From positions 32,001 to 96,000 of the forward strand of contig CAVTUQ010000004.1 of NCBI GenBank assembly GCA_963737905.1: a DNA stretch of 64,000 nt. Direction: 5' to 3'. Positions 1 through 64,000 of the stretch are shown piece after piece. The notes under the pieces were generated by a model. The model was not told the origin of the DNA. It ran no database searches and saw only the letters and a list, made by a program, of their open reading frames with translations. The stretch is from an uncultured delta proteobacterium (lineage in GTDB: Bacteria > Desulfobacterota > Binatia > UBA9968). The translations under genes were made by a program, and so were the position numbers. The stretch's first letter is position 1; the number at the start of each line of letters is the position of its first letter.

Positions 1-774
1 GAGATGCGCCACGGGTGGCAAATGTGCTACTTGTTGGTTAATTATTTTGGTGACTCGGGAAAACTTGAGGCGAGAAAGCTCCTGGAACGGAGAGCATTCA
101 GAGGGGACCGGCTTCTAGGTTCTTTCAACGCACCGGTCAATAACTGGCTGGACTTTTTTACGTATACGGAATTTGTTGACCGCGATGGCAAATATCAGTT
201 AACCATGCTGAGCCATTCCGCCTTTGCCCCCTTGGCCGAAAGCGTCACCGCGATGCTGAAGGAAGAATTCTTCCACATGTTTACCGGCCACACCGGCTTA
301 ACGCGAATTTTGAGAGCCGGAAAAATTCCTCTTCCCATCGTGCAAAAATATTTCAATAAATGGCTGTCAACGGCTTACGATCTATTCGGTACGGATCATT
401 CGTCGTCAGCGAACTGGTCCTATGTTTGGGGATTGAAAGGAAGATTTGATGAGCATGAGGCCAAAGTTGCTGCGGACAAGAACAAATTGAATGATCTGGC
501 CCGCGATCACTATCTTACCGAATGCGCTAAGCTTATCGATCAGCTCAACCAACTGGTTCCGGAAGGACAACCCAGGCTCTACGCTCCGCACCTGTATTTT
601 AACCGTTCCATCGGCGAGCATGTCGGTAAGACTTACAGTGTCACGGGTGAACTATTATCATCCGAAGCCTACAAGAAGCATCTAGCGGAAGTTCTTCCGA
701 CCCCTGAGGATGAGAGAATATTGAGCGAAATTATCAATGGGAAAGACTGGGTTACGCAGATACAAATGAATTAG
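1..774 (+). CDS. boxB: BoxB-like (benzoyl-CoA 2,3-epoxidase/PaaA-family) diiron protein, 5' partial
   Basis: E-M-R-H and KEEFFH diiron ExxH motifs; WLDFFTYTEFVDRDGKYQL and SAFAPL match BoxB conserved blocks; ORF open at window edge. Confidence 0.75.
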   Translation, partial: EMRHGWQMCYLLVNYFGDSGKLEARKLLERRAFRGDRLLGSFNAPVNNWLDFFTYTEFVDRDGKYQLTMLSHSAFAPLAESVTAMLKEEFFHMFTGHTGLTRILRAGKIPLPIVQKYFNKWLSTAYDLFGTDHSSSANWSYVWGLKGRFDEHEAKVAADKNKLNDLARDHYLTECAKLIDQLNQLVPEGQPRLYAPHLYFNRSIGEHVGKTYSVTGELLSSEAYKKHLAEVLPTPEDERILSEIINGKDWVTQIQMN

Positions 775-811
775 GCACCCAGATAATTCCGTCAGCTACG
801 AGGAGAGGTTT

Positions 812-1135
812 GTGAAAACGCTTTGTCTCGTCTGTCAAAACGTGGATTGCAAAAATAGAGGCTCGGAGCAACTCATGGCCGAACTTCAGAAGCGAGTTGA
901 AGCTAAAGGGCTCGCCGATGTCGAAGTAAAACCCTACATGTGTTTCGGGGCCTGCCAGGAGGGACCCAACATCGTCCTCTATCCTGAAAAAAACTGGTAT
1001 GCCGGGGTGAAAGTCGATGACCTTGACGAGATCACGGATCGTCTTGCCGGCGGCCCTCACGTCCAACGCTTGGACACCATCGATTCCTCGTTGAAAGAAC
1101 TCATCTATCAACTTCTTGACACAGGGGTGTTTTAA
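812..1135 (+). CDS. Thioredoxin-like [2Fe-2S] ferredoxin (NuoE-like)
   Basis: CQNVDC...CFGACQEGPN Cys pattern; GGAG/GAGG RBS before GTG. Confidence 0.85.
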   Translation: MKTLCLVCQNVDCKNRGSEQLMAELQKRVEAKGLADVEVKPYMCFGACQEGPNIVLYPEKNWYAGVKVDDLDEITDRLAGGPHVQRLDTIDSSLKELIYQLLDTGVF

Positions 1136-1138
1136 GTC

Positions 1139-2401
1139 ATGGAGGGTATTCTTTTCCCTCACGCTGTGGTCGAGGGACGAGAAGGATTAAAGGAGTATCA
1201 GGCACGCGGCGGATACGCCGGCGTTGCTAAAGCGATCCAGTCCACCCCCGAGGATATCATCAAAGAAGTCGCCGACGCCGGTCTTCGAGGTCGCGGCGGC
1301 GCAGGGTTTCCCACCGGGAAAAAATGGTCCTTCACGCGCGAATGCCCTGAACAACCACGGTACCTAGTTTTAAATGGCGGGGAGGATGAGCCCGGTAGCA
1401 AAAAGGATCGGATGCTCATGGAGCATCTCCCTCACCTCGTGATTGAAGGTGTGATTCTTAGCGCCTATGCGATCGGGGCATCCAAAGCTTACCTTTACAT
1501 TAACGCGAATTACGAAGCGGCGATAAATAGCATCAATGATGCGTTGACCGAGGCCAAAGCCGCCGGCTACTGGGGTGACAACGTGCTGGGAAGTAATTTT
1601 ACTCTGGACATCGAGCTCAAACCGGCACCCCACAACTACGTTGCCGGTGAAGATACCGCAGCCCTCGAGGTAATCGAAGGCAAAAAAGCTTGGCCGCGCC
1701 AGAAGCCTCCGTTTCCGGTTACGGTCGGGCTCTTCGGCAAACCCACGGCGGTCAACAACGTGGAGACTCTTGCCAATGTGCCGCCGATCATTTTGCATGG
1801 GGCCGAGTGGTACCGCAAATTTGGCACTCCCGAAAGCCCAGGCACGATGATCTTTTCGCTGAATGATGACGTCAATCGTCCGGGGGTTTACGAGCTCCCC
1901 TTCGGCACGCCGCTCAGGTATTTGATCGAAGAATGTGGCGGTGGAATGAAGGGCGGCAAAAAGATCAAAGCCATCATGCCTGCGGCGCCGTCTTCGGCTT
2001 TCCTCCCGGCAGACAAGATGGACACACCGTTGGATCACAACTCGATGCGGGAAGCGGGTTCGGGACTCGGTTGCGGTGTCGTGCGCTTGATTGACGAAGA
2101 AACCTGTATCGTAGAAGAAGTGTTAAAGATCTCCGAATTCTTCACCGTCGAATCCTGCGGCCAATGCCCCGCCTGCCGGATGGAAACCAACACCCTTACG
2201 TCATTGCTCAAGAAAGTTCAGCAGGGACAAGGCGGCCAACCGATACTCGAGCAATTCGGAAAAATCCTCGCTTTTAACAAAGGTAAAGGCTTCTGCAATC
2301 TCATCGCCATGCCCGGTCCACCCATTGAAAGCGCCCTCAAACTTTTTCCCGAAGATTTCGAGGCCCACCTCGCTACCGGCAAATGCCCCGCGGCTAATTA
2401 A
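1139..2401 (+). CDS. NuoF-like FMN/[4Fe-4S] NAD(P)H dehydrogenase subunit
   Basis: GLRGRGGAGFPTGKKW, EDEPGSKKD, GKPTAVNNVETL, ESCGQCPACR...C motifs. Confidence 0.9.
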   Translation: MEGILFPHAVVEGREGLKEYQARGGYAGVAKAIQSTPEDIIKEVADAGLRGRGGAGFPTGKKWSFTRECPEQPRYLVLNGGEDEPGSKKDRMLMEHLPHLVIEGVILSAYAIGASKAYLYINANYEAAINSINDALTEAKAAGYWGDNVLGSNFTLDIELKPAPHNYVAGEDTAALEVIEGKKAWPRQKPPFPVTVGLFGKPTAVNNVETLANVPPIILHGAEWYRKFGTPESPGTMIFSLNDDVNRPGVYELPFGTPLRYLIEECGGGMKGGKKIKAIMPAAPSSAFLPADKMDTPLDHNSMREAGSGLGCGVVRLIDEETCIVEEVLKISEFFTVESCGQCPACRMETNTLTSLLKKVQQGQGGQPILEQFGKILAFNKGKGFCNLIAMPGPPIESALKLFPEDFEAHLATGKCPAAN

Positions 2402-2599
2402 AGCAGACGCAGGGTCATGCTTTCGTTTCATTTTTCAGTCCGCTCAGGCTGCAATGGCATCTCCATCAACGATTCGTTCGTTTGACGGTTTTGATGGGCG
2501 CTTGATAGTATCCGCCTTGTTCAAATCGAGGCGCATAACAGGAACTTCGAGTTCTTTCGCTCGCTCTTCGGCGCGGCGAAGAATTGAAAGGAGCCAATC

Positions 2600-3430
2600 A
2601 TGAGACTCGCACCGATCCACTGGCCCCACGATGCAAAAATTGCTGTCAGCTTCTTCGTAGCCTTTGAAGCTTTTGAAAAATATTCGCAGTACCGCCAAGG
2701 CGGCGACAAACCGGATTATGCGTCTCTCGCCTACGGCGAATACGGAGGCAAGGCGGGTATCTGGCGCATCATGGACGTGCTAAACCGCAACGGCGTTAAA
2801 GGCACTATCGATACCAACGGCCGTATCGCCGAAGACTTTCCTGATGCGTTGAAAGAACTCCATGCCGCGAGTCATGAAATCGTTGGCCACGGTTGGGTCA
2901 ATGACACAGCTCTGTCCTCGCTCGATGCCGTTAAAGAAAGAACTTTGATCAAACGAACATTGGACGCCATCGCATCGGTCACCGGCAAACGTCCCGTGGG
3001 TTGGGTCAGCCCCGGGCATAGAGTCAACGAATATACATTCGGCAACTTCGTCGACGAAGGAATATTCTGGACTGGAGATCTGCCAGGACCTGACATTCCA
3101 CAGCACCGCATTGTCAATGGCAAACCCTTGATCATCATGCCGCGGCTCGATTACGCCAATGATCTATCGCTCATCTTTAACGCGAAAAATCCCGCCCGGG
3201 TTTATTTTGACAGCTTCAAAGCAGCCTTTGATTGTCTCTACGCGGAGGGCCAGGCGGGCGCGCCGAAGCTCATCGATTGTCTCGTGCACGCGCATATCGG
3301 CGGCAGACCCAACATTATAGGGGTGTTCGAAGAATGCGTCCGCTATGCCAAGGGTTTTCCCGAGGTATGGTTCGCGACCAAAGGGGAAATCGCCAAATAT
3401 TACCTCGACACTTACGTCACTAAATCGTAA
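2600..3430 (+). CDS. Polysaccharide deacetylase/PuuE-like (NodB family) hydrolase
   Basis: EYGGKAGIWR, HEIVGHGW, GKRPVGWVSPG, VWFATKGEIA. Confidence 0.85.
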   Translation: MRLAPIHWPHDAKIAVSFFVAFEAFEKYSQYRQGGDKPDYASLAYGEYGGKAGIWRIMDVLNRNGVKGTIDTNGRIAEDFPDALKELHAASHEIVGHGWVNDTALSSLDAVKERTLIKRTLDAIASVTGKRPVGWVSPGHRVNEYTFGNFVDEGIFWTGDLPGPDIPQHRIVNGKPLIIMPRLDYANDLSLIFNAKNPARVYFDSFKAAFDCLYAEGQAGAPKLIDCLVHAHIGGRPNIIGVFEECVRYAKGFPEVWFATKGEIAKYYLDTYVTKS

Positions 3431-3444
3431 CCGGAGGAACTGAG

Positions 3445-4626
3445 ATGGCATCGGGTGGAAAAGACGAAAAATATCTCGAGGGACTGAAATCTGGCGAGCT
3501 TCTCTTGAAACTCACCTGGGACGAATGGCTCACGTTGAGCGCACCGTTTGAGAACGTAGACTTTTCAGTCGAAGACGTCACGGCGCGCTACAACAGAAAC
3601 GGTTACGATTGGGATATGCATGGCACGCTCTATACCCCCGCGAAAGAAGTTAACTCCCAGCGTGCCTTCGTATGTTTCCACGGCGGAGCGGGCAGCGAAA
3701 AGATCATGGACCTCACGCCGGACGGCAGACCCGGTTTGGCCCGGGTTCTAGCTTCCCAAGGCTTCAAAGCTCTAGCTCTCACTTACCCGGGTCACTATCC
3801 TCCCGGAGGCGTTTGGAAAAACCCTATCCCGGAACGCATGCCGGTTTATCTCATGGACCACGAACTCCCTATCGAAGAGATCAAAGATCGAAATTTGAAG
3901 TGCACGTTCAACACCATTCTCCAGGGGGCGGGACTATTGACGGATCAACATCTGAGCGGCCGGGAAATCCTGGGATTTGGCCATTCCACGGGCGGACCTA
4001 TGGCAGCCCATCTGACGCGCTTTTCGAAAAAGACAAAAGTCATCGGACTGGTTGGATTTGGCAGCGGCGGTCCAGATGGCTGGCGACTCGAGTGGAGAAA
4101 CAAGACTGGCGCGGAAAAATATGTGGAAAAGCCGGTCGATCATGTGTCGCGACGGTCGCCTGATTCTTTTCGTGAGTCGGGCTACGTCGATCCACCGGAC
4201 CTTACGCCCTGGGGAGGTGCCGACGATTACTTTCGACTCATCAGCCCGCTGCGCTCCCAGATGAAAACCAGCCTGTGCGACAACCAGCACAACGCAGCCG
4301 TGGGAATTCTCGAAGAATATCCCAAGCGCACGGGCCTCCCGCGGGAAGAATACTTCGATCACCTGGAAGAGCCGGATCCGAATTGGCTCAAAACCATCAG
4401 AGTTCTTCTCACCGCCGGCGAGAATGACAAAGGCCACTGGGTCAGAGGCGATCGTCTGCAAGATAAGCGGGAAATGTTCATGGGCGCAAAGTACGCGGCT
4501 GCCACTCGCGGAGCGCACGTCGTGCTAATACCCCGTTACGGGCATGTGGGTTATGCCGAGCTTCACAACGAGAAGATCGCTTACCTGTGGCTCTGGGCGG
4601 TTAAATCAGGTTATTTCGATAGCTAA
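3445..4626 (+). CDS. Alpha/beta-hydrolase-fold protein
   Basis: HGGAG oxyanion motif and GHSTGG nucleophile elbow; GGAGG RBS. Confidence 0.6.
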   Translation: MASGGKDEKYLEGLKSGELLLKLTWDEWLTLSAPFENVDFSVEDVTARYNRNGYDWDMHGTLYTPAKEVNSQRAFVCFHGGAGSEKIMDLTPDGRPGLARVLASQGFKALALTYPGHYPPGGVWKNPIPERMPVYLMDHELPIEEIKDRNLKCTFNTILQGAGLLTDQHLSGREILGFGHSTGGPMAAHLTRFSKKTKVIGLVGFGSGGPDGWRLEWRNKTGAEKYVEKPVDHVSRRSPDSFRESGYVDPPDLTPWGGADDYFRLISPLRSQMKTSLCDNQHNAAVGILEEYPKRTGLPREEYFDHLEEPDPNWLKTIRVLLTAGENDKGHWVRGDRLQDKREMFMGAKYAAATRGAHVVLIPRYGHVGYAELHNEKIAYLWLWAVKSGYFDS

Positions 4627-4700
4627 CCTAACAATCACGCACAGGAGGACATCACGGTCTCTGACTTTAATAAATGGCTTTTCACAAAGGAGAGATAAGA

Positions 4701-5789
4701 ATGCATACAAAAATAATTGCCAGTTCTGCGTCTCCATTTGCACTCATAGCCGCAATCCTCTTATCGACCGTCGCGGCATCCTATGGCGCTCAGAGCAAAC
4801 CCTTATCCGTGGCCGATCTCGCCTTTTACCAAGGCGCCGATCGCGAGAAAATCCTCCTGGAAGGCGCTAAAAAAGAAGGGCAAGTGACTTTCTACACGTC
4901 AAACACTTGGGTCGCCGGTCCAGTGTCCCAGGAGTTCGAGAAAAAGTACCCTTTCGTTAAAGCCAATGTATGGCGCAGCGATTCCAAATCATTGCTGAAA
5001 CGGCTAACGGAAGAGGTGGCGGCCGGGCGGTTTATTGGCGATGTCGTTGAAAGCAGTCCTGAGTATATGGAGATCCTTATGAGGAGCAACATCCTCCAAG
5101 AGTATTTGTCCCCGGAACTGAGTGCCTACGACGACGATGCAAAAATCAAAGGGAAGAGGGGCGTCTATGCGTGGACCAACCGAGAGATCTATATCAGCCT
5201 GGGGTTTAACACCAAGATCATAGCTCCCGCGGAAGCGCCAAAAACCATCAAGGATTATCTCGACCCTAAATGGAAAGGAAAAATGTCCATCGCCGGGACC
5301 ACCACGGGGACCCAGTGGGTCGGAGCTCTCATGGAGTCCATGGGTCGCGAGTTTCTGGAAAAACTAAGCGCGCAAGAAATCAATGTTCAGAATATGTCCG
5401 GCGCGGCTTTGTCCGGGCTGGTTGCCTCCGGCGAAGTCCCTTTGTCGCCCACCATCTTCAATTCCAACATCTTCACCCATAAAGAAAAAGGTGCCCCGGT
5501 CGAATGGAGACCGCTGGATCCTGTTATAGCGGGAGTGGGCACTTCAGGCATGGTCCTCAATGCACCCCATCCTCACGCTGCCCTGCTTTTTCTTGATTAC
5601 CTCCATTCCAAACTCGGGCAGCAGGTCGCCATGAAGGGCGGCCTCAGTTCGGCGCGCAATGACATCGGTTCTCTGGAACAGAAGTTCAAGAAGGTCTACA
5701 TCGAAAGCCAATACACGCCAGAGGAATTCGAGAAGAAAATCGAGGAATGGGAAAGCTTGATGCGCAAGCTTTTCATTCGGAAACGCTAG
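4701..5789 (+). CDS. ABC transporter extracellular solute-binding protein (Fe/thiamine-like family)
   Basis: Signal peptide; GAKKEGQVTFYTS, DPKWKGK, APHPHAALLFLDY. Confidence 0.85.
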   Translation: MHTKIIASSASPFALIAAILLSTVAASYGAQSKPLSVADLAFYQGADREKILLEGAKKEGQVTFYTSNTWVAGPVSQEFEKKYPFVKANVWRSDSKSLLKRLTEEVAAGRFIGDVVESSPEYMEILMRSNILQEYLSPELSAYDDDAKIKGKRGVYAWTNREIYISLGFNTKIIAPAEAPKTIKDYLDPKWKGKMSIAGTTTGTQWVGALMESMGREFLEKLSAQEINVQNMSGAALSGLVASGEVPLSPTIFNSNIFTHKEKGAPVEWRPLDPVIAGVGTSGMVLNAPHPHAALLFLDYLHSKLGQQVAMKGGLSSARNDIGSLEQKFKKVYIESQYTPEEFEKKIEEWESLMRKLFIRKR

Positions 5790-5842
5790 TTCAGCCGGAA
5801 TATATTTCAGCTTACCGACTCATGACAATGAGAGAGCATTGA

Positions 5843-6787
5843 ATGACTTCAATTGTTCTAATCACCGGCGCCAATGGCTTCATCGGCTCCCACACAACTC
5901 TGCTCATGGAATCACTCGGTCACAAGGTCATTCCCGTGGACGCCGTGCCTCGCTCGACAGATCTTTCCTTGCTCGGGATTCAAACACCCAGTCACCTCAT
6001 GGATGTCACGGATGTATTGGCTTTCCGAAAGCTCTGCGACAAGGAAAAGCCGACCCATATCTTTCACGCTGCGCACCCGCCTCGGAACGAAGATCCCTCG
6101 GTGCTCAACTTTTGTTATCATGCAATGACCAATATTCTCGAGGCGGCAAAGACACTTAAAATGCGGCGGGTCGTCTATTCAAGCTCCGCTTCTATTTACG
6201 GCCAGTTGAAAAAGCCGGACGGCGGTCTCATTAAGGAAGAGGACGCGGTTACGATTTATCCCACCTATTTCTATCGCGCCGCGAAAACCGTTTCGGAGTG
6301 GATGGGCGACTTTTACAAAGAAAAACACGGCGTAGACTTTGTCGCGTTGAGATACTCTTCTGTTTACGGCCCCGGTCTGTACAGAAGCATTCCCTTAGAA
6401 CTCAAAAGAGGCATCCTCGGCCAACCCTGCCGGCCCTTTCTCACACGCCCGCTTGACGATTTGATCTATGTGGACGACGTTGTCGATGCGATTCGCCGCG
6501 CGCTCTTTTCAGACAAACCCCTCAGCCGCGCCTATAACATCGGCCTCGACAAGACCTACACGAACGAGGATCTCACCCAGGCCATTCGGAAAGCGCTGCC
6601 GGATCTGAAATTCGAAATCGGCGAACATCCCAACGCCGCCGAAGTGGGCCCCCATCGCTTACGTAACCCGCTCGATATTTCCCTTGCGCAACGAGAACTG
6701 GGCTGGACCCCGAAGATTTATCTCGAAGAAGGCATCGCACGGTTAGCAAAATGGTTGCAAGAGAACAAAGCCAAGCGGCAAATGTGA
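5843..6787 (+). CDS. NAD-dependent epimerase/dehydratase (extended SDR)
   Basis: ITGANGFIG Rossmann motif, SSAS, YRAAK catalytic motif. Confidence 0.9.
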   Translation: MTSIVLITGANGFIGSHTTLLMESLGHKVIPVDAVPRSTDLSLLGIQTPSHLMDVTDVLAFRKLCDKEKPTHIFHAAHPPRNEDPSVLNFCYHAMTNILEAAKTLKMRRVVYSSSASIYGQLKKPDGGLIKEEDAVTIYPTYFYRAAKTVSEWMGDFYKEKHGVDFVALRYSSVYGPGLYRSIPLELKRGILGQPCRPFLTRPLDDLIYVDDVVDAIRRALFSDKPLSRAYNIGLDKTYTNEDLTQAIRKALPDLKFEIGEHPNAAEVGPHRLRNPLDISLAQRELGWTPKIYLEEGIARLAKWLQENKAKRQM

Positions 6788-6849
6788 CCGCATCGACAGA
6801 CACTGTTGCGCTCACAAATAGCCCTGTCACAGCTCACGTTTGTTGCCTG

Positions 6850-7992
6850 CTAATTCCAAAGTCGATTTGAAGCGATGGCCGCGCCTTCCGCCAGCGACTT
6901 AAGCTTGGCCCACGCGATGCGCGGGTCGATGGTCGCCTCTGTGCGCACGAACGTGCCGAAGCCGCAGTCCGTGCCCGCGATGACATTCTCACGGCCTACG
7001 ATCTCTGCGTAGCGAACAATCCGCTGTGCTACAAGCTCCGGGTGCTCGACGAAATTGGTCGTGGAGTCAATGACACCTGGAATGATGACCATGCCATCAG
7101 GGAGATGAAACTCCTTGAAGACGATCCACTCATGCTCATGTCTGGGGTTGGCACCCTCAAAAGAGATAGCGCCGACTTTGGCCATTAGCGCTACATCGAT
7201 GATCTCCGTGAGCGGAATGTCCAAATGGTGCGGGCCTTCGTAGTTGCCCCAGCACATATGGAGGCGCACCCGATCCGCCGGAATGTCCCGCAAGGCGTGA
7301 TTCAGGGCCGCCACGTGAAGCTCGGCGACCTTCTTGAACTCCTTTGTGCTCAGGTCGGAAAACCGGTTGTGGCGGCTCATGCACAAGTCGGGGCAGTCCA
7401 CCTGAAGCACGAAACCGGCTCGGTGGATGGCGTCGTATTCTTCTTTCAAGGCATCCACCAGGGCGTATAAATATTTCTCCTCGCTCCCATAGTATTGGTC
7501 TTTCATGAAATGAGGCACCACGCCGGGCGAAGCTGCGGTCATGAACACCGCCTCAGGTTGGACTTCTTTGACGGCGACCTGCAGGTTTTCAATGTCCCTG
7601 CGCACCGCATCTCGATCTTTCCAAGCGATCGGGCCCGTGCACGCGGGGCGCTCGGGAGCGGCTCTCCCCGTGCGACGAGCAGTGTACTCCGGGAAGTCCT
7701 TGGCTTCGCCCGAGACAGCGGCAGGCGTAGATTCACCCTCAAAGCCAGTTAGGCGGTCTTTCATGTAAGTCGAGTAACCGGGTTTGCCCTGTTCGCCGTC
7801 ATTGATCACTGTGACGCCAACCTCGGCCTGCCTGCACACCACCTCCATGACCGCAGAGCGGACGCGCATGGCGAGGGCGTCTTCGTCCACCGGTTGCTTC
7901 TTCTCCTTGCGCAGCATCATGTGAACGAGCTCCGTAGGACGGGGCAGGCTCCCGGTGTGCGTAGTGAGGATGTGATGAGTGCTGCGCTTCAT
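6850..7992 (-). CDS. Cobalamin-independent methionine synthase II family protein
   Basis: TTHTGSLPRP, DGEQ, HMCWGNYEG, GTDCGF zinc-binding motifs; half-length MetE type. Confidence 0.88.
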   Translation of the reverse strand: MKRSTHHILTTHTGSLPRPTELVHMMLRKEKKQPVDEDALAMRVRSAVMEVVCRQAEVGVTVINDGEQGKPGYSTYMKDRLTGFEGESTPAAVSGEAKDFPEYTARRTGRAAPERPACTGPIAWKDRDAVRRDIENLQVAVKEVQPEAVFMTAASPGVVPHFMKDQYYGSEEKYLYALVDALKEEYDAIHRAGFVLQVDCPDLCMSRHNRFSDLSTKEFKKVAELHVAALNHALRDIPADRVRLHMCWGNYEGPHHLDIPLTEIIDVALMAKVGAISFEGANPRHEHEWIVFKEFHLPDGMVIIPGVIDSTTNFVEHPELVAQRIVRYAEIVGRENVIAGTDCGFGTFVRTEATIDPRIAWAKLKSLAEGAAIASNRLWN

Positions 7993-8023
7993 AACTTGCC
8001 TCCATTCGATGGTCAGGCGTGAC

Positions 8024-9208
8024 TCAGCCCATCAGCCTGCCGGCCAGAGCGAGCAGGAGCGTATCGTTGCCGCGTGCGGCGATGAGCGACAGCCCAAGCG
8101 GGCAACCGTCGAGCTGTGCCAACGGCAGCGATACTTGGGGCAGGCGTGCCAAGCCAGCAATGCACAGGATTGGCAGCGCTCGGGCACGCAGGTCGTCGAG
8201 TACTTTTGACGGTGAGTTCCGGAGCAGCGCGATGCCGGGCGCGGACGGCAACGCGAGTACAGTTTTTTCCCCAAGCATTTCCGACATGCGGCGCGCGATC
8301 TCCTCACGCTGCATGCTAGCGCGCGTGATATCCCCGGGACCGACTGTCGCCGCCCAGGCAAAGCGTTCCTTGACTCCCGGCCCGATCGCAGGTTTTTCCC
8401 GCATAATCCACTCGCCGTGACAAGCCCATGCTTCGGCGCCCTGCAGGAAGCGGAAATAATCCATCCATCGCGTGAGCGGTTCGTCACCCACCGTCACAAA
8501 CTCGGGCATTCCGACCACCGCCGCTACTTTATCGATTGCGGACCGAAGCGCATGGGCAACGGCTTCTCCAGCGACTTCGAAGGCGTCTTGTGCGATGAGC
8601 AAGCGCTCAGGCCGCGGCGTGGACGCCTCGTCGCGAAGCAGGGTTCTCCCGACGCGTTCGAAGACCCCGACGTCGCGCGCAAACCAGCCGCAGGTATCGA
8701 AGCTCGGGGCTAGCGGACACACGCCATCGAGCGGAATGCGCCCGTGTGTGGGTCGCATACCGAGGATCCCGCAGAAGCTTGCCGGAACGCGCACGGAGCC
8801 GCCGGTGTCGCTGCCGATGGCGAAATCCACCACATTGGCAGCGACGACAGAGGCCGAACCACTGGACGAACCGCCGGTAACGCGCCCCGGCGCGTTCACG
8901 TTCACCGGTGCGCCGTAGTGCGCATTCTCTCCCGTGAGACCCCAGGTCAGTTCGTCGGTGTGGGTCTTGCCGACGAGATCTGCGCCCGCGTCGAGCAGCC
9001 GCTGAACGGCGGGCGCCGTGCGAGCCGCGGGCCTATGGGTGCGCAGCCAGTCGGGGCTGCCGAAGCCGGTCCTGTGGCCGGCGACATCGTAGATGTCTTT
9101 GACGGCGAACTTAAGCCCCCGCAGCGGCCCGTGCGACGCGCCCGCCATCTCGACGTGGGTGTCGCGGCAAAAAGCTCCGAGCCGATCGTTGGCGACGATC
9201 TCGTTCAC
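8024..9208 (-). CDS. Amidase (amidase-signature family)
   Basis: AVKDIY, GGSSSGS, GSDTGGSVRVPAS. Confidence 0.92.
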   Translation of the reverse strand: MNEIVANDRLGAFCRDTHVEMAGASHGPLRGLKFAVKDIYDVAGHRTGFGSPDWLRTHRPAARTAPAVQRLLDAGADLVGKTHTDELTWGLTGENAHYGAPVNVNAPGRVTGGSSSGSASVVAANVVDFAIGSDTGGSVRVPASFCGILGMRPTHGRIPLDGVCPLAPSFDTCGWFARDVGVFERVGRTLLRDEASTPRPERLLIAQDAFEVAGEAVAHALRSAIDKVAAVVGMPEFVTVGDEPLTRWMDYFRFLQGAEAWACHGEWIMREKPAIGPGVKERFAWAATVGPGDITRASMQREEIARRMSEMLGEKTVLALPSAPGIALLRNSPSKVLDDLRARALPILCIAGLARLPQVSLPLAQLDGCPLGLSLIAARGNDTLLLALAGRLMG

Positions 9209-9220
9209 TGAATTGGTGGA

Positions 9221-9303
9221 ACGCAGATAAACACAGACAATTCAGACCCGGAAGCGTGCTTAACCGGGACTTTAATCCGCACATATCTGCGGGTGTCTGT
9301 GGC
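9221..9303. repeat. Periodic (about 10-bp) repeat hairpin
   Basis: ACGCAGATAA ACACAGACAA TTCAGA arm and inverse ATCCGCACAT ATCTGCGGGT GTCTGTGGC arm. Confidence 0.6.
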
Positions 9304-9307
9304 TAAA

Positions 9308-9403
9308 TCACACATCAACTTTTGTTGGTTCGTAGCCGAGTTTTTCGCGGATAGCGTTGAGGCCATCGTTGCTCAGGATCATGAAGTGATAATGGTGGAC
9401 CAT
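9308..9403 (-). pseudogene. Possible 3' gene remnant or 31-aa small ORF (MVHHYHFMILSNDGLNAIREKLGYEPTKVDV)
   Basis: Protein-like codon run ending in TGA just before a repeat hairpin; in-frame stop a few codons upstream of the ATG. Confidence 0.35.
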
Positions 9404-9691
9404 ATCCAATAGTGGGCTGCCCGGTCAACACTTTGGGTTTTAACGGCCTAAACCCGGCGACCCCTGAGCTTCGGGCGGTATGCGCGAAACAAGACTTGCA
9501 GTTTTCGTCGGCCGAGGCACTATCAGTACCTGTCCGGGAAGGTCGGCTTTTCTAGCGCCAGCAATCACATTAGAACCGTTATCTAAGGGTGGCAAGAAGC
9601 CAGCTTCTGTTGTCGGCGCAGATTTGGATTGACAGGAATAGCAGTAATTCATAGCATCCGGCTGTCCGTATATCCGACCGAGGAGATCAGC

Positions 9692-10767
9692 ATGTCTCGA
9701 GTTATTCGAAGAGCCGGTTTTCTACTCAATATCGCAATCTTGATATTCTCCGCCACAAATGCGCTTGCGCGGGAGCGCGGCTATGACGGTCCGCACAAGT
9801 AGCCCTCTATCAAGGCGCCGATCGCGAAAAAATTCTCATCGAAGGCGCCAAAAAAGAAGGCCAGTTCACGCTCTACGACTCCCATACCTGGTTTCGAACC
9901 ATCGCCAAGGAGTTCGAGAAGAAATACCCGTTCGTCAAAGTTTCTGAATTTCGCACCGATGGCAGGAGCCTGATTAAGCGGGCGCTCGAGGAAATCGCGG
10001 CAGGCCAGTATATCGCGGACGTCATCGCGACGACTTCCGAACAGATGGCGATCATGAAACGGGAGGGCGTGTTTCAAGAATACACCTTGGCAGACGCGCG
10101 TTATTACCCGGATGACGTCAAAATGAAAGGGAAAAACGGTTTCTACTATATCGGGCACTACGAGACCTACAACAGCCTCGGGTTCAACACTTCGCTGATT
10201 TCTCCCGCGGAAGCGCCGAAAACCATGAGTGATCTGTTGAACCCGAAATGGAAAGGAAAAATGTCCATCGTCAGTACCACCACAGGAACTCGATGGATCG
10301 GCAGCACGCTGAATGTCATGGGGCGCGAGTTCCTTGACAAGATGGCGGATCAAGAAGTGAAGATGCAAACCATGTCCGGCGCGGCTTTGGCGGGCTTGGT
10401 CGTCTCGGGTGAGGTCCCGTTATCACCCACCATCTTTGACGCTAACATTCATACGGCAAAACAGAAAGGGGCGCCGGTGGAATGGCGCCCGCTAGACCCG
10501 GTCGTGACCACAGTCAGCTATTCCGGATTGACTCTGAGGGCACCCCATCCCCACGCCGGTCTCCTATTTCTCGATTATCTTCACTCCAAAGAAGGACAAC
10601 AGCTCATCATGAAGGGTGGTCTGTGGTCGCCGCGTGAGGATATCGCAACATTGGATCAAAAGTTCAAGAAATCTTACATCGACGAAAAATACTCACTCGA
10701 TGAAGCGGAGAAGAAGTTCGCCGAGTGGGACAAGCTGATGCAGCAGCTTTTTATCCGCAGAAAGTAG
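9692..10767 (+). CDS. ABC solute-binding protein, paralog of 4701-5789, frameshifted near 9770-9800
   Basis: GAGGAG RBS + ATG 9692 with signal peptide; second frame reads ALYQGADREKILIEGAKKEGQ and continues into the 10045 ORF. Confidence 0.75.
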
Positions 10768-10849
10768 TGACTGCAATTTAAAATCGACAGAGCGAGCTCA
10801 AGAGACATGGGCGACAGATCACTCCAGCTCGAACTTTTGAAAAATCGTC

Positions 10850-10885
10850 TTGAACGATTTGAACTTTTTGAACGGCTTGAACCGA
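10850..10885. repeat. 4 x 9-bp TTGAACnnn array
   Basis: TTGAACGAT TTGAACTTT TTGAACGGC TTGAACCGA. Confidence 0.85.
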
Positions 10886-10889
10886 TTAG

Positions 10890-11738
10890 TTATTCCCCCG
10901 CGTAGTACTTTCTTGCCCACGCCGCGATATCCCCACGCCGGGCAAACCAGACATCTTTGTGGCCCTTGGCGTATTTGATGATCTGCTCGAACGTATCGAT
11001 AGCTGGGACGCGTGAGCTCAAGTAGCCGTGCGTGATCACGTTCATCATGGTGGGATTTTCCGGTCCAATCTTGTAGCGGTAATCAAACTCATCTTTGAAC
11101 TTCTCAAAAAAGTCGTGACGCGTGCCTTCCTCCTGCATCCGGTGATCGTTGATCGTGTACTGATGCGGGATCATGATAAGCATTTTGTCGCCGATCTTGA
11201 TCGGATAGGGCATTTCATCGTCGTGGTAGTCGCAGTTATAGAGCAGACCCGCCTCAAGATTCAGCTCCAGAGTGTTATCTGTGGAGCGGACACCCGGTGA
11301 AGACCAGCCGGTGGGACGTTCGCCAGTGAGTTTCGTGATCGCTTCGACAGTCTTGAAGACATTTTCCCGCTCCTGGTCTCGCGTAAGCATGAAGAGATAT
11401 TCCCCCTGATCCCAGCCATGGGCGACCATCTCGTGGCCGCGGCCATGCGCATACTTCACGAGATCGGGCCAGTATTCGCAAGTGAGACCATTAATCGGCA
11501 TGCTCACTTTCAGATCGTACTTGTCGCAAATGTCGAGGAGCCGCCTTACGCCGATTTTCCCGCCAAAATCTCTGAACGTCTCCGTGGAATAGTCGTGCTT
11601 GCATAGTGCATTGGCCGGTAATGGTGACTGCAGGGCTCCGCCACGTGACGGTTTGTTTCTGTCCCAGCATTCGAAAGCAATGCCGAGCACGAACGCGATC
11701 CTTGCATTGTTGGGCCACTTGAAAGGTTGCTGAACCAT
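10890..11738 (-). CDS. Polysaccharide deacetylase/PuuE-like hydrolase
   Basis: WPNNARIA, FGGKIGVRRL, HEMVAHGW, GERPTGWSSPG, VWFARRGDIA. Confidence 0.85.
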   Translation of the reverse strand: MVQQPFKWPNNARIAFVLGIAFECWDRNKPSRGGALQSPLPANALCKHDYSTETFRDFGGKIGVRRLLDICDKYDLKVSMPINGLTCEYWPDLVKYAHGRGHEMVAHGWDQGEYLFMLTRDQERENVFKTVEAITKLTGERPTGWSSPGVRSTDNTLELNLEAGLLYNCDYHDDEMPYPIKIGDKMLIMIPHQYTINDHRMQEEGTRHDFFEKFKDEFDYRYKIGPENPTMMNVITHGYLSSRVPAIDTFEQIIKYAKGHKDVWFARRGDIAAWARKYYAGE

Positions 11739-11830
11739 ATCGAGTTCCTCCAGGGACTAAGGCTGTTGACTTCCAGTAACGAAGCGACTTATAGCCAAAG
11801 AGTCTGAAATGAGCAAGGAGGAAACGCTTC

Positions 11831-13474
11831 ATGAAACCGAGAGCGCTCGCATATCCAGATTTAATATTGTTCAATGGCAAAATCCGCAGCTTCGCCGCAG
11901 ATAACTCGATTCAAGAGGCAGTGGCCTGCGCCGGCGGGCGCATCGTTGCAACCGGCAAATCCGACGACGTCCGCCGCCTGGGTGGCGCTGACACTCAATC
12001 CATCGATCTTCAGGGGAGAACGACTATCCCGGGGCTGACGGACACCCACGTTCATCTGTCCGAAAAAGGCACGGCGGAGATGGAATTGATCGACTGCCGG
12101 GATTTCTACACCGATGTTCATTCCATCGCCGACATTCTAGAGCGCCTCGCCAAACGGGCGGCCGACGCCCCCAAGGGTTCATGGATCGTCGCCCATGGCA
12201 GCCCAATGCAGGACTTTCGCCTAAAAGACAAGCGGTTTCCCGACAAGCATGACCTCGATGGTGCAGTGCCCGATAACCCGGTATCGATCTCATTCGGAGC
12301 CCATATCACCGTCGGCAATAGTCCCGCGTTGGCGGCAGCGAAAATAACTCGCGACACTCCCGATCCGGCCGGAGGGCATATTAAACATGATTCGCAAACG
12401 GGCGAGCCTACGGGAGAACTGCACGAACGGGCACAACTGATATTGCGCAAAGTCGCGCCGGAATTTAATTACCTTCAACTGAAGGACGGTATCGTCTTTG
12501 CGCTGAATCAATGTCTCGAACGCGGTGTCACTACCGTCCACGACATCGTCCGCTACGCAGAACCGGTGCGTGCCTATCAGGAACTTTACAAAGAAGGCCG
12601 CATGCACGCCCGCGTGAGCCTCTTGCCGCGGGTGATCGAGTCGATGATCGAATCCAAGAGCTTGATCGAGCTCGGTCTAACGACCGGTTTTGGCAACGAC
12701 TGGCTACGCATCGGCGGCGTAAAAATGAGTATCGACGGCGGCATCACCGGCCGCAACGCGTGCTTCTACGATCCTTATGAAGACGATGAACACAATTACG
12801 GTATCATCAGAATCCAGCAGGACGAATTGAATGATACTGTCCAGAAGTGCCACGACGCGGGCCTGCGCTGCTGCGTGCACGCCATCGGTGACCGCGCTTT
12901 CGATATGGCGCTGAATGCGTATGAAAATGCCATTCAAAAATCGCCGCGCAAAGACCATCGCCACCGCATCGAGCACATGGGCAACTGGCTAAGCACTCAA
13001 GAGCGCATGCAGCGGATGGTGCGCTCCGGCATCATCGCCATCCCAAATATCGCCATCGGCTATTATGTAGGCGATGCCATTCTTGATTGCGTCGGGGAAA
13101 AGCGGTTGACGAAGGCGTTTCCTTTCAGGACGCTGTTAAGGAACGGAGTCATAATCGCCGGCGGCTCCGACTCGCCGGGTTACTGGCCCGTCGACCCTTT
13201 GCGGGATATCGCCGCATGCGTTTCGCGCAAGATGCGCTGGGGTGAAGTCTGGATACCGGAGGAGAGAATCACCACGGCCGAGGCCTTTGCTATGCACACC
13301 ACAACGGCGGCCTATGTGGGCTTCGAAGAAAACGATAAAGGAACATTGGAGCGCGGCAAATTAGCCGATATGGCCGTGCTGGCTGAAGACCCGTTTGAGA
13401 TTCCGGGCGAACGGATCAAGGACTTGTCGGTAGAAATGACAATCGTCGGCGGCGAGATTAAATACCAGGCTTAA
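11831..13474 (+). CDS. Amidohydrolase family 3 (YtcJ-like)
   Basis: PGLTDTHVH, HAIGDRA, RHRIEH, GSDSP, GKLADMAVL. Confidence 0.9.
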   Translation: MKPRALAYPDLILFNGKIRSFAADNSIQEAVACAGGRIVATGKSDDVRRLGGADTQSIDLQGRTTIPGLTDTHVHLSEKGTAEMELIDCRDFYTDVHSIADILERLAKRAADAPKGSWIVAHGSPMQDFRLKDKRFPDKHDLDGAVPDNPVSISFGAHITVGNSPALAAAKITRDTPDPAGGHIKHDSQTGEPTGELHERAQLILRKVAPEFNYLQLKDGIVFALNQCLERGVTTVHDIVRYAEPVRAYQELYKEGRMHARVSLLPRVIESMIESKSLIELGLTTGFGNDWLRIGGVKMSIDGGITGRNACFYDPYEDDEHNYGIIRIQQDELNDTVQKCHDAGLRCCVHAIGDRAFDMALNAYENAIQKSPRKDHRHRIEHMGNWLSTQERMQRMVRSGIIAIPNIAIGYYVGDAILDCVGEKRLTKAFPFRTLLRNGVIIAGGSDSPGYWPVDPLRDIAACVSRKMRWGEVWIPEERITTAEAFAMHTTTAAYVGFEENDKGTLERGKLADMAVLAEDPFEIPGERIKDLSVEMTIVGGEIKYQA

Positions 13475-13488
13475 GCGAACAACCGGAC

Positions 13489-14035
13489 TCAGTTTGTATG
13501 GTTCACGCTCACAAACGGCCGGTGCGAATTTTTGTCTTGCGCGGCAGCAATTTTTTTCCTCTGCTTGTAAATGTGAACACAGACTTCTTCAATCACCGTC
13601 GTTTGCGCCTCACCCTGTTCCTTGCGGTCCACCGGGCAGGGTTCGTATTGAATAGTGACCGATTGGATTTTGTCGGACTGGTCTTGCCACGAAACTCTAA
13701 TGAGTCGACCGCGCAGGCGGTCGACGTAGTTCCCAGCCAGACGAAGGACTTGGGACAGACTCAAGAGATTCGGCGGGCCGGGAAGCGATTTTTCGTCGCT
13801 CTTTTCCCTCGTTCTCTAATCTCTTCAAATCCTCCGGGCCGCAGTGTTTCTCCAGGTCCATCGCAGTCGAAGTGCCTTTATTCCAGGCCTGGATAATGTA
13901 GTTCTCGCCGTGGGTCTTCACTTCCACAGCCTTAAGCTCCAACGATTCCAGACTTTGCCCTATGCACCGCAAAGCATTCGCGTAAAAAGTTCGGGTTTGC
14001 GAAACCTGTTTTAAGCTTGCGCCGTTGTTCGTCAT
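13489..14035 (-). CDS. Hypothetical protein, frameshifted near 13760
   Basis: ORFs 13697-14035 and 13489-13764 overlap in different frames and have an internally repeated character (YANALRCIGQSLE / LSQVLRLAGNYVD). Confidence 0.55.
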
Positions 14036-14049
14036 AGGGAACGGTGGAG

Positions 14050-14065
14050 AGCAACGACTGTGCCA
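14050..14065 (-). promoter_or_regulatory. Sigma-54 promoter (-24/-12)
   Basis: Minus strand TGGCACAGTCGTTGCT matches TGGCAC-N5-TTGC. Confidence 0.75.
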
Positions 14066-14198
14066 AGACAGGTCACGAAAGATAAACGTATTTGTGGCGA
14101 ACCTGAGCGGTTCCCGTGCAAAAATGTGCGTCTGAGTGACAAAGTCGTCGGGGCGTAAAGCTTGTCCTTTTTGGCTTTTAAGCTAACTCACAGGAGAT

Positions 14199-14240
14199 CA
14201 GCGGCTCGCCCGGTATTCGCTCAACCGAGGCGAGCCACTG
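14199..14240. terminator. GC-rich hairpin downstream of the SBP gene
   Basis: GGCTCGCC-CGGT...ACCG-A-GGCGAGCC; no clear U-tract. Confidence 0.4.
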
Positions 14241-14275
14241 TGGTGTGATCTTAGAAGAAGCCTGAGTATTTCGAG

Positions 14276-15814
14276 TCAGGAGCGAATCTTCATTTCGTAA
14301 CTAAAAACTCTTTCGCCAGGTGTCGCCTTCCAGACAACATTCCGGGCGACGCCATAGATTTCAGCCAGCGTATAGAGAGGAACGAAAGGCGCGTCTTCCA
14401 TGAGGATACGACCCGCCTGCTGCATGAGTGCAGTGCGTTTTTTCATATCTCCGGTGGTTTGCTCCTCGTCGATTAATTTGTCGAACTCCGGATTTTTATA
14501 GTCGAGACGTTTCGTGACTCCCGAGCGAAAATACTGCTCATAGACCGTGTCCGCATCGACCGCCGGACGCCCGACATAATAAAAGGGAATCTTGCCGCCA
14601 TTCACCCCTTCGTTGCCCCAAAAAACCGCAAACTCTTGCGCTACGAGCTCCGTTCTCACGTCCGCTCTTCGCAACTGATCCACGATAACTTGGCACACTT
14701 CCCGCGCTTTGGGATAGCGATCGGGTGAAAGATAAAGCTTAACGTCGACGCCGTTTGGATAACCCGCTTTCGCCAGAAGTTCTTTCGCCTTTTTGGGGTC
14801 CAGTGGATATCTCTTAGTTTTTGGATCGGCGCCAATCACATTCGACGCCACCGGCCCATCCATGACGTAGCCATTGCCTTCATAGATATGCTTGATAATG
14901 ACCGAAGGGTCGATCGCGTAATTAAACGCTTGTCGCACGAGCTTGTTGTCGAAAGGCTTATAGGCCGGGTTTAGCACGAGAAAATACATGCGCTGCCCTT
15001 GTGCTCTCTCGATACGCGTGCGCGGATTTTTTTCGATGCGCGGTACATCTTCCACGGGAACATTGTTGATGACGTCGCCCTGACCGGCCAAAAGGCCCGC
15101 GACCCGCGCCGCGTCCTCTCCCACCTTGCGCGTCACGATTTCTTTGATGTCCGCCTTGGGCCCCCAATAATCATCGTTGCGCGTTAGAACCAGCTGACCA
15201 TCCCGCTGCCAGCTAACGAATTTGTAGGGGCCCGTTCCCGTGGGATGTTGATCGACGTCGCTGCCGTACTTATCGGCCGCCGTCTTGCTGAAAATGAAGC
15301 GGTTGGTCAGACGGTCGGGCATGACGGCGGTTGGTGTCTTGGTCGTCATGACGAGAGTGTGATCGTCCGCCGGCTTCATTTCCACGATGTCAGTTAGGGC
15401 ATACCGTTGCGGGCTTTTTTTATCGTTCAAGATTCTCTGGAACGAATAGATCACGTCCTTGGCGGTAAATAACGAGCCATCGTGAAAACGCGCGTCTTTT
15501 TTGAGATTAAAGACCCATTGCTTACCTTGAAACTCCCACGATTCCGCGAGCACGCCGACGTAGTCCATCTTGACGTAATCAACCTCAACCAGAGGCTCGG
15601 CGATGTGATTCCAGATGCCATATTCGGGGCTGGACGAGGAAGAATAGGGTTGGAGAGAGCTCAAACTGACGCTACTCAAGATCGTAAGCCGCTCCTTGGA
15701 TGCCGCCTCGCTCGACCGATACCACGAAGCGCCGCCTAAGAATGCTCCTAGACCTGCGAGCGTGCTGTTTCTCAAAAACTCTCTACGATTGACACCTTTT
15801 TTTTGTGACCTCAT
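14276..15814 (-). CDS. ABC peptide/nickel solute-binding protein (family 5), Tat signal
   Basis: NRREFL twin-arginine; LAESWE, FHDGSLFTAKDV, GTGPYKF. Confidence 0.9.
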   Translation of the reverse strand: MRSQKKGVNRREFLRNSTLAGLGAFLGGASWYRSSEAASKERLTILSSVSLSSLQPYSSSSSPEYGIWNHIAEPLVEVDYVKMDYVGVLAESWEFQGKQWVFNLKKDARFHDGSLFTAKDVIYSFQRILNDKKSPQRYALTDIVEMKPADDHTLVMTTKTPTAVMPDRLTNRFIFSKTAADKYGSDVDQHPTGTGPYKFVSWQRDGQLVLTRNDDYWGPKADIKEIVTRKVGEDAARVAGLLAGQGDVINNVPVEDVPRIEKNPRTRIERAQGQRMYFLVLNPAYKPFDNKLVRQAFNYAIDPSVIIKHIYEGNGYVMDGPVASNVIGADPKTKRYPLDPKKAKELLAKAGYPNGVDVKLYLSPDRYPKAREVCQVIVDQLRRADVRTELVAQEFAVFWGNEGVNGGKIPFYYVGRPAVDADTVYEQYFRSGVTKRLDYKNPEFDKLIDEEQTTGDMKKRTALMQQAGRILMEDAPFVPLYTLAEIYGVARNVVWKATPGERVFSYEMKIRS

Positions 15815-15878
15815 ACAAACCTCCCGTGTTCAAGGATCGAATTTGTTGGCTGTGACCAAATCAAATCACCAAAAACTC

Positions 15879-17417
15879 TTAGCGGATCTTCATATCCCAC
15901 GCAAGAACCTTCTCGTCGGGTCTCAGTTTCCAATTCACATTCTTCGCGACTCCATAGATGTCCGCCAGATTGTAAAGCGGCACGAACGGGGCCTCTTCCA
16001 TGATAATTTTCCCCGCCTGTTGCAATATAGCTGTCCGTTTCTTCATGTCCGGAGTTTTCTGCTGCTCTTCGACCAGTTTATCGAGTTCCGGGTTGCTATA
16101 GTTCGAGCGTTTGGTTGTTCCCGTTCTGAAGTACTGGTCATACAACGTATCGGCGTCGGTCAGCGAACCGCGTCCGATATAGTAGAAGGGCAGCTTGCCG
16201 CCATTCACCCCTGTGGTTTCCCAAAAGATCGCCCATTCTTGAGAAATCAGTTCTACCCGAAAACCGCCCTTTACCATCTGGGCCGCAACCACCTGACAAA
16301 CTTCCATGTCTTTCGGATAGCGGCCCGCGGAATAGTAGAGCTGCACGTCGCAACCGTTGGGATAACCTGCCTGTGCGAGAAGCTCCTTCGCTCTCTTGGG
16401 ATCGTAAGGATACCGTTTGAGTTTAGGATCAGCGCCGAGGACATTGGATCCTACCGGGCCGTTGATCGAGTAACCGATGCCGTCAAATATGTTCTTGATA
16501 ATAGCCGGCCCGTCGACGGCATAGTTGACCGCCTGCCGGACCAGCTTGTTGTCGAATGGCTTGTGGGCGACATTGAAAGCCAAAAAAAACATCCGCAGCC
16601 CTTCAATCCTTTCAATATTGACGCGCGGATGATTCTGCAGCCGGGCCACTTCATGAACAGGAACATTATTGACGAGATCCGCCTGGCCGGACTCCAGGGC
16701 CGCAAGGCGCGCGGCGTCTTCGGTTACTTTACGAAAAACAACCTCTTTGATATCCGCTTTGCCGCTCCAATAATCGTCGTTGCGAGTGAAAACAAAATTT
16801 CCACCCCTTTGATAGCTCACATATTTATAGGCGCCGGTACCAATGGGATGCTGATCCATCTGGTCACCATATTTCTCCGCCGCCGCCTTACTCAGAATGA
16901 AGCGGTTTTCCAGACGGTCCAGGAACACCGCCAGGGGTTGCTTGGTTACAAAAATCACCGTTTGATCATCGGGTGTCTGCACTTCCGTGACATCCTTGAA
17001 ATTGGACGCTTGAAGGCTGCCCCCTTTCTCATCCCTCATTCGATCAATGGAAAAGGCCACATCTTTGGAAGTAAGTGTCGCTCCGTTGTGAAACTTGATG
17101 CCCTTTTTCAGACGAAACACCCAGCGCTTCCCTTGGTATTCCCAGGACTCGGCGAGGATACCGACGTAGTCTTTGCGTTTATAATCGTATTCAACCAAGG
17201 GCTCCATGATATGCTGCCAGTCGCCGTAAATCGGGCTGGAACTGTGTCGATAGGGATGCAAGGAATCGGCAACGCTCGAATGATATATCGTAATTCGATC
17301 CCTGGAGGCAGCGAACCCGTCGCGCGCAATGTAAGGAGCCAACATCGCGCCGGCTCCCCAGGTCGCGCTTGTTTTCAGAAAATCTCTCCGGCTAATCCCG
17401 GCTTTCTTCTTCGTCAT
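15879..17417 (-). CDS. ABC peptide/nickel solute-binding protein (family 5), Tat signal
   Basis: SRRDFLK twin-arginine; FHNGATLTSKDV, GTGAYKY; paralog of adjacent gene; GGAGG RBS before ATG 17417. Confidence 0.9.
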   Translation of the reverse strand: MTKKKAGISRRDFLKTSATWGAGAMLAPYIARDGFAASRDRITIYHSSVADSLHPYRHSSSPIYGDWQHIMEPLVEYDYKRKDYVGILAESWEYQGKRWVFRLKKGIKFHNGATLTSKDVAFSIDRMRDEKGGSLQASNFKDVTEVQTPDDQTVIFVTKQPLAVFLDRLENRFILSKAAAEKYGDQMDQHPIGTGAYKYVSYQRGGNFVFTRNDDYWSGKADIKEVVFRKVTEDAARLAALESGQADLVNNVPVHEVARLQNHPRVNIERIEGLRMFFLAFNVAHKPFDNKLVRQAVNYAVDGPAIIKNIFDGIGYSINGPVGSNVLGADPKLKRYPYDPKRAKELLAQAGYPNGCDVQLYYSAGRYPKDMEVCQVVAAQMVKGGFRVELISQEWAIFWETTGVNGGKLPFYYIGRGSLTDADTLYDQYFRTGTTKRSNYSNPELDKLVEEQQKTPDMKKRTAILQQAGKIIMEEAPFVPLYNLADIYGVAKNVNWKLRPDEKVLAWDMKIR

Positions 17418-17509
17418 GCGATCCTCCCAAAATAACAAATATAGTACCGCTTCTCTCTAGCAGGTGGCTGATAACTCGGTTTGCAGGCTGCTCAAGATCT
17501 GAAGGGGTT

Positions 17510-17545
17510 TTAAACGGTTTGAACTGTTTGAACGCATTGAGCTGT
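17510..17545. repeat. 4 x 9-bp TTGAACnnn array
   Basis: TTAAACGGT TTGAACTGT TTGAACGCA TTGAGCTGT. Confidence 0.75.
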
Positions 17546-17555
17546 TTGTGTGTAA

Positions 17556-18395
17556 CTAGGCCTGCCTCCTCAATTTAGGATCCAATATGTCGCGCAGGCC
17601 GTCGCCCAGCAGATTGATACCAAAAACCGTAATGAAGATCGCCAGCCCAGGAAAGATAGTGAGCCATGGAGCGCGGTTCATATAGCTCCTTCCCTCGCTC
17701 AACATAGAGCCCCATGTCGGAATGCTGGCCGGCACGCCGAGACCAAGAAAACTCAGGCTGGCCTCGGAGATAATGACAATGGCCATAGCAAAAGTAGCGA
17801 TGACTGTGACGCTGGCAAAGGTGTTGGGCACCACGTGCTTCAGGAGAACGTAGAAGTCCTTGCCGCCCAGTGCCTTTGCTGCGGTGACAAAATCACGCTC
17901 TTTCAAGGATAGCACCTCGCCACGCACGACCCGGCAGTACTGCACCCATCGACTCATCATCAAAGCCAGAATGATATTCACCACTCCTTGCCCGAGAAAG
18001 GCCATCAAGGCGATGGCAAGCAAAAGAAACGGAAACGCTAGAAATATTTCCGTGATCTTGGTGACTATTTCATCGGTTCCGTGACCGAAGTATCCCGCGA
18101 TGGCCCCCAAGAAGCAGCCGATGAGACCGGCAAGAATGACCGTCGTCGCCCCCACCAAGAGCGAGATGCGCGAGCCATAAATGATCCGACTTAAAATATC
18201 CCGCCCCAGGTTGTCAGTGCCAAGCCAACTGGAGCGCGACTGACCCCCCATCCAACTTGGTGGTTGCAAGCGCGATTCGAGCCGCTGCTCCTGTGGATCG
18301 AAGGGCGCGAGGAACGGCGCCGCCAAGCCGCAAATGACAAGGAGAATGAGGATCCAGCCACCCAGCAAAATTTTCAAATAACGCAATCGCACCAT
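17556..18395 (-). CDS. dppC: ABC peptide transporter permease (DppC/OppC family)
   Basis: LGTDNLGRDILSRIIYGSRISL, EASLSFLGLG, LGDGLRDILDP. Confidence 0.9.
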   Translation of the reverse strand: MVRLRYLKILLGGWILILLVICGLAAPFLAPFDPQEQRLESRLQPPSWMGGQSRSSWLGTDNLGRDILSRIIYGSRISLLVGATTVILAGLIGCFLGAIAGYFGHGTDEIVTKITEIFLAFPFLLLAIALMAFLGQGVVNIILALMMSRWVQYCRVVRGEVLSLKERDFVTAAKALGGKDFYVLLKHVVPNTFASVTVIATFAMAIVIISEASLSFLGLGVPASIPTWGSMLSEGRSYMNRAPWLTIFPGLAIFITVFGINLLGDGLRDILDPKLRRQA

Positions 18396-19393
18396 TACAG
18401 CTTTATCCTGGGGTCGACGAAGGTGTAGAGCATATCGACCAAAAGGTTCACGACAAAATAAATAATCCCAAAGAACAAGATAAGCACCTGAGTGAGCCGG
18501 TAGTCTCGCACGGAGATCGATTGAATCAACAGATCACCGATGCCCGGGTAAGAGAAAACCGTTTCCGTGATCACCGAACCATTGAGAAGCGCACCCAGTT
18601 GCAGTCCAAGCACGGTAATGACCGTTATGAGCGCATTACGCAGGATGTGGCGCCAGACAACCACGCGCTCGCTCAGCCCTTTCGCCCGTGCCGTCATGAC
18701 GTAGTCCTGGCGCATGACTTCGAGCACGCTGGAGCGGGTGATGCGCGTGACGATACCCGCGAGAGCGGTGCCGAGGGTCACAGCGGGCATCAATAGATGC
18801 TTAAACGCACTCCAAAACGCGGTAAAATTTCCGGTAATCAAACTGTCCAGTAAGTAAAGCCGTGTAATCGACTTGACCTCAATGCCGTACTCAATCCGGC
18901 CCGCAACCGGCAGCAGATTCCATTGGCCGCCGAGAAAATAGATCAGCATGATACCAAGCCAAAAATTGGGAAGAGAGACACCGATGAGTGCGATCCCGGT
19001 TCCGGCATGGTCGAACAAAGTGTCGCGCTTGATCGCCGAATAGATGCCGATGGGGATGGAAATCGAAATCGCCACCAGCAAGCTCACGGTTGCAAGCTCG
19101 ATGGTCGCCGGCAGCCGTTCGGAAACGAGCTTGAGCACAGGCTCACCGAACTTTAGCGACTTACCGAAATCACCCACCAGCGCCCGGGAAATGAATTGCC
19201 AATACTGGACGAGGAGCGGTTGGTCCAGTCCCCACTCATGCCGCACGCGCGCCACGTCACCCGGTGTGGCATCGTCCCCCAAAAGAAGCACAACCGGGTC
19301 GCCGGGGGCGAGGTGCATCAGCATAAAAACAAGAAAGGAAATCCCGAGGAGAACCGGCACCGCGCCAACAATCCTGCGTCCAAGTGTGTTCAT
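18395..19393 (-). CDS. dppB: ABC peptide transporter permease (DppB/OppB family)
   Basis: APGDP, LPATIELA, DYVMTARAKGL, DPRI C-terminus. Confidence 0.9.
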   Translation of the reverse strand: MNTLGRRIVGAVPVLLGISFLVFMLMHLAPGDPVVLLLGDDATPGDVARVRHEWGLDQPLLVQYWQFISRALVGDFGKSLKFGEPVLKLVSERLPATIELATVSLLVAISISIPIGIYSAIKRDTLFDHAGTGIALIGVSLPNFWLGIMLIYFLGGQWNLLPVAGRIEYGIEVKSITRLYLLDSLITGNFTAFWSAFKHLLMPAVTLGTALAGIVTRITRSSVLEVMRQDYVMTARAKGLSERVVVWRHILRNALITVITVLGLQLGALLNGSVITETVFSYPGIGDLLIQSISVRDYRLTQVLILFFGIIYFVVNLLVDMLYTFVDPRIKL

Positions 19394-19468
19394 CTGTAAC
19401 TAGGGCAAGAACCACTAAGCCTTAACATCTCGACGGAAGAAAGGAAGTTAAGCCATCATTTCACAGGC

Positions 19469-20755
19469 TTATTGTCCCAACTGTGAAAACGAGCGATCCA
19501 GTTGCTTCAATGCCTGATCGATCTGGTCTTGGTTGACATTCAACGGCGGCGCAACACGAAGGACGTTTCCGTAAGTGCCGCCTTTGCCGACCAAGAGCCC
19601 GTTGGTTTTCGTCAACTCCATCAGCCTCTTCGCGGCTTCAGCGTCGGGTCTCTTCTTCTCACCGACGAGTTCCATACCTTGCATCAAACCCATACCGCGC
19701 ACGTCGCCGATGACAGGGTATTTTTCTTTCAAAACATCCAGCCCTTCCCGCAACCTGTTTCCCATGACACGAGCATTTTCTACCAGGTTTTCTTCCTCGA
19801 TCACTTCAATCGTGGCATGCGCCGCCGTACAGGTTACGGGATTGCCGCCGAAGGTCGAGATCGTGTTGCCTTGCATACTGTCGGCGACTTCCGGGGTTGC
19901 GATGGTCGCACCGATAGGAACCCCGTTGGCCATTCCTTTGGCGAAAGTCATGATATCGGGCTCGACACCCCAATGCTCGATGCCAAACATTTTGCCGCCC
20001 GTGCGGCCCCAAGCGGTCTGCACCTCGTCGCAGATGAAAAGGCCGCCGTATTTCCTGACGATGCCGACGATCTCTTTGAAATACTCTTTCGGGGGCGTGA
20101 TGAAACCGCCCACGCCTTGTATGGGCTCCGCCAAGAAAGCGGCGATGCGCCCCTGTGACGTCGTCGTTTGAATCGCCTCTTCGACGTCCTTAGCGCATTT
20201 CAAGTCACAACTGGGATAAGTAAGCCCGAAAGGACAACGGTAGCAATAGGCGTTGGGAATATGGTGGACGCCGGGAACGACATTGGGCGTCAGCCGCCAG
20301 CTGGATTGCGCCGAAAGGCTGAGTGCCAAATAGGAGCGACCGCTGTAGCTATGACGCAAGGTGATGACATCTTGGCACTTCGTATAGATCTGCGCCAGCA
20401 GCACCGCGGTTTCGTTGGCTTCGGTGCCGCTGTTCGTAAAAAAAGATTTTTCTAACCGTCCCGGTGTGATCTGAGCGAGTTTCTCCGCCAACCGAACCTG
20501 CGGCTCGTTGGCATATAACGTCGAGATATGTTGCAACCTGTCGGTTTGGTCGTGGATCGCTTTGGTAACCTTTTCATTGCAATGGCCCACACTGACGGTC
20601 AAGATGCCGCCAAAAAAATCCAGGAACTCATTTCCCTCGGCGTCGTAAACATAGTTGTCCTTCGCATGGTCGACCACGAGGGGCTCATCGTAGTAAGTGG
20701 AAACGCATGAGAAGAGGTATCTTCTCTGTTTTTCGATGATTTCGTTTTTATTCAT
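19469..20755 (-). CDS. Class III PLP aminotransferase (AGXT2/beta-alanine-pyruvate-like)
   Basis: NSGTEANE, EPIQGVGG, DEVQTAWGRTG, FAKGMANG, STFGGNP. Confidence 0.92.
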   Translation of the reverse strand: MNKNEIIEKQRRYLFSCVSTYYDEPLVVDHAKDNYVYDAEGNEFLDFFGGILTVSVGHCNEKVTKAIHDQTDRLQHISTLYANEPQVRLAEKLAQITPGRLEKSFFTNSGTEANETAVLLAQIYTKCQDVITLRHSYSGRSYLALSLSAQSSWRLTPNVVPGVHHIPNAYCYRCPFGLTYPSCDLKCAKDVEEAIQTTTSQGRIAAFLAEPIQGVGGFITPPKEYFKEIVGIVRKYGGLFICDEVQTAWGRTGGKMFGIEHWGVEPDIMTFAKGMANGVPIGATIATPEVADSMQGNTISTFGGNPVTCTAAHATIEVIEEENLVENARVMGNRLREGLDVLKEKYPVIGDVRGMGLMQGMELVGEKKRPDAEAAKRLMELTKTNGLLVGKGGTYGNVLRVAPPLNVNQDQIDQALKQLDRSFSQLGQ

Positions 20756-20770
20756 TTGATTGACAGTGCT

Positions 20771-20815
20771 GCGGACGATTTGAACGACTTGAACGTTTGG
20801 AACGATTTGAACTCT
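20771..20815. repeat. 4-5 x 9-bp TTGAACnnn array
   Basis: GCGGACGAT TTGAACGAC TTGAACGTT TGGAACGAT TTGAACTCT. Confidence 0.85.
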
Positions 20816-20822
20816 TCCGTTT

Positions 20823-21677
20823 CTAGTGGCGACCTAGGAAATCCAAAATCGGCGGATGGCCCTTCTCCGGCATTTCACGCAGATAGCCATGCGCGCCGCC
20901 TTCAACAATCACCAGCTCGGCGTTAGGGATTTTTTCAGCGAGGACTTTGGCGGATTCAACGTGACTACCCGTTCCGCCTTCGTGGGTGTCTCCGCTGCCG
21001 ACGATGACCAATGTCGGCGCTTTGATCTTATGTATGAGGTCTGAAGTCTCATGGCACTGCCGGGCAACAACGTGGCGCAGATAGCACTTCAGCGGCGGCA
21101 CTTCGTCGACAATGAGATCCTGAAATTCTTTTACGACCTCCGGATGTTCTTTTACAAACTGATCCGTAAACATGAAGCCGGGTCCCCAGTGGTCGTGCTG
21201 GTATTTCTCATAGCCCTTCTCAATCATTTCAAGGGCAGCGTCCAGAGGCACACCGCGCGGGTAGTCTTCAAGCTTATCACTGTATTTTCCCGAGCCAGGG
21301 CCGGACAGAACCAAACTACGAACTTTCTCGGGATAATCCAGAGCGACCCATTGGAGCACCCTCGCCCCCATGGAGTGGCCCATCATATGGGCCTTCTTGA
21401 TGCCGAGAGCATCCATCAAACCTACACAGTCTTTGGCGAAAAGCCGGGTTGTATAGTGCATGTCGGGCTTGTCACTCCGGCCTAATCCGCGATGGTCGTA
21501 AATAAGAACCTGATAGTGCTTGGAGAACTCCGGCACCTGAAAGACCCGCCAAGGGGCAAGGCTGATCCCTGTGCCGGCGACTAAAACCAGAGGGTCTCCG
21601 TGCCCGTAGAGTTCATAGTACAGGTTCACGTCATCGACTTTGACTTTGCCAGTTTTAACCGGTCTAGGTGTCTCCAT
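20823..21677 (-). CDS. Alpha/beta hydrolase
   Basis: DHRGLGRS, GHSMGA, PTLVIVG, GGAH. Confidence 0.9.
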   Translation of the reverse strand: METPRPVKTGKVKVDDVNLYYELYGHGDPLVLVAGTGISLAPWRVFQVPEFSKHYQVLIYDHRGLGRSDKPDMHYTTRLFAKDCVGLMDALGIKKAHMMGHSMGARVLQWVALDYPEKVRSLVLSGPGSGKYSDKLEDYPRGVPLDAALEMIEKGYEKYQHDHWGPGFMFTDQFVKEHPEVVKEFQDLIVDEVPPLKCYLRHVVARQCHETSDLIHKIKAPTLVIVGSGDTHEGGTGSHVESAKVLAEKIPNAELVIVEGGAHGYLREMPEKGHPPILDFLGRH

Positions 21678-21793
21678 GAATACTCCCAAATTGCAGCTGG
21701 CAGAGCTGATCAGTCACTGCCATGACAACGAATATGAAGCACGACGCTATCGAATCCAAAAATTACTGTCAACGCTGTGATCGGTTGACACCC

Positions 21794-23383
21794 TCAGTCA
21801 ACCTTTCCCGGCCCGTAGATGACTTTACCGGGCCGCGCTCCGGTGTGATAGCCGTTATCAATGACCACAGTGCCGTTGACGAGCACGTAATCGATTCCTT
21901 TAGGATATTGTTTCGGATCGTCATAGGTCGCCGTGTCCGCCACGGTATCGGGATCGAACATCACAATGTCAGCCCAATGGCCTTCCTTGAGTAGACCTCG
22001 ATCTTTGAGGCCGAGAACCTGAGCTGGCAACGACGTCATCTTGCGGATCGCGTCTTCCAACTGAAGGACCTTTTCTTCTCGCGTGTATTTACCGAGCACC
22101 CGTGGATTGGTCCCGAAACTTCGCGGATGGGGCTTGCCTGGATATTTTTGGTTCAAGGCGCTGCCGTCTGAGCCGATTGAGATCCACGGCACTCGCATGA
22201 CGCTTTTGACATCATCCTCGGACATCGTGTGGTGCACTCCATGAATGAACATCCCCTCTTCATAAATCAGATCGAAGCAAGCGCTAACTGGATCTTGTCC
22301 GCGGATCTTGGCGATCTCGGCGATAGTCTTACCCTCCAAGGGTTTCAGGCTTTCCGTGTCCACCCGTGCCGCCACGATCCCTTCCCAACCGCCATGCTCG
22401 TTCACGTATTGGTCGAACTCCGGATCCTTCATAACTCTTTCGCGGAACGTGGGGCTCTTGAATTGAGAAATCGTCTCATTCAACGGCGCATCTTGAACCC
22501 AACGCGGAAACAATCGCCGCCACGGATGCTGCATCGCCGTATAGGGGTACTGATTTGCGGTGATTTCCAGACCTTCGCGCCGAGCCTCTTCGATTTGCTC
22601 GATGACCTGGCGGACGCGCCCCCAGTTACTTTTGGCGCGCATCTTCAGGTGATAAACGTGAATGGGAATGCCGGACTTGCGGGCGATATGCAGTGTTTTC
22701 GCCAGCTCCTCCATGATATCGAAGCCCTCGCTCCCCAGGTGGACGCCATAATAGCCCCCGTAGCGGCGGACAACCTTGGCCATCTCCACAACCTCGTCTG
22801 GATACTCCGGTCCCTTGGCGTGCCACGCCGCGGTGAGGCCCAGTGCACCCTCTTCCATCGCCTCGGCGACGAGGCGGTTCATCTTTTCCTGTTCCGCAGC
22901 GTTCGCCGGCCGCTCGTCGAATCCCATCACAACGCGCTTCACCTGTTGCGGCGAGACGCCTGAGGCGACGTTGATGGATATCCCGCCTCTCAACACTGTA
23001 CGGAAGTACCCTGTAAACGAGTTCCAATCCGTCTCTATTCCGTTGCGACGGCGGTGCTCAAGCTTATACTCCTCCAGCACCGCGCCTTCTAAAGGTGCCA
23101 CCGTCTGGCTCTCGCCGATGACGTCCAGGGTTACACCCTGGCGGACCTTACTCTCAGCGTTGCCGTCGGCAATCAGCGGCTGATCGCTGTGCGTGTGCAT
23201 GTCGATGTAGCCGGGCGTGACCACCCGCCCTTTGGCGGAAATTGCCCGCTGGCCGGAGTCAGGATCAATCTTACCGATGCCGGCAATCTTGCCGTCCTTT
23301 ATTGCCACGTCGCCATAGAACCACGGATTCCCCGTGCCATCGATCAGCCTGCCGCCATGAATTACGATATCGAATTCAGCCAT
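21794..23383 (-). CDS. N-acyl-D-amino-acid deacylase (D-aminoacylase family)
   Basis: IDGTGNP, PGYIDMHTHSD, GSDG, HPRSFGT, TGARPG. Confidence 0.9.
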   Translation of the reverse strand: MAEFDIVIHGGRLIDGTGNPWFYGDVAIKDGKIAGIGKIDPDSGQRAISAKGRVVTPGYIDMHTHSDQPLIADGNAESKVRQGVTLDVIGESQTVAPLEGAVLEEYKLEHRRRNGIETDWNSFTGYFRTVLRGGISINVASGVSPQQVKRVVMGFDERPANAAEQEKMNRLVAEAMEEGALGLTAAWHAKGPEYPDEVVEMAKVVRRYGGYYGVHLGSEGFDIMEELAKTLHIARKSGIPIHVYHLKMRAKSNWGRVRQVIEQIEEARREGLEITANQYPYTAMQHPWRRLFPRWVQDAPLNETISQFKSPTFRERVMKDPEFDQYVNEHGGWEGIVAARVDTESLKPLEGKTIAEIAKIRGQDPVSACFDLIYEEGMFIHGVHHTMSEDDVKSVMRVPWISIGSDGSALNQKYPGKPHPRSFGTNPRVLGKYTREEKVLQLEDAIRKMTSLPAQVLGLKDRGLLKEGHWADIVMFDPDTVADTATYDDPKQYPKGIDYVLVNGTVVIDNGYHTGARPGKVIYGPGKVD

Positions 23384-23523
23384 TACGCCTCCCGTCGGTT
23401 GGCTTTCTCAAGCCCCTATATCACTGGCGATAAGACGACTACAACCGTTCCGATTCAATAATTGGACCGGCAATAACACGACAGAAGCTTTAAGAATGTG
23501 ATAAACAAGTCTGAGGTGAAGCC

Positions 23524-24075
23524 ATGATTCGACCCGAGTTCAGAAAGCTCCTCATGGACCAGCGCGGAGCGGCGGTCATTCTCTGGAGCTTTTTCATGAT
23601 GTCCATCGTCATTTACATCGTGATCACCCACAACGTGCTGGCCAATCCGAAGTACGCCCAGGGTCTGTCCTTCGCGGAAACGGCGAGGATAGTGCTGTGG
23701 ATTCTCGTAGTGATCGATCTCGGCTACTACATTTTCTGGAAAAGGCGCTATCTCACGCCACAGGCGATCCTCCACAATGCTCAAAAGACGAAACTTTTTC
23801 GAGCGTTGCAAGAACACAAGGGTTCCGTCGAAGAGCGCGCCGCATCAGTGGTATCCACCTTTGTGACGCGGAAGGTTGTTCTCTTCGCCATCATTGAAGC
23901 CATCGCGGTTTACGGCTTAGTTTTGGCTATCGTCGGCCGCTATCTCTCGGATCAGTATATGCTTTCAGCGTTGAGTCTGGCCCTACTGGCTCTTGAGTTT
24001 CCAAGGGAACGTTTCCTCGCAAGCCTCGTGCAGGAAATTGAAGCGCCTCCCAAAACTCTTGGAGCGGAAGCATAG
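23524..24075 (+). CDS. Hypothetical membrane protein
   Basis: About 4 hydrophobic segments; GAGG RBS. Confidence 0.65.
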   Translation: MIRPEFRKLLMDQRGAAVILWSFFMMSIVIYIVITHNVLANPKYAQGLSFAETARIVLWILVVIDLGYYIFWKRRYLTPQAILHNAQKTKLFRALQEHKGSVEERAASVVSTFVTRKVVLFAIIEAIAVYGLVLAIVGRYLSDQYMLSALSLALLALEFPRERFLASLVQEIEAPPKTLGAEA

Positions 24076-24092
24076 ACAGCGATAAAGCCGGA

Positions 24093-24779
24093 TTAATTTT
24101 CGACCTGCCACCGTCCGCGTTTCGTAGGATGACGTAAGGCCGAGTGCAGTCGCTTGAGAAACATTCGACGCGATAGCTCTTTGGCGCCGAGGTTCAACAT
24201 GTGTTCCGTGGTCATTTGTGAATCGATAAAGTGAAACCCCCAATTCTTCAGCTTCTCCACCAGAGTCGCGAGAGCCACTTTCGAAGCATCGCTTTTCAAA
24301 TGAAACATCGATTCGCCAAAAAAAGCCTTGCCTAATGAAACGCCGTAGAGCCCGCCGGCCAGTTTTTCCCCCAACCAACTCTCGACCGAGTGGGCGTAAC
24401 CCAGACCGTGAAGGTTGATGTAAGCCTCCTGCATCTCTTTCGTGATCCAGGTACCGTTCTGCGTTTCGCGGGGCACCACTGCGCAGGCCTGGATGACCTC
24501 TTCGAAAGCATGATCGAACGTGACCTGAAAAACCCCTTTTTTAAGGGTCTTACCTAAACTTCGAGAAATCTTGAAGTCTTCAAGATCGAGAATTAAACGA
24601 GGATCCGGCGACCACCAAAGGATGGGTTGGTCGTCCGAATACCAGGGAAATATTCCCACGCGATAGGCCTCCAGCAACCTCTCATGGGACAGGTCCCCGC
24701 CGACGGCGAGCAATCCGCTCGGATCGGCATAGTCCGGCGGAGGAAAAATCGGCTCGTCTACCAATCGAAATATCGGCAT
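24093..24779 (-). CDS. aat: Leucyl/phenylalanyl-tRNA--protein transferase
   Basis: GLLAVGGDL, GIFPW, WWSPDPR, AHSVE, GESMF, DASKVA. Confidence 0.96.
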   Translation of the reverse strand: MPIFRLVDEPIFPPPDYADPSGLLAVGGDLSHERLLEAYRVGIFPWYSDDQPILWWSPDPRLILDLEDFKISRSLGKTLKKGVFQVTFDHAFEEVIQACAVVPRETQNGTWITKEMQEAYINLHGLGYAHSVESWLGEKLAGGLYGVSLGKAFFGESMFHLKSDASKVALATLVEKLKNWGFHFIDSQMTTEHMLNLGAKELSRRMFLKRLHSALRHPTKRGRWQVEN

Positions 24780-24884
24780 CGAATCATTTTAACCTTCTCC
24801 CTTTCGTTTTTCATTCTCGGTCTAGCGGTTGCAAAACCACCTCTTCCGAGACTATGCTTTTTATGGTTGCAGAAAGGAAATGCT

Positions 24885-25271
24885 ATGTTCAAACGCATCG
24901 ACCATGTGGCCATTCACGTCTCCGACCTAAACCGCTCCGTCGCTTTCTACGAAGAACACTTCGGTTTCAAACAATACTTCCAACACGCGGCGACGGGTGG
25001 ATTGCAGATCGCGTATTTGAAACTCGGCGATACGGTCTTGGAACTGACGCACAAAACCGATGGCGCGATGTTGGGTTTTCACTTTTGCCTGGAAACGGAC
25101 AATTTTGACGCAACGGTATCTAAGCTACAGCAGGATGGGGTACAATTAATCCGTGCACCTCACGACACCGCCGCACGCGAACCGAGAGAGAACGGCTGGC
25201 GTCGGGTCGTTTTCGGAGGCCCGGATGGGGAGCAGATTGAGCTGACGAGGATGAACCACCGTGACTCGTGA
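24885..25271 (+). CDS. VOC/glyoxalase family protein (true stop possibly 25254 if one extra base)
   Basis: IDHVAIHVSDL, LELT, HFCL, GPDGEQIEL. Confidence 0.85.
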   Translation: MFKRIDHVAIHVSDLNRSVAFYEEHFGFKQYFQHAATGGLQIAYLKLGDTVLELTHKTDGAMLGFHFCLETDNFDATVSKLQQDGVQLIRAPHDTAAREPRENGWRRVVFGGPDGEQIELTRMNHRDS

Positions 25272-25312
25272 TCGTTTCTCGTGACCATTCACGAACACGA
25301 ATCACGAACACG
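25260..25312. repeat. 6/7-bp periodic repeat hairpin
   Basis: CGTGACT CGTGAT CGTTTCT CGTGA ... TCACGAA CACGAAT CACGAA CACG. Confidence 0.75.
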
Positions 25313-25330
25313 AAAAGAGGGAAAAACAAT

Positions 25331-25639
25331 ATGTCTGAGAAACCAAATTCCACAATCCAGGTCACGTGTCCTTGCTGCAGCGCCATGTTAACAATCGACC
25401 CGACCCTGCCTGCGGTACTGAGTCACAAGCTGCCGCCAAAGCCACAACTCATCGCCGAGTTAAAAAGCGCCGCCCAGTTTGTCAAGGAAGAAGTCACCCG
25501 CCGCGATGAAAAGTATCAGCAGATCGTTGAAGCAGAAAAGAACAAATCGAAGGTGCTGGAGGCCAAATTTCAAGAGCTGCTCAAGAAGGCCAAAGAAGAG
25601 CCGATCACAAAGCCACTGAAAGACATCGATATAGACTAG
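25331..25639 (+). CDS. Hypothetical protein with CPCC motif and coiled coil
   Basis: AGAGGG RBS; VTCPCCSAMLTID followed by a charged helical region. Confidence 0.7.
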   Translation: MSEKPNSTIQVTCPCCSAMLTIDPTLPAVLSHKLPPKPQLIAELKSAAQFVKEEVTRRDEKYQQIVEAEKNKSKVLEAKFQELLKKAKEEPITKPLKDIDID

Positions 25640-25764
25640 CTGCAACTCGTTCAAGATCCCGCAAGCGGAACCCGATATTCTGAATCGCATCCCAAGGTCG
25701 AGAAACTAGTCGCGCTGCGATGACTTGGCTTCAAAAATAGGGCCGATCAGAATAGATTGCGACC

Positions 25765-26769
25765 ATGCGTGCGTTGCTTTTTGAAAAAGTCAGCCAGCCT
25801 TTGCGGAAGGCAGAGTTGCCCATGCCCCAGCCGGCGCTCGGTCAAGTTTTGATCCGGGTTCGCGCCTGCGCCGTGTGCCGGACTGACCTTCATGTGGTCG
25901 ATGGGGAGTTAACCCAGCCAAAACTTCCGCTGATCCCCGGTCACGAGATTGTCGGCACTGTAGAAGCGAAAGGCGAGGGCGCCGAGCGCTTTGAGATCGG
26001 CGATCGTGTCGGCATTCCATGGCTGGGTTGGACGTGCGGCGAGTGTTCCTATTGTCTGTGGGGACGGGAAAATCTTTGTGATAAGGCGCGATTTACCGGT
26101 TACACTATTGATGGTGGTTATGCGGACTACACGGTTGCGGATCAGCGTTTCTGTTTTCCAATTCCGGATTTTTATGGCGATACGGTGGCTGCGCCTCTCC
26201 TCTGCGCCGGTTTGATCGGATACCGGAGCTTAGTCAAGGCGGGCGATGGGAAACGTCTTGGAATCTACGGCTTCGGCGCGGCGGCGCATATCGTCACCCA
26301 GGTTGCCCGCTATCAGAACCGAGAGGTCTATGCGTTTACCCGGCCGGGCGACAAAGACGCAGCGACATTTGCTCTGGAACTTGGCGCTGTTTGGGCCGGT
26401 GGCTCGAACGAATTGCCTCCTACGAAACTGGATGCGGCGATCATCTTTGCGCCCGTCGGCGCACTTGTCCCGCAGGCTTTGCAGTCGGTCGGCAAAGGGG
26501 GAATCGTCGTTTGCGGTGGCATTCACATGAGCGACATCCCCTCATTTCCTTACGAAATCTTATGGGAAGAACGCTCCCTCTGCTCGGTCGCGAACCTCAC
26601 CCGATCAGATGGTGAAGAATTTCTAGCGCTCGCACCGCGAGTTCCCGTGCACACAAACATTCAAACTTTTCCCTTGGAAGAGGCCAACGAAGCTTTGGCT
26701 CGTCTGCGCTCTGGCAAGATTCAAGGAGCAGCGGTATTAGTAACGGAAGCTACAAGAGCCAGCGGCTGA
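25765..26769 (+). CDS. Zinc-dependent alcohol dehydrogenase family protein
   Basis: CRTDLH, GHE, CGECSYC...C, GIYGFGAAA. Confidence 0.93.
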   Translation: MRALLFEKVSQPLRKAELPMPQPALGQVLIRVRACAVCRTDLHVVDGELTQPKLPLIPGHEIVGTVEAKGEGAERFEIGDRVGIPWLGWTCGECSYCLWGRENLCDKARFTGYTIDGGYADYTVADQRFCFPIPDFYGDTVAAPLLCAGLIGYRSLVKAGDGKRLGIYGFGAAAHIVTQVARYQNREVYAFTRPGDKDAATFALELGAVWAGGSNELPPTKLDAAIIFAPVGALVPQALQSVGKGGIVVCGGIHMSDIPSFPYEILWEERSLCSVANLTRSDGEEFLALAPRVPVHTNIQTFPLEEANEALARLRSGKIQGAAVLVTEATRASG

Positions 26770-26802
26770 ATTGTCTCATTCCCAGGGTCTAGAAAGCACT
26801 CT

Positions 26803-27804
26803 TCACTTCTCATAAAGCTTCTTGATAAATCCGGTCTTATCGAGTTCTTCGACGAAGCTCGCGTCGATAAATTCTTCCGGCTTGTGCTTGTAAACATCGG
26901 GCCGGGTTAGAGCGACGTACTCGTAACTCGTCTTCATTCCCTTTATGTTCGGATACGGAGCCGCGAGGCGGTGTTTGGCGAACAGCTCCCAGGACTCTTG
27001 GGCTAAGGAGTCGTCATCTAAGCGAAGCGTTTTCTTTATGACTTTTTTGGCGAGCTCTGGATCTTTTTTGAACAGGGCGATGCCCTCGAGGTGAGCTCGC
27101 ATGTATCTCGTCACCAGATCGCGATCCCGCTGAATCTGGGAGCGCGTTGTTGCAATCTCGCTCCAAGGGTAATCGACGTCTTTAAAGAAGTCCCAAAGTT
27201 GAACAAAGCCGGCACGTTGCGCCAGAATAAATTGCGGATGTCCAAGGGTTGCCGCTGGAATCTTACCCTGTCTCAGAGCAATCAGGCGATCCGAGTCGCT
27301 ACCGATTTGCAGCAGAGCGAAATCTTTATCCGGATTCAGGCCTTTTCTCTTGGCGAGATAGCGAACCAAAAAATCGGTGAGGGAGCCGAAGGTCGTCACC
27401 CCGATGGTTTTACCTTTGAGATCTTCGTCTCGCTTTATGTCCGATCGCACGACCAGCGATTGCACGACGCCGGGCATCGTGTGCGCCAGAATGACCATGT
27501 CGGAGCCTGCAAGTACGGCGTTCATAACCGTCGGAGTGGCGACGGGTGCAATGGCAACGCTGCCCGCGACCAGAGCTCTGGAAACAATCCCAGAGCCTTG
27601 CATAACTACGGCATCGGCATCGAGTCCATACTTTTCAAAGAGCTTTGCCTCTTTGGCAACGTAGATAATGATATTCCCCATGCTAACTGCCGGCACGCCA
27701 ACGTGCACTTTTTTAAGGTTGCCGCTCTGACAAAATACTATCGAGGGTAGGACTAGGAGATTAACAATAACCAGCGAAGTTAGAGAAAAACGCAGACCCA
27801 TCAT
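26803..27804 (-). CDS. ABC solute-binding protein (NMT1/SsuA-like)
   Basis: Signal peptide; LFEKYGLD, DLKGKTIGVTTFGS. Confidence 0.85.
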   Translation of the reverse strand: MMGLRFSLTSLVIVNLLVLPSIVFCQSGNLKKVHVGVPAVSMGNIIIYVAKEAKLFEKYGLDADAVVMQGSGIVSRALVAGSVAIAPVATPTVMNAVLAGSDMVILAHTMPGVVQSLVVRSDIKRDEDLKGKTIGVTTFGSLTDFLVRYLAKRKGLNPDKDFALLQIGSDSDRLIALRQGKIPAATLGHPQFILAQRAGFVQLWDFFKDVDYPWSEIATTRSQIQRDRDLVTRYMRAHLEGIALFKKDPELAKKVIKKTLRLDDDSLAQESWELFAKHRLAAPYPNIKGMKTSYEYVALTRPDVYKHKPEEFIDASFVEELDKTGFIKKLYEK

Positions 27805-27928
27805 AATTGAATCCTCCTATAGCGCACCGTCCCTTTTCTGGCATATAGTCCGTACATCCAAACAATGTCAATCTATCACATTGACCACATTGACAATCTC
27901 TAGCGATTTGAATAAGTCAAAAACTATT

Positions 27929-28948
27929 ATGCTGCCCAAAGTACCACGTGAAATACTGCTGGATCTGTGCCGGAGGATGTTCGTCATCCGCCACTTTGAA
28001 GAAAATTTAGTTCCGCTTCATGACAAGGGTGTGTTCGGCGGGCACTACCATCTTTATGTCGGACAGGAAGGAACCGGCGTACCCGCAATTTCATGCCTCC
28101 GCTCGGACGACTATCTCTTCACCACGCACAGAAACCATGGCCACTTACTCGCCCGCGGCGTCGAGCCAAAAAAACTTTTTGCCGAGATCCTCGGCCGCGT
28201 CGACGGTCTCAATAAAGGAAAAGGCGGTTCGTTCCATTCGGTTGCGCCGTCGTTGGGTTTCCTCCATAGCTCGGGCGTGGTCGCCGGGATCATTCCGCTG
28301 TCGACCGGCACGGCCTACGCAGCGAAAGCACAGAAAAACGGCCGGATCACGGTTTGCCTGTTCGGCGACGGTTCGCTGGAAGAAGGCGCGGCGCCGGAAG
28401 CGTTCAACCTCGCGTCGCTTTACAAACTGCCGGTGATGTTTCTTTGCGAGAATAACGGCAAGTATGGTGCCGGCCAGGCCGTTGCAGCGGCGCAATCCTC
28501 CTCCATGGCGGCCTATCCGCTAACGGATTTACCGAAAGCATACAAAGTTCCCGCCCAGCAGATCGATGGGATAGACGCGGGCCAGGTTCATGCGGCGGTT
28601 TCCGAAGCCGTAAAGAAAATCCGCGGTGGCGAAGGTCCGCAATTCATCGAAGCGCAAACCGTCCGCTATCCCGGCAGTGAAACCAACTGGCCCACCGTGC
28701 CGCAACCGACGGACACTTCACTCGCTTGGGACGTTAGCAGCGTTCCGGAAAAGGCACGCGAGTGGTATCGCAGCTGCGACCCGTTGCTGATCTTCATTCG
28801 CGAGCTCGTCGATGCCAAACAAGCATCACGAGAAGAAATCACCAACATCGAAAGGAAAGTGAAAGCCGAGATCGCCGCCGCAGTCGAGTTCGCGATGAGC
28901 AGTCCTTATCCGAAACCGGAAGAGGCCGAAATAGATTTTTTTGCTTAA
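27929..28948 (+). CDS. TPP-dependent dehydrogenase E1 alpha subunit
   Basis: HLYVGQE, HRNHGH, GKGGSFH, GDGS...ENN TPP motif. Confidence 0.9.
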   Translation: MLPKVPREILLDLCRRMFVIRHFEENLVPLHDKGVFGGHYHLYVGQEGTGVPAISCLRSDDYLFTTHRNHGHLLARGVEPKKLFAEILGRVDGLNKGKGGSFHSVAPSLGFLHSSGVVAGIIPLSTGTAYAAKAQKNGRITVCLFGDGSLEEGAAPEAFNLASLYKLPVMFLCENNGKYGAGQAVAAAQSSSMAAYPLTDLPKAYKVPAQQIDGIDAGQVHAAVSEAVKKIRGGEGPQFIEAQTVRYPGSETNWPTVPQPTDTSLAWDVSSVPEKAREWYRSCDPLLIFIRELVDAKQASREEITNIERKVKAEIAAAVEFAMSSPYPKPEEAEIDFFA

Positions 28949-28957
28949 GAGCTGACT

Positions 28958-29929
28958 ATGCGAGAACTTGCCTACTACGAAGCCAAATTCGAAGCGCTGG
29001 AAGAAATCATGGCCGCCGATGAGAGAGTCCATCTGATCAACGGCACCTTCTTAAGTTTGAGCCCGCACCGCCACGTCTACCAGAACCTGCGCAATAAATA
29101 TGCCGAGCGGATGATCTCGCCACCGATCTCTGAGCTGGGCTTTTGCGGTCTCGCCACCGGCGCGGCGATGGCGGGACTCCGGCCGATCGTCGATCTGAGC
29201 ACCGGTAGCTTTATTTATGAAGCCTGGCCGCAAGTCGCCAACGAAGCGGCGAACGCTTTTTCCATGTCCGGCGGACAAACCCGTGTGCCGGTGGTGTTTC
29301 ATCTCTTTCACGGCCTGCGCGGCGGCGGCGCGGCGCAACACTCCGGCAGCCCGCAAGCCATGCTTTGGAACTGCCCGGGGCTGGAGATCGCGATTCCTTC
29401 CTCGCCGCTCGATGTGAAAGGGCTCCTGAAAACCGCCGTTGCCAGCGACAATCCGACCATTTTCGTCGACCACACCAGGCTCTTGGACATTCGTGGTGAA
29501 TTGCCGGACCACGATAAACCAATTCCCTTCGGCGTTGCCGACGTGAAACGCAAAGGCAGCGACGTGACGGTGATCGCTACCTCATATATGGTCCAGCGCT
29601 GCTTGCAGCTCGCCGAGAAGCTCGCAAGCGACAAAATCAGCGTGGAAGTTGTCGACCCGCGAACGCTGGTGCCCTTCGACATGGCAACCCTGATGACGTC
29701 GGTAGAGAAGACCGGCCGCGTCGTCATTGTCGATGAAACTCATCAGAGTTGTGGCGTTGCCGCAGAGATCGCCGCGCGTATTGTCGAGACCGGCTTTGAC
29801 AAGCTCAAGGCTCCGCTCCGGCGCGTCGCCACTCTCGACGTGCCGGTTCCCTACAGCCCGCCGCTGGAAGATTACATCGGCCCGCGCGAAGATCGCATCA
29901 TACAGGCGATCCGCGCGGTGCTCCGTTAG
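28958..29929 (+). CDS. TPP-dependent dehydrogenase E1 beta subunit
   Basis: PISELGF, GLRPIV, EVVDPRTLVP, KTGRVVIVDE. Confidence 0.9.
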   Translation: MRELAYYEAKFEALEEIMAADERVHLINGTFLSLSPHRHVYQNLRNKYAERMISPPISELGFCGLATGAAMAGLRPIVDLSTGSFIYEAWPQVANEAANAFSMSGGQTRVPVVFHLFHGLRGGGAAQHSGSPQAMLWNCPGLEIAIPSSPLDVKGLLKTAVASDNPTIFVDHTRLLDIRGELPDHDKPIPFGVADVKRKGSDVTVIATSYMVQRCLQLAEKLASDKISVEVVDPRTLVPFDMATLMTSVEKTGRVVIVDETHQSCGVAAEIAARIVETGFDKLKAPLRRVATLDVPVPYSPPLEDYIGPREDRIIQAIRAVLR

Positions 29930-30100
29930 CAGGCTGCTGAAAAGACTCATATGCTTCGTTGCGCTCAATCGCCTCGCTACAGATGGCTTATGGCATATGG
30001 CTTATAGCGCATGGCTCGTATGGTCAAACTATATGCCATATGCTATCAGCCATACGCGAAGCACAGGGCCTTGAGCAGCCTGCAAACCGAAGTTTTTAGT
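29927..30100. repeat. REP/MITE-like palindromic element containing a 7-bp periodic hairpin
   Basis: GCAGGCTGCT...AGCAGCCTGC outer IR; inner ATGGCTT ATGGCAT ATGGCTT ATAGC...GCCATAT GCTATCA GCCATAC. Confidence 0.7.
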
Positions 30101-30216
30101 AATGTGTTTCCTGGTGCGTTCACCCTGAGACTGTGGAAGGGTGAACGGAGTGACAGACGCGAATCGACTCTTACAATCCGTTAGTCGCGCAACATTCCTT
30201 TTCCCTTCGATAGGCC

Positions 30217-31186
30217 ATGGCAACTAAGAGAGAGAATCCAACTGAGCTCGTCCCTCTCCTCCGCGCGATGTGGCTCATTCGCGCATTCGAAGAAAAAGTC
30301 TCTGCTCTCTACGCCATGCATGAGATCTTGGGTTTGCTCCACTTGGGTATCGGCCAAGAGGCCGTCGCCGTAGGAACCTGCAGCCTACTTCGAGCCGACG
30401 ACTATGTCTTCGGCGGCCATCGCTCCCACGGCCACGCTATCGCCAAGGGGGCCGATATTAAGCCGGCTCATGGCGGAAATCGCGGGGCGGGCGAGCGGCT
30501 ACTGTGGCGGCAAGGGTGGCTCGATGCATATCGTCGCGCTCGACGCGGGCTTTGTCACGGCGACGGGCGTGGTGGGGGGCACTATCCCCCTTGCCCTAGG
30601 CGCGGCTTTCGTTGCCAAGGAAAATGGCAAAGGGCAAGTCGCCGTTGTCTTTTTCGGCGACGGGGCGGGCCAGGCCGGCGCGTTTCACGAATCGCTCAAC
30701 ATCGCGAGCCTTTGGCGGCTACCCGTTATCTTCGTTTGCGAGAACAACGGTTACGCCGAGTTCACCCCGCTCTCCTCCCACACCCTTGTCGAGCGTCTGG
30801 CACGGCACGCCCAAACGTACAAAATTCCCAGCAGCACAGTAGACGGCAACGATCTCCTGGAGGTGCGCGGCGCCATGGCCAAAGCTGTGCAACACGCGCG
30901 CACAGGTAAGGGCCCGGCATTCGTCGAATGCCTGACTCATCGTTTAAGAGGCCATTACGAAGGCGATCCGGCGAAGTACCGCGAGCTGTCGGAGCTGGCT
31001 GAATGGAAGGAAAAGGATCCCATCGCCCGCTTCACCCGTGCGCTCAAACGTAGAAAAGTCGTATCCGACAAAGACATCGCGGCCATCGAGATCGATGCAC
31101 GCGGTATAGTTGACCGGGCCGCCCAGTTTGCGCTGGCCTCCCCGTGGCCGGCGCCGGAAGAAGTCGCGAGCCAAGTGACGGCGTAA
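30217..31186 (+). CDS. Second TPP-dependent E1 alpha subunit (acetoin/pyruvate DH-like), frameshifted near 30460
   Basis: Frame 1: HLGIGQE, HRSHGH; frame 2: GKGGSMH, GDGA...ENN, RLRGHYEGDP. Confidence 0.85.
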
Positions 31187-31255
31187 ACGGCATCATTCCC
31201 ATAGTGAGCAACAAAACATGCTGGATGACCTTGAAAATAGTCTGACTGTTTACGC

Positions 31256-31322
31256 TGTCACCCTGAGCGGTAGCGAAGGGGCTCATTCGAAAAGATTCTT
31301 CGCTTTCGGCTCATCTATGACA
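31256..31322. repeat. REP-like palindrome
   Basis: TGTCA-CCC-TGAGC-GGT-AGCGAAG...CTTCGCT-TTCG-GCTCA-TCTA-TGACA. Confidence 0.65.
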
Positions 31323-31341
31323 CTTGCTGGTACTGATAGTT

Positions 31342-32310
31342 ATGCCTGAGCAAACATACTTAGAAGCCATCCGCACCGGCTTGCACGAAGAGATGAGCCG
31401 CGACCCATCGGTTTATCTTTTCGGTGAAGACGTCGCGCTGGGCGGGCCCTTCGGTGTTACCACCGGACTCGCCGAAACTTTCGGCAAGAACCGCGTGGTC
31501 AATACCCCCATCAGCGAAGGGACAGTGATGGGACTCGCCATCGGTGCGGCAGCTGCCGGACTCCGGCCGGTGGTGGAGATCATGTTCATCGACTTCATTA
31601 CTTTGGCAATGGACCAGCTCGTCAACCACGCCGCCAAGCTGCACTACATGTCCGGCGGGCAACTGAAGATTCCCCTAACAGTCCGCGTCCAGTGCGGCAT
31701 CAGTGGCAACATGGGCGCGCACCATTCGCAAAGTCTCGAATCCTGGCTCGCTCATGTGCCGGGCTTGAAAGTGGTGATGCCTTCGAATCCCGCAGATGCC
31801 AAAGGGCTTCTCAAGGCCGCCATCCGAGACGATAACCCTGTCGTGTTTATCGAGCATCGGGGTATCTATTGGACGCGAGGCCAAGTCCCTGAGAGCGACG
31901 ATCTCGTGCCCATCGGCAAGGCCGCAGTCGCGAGAGAAGGCGAGGATCTGACCATTGTCGCTACCGCCAAGTTGCTAGCCGCGACTCTGGAAGCCGCCGA
32001 AGAGCTCTCCTCCGGCGGCATCTCCGTCGAAGTCATCGACCCGCGGACCTTATCCCCGCTGGATGTCGAAACTATCGTAAATTCAGTCAAGAAGACGAGC
32101 CGGCTCATCATCGTCCACGAAGCCGTTGAACAGGATGGGATCGGAGCCGAAATTGCCACTCAGGTTCAAAACGAAGCGTTCTATTACCTCGATAGCCCGA
32201 TTGCGCGTGTTGCCGCTCCCTTCGCTCCGGTTCCCGCAAGCCCCGCGCTCGAAAAGTGTTTTGTCCCCGGCAAAACAGAGATCATTCGTGCAGATCCAGC
32301 GCGGCTTTAA
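31342..32310 (+). CDS. Second E1 beta subunit
   Basis: GEDV, TPISE, EIMFIDF, HSQSLE, EVIDPRTLSP. Confidence 0.92.
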   Translation: MPEQTYLEAIRTGLHEEMSRDPSVYLFGEDVALGGPFGVTTGLAETFGKNRVVNTPISEGTVMGLAIGAAAAGLRPVVEIMFIDFITLAMDQLVNHAAKLHYMSGGQLKIPLTVRVQCGISGNMGAHHSQSLESWLAHVPGLKVVMPSNPADAKGLLKAAIRDDNPVVFIEHRGIYWTRGQVPESDDLVPIGKAAVAREGEDLTIVATAKLLAATLEAAEELSSGGISVEVIDPRTLSPLDVETIVNSVKKTSRLIIVHEAVEQDGIGAEIATQVQNEAFYYLDSPIARVAAPFAPVPASPALEKCFVPGKTEIIRADPARL

Positions 32311-32385
32311 ATCGCTAGACCAATCAATAATGCTTCCTGTCGAAAATTTTACTGTGCCAAGACGAGTAGCTGCCAGTGCGGCTTC

Positions 32386-33008
32386 TTATTTCGCCAAGTT
32401 GAAATCGACAAGCGTGGACTCCACACGAGCGCTTCCAGACGTGTGAAAGTTAGTAATCGCTTTGACATCGGGCGCATAATAGTAAGTGTGGGTCCGAATT
32501 TCTCCCGGGGCCAAGGGCTTGAGGCCCGGTGCTCTCATAGTCATGACAATTTTGAAAGCATCGAATTCGCCCTTAGGTGTCTTAATCTTTTCCCATGCTT
32601 GAACTTCGTACTTCGTGTCCTCCAACCGCATTTGCATGCCCGGTGGCTGGAATTTAACCGATCAGACCAGGTAAGACCAACGCGAAGTGGAAACCTCAGC
32701 AACTCCCCCAGCCAAGCAGGTCTACCCAGTACCAACGCAGTGGCTGCCTCCGAGTTGACTTCTTTAGATTCGTTTCCTTGAACACCAAAAACTTTTGGCT
32801 GATTCGACTCGAATCTTACGATGTACTCTGAAAAGCGTTCCAGGAATTCACCTGCAACAGAAACTCCAGGGGGACGGACCACATCCACTTTCACCCGCCA
32901 CCAGTCACCATCTTTGTAAACCGGAGCCTCCGCTTGCTGCCCGTGCGATGAGTGAGGTACCAGAAGGAATGTCAGGATTCCGATTAGGCCAAGTATCGGT
33001 CTAAACAT
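32386..33008 (-). CDS. Secreted hypothetical protein, frameshifted near 32640
   Basis: Signal peptide; frame 1 FPLRVGLTW joins frame 2 WEKIKTPKGEFDAFKI...YYAPDVK. Confidence 0.6.
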
Positions 33009-33186
33009 AGCTAAACCTCCCCTTGTTCAATGAGCGCCTCGCCCTGATCGCAGACGGCTGCCCTGTAACATAACCCGCGACAACCCGTCAACAGACACGT
33101 AGCAAGCCTAATTTGTCGCAGAAGTTTTTCTATTCGACAAATCTACAATCCTTGAGGCTTCTTGGATTATCGTCTAAAGAGGAAAC

Positions 33187-34086
33187 ATGGAATACCGCAA
33201 GCTTGGCAAAACAGATATGAACGTCAGCGTTCTCGGTTTTGGCGGTTGGGAAATCGGCTATCAGCGAATTTCCCTCACCACCGTCAAGAAATTGCTGAAC
33301 GAGGCTCTCGACGCCGGTATTAACGTTATCGACACGGCCGAATGTTACGCTATCAGCGAGGAGCTGATCGGTGAAGCCGTCGGAAAACGGCGCAAAGATT
33401 GTTATCTCCTGACGAAATGCGGGCACGAGAGCGGCTGGAGCTATCCGGATTGGCGTCCCGAGTCGCTACTCAGAAGCATCCAGCGGAGCCTCAAACGCTT
33501 AAAAACAGATTATGTGGATCTCATCCAGCTTCACAGCTGCTCGGAAGCCGAACTTCGCAAAGGAACCGTCATCGACGCGCTAAAGCGCGCCCGTGAGCAT
33601 GGCTATACGCGCTACATTGGCTACAGCGGTGACGGTCAAGCTGCGCTCTGCGCCGTCGAATGTGAAGAGTTCGACACCTTGCAAACATCCATCAACATCG
33701 CCGATCAAGAAGCGCTCGACCTCCTTCTCCCGCTGGCGGGAAAGCACAATATCGGTGTTATCGCCAAACGCCCTGTCGCTAACGTTGCTTGGCGGAACGG
33801 TGATCGTCCGCCCACCGACACCTATGGCCGGCCCTACTGGGAAAGGTTGCAAAAGTTGAAATATGAATCGCTGCGGGGTGGTTTGAAACAGACGGTTGGC
33901 AATGCGCTTCGTTTTACCTTGAGTGCACCGGGCATTCATACAGCGATCGTCGGAACAACTAAACCGGGAAGATTCACGGAAAACGGTGCGGCCGTTGCCG
34001 CGGGACCTTTGTCCAAAGAAATGTTTGAGGGTATTCGCGCCCGCTGGCGCGAGGTTGCACAGCCGACCTGGGTCGGACAAACTTGA
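33187..34086 (+). CDS. Aldo/keto reductase
   Basis: YRKLGKT, IDTAECY, TKCG, SLKRLKTDYVDLIQLH. Confidence 0.93.
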   Translation: MEYRKLGKTDMNVSVLGFGGWEIGYQRISLTTVKKLLNEALDAGINVIDTAECYAISEELIGEAVGKRRKDCYLLTKCGHESGWSYPDWRPESLLRSIQRSLKRLKTDYVDLIQLHSCSEAELRKGTVIDALKRAREHGYTRYIGYSGDGQAALCAVECEEFDTLQTSINIADQEALDLLLPLAGKHNIGVIAKRPVANVAWRNGDRPPTDTYGRPYWERLQKLKYESLRGGLKQTVGNALRFTLSAPGIHTAIVGTTKPGRFTENGAAVAAGPLSKEMFEGIRARWREVAQPTWVGQT

Positions 34087-34349
34087 ATTTGACCATGCGT
34101 ATTGGAGATTTCGGTGGCGGTCAGAATTAACGATCGACCGCCGGTTAATCCCGGGACCCTGTAGCCCGCCAATTCTACCCACCAATCGCAAGCGATGCGG
34201 CTTTAGCTGCCACTGAGTGACATGACAATAACCCGGATGTCAGCGCTGACACGCCGGGCTGAAAAGTTGCCAGGATGATTGGGCAGCCTTCAGCGCAATT
34301 AGGAAGAACCACCGACGTTTTGACCCACAGTGGAATTGTCGAGCCCCGG

Positions 34350-34365
34350 TGGCATGTCACTTGCT
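34350..34365 (+). promoter_or_regulatory. Sigma-54 promoter (-24/-12)
   Basis: TGGCATGTCACTTGCT (GG-N10-GC) about 40 bp upstream of ATG 34405. Confidence 0.75.
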
Positions 34366-34404
34366 CCACCACGTTTTCAGTTAAGCATTGGGAGGGGCAA
34401 AAAC

Positions 34405-34614
34405 ATGGAAACGAGTTTGAAGGACAATTCCAAAACGATTCTAATCGAGAATAAAAACTTGCCGGCCGCGGAGTGCGAAAAATGTGGAGCAAAAATATAT
34501 CCCCGCTCACTTCTTCAACCACATCTCACGCGCCATCAGCGCAGACAACGCTGGTTCATCAGAGAACTAAGAAAACTTCAGTACACCATGGCGCATATGC
34601 GAGACATCGCGTAG
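34405..34614 (+). CDS. Small (69 aa) C2H2-type zinc-finger protein
   Basis: GGGAGG RBS; C-EK-C-GAK-I-YPRSL-L-QP-H-LTR-H. Confidence 0.7.
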   Translation: METSLKDNSKTILIENKNLPAAECEKCGAKIYPRSLLQPHLTRHQRRQRWFIRELRKLQYTMAHMRDIA

Positions 34615-34758
34615 CTATCCCGCACCCGCGTCACCTTACTAGTCTCGCATCTTCGTTCAGCACCATTCCACAAGCGCTTCGCCCCTCTTAGTTTCAACGC
34701 AAATACCCCCGGATTCACGTCCGGACATGTGTAAGAGTTTTCTCGTTCAATCTAATCG

Positions 34759-35205
34759 TCACTCGAAAAACGCGCCTTCGATCAGAACCGGTTTCGCGGC
34801 TCCTTGCTCGTGAGCTCTCCCGGGGACCGGCGTGCCATCGGGGTTGAGTCGCATGTCCGACTTGTCCAGCCCAGCGCCTATGCGAGCCATGACGAGGGGA
34901 GTATCGCCCGAGTTGCAGAATTGATAGTAGCAACCTGCCGGTAGTACAACGGCTTGGTGCTTGCTCGCTTTCAAGATCGTCTTACCGTCTCTGCTGGTGT
35001 TAAATTGTGCGGTTCCCTCTAAAACCAGGAAGATGTGATCCTCTTTGGTGTGAGAGTGCAGCGCGTTTTCCCCAATACCCGGAGAATAACAATGGATCCG
35101 CAAAGTCATCAGATCGGTTTCCGCCAGCAGGTGTCGGGTGTGTCCCTCTTTCACGAGTTGCGTTCTTAACTGGACTACCTTAGCTTCAACATTCTTGTTA
35201 TCCAT
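34759..35205 (-). CDS. Cupin domain protein
   Basis: ENALHSHTKEDHIFLVLEG cupin motif 1; LPAGCYYQFCN motif 2; GGAGG RBS. Confidence 0.85.
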   Translation of the reverse strand: MDNKNVEAKVVQLRTQLVKEGHTRHLLAETDLMTLRIHCYSPGIGENALHSHTKEDHIFLVLEGTAQFNTSRDGKTILKASKHQAVVLPAGCYYQFCNSGDTPLVMARIGAGLDKSDMRLNPDGTPVPGRAHEQGAAKPVLIEGAFFE

Positions 35206-35411
35206 CAATGACCCTCCTTTTTTTTCGTTTCCCGAGCGCCGATTCTAGGATAATCGGCTCCCGATTAGCAAGACAGAGACTGACCTAGTGAAAGGATCCT
35301 TAACCAGATGACCTAACACCTGACTTTCAGGCGTTTGCGTTCAAGGTACTTGCAAACACGAAGCCTGTGAGTTTATTTGGTGGCTCCCACTCCTAATGAT
35401 CCGAGCCATGC

Positions 35412-36272
35412 ATGCGGCCTGAAATCGTCGCGATCTTTTCCGCTATGGGTTGGGCGGGAGATTCCGTCCTGGTTCGCCTGGGCTTGCGACAGTCGAATAT
35501 CTTCGCGGCTATGCTGGTAAGTTACGCCGTCTCCGTCACTTGCATCTGGACTTATCTTCTTGCTACGACCCCGCTCGATTTCCTCCAGTCCCCGGCGATG
35601 GTGTATTTTTTGGTCAGCGGCTGCCTTCAACCACTCTTCGCGCGCGCTCTCTACTACGAAGCCTTGATTCGGATGGGGGTTTCACGCGCCGGCCCCCTGC
35701 GCGGCGCCGAGCCTCTGTTTGCCGTGGCCATCGCTGTCACTGTTCTGCATGAGCAACCGACCCCTCCTGTGTATGTCGGCACCCTTCTGATTGTGGGAAG
35801 CATTTGGGCCATCTCTTCCGGCCATAGGGGAACCATCAACTGGCGGTTGCTTGATATTTTTCTTCCTTTGGGTGCGGGGCTTGTTTCCGCCATTTCCCAG
35901 AGCCTGCGCAAACAAGGGCTCAATATCCTCCCCGACCCGTTCGTGGCCGCAGCCACGGTGACATCCGTGACCTTGACACTTCTTGTCATTTTCCTCTACG
36001 CCACAAAACGGACCCGACAGCTGCGCATGAAACGCGAAAATTTTCTGTTTTTTTTCAGCGCGGCGCTGGTCGCGCTATCGGCTCAAATTGCAAACTTCAT
36101 CGCCCTCAGCCGAGCCGACGTTTCAGTTATCATCCCACTTCTCAACACCACCCCGCTCTTCGCCGTGCTTTTTAGCTCTCTATTTCTTAGAAGTCTGGAA
36201 ACCATCAGCCCGCGGACTCTCTTAGGAGCCATCCTCATGGTCGCCGGAGTCATGATAATTACGAGTCGATAA
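35412..36272 (+). CDS. DMT/EamA family transporter
   Basis: About 10 TM segments in two repeats; PLFA motifs. Confidence 0.85.
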   Translation: MRPEIVAIFSAMGWAGDSVLVRLGLRQSNIFAAMLVSYAVSVTCIWTYLLATTPLDFLQSPAMVYFLVSGCLQPLFARALYYEALIRMGVSRAGPLRGAEPLFAVAIAVTVLHEQPTPPVYVGTLLIVGSIWAISSGHRGTINWRLLDIFLPLGAGLVSAISQSLRKQGLNILPDPFVAAATVTSVTLTLLVIFLYATKRTRQLRMKRENFLFFFSAALVALSAQIANFIALSRADVSVIIPLLNTTPLFAVLFSSLFLRSLETISPRTLLGAILMVAGVMIITSR

Positions 36273-36491
36273 GTTAAATGCGCGCTCCACAACTTCGTTC
36301 CGGTGCTTCAATGAAGGAAATTTGATAAGACATAGCAGTCTATAGCGGTTATGCGTCGAGGTGTTTGTCCTATTTCTCAAAAACTTTTTGCGCTTGACAT
36401 AGGCATGCCGGTCTCGGATATTTATTACGACTACCCTGTGGAATAGCCGCTCTCTTTCGCTTCTTCTCAGCAGCGGCGGATAGTTATTTTC

Positions 36492-38444
36492 ATGGCCGAT
36501 AATCACGACATAGCGCGTCCCCTAGGCGGACTCGACGAAGGGGCTGCGCTCCGGAGTATCCTCGAGGGAACGGCGAACGAGACGGGCGAGCGCTTCTTTG
36601 CAGCCCTAGTTGAAAACCTTGCACGGGCGCTGAAAACCCATGGAGCGTGGGTCACTGAATATATCCAAGAATGTCGCCGGCTGCGGGCCCTAGCCTTCTG
36701 GATGGACGGGCAGTGGATTCAAAATTATGAGATCGACATCGCCGGAACACCCTGCGAGCAAGTCATCGACACCGGCACCTTTGTCCATTTTCCTGATAAT
36801 CTCTTGGAATTGTACCCGGACGATCAGGACGCAAAAGACATCGGTGCTGTCAGTTACATGGGAATGCCGTTGAAGGATACCGACGGCAGAATTCTTGGGC
36901 ACCTGGCGGTAATCGATCGCCGTCCACTTCCAGAAGAGCCGCGAGTCCTGGCGCTTTTCAACATTTTCGCGGCTCGAGCGACTGCGGAAATGCGCAGACT
37001 GCGCGCCGAGAAACAAGTTCGCGAGCGCGAAGAAAAACTACGCGGGCTGTTCGACAGTGCTATGGACGCCGTCATCGAATTCGATCAGAACTTGAAGGTG
37101 ACCCGGATGAATCCCGCCGCAGAGCAAGCCTTCCATTGCGCCGCCCAACAGGTGATCGGTGAAGATTTCACCAGTCTCGTCTCGAAACAGGGCCAAAAAA
37201 AGCTCAGGAGCCTAATTCAGGAACTTGGCGCCGGCACTCCGGGACGCCGGTCCTTATGGATTCCGGGGGGGCTTCAAGCCTTGCCGGTCGGCGGAGAGGA
37301 ATTTCCAGCCGAAGCGACTTTGTCGCGCTTTGAGATTGAGCGGCAGAGCTTCTACTCCGTTATCCTGAGGAACATCAATGACAAACTCGAAGCCGACCGC
37401 AAAATTCATTCGCTCACGGCAGAAGCGGCGTATCTGCGAGAAGAGATTAAGAGCATCTACCGGTTCGACCAGACCCTAGGCCAGAGCCAAGCCTTGAAGC
37501 GTGTTTTGGAAGACGTCGAGCAGGTGGCGGTCACGGACACGACGGTTCTGATTCTTGGCGAGACCGGCACGGGCAAAGAACTGATTGCCCGAGGGATTCA
37601 TGGGGCGAGTCGACGGTCCGACAAGCCGCTCATCACGATCAACTGTGCCGCCATCCCAGCGGCGCTTATGGAGAGCGAATTTTTTGGACATGAAAAGGGC
37701 GCCTTTACCGGGGCGACTCAAAAACGGGAGGGACGTTTTGAGCTAGCGGATCGTGGAACGATTTTTCTCGACGAGATCGGCGAACTGTCCCTCGACTTGC
37801 AGGCTAAAATCCTGCGCGTATTGCAGGAGGGAGAGTTTGCGCCCGTCGGCAGTTCCCAAACGAAAAAAGTTGACGTTCGGGTGATCGCCGCGACGAACCG
37901 CGATCTCAACCAAGCCGTGAGAGACGGGGGCTTCAGAGAAGACCTCTACTATCGATTGAACGTTTTTCCCATCGAAGTACCGCCTTTGAGAGACCGCGAT
38001 GATGATATTATCCTGCTCGCGTCCGCCTTTGCAGCCAAATTCGCCCAACGCATGGGGCGCAGGATTGAACCGTTGTCTGCGGAGTCTGAGTCACGGCTCA
38101 GGGCCTACGCGTGGCCGGGAAACGTGCGCGAGTTGCAGAACGTCATTGAGCGCGCGGTCATTACCTCTCGGGATGGCCATCTCAATCTCGACCGTGCTCT
38201 GCCGGATGCCGGCGGTCAGACAATTCCTGGAAGGCGGCCGGCAGAAGAGACAACACCGGTAGCTTCAAACCGCATTCTTCGAATTCGCGACCTGCAACAA
38301 CTCGAGCGCGAGAATATCCTGCGTGCTCTGGAATCCACAGCGTGGCGCGTCGCCGGAAAGGACGGCGCCGCCGATCTGCTCGGCATGAATCCTTCGACGC
38401 TCAACTCCCGCATCAGGGCGCTAGGCATCCGGCGACCACAGTAA
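36492..38444 (+). CDS. Sigma-54-dependent activator (GAF-PAS-AAA+-HTH)
   Basis: GETGTGKE, GAFTGA, FLDEIGE, WPGNVRELQN, Fis-type HTH. Confidence 0.95.
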   Translation: MADNHDIARPLGGLDEGAALRSILEGTANETGERFFAALVENLARALKTHGAWVTEYIQECRRLRALAFWMDGQWIQNYEIDIAGTPCEQVIDTGTFVHFPDNLLELYPDDQDAKDIGAVSYMGMPLKDTDGRILGHLAVIDRRPLPEEPRVLALFNIFAARATAEMRRLRAEKQVREREEKLRGLFDSAMDAVIEFDQNLKVTRMNPAAEQAFHCAAQQVIGEDFTSLVSKQGQKKLRSLIQELGAGTPGRRSLWIPGGLQALPVGGEEFPAEATLSRFEIERQSFYSVILRNINDKLEADRKIHSLTAEAAYLREEIKSIYRFDQTLGQSQALKRVLEDVEQVAVTDTTVLILGETGTGKELIARGIHGASRRSDKPLITINCAAIPAALMESEFFGHEKGAFTGATQKREGRFELADRGTIFLDEIGELSLDLQAKILRVLQEGEFAPVGSSQTKKVDVRVIAATNRDLNQAVRDGGFREDLYYRLNVFPIEVPPLRDRDDDIILLASAFAAKFAQRMGRRIEPLSAESESRLRAYAWPGNVRELQNVIERAVITSRDGHLNLDRALPDAGGQTIPGRRPAEETTPVASNRILRIRDLQQLERENILRALESTAWRVAGKDGAADLLGMNPSTLNSRIRALGIRRPQ

Positions 38445-38459
38445 ATCTAACTATCGGAT

Positions 38460-38510
38460 GTGAGATCTCACGACCCATCGTGACGAGATCTCGTCACTAG
38501 CGAGATTTCA
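38460..38510. promoter_or_regulatory. Probable upstream activator sites (GAGATCTC-core palindromes)
   Basis: Perfect palindromes GTGAGATCTCAC (38460-38471) and GTGACGAGATCTCGTCAC (38480-38497), plus CGAGATTTCA. Confidence 0.7.
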
Positions 38511-38581
38511 TAATTGCTTTAACAACGCTCTCACCTCCCTAACTCATTGGTTTTCTGAAAGAAACCCGGCTTTCGATGACC

Positions 38582-38597
38582 TGGCATGCTAGCTGCT
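38582..38597 (+). promoter_or_regulatory. Sigma-54 promoter (-24/-12)
   Basis: TGGCATGCTAGCTGCT (GG-N10-GC); IHF-like TAACTCATTGGT near 38540. Confidence 0.7.
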
Positions 38598-38643
38598 CTA
38601 TTGTGTTTCCATCAACTTCACTCAACCAAGGGAGGAAAGGAAA

Positions 38644-39555
38644 ATGCAACACAATTATTCATACCAATCGGCGCTCGAAGTCTCGGACCGAATCGGCTGG
38701 AAAGTGGACGATATCATCGGCGGCGACAAGCGGCTCGACTTCACCAAACCGTTCATGCCGGAATCGCTGGCTCAGGTGCAGCGGCTTTCCTTTCTCACCC
38801 CTGACGAACAGCTGACTCTAAACCAGATTCGCGGGCATGAGTATCTTGCCATGTTCGGTCTCGTCGAGGAGTTCATACTCCCCTACGTGGTGGACCATGC
38901 GCGGTCGCAACTCTCCGGAGACGACTACCGGGTGCGGGCCTTGCTCCAGTTCGCCGGTGAAGAGGCAAAGCATATCCATCTTTTCAAGCGCTTCCGGCAG
39001 GAGTTCGAGAACGGGTTCGGCAGCAAATGCGACTTCATCGGTCCCGCCGAGGACGTGAGCCGGTTTGTCCTTTCCCATAGTCCTTTGGGAGTCGGAATTG
39101 CGATTCTACACATCGAGTGGATGACTCTCAGGCACTACATCGAGGGCGTCAGGGATAATCAGGATCTCGACCCCCAGTTCAAGAGCCTGCTCAAGAACCA
39201 CTGGCTGGAGGAATCCCAACACACGAAGCTCGACACATTGATCCTGGAATCGGTGGTAAAGGAATCGACCCCCCAAGAGATCGACCAGGCTTTCAAGGAA
39301 TACGGCGAGATTGGTGCCTTTCTCGACCAGGGGATCCAGCAGCAAGCGGAGTTAAATGTGGAAAGTTTCGTTCAAGCGAGCGGAAGAAACCTCTCCAAGA
39401 GCGAGCGCGAAGAGATGAACAACGCCGTTATCAAGGGCATGCGCTGGACCTATCTTGGAACCGGCATGACGCATCCAAACTTTCTCGCCACCGTCGAGGA
39501 GATTAAGCCTGAAGCGAGAAAACAGATAGAGGAAATGGCGCCAGTGTTTTGTTGA
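38644..39555 (+). CDS. Ferritin-like diiron protein
   Basis: VEE ... EEAKH ... HIEW ... EESQH carboxylate/His ligands. Confidence 0.75.
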   Translation: MQHNYSYQSALEVSDRIGWKVDDIIGGDKRLDFTKPFMPESLAQVQRLSFLTPDEQLTLNQIRGHEYLAMFGLVEEFILPYVVDHARSQLSGDDYRVRALLQFAGEEAKHIHLFKRFRQEFENGFGSKCDFIGPAEDVSRFVLSHSPLGVGIAILHIEWMTLRHYIEGVRDNQDLDPQFKSLLKNHWLEESQHTKLDTLILESVVKESTPQEIDQAFKEYGEIGAFLDQGIQQQAELNVESFVQASGRNLSKSEREEMNNAVIKGMRWTYLGTGMTHPNFLATVEEIKPEARKQIEEMAPVFC

Positions 39556-39590
39556 GCAAGAATGCAAAATGAAAAATGTAGGAGGAAGCT

Positions 39591-39968
39591 ATGTCAGTCG
39601 CAGAAACAACAAAAGAAATGCCTTTGACGAAAGACATTCTAGACCACCACTTAAAGTGTTTTGGCGAGGGCGACCTCAAGGGTATTCTATCTGACTATGC
39701 CCCGGGTGCCGTCCTGTTCACGTCGGACGGACCCCTCAGGGGAGTCGACGCAATTAGGCCGTTGTTCCAGGCGATGATTGCGGAGTTTGGAAAGCCTGGC
39801 GCAGCGTTCAGCATGAAGCAGCAGTTTGTCGAGGGCGACTATGCCTATATTCTATGGGGCGCGGAGACTGCAGAAAACTTGTACGAGATAGGCACGGACA
39901 CGTTCGTCGTGCGCGACGGCAAGATTGTGGCCCAGTCATTTACCGGCAGGATTACGCCCAAAGGCTGA
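39591..39968 (+). CDS. SnoaL/NTF2-like protein
   Basis: GDLKGILSDYAPGAVL, GTDTFVVRDGKIVAQ. Confidence 0.85.
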   Translation: MSVAETTKEMPLTKDILDHHLKCFGEGDLKGILSDYAPGAVLFTSDGPLRGVDAIRPLFQAMIAEFGKPGAAFSMKQQFVEGDYAYILWGAETAENLYEIGTDTFVVRDGKIVAQSFTGRITPKG

Positions 39969-40016
39969 AAACAAGTCTTTATTCCGGTGACAAAATTTAA
40001 CGAGGAGGCGAGTATC

Positions 40017-41400
40017 ATGACAACGCAAACGTCGAAGGTGAAAGAAGAGCTCAAAGACAAGATCAAGGGGAACGTCCTGGTTCCCGAGGACAGCGGTTAC
40101 AAGGAAGCTCGGCAGATATGGAACGCCATGATCGATCGGCGGCCTGCGGTTATCGTGCAGTGCGTACAGGCTGACGATGTTCCACCAGCAATCCAGTTTG
40201 CGCGAAAAAGCGGGCTTGAACTTTCAATTCGCGGTGCCGGACACAACATCGCAGGCAATGCCCTCTGCGACAACGGCGTTATGATCGATTTTTCAAGAAT
40301 GAAAAGCGTTCGCGTAGATGCCGGGAAACGGCGCGCCTATGTCGAGCCTGGGGCGACCCTCGCGAATTTCGACGAAGCGGTACAGGCGCACGGCTTGGCG
40401 ACGCCGGTGGGGATCAATTCCACGACAGGCATCGCCGGTTTAACGTTGGGCGGCGGCTTCGGGTGGCTGACTCGCAAATACGGCATGACGATCGACAATC
40501 TCGTCTCCGTCGACATGATCACGGCCGATGGCAAGAAATTGCGGGCAAGCCAAAGCGAAAATGCGGACCTTTTCTGGGCTATTCGCGGCGGCGGGGGAAA
40601 TTTTGGCGTCGTCACCCAATTTGAATTCCAACTTTTCCCCGTGGGACCCGAAATCGTCGCCGGCTTGATCGTTTTTCCGTTCAACCAGGCAAAGCAGATA
40701 CTGACCAAGTATCGTCAATTTGTAAATTCAGCACCCGAGGAGCTCAACGTCTGGGTGGTGCTCCGCAAGGCGCCTCCGTTGCCTTTTCTTCCGGAAAACG
40801 TGCACGGCAAGGAGGTCGTTGTGTTGCCGGTCTTTTACTGCGGGGCCGCAGCGGAAGCAGAGAAACTGATCGCTCCTCTGCGCGCTTTCGGTAATGCCCA
40901 CGGCGAGCATATCGGCGCACAGCCCTATGTTGCGGTGGCAAAAGGCCTTTGACCCTTTGCTGACGCCGGGCGCGAGAAATTATTGGAAGTCGCATAACTT
41001 CACGGAGCTTGCTGACGGAGCGCTGAATTCCATTATCGAGTTCGCCGGGAAGCTGCCCTCCCCGCAGTGTGAGATTTTCATAGGGCTGATTGCCGGTGCG
41101 CCCAACCGCGTCGCCCCTAACGCGATGGCCTATGGTCATAGGGACGCGAAATTCGTGTTGAACGTGCACGGACGATGGGACGAAGCGAAGGATGACCAGA
41201 AGTGCATTGGGTGGTCACGCGAGTTTTTTAAAGCCAGCAAGCCCTACGCGTCAGCCGGCGCTTACGTAAATTTTATGACCGACGAGGAGGGCGACCGCGT
41301 CGCCGCGGCTTACGGATCCAACTATGATCGCCTGGTGGAAACCAAGAAACGCTACGATCCGGAAAATATTTTTCACTTGAATCAGAACATCAAACCTTGA
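40017..41400 (+). CDS. FAD-binding oxidoreductase (BBE-like), frameshifted near 40935
   Basis: RGAGHN covalent-FAD motif, TLGGGFGWL, DLFWAIRGGGGNFG; second frame YVNF...KKRYDPENIF. Confidence 0.88.
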
Positions 41401-41616
41401 AGCGGATGTCGTTATGGAAGGTTTCTTACTCTTCGCCCTCATACTGTTCTATGTGGCTATTTCCTTTGGTCACTCATAGAGCGAACATTACAACGACCAA
41501 AGTCGTTTTGCTGGGCTATAAAGAAAGAAGACCATGACCAGACCAGTAATCAAAACCGTGACGCCATCAGCGGAAAAATTTAGGGGGATCCACATCCCTC
41601 ATTCTTAAATGATGCC

Positions 41617-42453
41617 ATGGCAACAACGTGCCCGGTCGACTTCGATGTAGATAGATTGCGCCGGCTCGTGCGTGTGGAGTACGATCGGCTGGCGCGGGAA
41701 CCCAGGGGAAACTTTCATTTTCATCGAGGACTGGAGTATGCTTGCCGCATACTCCGCTATGACCCTGAGGAGTTGGCAACAATCCCATCCGAATGCACCG
41801 CGTCCTTTGCCGGTGTCGGCAATCCGCACCGCATCGGTCCCATCGAACCGGGTGAAACAGTCCTTGATATCGGGTGCGGCGCCGGCATGGATCTTTTGCT
41901 GGTCGCGCGCCGCGCCGGCCCTTCGGGAAAAGCGATTGGAGTGGATATGACCCCCTCCATGCTCGAGCTGGCCAAGCGCGGCGCACTAAAGGCCGGCTTA
42001 TGGGAGAACACTGAGGTTCGCCGCGGCACGGCCGAAGAGCTGCCGGTGGCGAGCGAGAGTGTCGATGTTGTTATCTCTAACGGCGTCCTCAATCTCTCAC
42101 CGGACAAAGATCGCGCCTTTCGCGAGATATACAGAGTGCTGCGTCCGGGAGGACGCTTGTATCTCGCCGATGTAGTGATTCAAAGAGAGCTTTCACTCGC
42201 AACGCGAAGCGATGTCGATCTTTGGGCAGCGTGAATTGGCGGCGCTCTGCCGGAGGTGGAGCTTTATGAAATCACCGCTGGCGTTGGTTTGACGGATGGG
42301 AAGATCGTCGAGCGCTTCGATTGTTATGAAGGTACCTCTGCTAAAGCAAAGTTATCCAAAGACCTTCTCATTCACGGCGTGAATTTTCTCGCCCGCAAAC
42401 CGTCGCGCTCAAGAGGGGCCAACGATCAGCAAACGTCGGACAGGCTAGGATAG
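41617..42453 (+). CDS. ArsM-fold SAM methyltransferase with in-frame UGA (probable selenocysteine at residue 206), 278 aa
   Basis: VLDIGCGAGMD SAM motif; DLWAA-TGA-IGGAL aligns with the ArsM LWxxCIxGAL motif; ORF 42256-42453 is in the same frame. Confidence 0.8.
42244..42262 (+). promoter_or_regulatory. Bacterial SECIS-like hairpin
   Basis: GCUCUGCC-GGA-GGUGGAGC: 8-bp stem (2 GU pairs), G-first loop 17 nt after the UGA at 42232-42234. Confidence 0.7.
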
Positions 42454-42458
42454 TCGGG

Positions 42459-43373
42459 ATGGAAAAATCATCCGAGAAAGAAATCACCACGGCGACTCTT
42501 ACAGTTTTCGCCCTTATCGCCTTTGCCGCCAACTCGGTCTTATGCCGATTGGCGCTCGGCCAGTCGGCCATCGATCCTGCAAGTTACACGGCGGTCAGGC
42601 TGATCACAGGAGCGGTCACTTTGTGGATCATCACTCGCTTCCTCCGGGCCGGATCCTTCGGGAAGTCCGGCGGCAGCTGGATTTCTGCAGCAATGCTTTT
42701 TCTATATGCGGTAACCTTTTCTTTCGCCTACCTAAGCTTGAGCGCGGGAACTGGCGCGTTGATTCTATTCGCAGCGGTGCAAATTACGATGATCGCGGTT
42801 GGCCTCTATGCGGGCGAAAGACCGGAGCTATTGGAGTGGCTGGGATTATTCATCGCCATTGCTGGCCTGATTTATTTAGTGTTTCCCGGGATCACCGCCC
42901 CGTCCATCCTCGGATCGCTACTCATGGCCACCGCCGGCATCGCCTGGGGTGTTTACTCTCTCAGAGGCCGAGGAGCCAGTGATCCTGTCAGTGTCACCAC
43001 GGACAATTTTCTACGCACAGTGCCCTTGGCCCTCGGTCTCATCTTGTTATGGCTATCGACGCTGACTATAACCCCGATGGGTTTTCTCTGGGCAGCCCTA
43101 TCCGGATCCATCACGTCGGGAGTCGGCTATGTCCTATGGTATGCGGCGCTGCCTCGCCTGACAGCGACACGGGCGGCCACGGTCCAGCTAGCACCGGCAC
43201 CGCTAGCAGCACTTGGCGGAGTTGTCGTTTTATCTGAAGCGATTAGTCTGCGTCTGGTGATATCGTCTGTGGTGATTCTGGGTGGGGTCGGCCTGGCGGC
43301 TTCCCGCCGCACGTCCGTTTCCAAGCGGCCAGAGTCTTTAACCGCTGTCGTACAGACTTCCATCAGAGACTAA
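42459..43373 (+). CDS. DMT/EamA family transporter
   Basis: AFAANSVLCRLAL, about 10 TM segments; starts 5 bp after the read-through methyltransferase stop. Confidence 0.88.
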   Translation: MEKSSEKEITTATLTVFALIAFAANSVLCRLALGQSAIDPASYTAVRLITGAVTLWIITRFLRAGSFGKSGGSWISAAMLFLYAVTFSFAYLSLSAGTGALILFAAVQITMIAVGLYAGERPELLEWLGLFIAIAGLIYLVFPGITAPSILGSLLMATAGIAWGVYSLRGRGASDPVSVTTDNFLRTVPLALGLILLWLSTLTITPMGFLWAALSGSITSGVGYVLWYAALPRLTATRAATVQLAPAPLAALGGVVVLSEAISLRLVISSVVILGGVGLAASRRTSVSKRPESLTAVVQTSIRD

Positions 43374-43533
43374 AAGCGACTTAAGATCTCACAGCAAACA
43401 GAATTTTTCGTTGCCGAAGTTCTTTAATCGACACGCGGCACATTCTGTATGTTTCACATGTTTCTCGGCGTCCACGTCCGACCGTGGATGCTCAACTCAT
43501 TTTTGAACTGGGAGTGAGATCTCAGATGATGAC

Positions 43534-43983
43534 TCATGCGAGGCGGACAACGATCACCCCCATCACTACCATGCAAACCAGTTGTGTAAAAAAGAAAATA
43601 AACCTCAGGGTTACTGCGAAGTTGGTAGGCGTGAGGGCGATATGGACGATGGTCTGGCAAACGCGGGCCGCCAGCAATAGGATCGCCAACCGATCCAGCG
43701 TAACGCTCCGGATGCCGGTCGCGACAATGGCCACCACCACCGCCGTGTAGAGTGGCAGGTTCTCCAGACAGTTGGCATGAGCGCGCATGGCCCGCTGGTA
43801 CCAATCGCTTCCATGTGGCTCGTCGGCCGGAAATTCCTTAATCGCTGCTCGTCCCGTCAAAATCCGACTCCATCGATACCAGCCGATGGTGCTCAGAAGC
43901 GTGATTGCAGTCCACGTCGCAAAACCCAACAAGACCCAGATCGGGATTGACACGAATCCAACCCTCTGCTTGAACTGGGCCAA
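43534..43983 (-). CDS. MAPEG family membrane protein
   Basis: RAMRAHANCLENLPLY, ARVCQTIVH; start uncertain. Confidence 0.8.
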   Translation of the reverse strand: MAQFKQRVGFVSIPIWVLLGFATWTAITLLSTIGWYRWSRILTGRAAIKEFPADEPHGSDWYQRAMRAHANCLENLPLYTAVVVAIVATGIRSVTLDRLAILLLAARVCQTIVHIALTPTNFAVTLRFIFFFTQLVCMVVMGVIVVRLA

Positions 43984-44103
43984 AATTCTTTCGCCGCACG
44001 TGCGGTGGCCATGAGACCTGGCGCTCAGGAGTCAATGCTTCGACAATCTGGACCGGTGGGTCTATGCAGACAAAATCTACTAGGAGTTCACACCTCCGGC
44101 CAA

Positions 44104-44148
44104 TTAGACGGCTTGAACGACTGCAACGTTTGGAACGGCTGGAACTGT
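44104..44148. repeat. 5 x 9-bp TTGAACnnn array
   Basis: TTAGACGGC TTGAACGAC TGCAACGTT TGGAACGGC TGGAACTGT. Confidence 0.75.
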
Positions 44149-44160
44149 CCCGAGTCGGCC

Positions 44161-45909
44161 TCACACCATCTGCATGTACACATCGACCAGGGCCGGTCGT
44201 TTTTCTTCTTTGATGACCTTGATCGCCCGTTCCACCGCCGGGCGAATCTTCTCCGGTTCGGTGATCGGCCCCTCGCCGTGAACGCTAAAGGTGCGGGCCA
44301 AGTTGGCAAAGTCCACCGGGGGCTTGGCCATTTCCATACCCACGAGTTTGTTCTCCACCGGCCGGCCGCGGTGGATCGCGACCTTTTCCTGATGCTCCAC
44401 GTCGTTGTAATAAACCCGATTGTTGGTCATTACCGTCAACAAAGGCACTCCGGTGTTGGCCGCAGTCCACAGGGCGCTCGGTGTGTACAGCATCTCGCCG
44501 TCGCGCTGCAAATTGACGCAGATCTTGCCCGTGCCCCGATAGGGTAGCGACGCGCCGACGGACGCGGCGGGACCGTAGCCTAATCCGCCACCGCCATAGC
44601 CGCCGAGAAAAAGGCCGGGTTTATCCCAAGTCCAGAGACGGCTCGGCCAGCCGCGAAAAGCCCCGGCGACCAGCAGCCAGTCTTCCTTCTTGAGCGCTTC
44701 CCAAATTTCGTAGGCCAAGCGCGGCGGCGCGATGGGCCGCTCGTCCCAACGCTTTTTGAGATCCGCTTGCCAGCGCGCGTGAACTTCCTCGTGCTGCCCC
44801 GTCATCGCCTTGCGCCGGTCATCGACGACGCTGTTGGAAAATTTGCCCTGCTTTTTGATTTCTTCAGCCAAAGCCGGGAGAAAAACTCTCGTGTTCGCGA
44901 CGATGGGCAGATCCACCGGCGCCAGTTGTTGAAAATCGCTGGTCCAACTCCGCACCGAGAGATCGTTGAGCGTCACGTTGATCACCTTGCAGCCGGGCTT
45001 GGTCGCAGGGGCGGTCGCGTGGGTCGCGGGGTCCTGCTTGACCAGAGCGCCGAATAGATCGGTCATGTCTAGCCCCATGATGACGTCGGCGTTGGCGATC
45101 AGCTCGCGGTTCTTGCCGGTAAGATTCAACGAATGCGTGTTGGGAAAATTCATGCGCGCGCCGAAATCGATGACCGGGATCGACAACAGATCGGCGAGCG
45201 CCACCAGGCTCATCACCGCGTCGTTATTCCGGCCCACGTAATCAGCGAGGATCACCGGATTCTGCGCCGTCGACAATAGTCGCGCTGCTTCTTTGATCGC
45301 ATCGTAGTCCGCTTGCAGCGGCGCCGGGGGACGGAAGCGGCTCGGATCGGGCAGCGGGATCTCTTTTTCGATCGCGGCCTCCTGATCGGTGACATCGAAG
45401 CAGAGATAGACCGGCCCGCCCGGGTCGCTCATGGCGATGCGATAGCCTCGCATGATCGAGGACGGAAACGCTTCGACGCCCACGGGTTGGTCGTCCCACT
45501 TGACGAAGTCGCGCACCAGATTACCCTGCACCTGCGCCGTATGGATCCAGTCGATCCACGGGCGGCGTTTACTCGAATTCATCGGCCCTGTGCCGCCCAT
45601 GACCATCACCGGCGTGTGGTCGCACCAGGCGTTGTAGATCGCCATGGAAGCGTGCTGCAGGCCGACCACGTTGTGGACGATGGCGGGCATGATCTTACCC
45701 GTCGCTTTGGCGTAACCATGCGCCACCGCGACGGCGATCTCTTCGTGACAGCAGAGAATCATCTCCGGATTGGGTTGTCGGCCGCTCTCATAATTCACTA
45801 GAGAATCGTGAATTCCGCGAAAGCTCGACCCCGGGTTGAGTGCGACGTATTCAATGCCAAGGATTTTCAACAGATCAACGACGAGATCCGATCCATAACG
45901 CGCTGCCAT
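44161..45909 (-). CDS. Thiamine pyrophosphate-binding enzyme (benzoylformate decarboxylase/ALS superfamily)
   Basis: NPGSSFRGIHDS, CHEEIAV, RDGEMLY...NN variant TPP motif. Confidence 0.85.
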   Translation of the reverse strand: MAARYGSDLVVDLLKILGIEYVALNPGSSFRGIHDSLVNYESGRQPNPEMILCCHEEIAVAVAHGYAKATGKIMPAIVHNVVGLQHASMAIYNAWCDHTPVMVMGGTGPMNSSKRRPWIDWIHTAQVQGNLVRDFVKWDDQPVGVEAFPSSIMRGYRIAMSDPGGPVYLCFDVTDQEAAIEKEIPLPDPSRFRPPAPLQADYDAIKEAARLLSTAQNPVILADYVGRNNDAVMSLVALADLLSIPVIDFGARMNFPNTHSLNLTGKNRELIANADVIMGLDMTDLFGALVKQDPATHATAPATKPGCKVINVTLNDLSVRSWTSDFQQLAPVDLPIVANTRVFLPALAEEIKKQGKFSNSVVDDRRKAMTGQHEEVHARWQADLKKRWDERPIAPPRLAYEIWEALKKEDWLLVAGAFRGWPSRLWTWDKPGLFLGGYGGGGLGYGPAASVGASLPYRGTGKICVNLQRDGEMLYTPSALWTAANTGVPLLTVMTNNRVYYNDVEHQEKVAIHRGRPVENKLVGMEMAKPPVDFANLARTFSVHGEGPITEPEKIRPAVERAIKVIKEEKRPALVDVYMQMV

Positions 45910-45989
45910 AAATACCTCCTCGACGATTATTGACTTGAACAGCGACCGAGGACCGAGTCCCCTTCGCTAATGGGCAATGCGCCTCTACA

Positions 45990-46059
45990 GTTCAAAGTTC
46001 AAGGTTCAAAGGGGGAGGGGGGATAAATACCTTGAACCTGGAACGTTGAACTTTTGAAC
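45990..46059. repeat. 7-bp periodic GTTCAA/TTGAAC repeat hairpin
   Basis: GTTCAAA GTTCAAG GTTCAAA [G-rich loop] CTTGAAC CTGGAAC GTTGAAC TTTTGAAC. Confidence 0.85.
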
Positions 46060-46072
46060 GGCCCTTTGGGCC

Positions 46073-47161
46073 CTAGTGAACGGTGGCCGACTGAGACGCC
46101 GCCTGTAACGGCTGTGGAATTTCCATGTCGTAGAGCTTTGCCACGTTGGTGCAAACAAGTTTCCTGCGCACGTCTGCCGGCAAGTGCCCCAGGTCGCGAT
46201 CGATATATTTTTTCGACTCCGGCCATGTGGAATTCCCGTGGGGATAATCGTTGGACCACATACAGTTGTCCTGACCCCACCATTCGAAACTATGGCCCGC
46301 CGCGGTGTCGCGGAAGAACGTCCCATAGACCTGTCGGTTGAAATATTCGCTGGGGTTTTTCGTGATCGGCGGAGGATTCACGCCTTTGAACCTGTTGTAA
46401 TAATAATCCCACTGCTGGAGCATGAACGGCATCCATCCGATCTCATTCTCGACGCTGACGAACCTGAGCTTGGGATATCGATCCAAGACTCCGTAGAAAA
46501 TCAGTTCAAAAAACGCATCGATGATTTCCTTGAGCTTCAGATTCACGCTGCCCCGATAGGCCTCGACGCCTGTTCGCTTGTTACCGAACACGGTTTCCTT
46601 GTGGTAGCCATGCCCGGTGAGGATATGCAGATTCACCGGCATGTTGAGATCCTGGGAAGCCGCCCAGAACTTATTGTAATGCTCCGAATGAAACGGTAGG
46701 TCCGGATGTGGCGCCTGCCAGATGATCGATCCCTTGAGACCGGCCTTCGCGCAACGCTCCAGCTCCTTTACCGCCGCGTCGATGTCATAAACCGAGATCG
46801 CGCCGATACCAATCAAACGATTGGGAGCAACCTTACAATACTCAAACAACCAATCGTTGTACGCTCGGAAACAGGCCTCTTGAAGCTTCGCGTCGTCCAT
46901 GGCGAAGTGCGGCAGCAGGTTGGTCGGGTAAAGCACCTCGGCGCTGAGCCCGTCGGTTTCCATCTCCTTGATTCGGCAATTTGGATCCGACCCACCTGGA
47001 TGCGTCTGAAAGCTTTCTCCCACTTTGAGCTGGGGAAAAACCGGAGCTTGTTCTCGGAACGACGGCGCAACTCGCTCCTTCACGGTGTTGGGTGGTTCCA
47101 TCACGTGGGAGTCCGAAGAAATCAGCACCTCACAACCTGCATTATTTCCATTGCCAGCCAT
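46073..47161 (-). CDS. Amidohydrolase family 2 protein
   Basis: ISSDSHVMEP, AYNDWL, VNLHI, WSNDYPH. Confidence 0.9.
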   Translation of the reverse strand: MAGNGNNAGCEVLISSDSHVMEPPNTVKERVAPSFREQAPVFPQLKVGESFQTHPGGSDPNCRIKEMETDGLSAEVLYPTNLLPHFAMDDAKLQEACFRAYNDWLFEYCKVAPNRLIGIGAISVYDIDAAVKELERCAKAGLKGSIIWQAPHPDLPFHSEHYNKFWAASQDLNMPVNLHILTGHGYHKETVFGNKRTGVEAYRGSVNLKLKEIIDAFFELIFYGVLDRYPKLRFVSVENEIGWMPFMLQQWDYYYNRFKGVNPPPITKNPSEYFNRQVYGTFFRDTAAGHSFEWWGQDNCMWSNDYPHGNSTWPESKKYIDRDLGHLPADVRRKLVCTNVAKLYDMEIPQPLQAASQSATVH

Positions 47162-47207
47162 AAAATCTTCCTCCTTTAGCCATATGTATATGGTTACCTA
47201 TTCATTA

Positions 47208-47278
47208 ACCGCAAAAAACTCAAAGTTCGCAAAGTTTTCGAAAAAACTTCTCTTTGTGTTTTATGCGTTCTTTGCGGT
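47208..47278. repeat. 9-bp periodic repeat hairpin
   Basis: AC CGCAAAAAA CTCAAAGTT CGCAAAG ... CTTTGTGTT TTATGCGTT CTTTGCG GT. Confidence 0.7.
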
Positions 47279-47360
47279 CAAGTTTCTCCTCAATCCTAGC
47301 GACTATTGCAGGTCTACCACCACAGACCTCAACGGGTCAACCGGGCGCGAGCACGCTCAC

Positions 47361-47427
47361 AGTTTCGAGTCTCGCGTTTCGAGTTTCGTGTTTTAAACCC
47401 GAGACTAGAAACCCGAAACACGGAACT
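47361..47427. repeat. 7-bp periodic repeat hairpin
   Basis: AGTTTCG AGTCTCG CGTTTCG AGTTTCG ... AAACCCG AGACTAG AAACCCG AAACACG. Confidence 0.8.
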
Positions 47428-47453
47428 GAAAAGGCCGAGCCAGGCCTTTTCAG
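47426..47453 (-). terminator. Hairpin overlapping the SBP stop codon
   Basis: CTGAAAAGGCC-GAGCCA-GGCCTTTTCAG perfect 11-bp stem. Confidence 0.55.
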
Positions 47454-48444
47454 AAGAGCCCTTCTTTTTCCAACTTCCGCGCGATGCGCTCGTCGATGAC
47501 ATCTTCGGCTTTGAGCTTGCGAATCTGCTCGTTGCTTCTGCCGAGAATACGGATCACGTTGCGCAGGCCATCGACGTTGGCATAAATCCGCCGGTCGTAA
47601 AGGACCTTCATCATGTCATAGCCCGCCTCCGCGTCTTCTACCTTTGACAAGCGCAAGGTGCGCATCAAGCTCCGGATAACCGTAGGTTTGTTTTCAGGAG
47701 TATTGATGAATTTAATGGTCTCGATCATCGCTCTAAGGTAGCGCTCTACGGTGTCGGGCGAGCGGTCGACAAAGCTCCGCCGCGCCATGATGCCCAGACC
47801 CTGAAACGGGATGCCGAGCGTGAGAAGATCGGCCAGAACGCGGAAACCCTGCCGCTCTAGTTGAGCCCCAAACGCATAACCGAGATACGCCCCATCGATA
47901 ATGCCGCCGGTTGCAAGCGCTTGAGCCATAACCCCCTGATCGCCGATGATCCGAAACTGAATGTTGTCACGCTCCGGATTGATCCCCCAGTGATCAAAAG
48001 CCAGCATGCTGAACATCCACACGCCCCCGCCGATACTTTGGACGCCGATCCTTTTGCCCTTGAGATCCGCCGGCGTCTTGATATTGGGAGCGACCACGAA
48101 CGTGCCATCGAGCTTGTTAATCAAACCTGCGACGAAGACCAAGTCGAGTCCGCCGGCCATCGCGCCGATGGATGCACCCGTAGCCGAACCGCCGTGAAAT
48201 TGCGTCTCTCCGGCAGCGAGCGCCGACAAGCCGACCGCGCCGCTCCGCACGTTGACGACTTGAGCATCCAGACCATACTTTTGAAAAATCCCCGCATCTT
48301 TAGCCACAAAAAGCACGCCACTGCGCTCGTTCAACCCGCCATAAGTGACGACGATCTTTGTCGGCGCCGAAGCGGCAAAACGGCAGGAGAAAAGCCCAGT
48401 GTCAAAACTAGAACGATCAAACAACATCGCATCCGATACTCCAT
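47450..48444 (-). CDS. ABC solute-binding protein (NMT1/SsuA-like); homopolymer frameshift in signal peptide near 48378
   Basis: GAGGAG RBS + ATG 48444 gives MEYRMRCCLIVLVLTLGFSPAV; body IFQKYGLD, DLKGKRIG. Confidence 0.8.
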
Positions 48445-48602
48445 CACTTTATTATCTCCTCTTTCCCATCGACGACTTCTTGTACTCCGTGCACATCTCG
48501 GATTGCAAGCGCATCGGTTTATGACTTCTGTTCGCTTCAGGTCGCCGGAGCCCTCTATGAAATCCGGTCGAGCCGGGGTAAACCCGGCACCCGGAGCAAG
48601 TC

Positions 48603-48636
48603 TTGACGCGCGCTTTCAATTGACCATAATGGTCAA
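48603..48636 (+). promoter_or_regulatory. Sigma-70 promoter with overlapping palindromic operator of the TA operon
   Basis: TTGACG-16-CATAAT; palindrome TTGACCAT-A-ATGGTCAA (48620-48636). Confidence 0.7.
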
Positions 48637-48662
48637 GTAGGACAAACCAGAAAGGAATATCT

Positions 48663-48953
48663 ATGAAGACTACAACCGTCTCAAAACTCAAGGCTTCTCT
48701 CAGTGAGTATCTACGATCGGTCAAGGCAGGCGAAGAAGTCCTAGTCACTGAACGCGGGCGCCCTATTGCCAAGCTCACTCCGGTCGCAAGTTCCGACATT
48801 CTGCCTGATCACTTGGTCGAAATGGAAAAACAGGGTTTCATCAAAATCGGCTCAGGAAAGTTGCCGAAGGGTTTTTGGGATCTTCCGCGGCCCAAAGATC
48901 CTAAGGGGTTGGTTCTCAAGACTGCTTTACGGGAACGGGAGGAGGGCTGGTGA
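48663..48953 (+). CDS. Phd/YefM-family antitoxin
   Basis: VSKLKASLSEYLRSVKAGEEVLVTERGRPIAKL. Confidence 0.9.
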   Translation: MKTTTVSKLKASLSEYLRSVKAGEEVLVTERGRPIAKLTPVASSDILPDHLVEMEKQGFIKIGSGKLPKGFWDLPRPKDPKGLVLKTALREREEGW

Positions 48954-49382
48954 AATTCTGGGACACATCCGCGGTTGTCCCTCTGTGCGTAATCGAGCCC
49001 ATTACCGGAACCGTTAAATCAATTCTCACTGGAGACCCTTCGCTCGTCGTTTGGTGGGCAACGAGGACTGAATGTGTCTCAGCCCTCAACCGGCAAACCC
49101 GAGAAGGCAGCTTGCGTATCGAGGACGAACACCAGGCACATCACGTACTAAGGCAACTTGCGGACGCCTGGACCGAGGTTCAACCGAGCGAAATTAATCG
49201 TGGGACCGCAGAGCGGCTACTTGCGTGCATGCTCTCAGAGCTGCAGATGCTTTTCAGTTAGCGCCGCTTTGCATTGGTGTCAAAGACAGCCGGTGAACAG
49301 AGAGCTGGTCTCCTTCGACACCCGGTTGCGAAACGCGGCATACAAAGAAGGATTCACGCTCCGTCCCGCCCAGATTCACTGA
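48950..49382 (+). CDS. PIN-domain (VapC-like) toxin, two apparent indels near 49225 and 49262
   Basis: KFWDTSAVV; TECVSAL; intermediate frame VHALRAADAFQL; last frame AALHW...SFDTRLRNAA; GTGA overlap with antitoxin. Confidence 0.82.
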
Positions 49383-49448
49383 GCAGTATACGTGAAGGCA
49401 CCGCGCGGAAAATCTTCGTCCGGGTTTCTGGATGCTCGATGTAACCGA

Positions 49449-52400
49449 TTATGTAAGTTCCTCCAGTAATGCTTTTGCCTCTTTCAAGTCGGCCGTGTCA
49501 AACCCTTCAGTAAACCAGCCGTAAATATCACCTAGCAATTTTCGCGCTTTTCCTGTCTTACCTTGCTTCTGCCACAGCCGACTCATGCTCATCGCTGCCC
49601 GTAACTCCAACGACTTCGCTTGCTGTCGGCGTGAAATCTCGATAGCCTCCGAAAAACTCTCCTCTGCAGAACGGTGAACGAACTCCGCTTTCTGCATTCC
49701 AGGCTCTGCATTCAAAAGAAGCTCGCCTTTCAGCCGATGTAGCTCTGCCTCGTAATACCACCCTCCGTTTTTGTGCGACCAAGCTACTTCGGACAGCACA
49801 GTCAATCCCTCCTCTGCCTTCTTCACTTTCCCATAAATCTTCGCTAGGAGAACCAGATAATGCGACCGGGCCACTTCTGCGCCTGTGGTCTTATAGGCGA
49901 GCAGACCCTGGCACATTTGTGCAACGCCTTTCTCTGCTGTTTGTCCTTCATCGGCCAGTGCCCAACCGCGTAGGATGGTTCCCTGCGTAAACCAGTAAGG
50001 GAACCCATACTTGCTTGCGAGCGCCAGGAGTGCCTCCGCTCGCTCTTGGACTGCTTCACGCTCTCGACGGAATTCATGGAGCCAGGCAGCATAGCCCAGG
50101 GCCTCAGCTAAGGTTAGGGGATGAGACAATTCCTCGGCGAGAGCTAGCGCGTCTTGACTTCTCTTCAGGGCCCGGTCCGGATAGCCAAGCAACCACAGCG
50201 CCAAGGCTCCAAAGTCCCTGCAGCACACCCCGGGGTCGTGCCCACCATAGAGAAAGGCCAGGACGCGGTGCTGTGGGGAATCATACAGATCAATCCCATG
50301 TTCCGAGTGTGCTCTGGCTAGAGTCAACTCTCCAATAAAGAACGAGTTGGCCCACATCGCGTGATGGGCTTCGAGGAGAAGACCGGCGTCACGCAGGTGC
50401 TGAGCCAGACTAAAGAGTTGCGTGGCTAGATCTCTCGCTGTTTGCAACTCTCCCCGCTGTAGATGAAGTAGCCATAGTCCCCACAATACGGGGAAAAGCT
50501 GCGAGGTCTCGCCTACCTGTTGGCACAATTCCCGTGCCCGCAGGTACACGGGTTCGATTTCTGGCGCGCCGAAACCTTTGGTTGACTGGAGCGCCGGGCC
50601 AAGGGCGAGCAGCAGAGCGAGCTCTTGCTTTTCGCGTTCGTCACTTAACGGCAACGTCTCGACGACTTCCAACGCTCTCGTGAAATAGGCCACCGCCTCT
50701 AAGTTCGCCGAACGCGATAACGCCTTGGTCCCGGCTTCGCGGAGATACATAACCGCTTTGTCCCACACCTCTCCCCTGACGGCATGGTCAGCCAAGCGCT
50801 CCACTTGTTCGCCGAGTCTGTCCCGGTAAAGCTGCTCCGTTATTTCGACGATTCGCGTATGAAGCGCGCGCCGGCGATCTTGCAACAGCGTTCCGTAAGC
50901 AACCTCGTGTGTAAGGGCGTGCTTAAAGGTGTATTCGATATCCGGAAAGAGACTCGTCTCGTAAAGAAACTCCGCGGCCTGAAGCCGAATCAGTCCACGT
51001 CTGACTTCTTCTTCGGACTGATCCGCGATGGCTTGAAGCAGCGCAAATGGAACGTCCTTGCCTATAACGGCCGCCGATTGAAGAAGACGTTTCTCATCTA
51101 GCGCAAGTCTATCAATCCGAGCGGCTAACACTGCCTGTACGGTTGCCGGTACCTGCGTGCTCTCAATCGGTCTGGCAAGACGATAATTTCCCCGCTCGCC
51201 CGCTAGCAGTTTGGTCTCCACTAATGTGCGAACGCTCTCCTCGATGAAAAAAGGGTTCCCTTCCGTTCGCTCGATCAATAGCTTTTTCAATGGCGCGAGG
51301 CTCGAATCACTTCCCAAAAGTGCCTGGAGCAGTTCCTCCGCGCTTTCAGGCGGCAGAGGATCAATCCGGAGTTGGCTGTAATAGGTCTTGCTCCCCCAGC
51401 CGTGCTGGTACTCCGGCCGATAGTTGACCAACAGCAGAAGTCGCGCAGTCGGAAGACTCTCAATCAAGCTATCCAGGAAAGACTGGGTCTCCGAATCGAT
51501 CCAGTGAAGATCTTCGATGACCAAGAGCAAAGGTTGGATTTGGCTCTCTCGTAGCAGCAAACGCTTGATTGCCTCTAGGGTGCGCTGGCGGCGCTGTGGA
51601 GGATCCGAGCTCTGCCACACTTGGTCCTCGAGCGTCAAGTCTAAGAGCGCCAGGAACGCAGGCAGTGTGGGCTCTAGAGACTTATCCAGTGTCAGGAGCT
51701 TCCCTGTAACTTTCTCGCGAATCTTCCGCACATCGTCTCGGTCTTCAATGGTGAAGTATGCCTTGAGCAGGTCGATCACTGGAAGATACGCAGTCGCTTT
51801 GCCGTAAGAGACCGAGCCGCTTTCAAGGATAAGCCAGTCCACGGTACGGCGAGAATGAGCGAACTCCCAGAACAGACGGGACTTGCCTACCCCCGGCTCA
51901 CCGACAAGGGCTACCACCTGGCCGTGGCCGCTGCCTGCCTTATCGAGAGCGCGGCGGAGAGTCTCAAGCTCAGTATCGCGTCCGACGAAGCGCGTGAAAC
52001 CGCGCGCGGCTGCTGCTTGCAGCCGAGAACGTGTGGCTCCAACTCCAGTAACCTCATAAACTTCCACCGGCTCAGTTAGTCCCTTGACGTTGACCGGGCC
52101 AAGCGACTTCACCTGCACATAGCCTTCGGCTAGTTGTAGTGTGTCCGCGGTCATCATGATCGACCCCGGCATCGCCATCTGTTCCATCCGTGCGGCCAAA
52201 TGGGTGGTCTGCCCAACGGCCGTGTAATCCATCTTCAGGTCGCTGCCGATCGATCTGACTACGACTTCTCCAGAATTCACGCCAACTCGAATCTGAATCG
52301 GAATGCCCTCAGTTCTCTGAATGCTCTCTGCATACTTCTTCACCGACTCCTGCATCCTGAGCGCGGAGTAACAGGCTCGCACTGCATGATCTTCATTCGC

Positions 52401-52844
52401 GAGCGGCGCACCAAAAAGCGCCATGATGCCGTCGCCCATGACTTGATTGACGGTTCCCTCATATCGGTGCACCGCTTCCATCATGTGCTCGAGCACCGGG
52501 TCAAGAATCTTCCGCGCTTCCTCCGGGTCACGGTCCGCAAGTAACTCCATCGATCCTTTTATATCCGCGAACAGCACCGTCACCTGCTTGCGTTCACCTT
52601 CGAGGGCGCTCTTGGAAGTCAAAATCTTCTCGGCGAGGTGTTTGGGGGTATAAGTTTCGGGAGAAATGAAGCGCGTGGCTATAGCCGGTTGAGCACTCAC
52701 CGATTGCCCACACTCGAGACAGAACTTCGCCCCCGCAGGAAGCTCTGTGCCGCACGCGGCGCATTTTAGGGCCAGCACAGTTCCGCACTCGAGGCAAAAT
52801 TTTGCCTGCGGCGGATTCTCCTGCTGGCAGCGCAGACATTTCAT
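49449..52844 (-). CDS. Double zinc ribbon - class III nucleotide cyclase - AAA ATPase - TPR protein
   Basis: 4 CxxC pairs; VLFADIKGS and GDGIMALFG cyclase; GEPGVGKS Walker A; EDLHWID Walker B; TPR tail ending GFDTADL. Confidence 0.92.
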   Translation of the reverse strand: MKCLRCQQENPPQAKFCLECGTVLALKCAACGTELPAGAKFCLECGQSVSAQPAIATRFISPETYTPKHLAEKILTSKSALEGERKQVTVLFADIKGSMELLADRDPEEARKILDPVLEHMMEAVHRYEGTVNQVMGDGIMALFGAPLANEDHAVRACYSALRMQESVKKYAESIQRTEGIPIQIRVGVNSGEVVVRSIGSDLKMDYTAVGQTTHLAARMEQMAMPGSIMMTADTLQLAEGYVQVKSLGPVNVKGLTEPVEVYEVTGVGATRSRLQAAAARGFTRFVGRDTELETLRRALDKAGSGHGQVVALVGEPGVGKSRLFWEFAHSRRTVDWLILESGSVSYGKATAYLPVIDLLKAYFTIEDRDDVRKIREKVTGKLLTLDKSLEPTLPAFLALLDLTLEDQVWQSSDPPQRRQRTLEAIKRLLLRESQIQPLLLVIEDLHWIDSETQSFLDSLIESLPTARLLLLVNYRPEYQHGWGSKTYYSQLRIDPLPPESAEELLQALLGSDSSLAPLKKLLIERTEGNPFFIEESVRTLVETKLLAGERGNYRLARPIESTQVPATVQAVLAARIDRLALDEKRLLQSAAVIGKDVPFALLQAIADQSEEEVRRGLIRLQAAEFLYETSLFPDIEYTFKHALTHEVAYGTLLQDRRRALHTRIVEITEQLYRDRLGEQVERLADHAVRGEVWDKAVMYLREAGTKALSRSANLEAVAYFTRALEVVETLPLSDEREKQELALLLALGPALQSTKGFGAPEIEPVYLRARELCQQVGETSQLFPVLWGLWLLHLQRGELQTARDLATQLFSLAQHLRDAGLLLEAHHAMWANSFFIGELTLARAHSEHGIDLYDSPQHRVLAFLYGGHDPGVCCRDFGALALWLLGYPDRALKRSQDALALAEELSHPLTLAEALGYAAWLHEFRREREAVQERAEALLALASKYGFPYWFTQGTILRGWALADEGQTAEKGVAQMCQGLLAYKTTGAEVARSHYLVLLAKIYGKVKKAEEGLTVLSEVAWSHKNGGWYYEAELHRLKGELLLNAEPGMQKAEFVHRSAEESFSEAIEISRRQQAKSLELRAAMSMSRLWQKQGKTGKARKLLGDIYGWFTEGFDTADLKEAKALLEELT

Positions 52845-52906
52845 AATCCGGCCTTCTCGCCTAAATTTCTGGATCTCCAGACTTCAGTACGAACGTTTCG
52901 GATTGC

Positions 52907-52992
52907 TCACCACGGAGTCGCCGAGGACGCGGAGAAAAATTTTTTGATCGAGGAATACTTCTATCTTTGCGAACTCTATGTCTCCGCGGTGA
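52907..52992. repeat. 9-bp periodic repeat hairpin
   Basis: TCACCACGGAGTCGCCGAGGACGCGGAG ... CTTTGCGAACTCTATGTCTCCGCGGTGA. Confidence 0.7.
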
Positions 52993-53029
52993 ATACTCTT
53001 TCACAGTAAACTCGAAAGCGCCATATTTC

Positions 53030-54389
53030 TCAGGCCGGTCGGATATTCTGATTCAGGTGGAACAGATTAGCCGGGTCATACTTTGCTTTCAGCATTCGCA
53101 GGCGCTGGTAGTTCGGCCCGTAAGCTGCCGCGACGGCGTCTTCTCCATCATCGTCCCCCAGATAGTTTACGTAGCGCCCTGGCGTGAAGCTGGGCCGCAT
53201 GAAGTCATATGATTGCCGCGCCCACGCAATATTCGGAGCGTTGTCGGCCGGTTCGAGCCATTCGGAGACGACCAGAAAGTTATAGCCCTCGTGCCGGTGT
53301 GGGAACGCCGTCTCGCTCACGCCGACACGCGTCGCTGCGCCGTGGATGTGCTCCAGCACCAGGCCGCTCATCGGCGAGGGACATGCCGCGAACTGAGAAA
53401 CTAGCGTGTCGATGGCCCCATCGCTGAGTTCACCTATGAAATTGGATTTCCAGTAGTTAAGGGCGCCCCGAGGGAATCCGGCGTCCAGCATCCTATTCGT
53501 CTCCTCGTAGCTTGTTGGACCGATGGAATCCAGAATCGGCGTGCCGAACTTCTTAATCGGCTCAAGGGCAGCCTCCGCTTCGGCTAGAGGACCGCAGTGG
53601 CATAAAATGATCACGGCGATCTGAGCGCCGTCGGGCGCGTGCAGCAGCGCGCCGAAGATCGTGAGGTCGTCGGTAAGTCCCGCCAACGTGATTTCCCGGA
53701 AAAATTTCAGCACATCGCGAGCACGATCGAAAGGGTGAGCGATGAGGCCGCTTGTGACCGTCCCAACCGGATGTAAGCGGTACTCCAACCATGAGACAGC
53801 GCCGAAGTTACCGCCGCCGCCTTGAAGTCCCCAGAAGAGATCGGCGTTTTCCTCCTTGCTTGCCCGCACGATGTCACCCGAAGCAGTAACGACCTCCGCC
53901 GAAAGAATTGTCCATCGCCAGCCCATACTTGGCCATGAGCCACCCGAGGCCGCCACCGAGCGTCAAACCCGCGATGCCAGTCGTGGAGATCACGCCGCCG
54001 GTGGTCGCTAGCCCATGTGCCTGCGTTTCGCGGTTGAATTCACGCCAGGTCACTCCGCCCTGAGCGCACGCCGTGCGACGGACCGGATCAACGTGGATGC
54101 CCTTCATGAGCGACATGTCGAGCATCAGCCCATCGTCACAGACAGCCCGGCCGGCAACGTTATGACCGCCGCCGCGCACCGCCAATTCGAGTCCGTGAGT
54201 GCGCGCGAAGTTTACCGCGTCAACGATGTCAGCGTTACCGACGCAGCCGGCAATCAACGCAGGGTGCCGATCGATCATACCGTTGTGGACCCGCCGTACT
54301 TCATCGTACCCGGATTGATCGGGACGCAGGAGCACGCCGGAAAAGCGAGCGGACAGGTCAACGATACTGGCTTGATCGAGCGCAACCAT
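53030..54389 (-). CDS. FAD-binding oxidoreductase (BBE-like), frameshifted near 53910
   Basis: RGGGHN, TLGGGLGWL; second frame DLFWGLQGGGGNFG, YVNY, KAKYDPANLF. Confidence 0.88.
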
Positions 54390-54467
54390 GAAATTCCTCC
54401 CAAAGACTTCTAGATAGTTGTGCCTTATAAATGTTCAATAGAACCACGGCTACAAAGCTTATCGGGT

Positions 54468-54502
54468 TGTTTCGAATTTTGGATTTCAAGTTTCGAGTTT
54501 TT
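54468..54502. repeat. 7-bp periodic array (single arm)
   Basis: TGTTTCG AATTTTG GATTTCA AGTTTCG AGTTTT. Confidence 0.55.
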
Positions 54503-54531
54503 TGTCCCTTCCGTCTCATACGGGTAGTGCC

Positions 54532-57500
54532 TTAACTCAACTGCTCAAGTTCCGCTTCCGCCTTTTCCAGCCACAATCCCATTTCTATCTCCCGCATCAT
54601 CGCGACGCCATTGGCGAGATGCATCTTCGCTTGCTCCAGATCACCTGTTCGCCGATGCAGTTTTCCCAAACCAACGTGGCAGTGAGCGATGAGCGGGCGC
54701 ATGCGAAGTTCATTGGCTAATGCCATCGCGTGATCATAATGATTTTCCGCCTTTGCCGTATCCGGAACATCGGCGTGCAAAAGACTCTCGCCGAGGACGT
54801 AAAGTGACAACGCTGCGTAGCCGCGATACCCTTGGGTCCGGGAAGATTCAAGCACCTGGTTAGCAAGCGAGGTGGCTTCTTCCAGTTTACCGACCAAAGG
54901 TAGCCCCGCGCCAACTGTACACGCGGCCAAACATTCCTAGCTCGCTCGTTGGTCAATTCCAACAGGGGTATCGCCTCGCCGACACGCCCAGCCGCAGCAA
55001 ATGCATTACCGAGAGCAACCGCCACTCGGGGAAGATTCTGACGGATGTCCCATAAGCGACAAACTTCCAGGCTCCGCTCTAGTAGCGGGATCGCCTTTTC
55101 CAAAGCGCCCTTCCTAAAATGCAGGCATCCGACCTCCAGATACGCAGTGTTTAGACTAAAAGGGTGATTGGCCACCTCGGCAATACGAATCGCTTCGTCG
55201 CCGTGAATAGCTGCTTCGCGAAACTCGCCAACTTCCGCCAGGCCCCATGTCAAATGACAGAGCGATCCAATCGACGCAACAAAGGCTAAGCCAAAGCGCT
55301 CGTAAATCTGATCGCCTACTATAGCATCGACATTCTTCTTAAAATGGTAAATAGCCAGATCAAAGTCACCGATCGATCGATGTGCCGACCCAAGAAAATG
55401 ATTTGCCTGAACCTGGAGGCTAAAATTGCCAATTGCTGAAGCGATCGCGAGGGCCCGTTCTCCCTTCTCAATAGCCTGAATGGGATCATCTCCCGCCTGC
55501 CCAAAGTAACCGGCCAAATAGGCTGAAATTTGCCCGAGCCGGCGTTGGTCATTCAAAGTCTCAGCGAGCACTTCCGCTTCGCGCATGCGTTCTAAAACTT
55601 TGGCTTGTTCTCCAAGAGGCTGGAGGGAGCTACGCATGTGGATACGAATATCTATAGCTTGCTCGATCATTTGACGGCTTTCGGGCAGATGCTTGGGCAC
55701 TTCAAGTGCCCGATCGAAATAGCTCACCGCTTCACGGTGCGCAGAGCGATCCGCCGCTTTGGCGCCGGCTTGCCGTAAGTAGGTCAACGCCTTCTCCCAC
55801 AGCTCGCCGTGGAAACGCGTGGTGCGCAAGCAGCTCAACCTGCTCGGCCAATCGATCTCCGTAGAGCCGTTCGATGGCTTCGACGATTCTGGCGTGCAGC
55901 GTGCGCCGCCGCTCTTGTAAGACACTGCCGTAAGCAACCTCGTGGGTCAGCGCATGTTTGAACGTGTATTCGAGATCGGGAAACAAGCGGGTCTCGTAAA
56001 CAAACTCGGCCGCTTGAAGATGACCGAGCTCGCGCCGGAGTTCTTCTCCGGATAATTCAGCGATGGCCTGAAGCAAGACAAACGGCACATCCTTGCCGAT
56101 CACCGACGCCGACTGAAGCAGACGCTTTTCATCGATTGACAGCCTATCGATGCGCGCGGCCAATACGGCGTGCACTGTCGCCGGTACCTTTGTAAGATCG
56201 AGCGAACCGGCGAGACTATATCGGCCTCGCTCGCCGACGAGAACTTTAGTTTCGACCAATGTCCGGACACTCTCCTCCAAGAAAAACGGATTGCCCTCGG
56301 TTCGCTCGATCAAGAGTTGCTTCAGCGGCTGCAAGTTCGCCTCGTCCCCCAACACCCCTCGGAGCAATTCCTCGGCACTCTCGGGTGGCAGCGGATCGAT
56401 CCGCAGCTGGCTATAATATGTTTTGTTCCCCCAGCCATGGCGGTATTCCGGGCGGTAATTCGCAAGGAGAAGAAGCGACGCAGTGGGCAAGCTATCGATC
56501 AGGCCGTCTAAGAAAGACTGAGTCTCCGAATCGATCCAATGCAGATCTTCGAACACCAAGATCACGGGTTGCACCTGGCTCTCGCGCAGCAGCAAACCTT
56601 TGATCGCGCCTAAAGTCCGCTGCCGGCGCTGGGACGGGTCTAGGTTCTGCCATTGTTGATCTTCAACCGCAACGTCTAACAATGACAGCAATGCCGGCAA
56701 CGCGGGCTCTAAAGTCTTATCCAATGTCAGTAACTTGCCGGTGACTTTCTCGCGGACATCGCGCTGAGTGTCACGATCCTGGATTTTGAAATACGCCTTC
56801 AGCAAATCAATTACAGGAAGGTAAGGCGTAGCTTTTCCGTAAGAAACTGAGCCCGATTCAAGGATCAAGCATCCCTCGGTACGATGCGAATGAGTGAACT
56901 CATAAAACAGTCGCGATTTCCCAACTCCAGGCTCACCCACCACGGCAACCACCTGACCATGCCCGGTTTGTGCTCGCTCTAGCGCTTTGCGCAGTTGCTC
57001 CGTCTCGGCGTCGCGCCCGACGAATCGTGTAAGTCCGCGCGCAACCGCTGCTTGCAAGCGGGAGCGCGCAGGTCCGGCACCACTGATCTCGTACACCTCC
57101 GCCGGTTCGCTCATCCCCTTCACATTAACCGGACCGATTGATTTCACTTGAACAAAGCCCTCGGCAAGGCCAAGGGTATCAGCAGTTATCAGAACCGACC
57201 CCGGCATCGCCATCTGCTCCATCCGAGCAGCCAAGTGCGTGGTCTGACCCACCGCTGTGTAATCCATCTTCAAGTCGCTCCCGATGGACCGCACAACGAC
57301 CTCGCCTGAGTTCAAACCAACTCTTATCTGGATAGGAATTCCCTCGGTCCGCCTTACTCCCTCAGCATACCTCTTAACCGACTCCTGCATCCTGAGCGCC
57401 GCATAGCATGCTCGGACAGCATGGTCTTCATGCGCCAGCGGCGCGCCAAACAGCGCCATAATGCCGTCGCCCATCACCTGATTGCCTGTGCCTTCGTAGC

Positions 57501-57873
57501 GATGAACTGCCTCCATCATGTGTTCGAGAATCGGATCGAGAAGCTTCCGCGTTTGCTCCGGGTCGCGGTCCGCAAGTAACTCCGTTGAGCCCTTCATATC
57601 AGCAAAAAGCACTGTGACTTGCTTGCGCTCGCCTTCGAGCGCGCTCTTCGACGTAAGAATCTTTTCGGCGAGGTGCTTGGGCGTGTAAGCTTCAGGAGAG
57701 TTAAACCGTACGAGAATAGGTCCGGCGACAGGATGCGCGCACTCGGGGCAAAACTTTGCGGTCGCGGAAAGCTGAGTGCCACAGTTCACGCAGCTGCGGG
57801 CCAGCGGAGCCGCACACTCCTCGCAGAACTTTGCTCCGGATGGATTTTCATGCTGGCAGCGAGAACACTTCAT
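54532..57873 (-). CDS. Second DZR - cyclase - AAA ATPase - TPR protein, frameshifts near 55815 and 54920
   Basis: Three overlapping ORFs (55732-57873, 54717-55937, 54532-54930) form one paralog of 49449-52844. Confidence 0.85.
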
Positions 57874-58166
57874 TTAGGTTTCCCATCATCGGACTAAGAA
57901 GAGTGCGATCGACTTCAAATGTCTCATCCTCTGCCTTGCACTCAATCCTGAGTCCAAATCCCGCGAGTCCAGTAGAAAATCTCATGGCCCCTGGTCGGCA
58001 AGCTGGCGGTTTTTGCCTACCACTGTTTCGATTCATTGTCCACATCGGTTTCCTGCTCTTCCGAACTACGGGCAAGGGAGAATCGACTCGGCTGGTTTGA
58101 AGAAGAAGAACCGCCCTGGTATGAATCGTCGCGAATACCAAATGGTAGGCGCAGGAACAATCCTTT

Positions 58167-58421
58167 ATGGCAATGAAGAAAATCGCGATTTCGCTGCCTG
58201 AGCCTGTTCTGGAGCGAATCGATAAACTAGCGGCAAGCCGGGGCGAGTCCAGGAGCCACCTGATTGCGACGGTCCTAGACCGCGTGGCGCGCGCCAAACG
58301 CGATCGGGACGTAACGGCTCGAATTGATGCGCTCCTCGCCGATGAAATGATCGCAGCTGAGCAGAAGTCCACAGCGGACGAGTTTCTTCGGATGTCCCCA
58401 TGGCCCAGAGGGAAGTGGTAA
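58167..58421 (+). CDS. RHH/CopG-type antitoxin
   Basis: KKIAISLPEPVLERIDKLAASRGESRSHLI. Confidence 0.8.
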   Translation: MAMKKIAISLPEPVLERIDKLAASRGESRSHLIATVLDRVARAKRDRDVTARIDALLADEMIAAEQKSTADEFLRMSPWPRGKW

Positions 58422-58762
58422 TACACCAAGGTAACCTGTACTGGGTCGCCGTTGGCAGTGGCCGGGGTTCAGAACCCTGGGGCCGCAGGACAGCCCTGGT
58501 CTTACAACACGATCGATTTAACCAGAGTCGTCTGAATACAGTTGTAGTCGTCGCCATTACTTCTAACCTCCGCTACGCCTCACTGCCCGGTAATGTTCGC
58601 CTGCGGAAAGGCGAGGGAGACTTGCCAAAGACATGCGTGGCCAATGTCACGCAGATTCAGACTATCGACCGAGCCTATTTAATCCAGAAAATAGGAACTC
58701 TCCCTCGCCACCTGTTGCGGCGCGTTTGGGACGGAGTGCGGCTCGTGGCAGAAGTAGACTAA
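58415..58762 (+). CDS. PemK/MazF-family endoribonuclease toxin
   Basis: QGNLYW, GSEPWGRRTALVLQHDRFN, VVVAITSN, QIQTIDR. Confidence 0.9.
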   Translation: MVIHQGNLYWVAVGSGRGSEPWGRRTALVLQHDRFNQSRLNTVVVVAITSNLRYASLPGNVRLRKGEGDLPKTCVANVTQIQTIDRAYLIQKIGTLPRHLLRRVWDGVRLVAEVD

Positions 58763-58789
58763 TAAGCTCCAACTCGCATTGAGGACACT

Positions 58790-60634
58790 TCATGCCGAAG
58801 CCTCCAGCACGGGTAGGGAGAAGCTAAAAGTAGAACCCTCGCCTGGAGCGCTGGATACCGTGATCCGCCCGCCGTGCAGCTCAACTAGCAAGCGTGTGAT
58901 CACGAGCCCAAGCCCCGTGCCACCACCCACCTGGGGCGAGCGATCGTGGGCCCTGAAAAATTTAGTAAACAGTTGCGCCTGATCTTCGGGCGATAGGCCA
59001 ATGCCAGTGTCGCTGACGTCCACGCGCACAAACCCATCGTCGCGCCGGGCTCCAACCGTAATGCTGCCCTCCACCAGCGTGTACTTGTGGGCGTTGGAGA
59101 TAAGGTTCGTCAGGATCTGCGTCACGCGGTCTTGATCTGCCCACACAGTCGGTAGCGGCTCGACGAGGTCGAGGCTGAGCCGCTGCCGCTTGGTTTCGAT
59201 CAACGGGCGCAATGAGCCGGCGACCTCCGGGATCAGATGGGCGAGGTCCAGGTTCGTGCGGTGGAGATCGAGTCTGCCTGCCTCCATGCGCGAGAGGTCA
59301 AGGAGATCGTTGATCAGCCCCAGCAGCCGGTCCGCGTTCTTCTTGACCAGGGTCAGGCTCTCGCGCTGCTCCGCAGCGATCTGCTCGTCCTCGAGCAGCA
59401 GTTCGGCGTAGCCCTGAATCGAGGTGAGCGGCGTCCGCAGTTCGTGCGAAACCATCGAGACGAACTCGGTCTTCAACCGGTTCGCCTCCTGAATGGCCAC
59501 GTTCTGCTGTTCGAGCTGGTAATTTTTCTGGCGGAGTTCCTCCTCCAGAAGCCTCCGCTCATGCGCCCGGTCCAACGACTCGGCCATCTGGTCGAACGCG
59601 CCGGCGAGCTGGCCCAGCTCCCCCTACTCATGGGGAAGACCGGTGCGCACGCCCAACTCCCCAGCAGCGACTCGTTTCGTCGCTTCCACGAGTGCCTGAA
59701 TCTGGCGGACAATAAACAGGTTTCCACCCAACCAGGCTGCGGCGAGCGCGAGTCCAGCGACGAGCCCCAGCATCGCAAGATTGCGGGCGAGAATCTGGTT
59801 GACACCAGCAAAAGCGACAGCCGCCGGGATACCAACGCTCACGTACGCGTCCGCGTTTTGCGCAGCGCCGCCGAACGGAGCGAACGAAAAGAGCCTCGGG
59901 ATGCCGTCCGTGCCCGGAGCATCGGTCGTTCCATTACCCTTTTGAGTCTGAATGGCGTTCAAGACGACCGGCTCCGGCATGAGCTTGCCAACCCATTTGC
60001 CGTCGTCCGGGTAGCGCGACAGGATCCTGCCGTTGCGGTCCGTCACGGTGAGCATTGTTCCCTCCGGGAGTCCCGCTTGACTAGCCAGTTTGTTGAGCCA
60101 GGCCAAATCTAGAGCGGCGAAAACCACCGCTTGCACACGGCCCGCGTCGTCGAGCACAGGATAACCGAAATTGACGCTCGCTTTGTCGGTGAGGCGGCCG
60201 ATTTGATATTCGCCGATGGCGAAGTCACGGGTCTCGAAGGCGCGCCGAAAATAGACGCGGTCGCCAAGGTAGGCTTGGCCAGGAATGGCGGTGCAAAAGA
60301 TGTTGCCATCGGTGTCGATGACTCCCAGATTGGCGTACGACGAACGCTGCGCGAGCAGATCGACAAAGAGCGCGGTGCATGCGGCGCGATTAAGATCGCG
60401 CACGGCAGGCAGATGCGCCAGGGTCACCAGAAGCTGGCGCGCCTCCTCAATCAGCCGCTCGTAATCCGCAGAAACGAGGCGGGATAGCCGCATGGCGTGC
60501 TCATACACGAGCGCCTTTCTGAGCTGGCGCTCTTCCAGATTGGTGTAGAGCGCGAGCCCCAACGCCGGAATGACGGCGAGAAGAACGAGCAGCAAGAGCC
60601 GGGTCCGCAGACTTCCAAGAGAAAGTCGCGCCAT
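58790..60634 (-). CDS. Cache-HAMP sensor histidine kinase interrupted by an in-frame TAG at 59624-59626
   Basis: 2 TM + Cache domain; HAMP reads GLPHE*GELGQLAGAFDQMA in one frame; SHELRTPL, NLISNA, DTGIG, GTGLGL. Confidence 0.85.
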
Positions 60635-60637
60635 GGT

Positions 60638-61978
60638 TCACCTGCCCTCTTGGCTAGCATGCTTTCGCCGCAGCCAAACGTGCACGCGCGCGCGAATGTG
60701 CGTCGGCTTGAATGGCTTGGTCACGTAGTCGGTGACCCCAGCCGCGAATCCCTCCGCTGTGTCCTCTGCCTCCACCTGCGCGGTCAGGAGCACGACAGGC
60801 ACGTCACGAAGATCCGGGTTTGACTCGGCGCGCAGGGCGCGGCACACCTCAAGCCCATTGCGGCCGGGCATGTTCCAGTCTAGCAGGAGAAGATCCGGGT
60901 GCTCGGCGCGGGCAATCTCCAGCGCCGCGTTCCCGTCGCTCGCCGACAACAGGCGGTAGCCCTCTGGCCGCAACGTCATCGTCAAAAGACGCAGGATGTC
61001 CGGGTCGTCGTCAACGAGCAAGATGGTTGCTGTCGAGGCGCCAACCCTTTTGGCAATGGCATCTTCCGGTCGCCTCTCAGTGCGTAGCGTGTCGGCCTCC
61101 CGCTCCGCCAACTCGATCGTCTGGCCCTCTGCGGCAGCAAAGACGTCGAGCCTGCCGGCGATGGCGCGCCGGCGACAGCTCTCCACTAGCCGGTCTAGCG
61201 CCGCGTCATCGCGGAGTGGATCATGGTGAAAGAGCGCCAGCCGCTTCACGTCCGCTGCAAGCGCAAAGTCTACGGCCAGCTCGGCCGGGCTGTGGCCCCA
61301 TGTCAGCTTGCTCGGGTACTCCTCCAGCGTGTACTGCGCGTCGTGGATGACGAGGTCAGCGCCGGCAAGGAATTCCACGTGCCGCTGGTCCTCACGATGA
61401 ACCGGAAGGATCTGAGTCGGATCGGCCACGTCGGGCTGGTGGCGCGAGTGCGGCTCGTGATCGGTAGCGTAGACCACTGTCACGCCGCCGGCTTCCAAGC
61501 GATAGCCCAGCGCAAGCCCGGGGTGATTCAGGTAACGGGCCGTGACCCGAACGGAGCCGATGTCAAAGGTACCCTCAGCAAGCTCGTGGTAGCGAATCGT
61601 GGCGTCGAGCTGGCCAAGCGTCACCGGGAAATATGTGTACTCCATCTGCCCGGCGAGAGTCTCCTCCAGGCGCTGCCCCAAACCCTGCGCCGCATACACG
61701 TCCCATTCGTTCCCCTGGATGAAGAGCGGCGCAAAAAAAGGAAAACCCTGGATGTGGTCCCAGTGCGTGTGAGTAAGCAGGAGATGACCGCGTATGGGAC
61801 GCTCGCCCGACGCCACCAGGCTGCGGCCGAGATCATGAGCACCGGTGCCGCAGTCCAGAATAATCAGCGTCCCGTCTGCGGCGCGCACCTCCACACAGGA
61901 GGTGTTACCTCCGTAGCGAATCGTGCTAGGCCCAGGCTTTGCCAGCGAGCCTCGCGTCCCCCAGAACCGAATTCGCAT
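60638..61978 (-). CDS. MBL-fold metallohydrolase fused to a C-terminal receiver domain
   Basis: FWGTRGS, THTHWDH, HDAQY, FHHDP; ILLVDDD...LLDWNMP...KPF. Confidence 0.9.
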   Translation of the reverse strand: MRIRFWGTRGSLAKPGPSTIRYGGNTSCVEVRAADGTLIILDCGTGAHDLGRSLVASGERPIRGHLLLTHTHWDHIQGFPFFAPLFIQGNEWDVYAAQGLGQRLEETLAGQMEYTYFPVTLGQLDATIRYHELAEGTFDIGSVRVTARYLNHPGLALGYRLEAGGVTVVYATDHEPHSRHQPDVADPTQILPVHREDQRHVEFLAGADLVIHDAQYTLEEYPSKLTWGHSPAELAVDFALAADVKRLALFHHDPLRDDAALDRLVESCRRRAIAGRLDVFAAAEGQTIELAEREADTLRTERRPEDAIAKRVGASTATILLVDDDPDILRLLTMTLRPEGYRLLSASDGNAALEIARAEHPDLLLLDWNMPGRNGLEVCRALRAESNPDLRDVPVVLLTAQVEAEDTAEGFAAGVTDYVTKPFKPTHIRARVHVWLRRKHASQEGR

Positions 61979-62052
61979 CGTTACTCCTTTTCACCTCTGC
62001 GGGACTAATTCCCCGCAACCTGTGTGTTAAACTCATTTCCTTTCCGAAGAGC

Positions 62053-62082
62053 GTCATTCCCGCATGCTTTAAGCGAGAATCC
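62053..62082. repeat. REP-like hairpin
   Basis: GTCATTCCCGC-ATGCTTTAA-GCGAGAATCC. Confidence 0.55.
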
Positions 62083-62131
62083 AGACGACACTCGACTCCC
62101 GACCCATTCGAACGAGGCTCAGGGTCGTGCC

Positions 62132-63148
62132 CTACTTCTCGTAGAGCCGTTTAACAAACCCGCTCGCTTCGATCTCCCGTGCGATCTTGGTGGCGACGAA
62201 TTGTTCTGGATCAGCGTTCTTCGCCGCCGGAACCGTGGGTGAGAGTTCTGTCAGAATCGTACGTATCCCTTCGAGAGTCGGAATCGGCAAAGCGAGATAC
62301 TTGTCTGCGTAATTACGGTAGCTGTCTTCCAACACCTCGCGGTCGTCATTGCGGGTATATTTTTTCAATACCGTGAGCGCCGCCTCTTTATTGCGCTTGA
62401 AATCGTGGATCGCTTGGATGTAGGCGAGCATGAATTCTCTTACGAGCCCTTCGTTCTTCTGGATATAAGATTTCGTCGTGCCGATGGGCGCCATCGGATA
62501 ATCCAGCCCCAGGTCGGCGAGGTCACCCAGCTCGCGAAAGCCCGCTTTGCGCGCGATTAGCGACGCGGTGCCGCTCAGCACGCCAGCGTCGAGCATTTTG
62601 GTCTGCATGGCGCGGAGCGTGTCCTGGGTTGTGCCGATCTGCAAAATATTGACGTCTCGATCCGGATTGAGTCCCCATTTTTTTAACGCCAGTCGGACAG
62701 CGAAATCCGATGTGGCACCGTAGCGGCTGACGCCTAATTTTTTGCCTTTAAGTTGCGCCGGACTGGTAATCTCCGGCGCGCTAAAAACCTTGAAGATAAA
62801 GCCATTGATAGCGGCGGAAATAATGATCGTATCGGCCCCTTGCAACGCAGCTTGCACCAAACCGGAGCCTGAAAGCGATGCGATTTCGAGATCTCTGGCG
62901 ATCAGGGCGCGCAATGACACCGATCCGGTTCCCATGCCGACGAGTCGCACATCGAGGCCGCGCCTTTCGAATAGTTTGGTTTCCTTGGCGAACCACAAGG
63001 GCGCGATGGCGCCATCCGTAGAACCATAGCCGGCGATGACTTTGATGAGCGGCTTGGTCTCCGCCGCTAACGCAGTTGAAGCATGAGCAGTAAAAAATCC
63101 GGCGATCATCCCCGCAATCAACAGATGGATGCTTCCGCGGTTTTTCAT
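62132..63148 (-). CDS. ABC solute-binding protein (NMT1/SsuA-like)
   Basis: Signal peptide; LFERRGLD, LKGKKLGVSRYG; C-terminal GFVKRLYEK like 26803-27804. Confidence 0.85.
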   Translation of the reverse strand: MKNRGSIHLLIAGMIAGFFTAHASTALAAETKPLIKVIAGYGSTDGAIAPLWFAKETKLFERRGLDVRLVGMGTGSVSLRALIARDLEIASLSGSGLVQAALQGADTIIISAAINGFIFKVFSAPEITSPAQLKGKKLGVSRYGATSDFAVRLALKKWGLNPDRDVNILQIGTTQDTLRAMQTKMLDAGVLSGTASLIARKAGFRELGDLADLGLDYPMAPIGTTKSYIQKNEGLVREFMLAYIQAIHDFKRNKEAALTVLKKYTRNDDREVLEDSYRNYADKYLALPIPTLEGIRTILTELSPTVPAAKNADPEQFVATKIAREIEASGFVKRLYEK

Positions 63149-63608
63149 GACACGATCTCTGTCACGACAGAACACGGTATCGAACTTGCGCCACGACGCC
63201 TCGACTTAGCTGGACTCCCGCGCGTCGCAAATCACCATCACCCCTCCCCTTTTGCGTCGAAACTATTCGTTGACGCGTTTGCTGTCAACTTGAACTAATC
63301 TGCATGTCAGGGAAGGAGGCTACCGTCCCCCGGATTGTAAAAGGGTGCCGAACGTTATGTGGCTTATTTGGAATCGATTACACAATTTTCCGGGTAAGAG
63401 TATGCCAAATGTTCCGAGGCCGGTCTTGATCACTACACAGATAACCGATCGCGTTAATTTTGCCAGGCTGATGATTGTGCCCGTGCCATGCTCAATCAAT
63501 CGCGTTGACTGAAGGACAAAAGAGTGTAGCTTCGTGATTGCTTCGAATCTTCGTGCGTTTGAAAAAAGTGCTCGACGGCGTTAGGTTCTGCGCGTCGGCT
63601 ACAACTCA

Positions 63609-64000
63609 ATGATGCAAACACTCTTCTTCCTTCTTAGTCTTTTCCTTCTGATGCTTTCGCCGGCGGCACATGAAGTCAAAGCGCAAAACCGCAAGGTGGT
63701 CATCGCTTATACTTCGATCTCGCCCAGCTACGCACCCGCCTGGATCGCCAAGGAAATGAAGATATTCGATAAGAACGGCATCACCGCAGATGTGGTCTAT
63801 GCCCGAGGCGGAGTGCTGGCGACACAGGCGCTGGTGGGCGGCGACGTGAACTTCATCGCCGCCGGTGTCGGCGCCGCCGTGGACGCGACCCTCGCCGGGG
63901 CCGACCTTGTGGTCGTGGCCAGCCCCTCGATTGGCTCCGAAACGATCCTGGTCGCTAGAAAAGGCATCACCAGTCCGGCAGATCTGAAGGGCAAGAAAGT
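63609..64000 (+). CDS. ABC solute-binding protein (NMT1/SsuA-like), 3' partial; absent from the ORF track
   Basis: MMQTLFFLLSLFLLMLSPAA signal; APAWIAKEMKIFDKNG; ITSPADLKGKK at window edge. Confidence 0.8.
   Translation, partial: MMQTLFFLLSLFLLMLSPAAHEVKAQNRKVVIAYTSISPSYAPAWIAKEMKIFDKNGITADVVYARGGVLATQALVGGDVNFIAAGVGAAVDATLAGADLVVVASPSIGSETILVARKGITSPADLKGKK

Follow-up and report, generated by a model that had tools for sequence, protein, structure and literature searches.

The segment 41617..42456 on the forward strand forms one gene for a predicted SAM-dependent methyltransferase of 278 aa that belongs to the ArsM/AS3MT lineage, as shown by sequence comparison, and we infer that the UGA at codon 206 of this gene is decoded as selenocysteine (Sec). 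The segment is part of a 64,000 nt stretch of DNA from an uncultured delta proteobacterium, which was analysed as a whole and is referred to as the window. Leaving the substrate aside, we give the reading as a genuine Sec-decoded selenoprotein gene a probability of about 0.9. A 278-aa selenoprotein with Sec206 had already been proposed in a preliminary description of this DNA, and the proposal was supported by the conservation of the TGA codon, by a covarying hairpin and by the presence of selA, selB and selD.

The reading frame starts with the ATG at 41617 and, past the TGA at 42232-42234, stays open until the TAG at 42454-42456. Read-through of the TGA results in a product of 278 aa, followed by the TAG stop; the TGA is codon 206, and the surrounding residues read DVDLWAA-U-IGGALPE. 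In a table-11 list of open reading frames the gene appears in two parts. The ORF 41617-42234 comprises 205 aa and is closed by the TGA, and the ORF 42256-42453 has a GTG start that is in frame with 41617 (639 nt or 213 codons downstream) and represents the tail of the read-through frame 41617-42456. The preliminary description had named these two ORFs as parts of one frame split by the TGA and had expected standard gene calling to truncate the protein. The common frame was confirmed, and table-11 calling indeed stops at the UGA and leaves a 205-aa fragment. The following gene, 42459..43373 on the + strand, encodes an EamA-family transporter (EamA 64 bits); it belongs to the context and is outside the recoding device. 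This gene had been described as starting 5 bp after the stop. The distance of 5 nt is correct when counted from the last sense codon, whereas the ATG at 42459 is only 2 nt past the TAG. Both genes are likely co-transcribed.

We searched a database of 5.8 billion proteins, which gave 7988 matches among 8000 scored candidates, and examined the best 120. Sixty-one of these proteins stop precisely at the residue that corresponds to position 205 in the alignment. Column 206 is occupied by Cys in 40 of the 120 and by G (7), S (4), R (3), L (2) or W (1) in 17 more; each of the latter residues has a codon that is one base change off TGA. A scan of species-representative genomes confirmed 305 relatives, and we retained the 80 best loci. 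In the alignment, 77 of these 80 loci have TGA at codon 206, and TCA, TGG and TGC occurred once each. The TGA-bearing loci were spread over many phyla of the species-representative genomes. In 79 loci, translated homology continues past this codon up to residue 260 or so; the exception is L123, where the frame was lost about ten codons past its TGA. An alignment of homologues, with a search for Cys or TGA in this column and for homology continuing beyond it, had been suggested as a check in the preliminary description, and both were found.

A bacterial SECIS hairpin is present at 42244..42262 on the + strand. Its arms GCUCUGCC (42244-42251) and GGUGGAGC (42255-42262) form 8 pairs, two of them G-U, and enclose the apical loop GGA (42252-42254). 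The hairpin starts 9 nt after the UGA, the spacing from the UGA to the first G of the loop is 17 nt, and the whole element is located inside the coding sequence. A hairpin with a G-first GGA loop 17 nt after the UGA had been noticed before, and its position and spacing proved to be correct. The bSECIS model, as given in section 5 of PMC13188914, has an apical loop of 3-9 nt, an upper stem of 4-16 bp, a G in the first two loop positions, a distance of 16-37 nt from the UGA and a minimum free energy of -7.5 kcal/mol or lower. With a loop of 3 nt (GGA), a stem of 8 bp, GG at the start of the loop, 17 nt from the UGA and -11.5 kcal/mol, the hairpin is within all of these published limits, so that the proposed bSECIS check had a positive outcome. 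A permissive Rfam scan of 41000-43000 returned 4 matches, all with E of at least 5 and far below the gathering scores, and none of them a SECIS element; this outcome is uninformative and does not speak against the hairpin.

Folding of the local RNA gave the hairpin 42244-42262 as the structure of minimum free energy. When compared to shuffled sequences, folding of the 75-nt context gave z = -0.70 and folding of the 40-nt context z = -0.81. The bare 19-mer had -10.1 kcal/mol and z = -3.3, and 1 of 200 shuffles was equally good. By folding energy alone, the hairpin was not clearly above chance. Since the contexts were no better than shuffles in folding energy, we relied on covariation instead. 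The window and the 77 TGA-bearing loci were aligned (78 sequences). In this alignment, 96.8% of the 624 cells of the 8-pair helix were paired. Changes on both sides were seen in 25 cells, which belong to 3 pairs of the helix; the compensatory changes were GC to CG (11 sequences), CG to UA (6) and CG to UA (8). Neither the covariation score nor the percentage of paired cells was reached by any of 500 shuffles. When the 3' arm was displaced by 1-3 columns as a control, 31-53% of the cells were paired, a comparison in which the helix is somewhat favoured because it was defined from one aligned sequence. Some of the compensations alter the protein and change PEAEL to PEGEL, LSETE or LLEAE. Among their costs are Ala214 to Gly together with a synonymous Leu211 change, and Pro212 to Ser/Leu together with Ala214 to Thr. 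Such compensations, which alter amino acids, would hardly be expected unless the RNA itself is under selection. TGA in 77 of the 80 relatives and the covariation of the stem make the hairpin far more than a chance structure.

The genome from which the window originates encodes selA (606.9 bits), selB (409.8 bits) and selD (381.4 bits), all with scores above the curated cut-offs. The three genes are located side by side at C29:71024-75669. The selD gene itself has an in-frame TGA in the context AAG-U-AAK, which fits the UxxK motif listed as the Sec motif of SelD in Table 1 of the review PMC13188914. A gene for tRNA-Sec (selC) was not found in the assembly, a metagenome-assembled genome with 87.5% completeness and 6.7% contamination, by Rfam model RF01852, ARAGORN, a regular expression for the UCA anticodon loop and the T-loop, or blastn with tRNA-Sec sequences of relatives as queries. 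The best RF01852 match, with 46.6 bits among the 150 of 852 first-look candidates that were scored, was a tRNA-Leu. ARAGORN was run with default and with relaxed thresholds, and the relaxed runs gave only noise; as a positive control it recovered tRNA-Sec in 8 of 8 loci of relatives, one of which (L136) is from the unpublished genome G406. A tRNA-Sec of 64-79 bits was detected in 15 of 20 relatives, and in 13 of 18 if the unpublished genomes G406 and G411 are not counted. One of two genomes of the same genus has a tRNA-Sec. We tentatively read the lack of tRNA-Sec as an assembly gap. The preliminary description had suggested looking for the four sel genes in the genome; selA, selB and selD were confirmed in this way, and selC was not.

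It is conceivable that the UGA is read through without insertion of Sec, by near-cognate decoding as Trp, Cys or Arg or by a reassigned code. The lack of selC in the assembly would agree with this, as would W, R, G, S or L in column 206 of some homologues. A reassigned code does not fit the window itself, where TGA functions as an ordinary stop and closes 15 of the 44 mechanical ORFs of at least 250 aa. The presence of selA, selB and a Sec-type selD, the Cys residue in the column of 40 homologues, which makes a classic Cys/Sec pair, and the conservation of a SECIS-type hairpin at the right distance argue against any other kind of read-through, which we regard as very improbable.

Alternatively, the TGA could be a genuine stop. 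The gene would then be a truncated or split methyltransferase that yields 205 aa, possibly accompanied by a separate 65-aa ORF starting from the GTG at 42256. This would match the table-11 gene calling and the failure to find selC in the incomplete assembly, and the frameshift in the adjacent gene demonstrates that decay or errors do occur nearby. We compared the gene with 17 close relatives. Differences at codon positions 1/2/3 amounted to 137/37/453 before the TGA and to 143/99/460 after it, and the bias towards the third codon position persisted downstream of 42232-42234. By this comparative evidence the sequence past the TGA is coding and under selection. Decay would not keep the TGA in 77 of 80 species together with the third-position bias and a covarying hairpin, and the 205-aa product would be devoid of a part that still aligns to residues 225-252 of CmArsM. 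A genuine stop is therefore highly improbable, and decoding of the UGA as Sec remains the preferred reading.

The preliminary description had also proposed to check the sequence support at 42232-42234. Contig C24 of the same assembly is 94.6% identical over 19.4 kb and has kept the TGA; its copy of the methyltransferase shows four amino-acid differences, none of them at the TGA. In three independent public runs from three studies (X1, X4 and X9), contigs span 42232-42234 and show no difference there among the matches listed, to which 22 weaker matches would have to be added. With the same TGA in C24, in the contigs of these runs and in 77 other genomes, a sequencing or assembly error in place of TGC, TGT or TGG is extremely improbable, despite the contamination of the source genome (6.7%) and a 1-nt indel 1.3 kb upstream. 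One RNA run (X20) gave a single contig of 167 nt, which covers only 41888-42054 and carries no information on the UGA or on expression.

In Pfam the protein was recognized as a class I SAM methyltransferase (Methyltransf_31 with 109 bits, also Methyltransf_11/25). The best matches among solved structures were those of CmArsM (4fr0, 4kw7 and 5eg5) with E about 2e-29 (2.6e-29 for 4fr0 by phmmer), and 5evj was also matched. The alignment to CmArsM comprises residues 51-234 of the query and 56-252 of the chain and crosses residue 206. In the phmmer alignment to 4fr0, U206 is placed on Cys224 of CmArsM, so that the segment CxGGAL appears as UIGGAL. Val67 is aligned to Cys72 of the GCG motif (FAGVGNP vs FYGCGS) and Gly156 to Cys174 of the SNC motif (VISNGVLNL vs VISNCVCNL). 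As given in PMC4211708, Cys72, Cys174 and Cys224 are the As(III) ligands of CmArsM and correspond to Cys61, Cys156 and Cys206 of human AS3MT. Arsenite is bound by three cysteines, methylarsenite by two and dimethylarsenite by one, according to PMC3877260. The preliminary description had assigned the UGA to the catalytic Cys. The UGA is indeed located in the conserved Cys column of ArsM, but the label has to be narrowed to the As(III)-binding position Cys224/Cys206, and the partner cysteines are absent.

We scored 109 loci at the positions of Cys72, Cys174 and Cys224. In 89 loci these positions were occupied by V, I, L, M or T, by G (88) or S (1), and by TGA, respectively. Cysteines at all three positions were scored for 17 loci, one of them mis-scored through an alignment offset, and the remaining 3 loci had V, G and either S, W or C. 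None of the 109 loci combined TGA with either partner cysteine, and all of the 120 best database proteins were without both partner cysteines. The window protein reached 215.9 bits with the ArsM model NF008823, which is below the cut-off of 263. None of 8 other Sec-type relatives passed this cut-off (186-249 bits), while 4 of 4 canonical ArsM proteins with three cysteines did (337-371 bits). Since the two other As-binding cysteines are absent and the scores are under the ArsM cut-off, the assignment of the Sec clade as arsenite methyltransferase is doubtful. A midpoint-rooted tree of 104 rows was calculated by a quick IQ-TREE search, omitting six loci with partial matches (L041, L118, L123, L127, L129 and L130). 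In this tree, 16 canonical ArsM proteins formed one clade with 99% SH-aLRT support. The window protein belonged to a clade of 75 rows (97%), which comprised 72 TGA forms and, nested among them, one form each with TGC, TGG and TCA. In a 32-sequence alignment of the clade, H34, F35, H36 and G38 of an N-terminal FHFHRG motif were invariant. The same was true for D84, G88-G90 (part of the SAM motif), S154-N155-G156, W203, position 206 and G209.

We propose that the SECIS element with its 8-bp stem and GGA loop recruits SelB with Sec-tRNA(Sec) and that Sec would in this way be inserted at codon 206. The selenolate of Sec206 would be placed at the As(III)-binding position of Cys224 (CmArsM) or Cys206 (AS3MT), beside the SAM site. 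There a single Se-X bond may hold the substrate, a soft metalloid or chalcogen species, which SAM would methylate. With one of three As(III) ligands left, such a site could make only a single covalent Se-X bond, and due to the absence of the partner cysteines the intramolecular disulfide chemistry of the cysteine set would not be available. The redox function of the missing Cys72 and Cys174 is probably taken over by an external thiol, and a selenenylsulfide could form.

By analogy to ArsM as the nearest homologue, the chances that the substrate is a trivalent arsenical, As(III), MAs(III) or DMAs(III), are about even. Another soft species, namely a Se, Te or S compound, is a tentative option with lower odds, and a small remainder falls to neither. 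Equally tentatively, the stand-alone clade with the pattern FHFHRG...G[VI]GNP...SNG...U[IV][AG]G could represent a distinct and widespread methyltransferase family and not an arsenite methyltransferase, with one selenolate in place of the three-cysteine As(III) cage. Hosts of this clade were found in Acidobacteriota, Binatota, Thermodesulfobacteriota, Myxococcota, Verrucomicrobiota and others. A distinct family of this kind would act on substrates bound by one bond, e.g., selenide or sulfide (Enz-Se-Se- or Enz-Se-S-), and might produce methylselenol or methanethiol. One-bond substrates could also be DMAs(III) or tellurium species. In such a family the invariant N-terminal residues H34 and H36 may help to bind the substrate.

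The Sec-containing ArsM-type family has been known since 2007, and the gene in the window is a further member of it and not a discovery as a selenoprotein. Doubt about the novelty of the family had already been expressed in the preliminary description and was justified. A Sec-containing arsenite methyltransferase is included under 'Experimentally verified' in Table 1 of the 2026 review PMC13188914, with the motif UxxG, one Sec and the models NF008823/PRK11873; the entry cites Fomenko et al. 2007, Science 315:387. It is also included in a table of a 2022 review (PMC9312934). Eight Sec sequences and 245 Cys homologues are given in the GOS survey (PMC2398784), and Peng et al. 2016 give 41 selenoproteins of the family in 39 organisms (PMC5029168). 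Fused multi-Sec relatives of ArsM were added by Haft and Tolstoy 2025, according to the table of PMC13188914 and the NCBIfam model names. ArsM-type selenoproteins rank with the more common selenoprotein families of bacteria.

The window protein shares with the Sec arsenite methyltransferase of Fomenko 2007 the ArsM type, one Sec in a U-x-x-G motif (U-I-G-G in the window) at the Cys206/207 position of AS3MT, and a SECIS element directly after the UGA. It scores under the cut-off of NF008823, the model given for the listed enzyme, and carries Val and Gly in place of Cys72 and Cys174, which may or may not set it apart from the protein of 2007. The canonical enzymes (CmArsM, 4fr0/4fs8/4fsd, and human AS3MT) have by sequence the same fold and share the SAM motif and ..[C/U]xGGAL.., but canonical ArsM has Cys72, Cys174 and Cys224 where the window protein has Val67, Gly156 and Sec206. 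The N-terminal 40 residues of the window protein with the FHFHRG motif were outside the alignment in 14 of 17 canonical loci, where the alignment started at query residue 38 or later.

The best NCBIfam matches were three models for fused selenoproteins, which have the UxxG Sec position in common with the window protein. The scores were far below the respective cut-offs, with 218.5 of 510 bits for NF041537 (ArsM/AhpD), 203.1 of 575 bits for NF041536 (ArsM/DUF2284) and 192.3 of 460 bits for NF047649 (methyltransferase/UXPK-star). In contrast to these fused proteins, the window protein has a single TGA, a length of 278 aa, no second domain and no UXPK terminus. The relatives near the fused models (L028, L029, L032 and L034-L036) likewise have Gly at the Cys174 position. 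One of them, the distant relative L032, passed the ArsM/DUF2284 double-selenoprotein model with 587 bits (cut-off 575). In the texts that were searched, we found no statement on a uniform loss of the partner cysteines in Sec-type homologues or on a stand-alone clade under every curated cut-off; either may already be in print.

The stand-alone clade passes no curated NCBIfam model and has none of its own, which represents a gap in annotation. About half of the database entries examined, the 61 of the best 120 mentioned above, are cut at the UGA. Entries named by NCBI are labelled only 'methyltransferase domain-containing protein', and the JGI label for these proteins is 'arsenite methyltransferase'. 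Surveys of arsM could well count Sec-type proteins, although all that were examined are without two As(III)-binding cysteines. If these proteins have another substrate, or methylate arsenic with a selenolate as the only ligand, environmental arsM inventories would need adjusting, as would ideas on the microbial volatilisation of Se, As or Te in soils. What remains of interest is the active site with a single selenolate, along with the many truncated or doubtfully annotated entries of the clade.

Upstream of the methyltransferase gene and on the same (+) strand, the window contains genes for an AurF-like protein (38644-39555), a SnoaL-like protein (39591-39968) and an FAD/BBE oxidase (39987-41400), the last being frameshifted here. 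Among 81 loci, they occur in 10, 15 and 9, respectively. These numbers and those for the other neighbours are lower bounds, since flanks of 3 kb were considered and many contigs are short, and the annotation of a neighbour family is based on a single example in each case. ArsR-family HTH-rhodanese fusions were located directly upstream in 9 of the 81 loci, and MFS transporters were present in the neighbourhood in 13. Both lend some support to an arsenical substrate. An ordinary ars operon as context was considered and rejected, because arsC, acr3 and arsB were not among the 12 annotated neighbour families. In the sub-clade of the window the AurF-like, SnoaL-like and FAD/BBE oxidase genes and the EamA transporter gene are the conserved neighbours, and the EamA homologue was found downstream in 7 of the 81 loci, all of them from close relatives.

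The ArsM-like Sec methyltransferase gene of the window (41617-42456, plus strand) has a second copy in the same MAG. Contig C24 (positions 3-19445) was 94.6% identical across 19.4 kb to positions 70517-89945 of contig C4, which correspond to window 38517-57945. The copy of the Sec methyltransferase on C24 was 98% identical and had kept the TGA. C24 probably represents a co-binned sister strain rather than a true duplication; the contamination figure of the MAG is 6.7%.

Upstream of the Sec methyltransferase, a gene for a FAD_binding_4/BBE oxidase (window 39987-41400) was broken into two ORFs that overlap (39987-40952 and 40894-41400), and the frameshift was placed near 40930-40936. The near-identical contig C24 reads GCGTGG at the site where the window reads GCGGTGG, one G fewer, and its oxidase frame is single and open over 476 codons. 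The oxidase is also one gene, of about 460 aa, in the relatives. Either the assembly is wrong by 1 nt here or the gene was recently frameshifted.

Among the best 120 database proteins matching the Sec methyltransferase, 57 reached the Sec column (residue 206), and 17 of these carried G, S, R, L, or W there. Such residues, neither Cys nor Sec, were seen in P0002, P0003, P0005-P0007, P0009, P0010, P0013, P0017, P0020, and others, and also in loci L066 and L067 from related genomes. Each of the five residues is one base change away from TGA. These forms may reflect genuine, recent loss of Sec, or they may be sequencing errors that carried gene callers past the codon. Their share among database proteins is subject to an ascertainment bias in their favor, since gene calling cuts forms with an intact TGA down to 205-aa fragments.

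An ArsR-family HTH domain fused to a rhodanese domain was encoded directly upstream of the Sec methyltransferase in L120, L122, and seven other loci of the Acidobacteriota-type branch; in L120 and L122 it lies at locus positions 2255-2989, 12 nt upstream of the Sec methyltransferase. Thirteen loci had an MFS transporter gene upstream, and 10 had an OsmC-like gene. The proteins of loci L053-L070 were 78-87% identical to that of the window, and their source MAGs are labeled Thermodesulfobacteriota, "Deltaproteobacteria", Binatia, and Verrucomicrobiia. Such high identity between proteins from differently labeled MAGs suggests either that the gene cluster has been horizontally transferred or that MAGs were mis-binned.

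The genes selD, selB, and selA adjoin one another on contig C29 (71024-75669) of the same genome, and selD is itself a selenoprotein gene with a TGA in an AAG-U-AAK context. A tRNA-Sec gene was found neither in the scanned stretches around them (C29:69524-77169) nor elsewhere in the genome assembly. A pattern for the UCA anticodon loop plus T-loop of tRNA-Sec gave 45 matches genome-wide, most of which were tandem arrays with a 9-nt period of the GTTCAANNC type.

Such short arrays, of about four copies, occur in the window and in many other contigs of the genome. TRF detected two in the window, at 20775-20812 and at 44108-44145, the latter lying in the gap between the MAPEG and TPP-enzyme ORFs as called.
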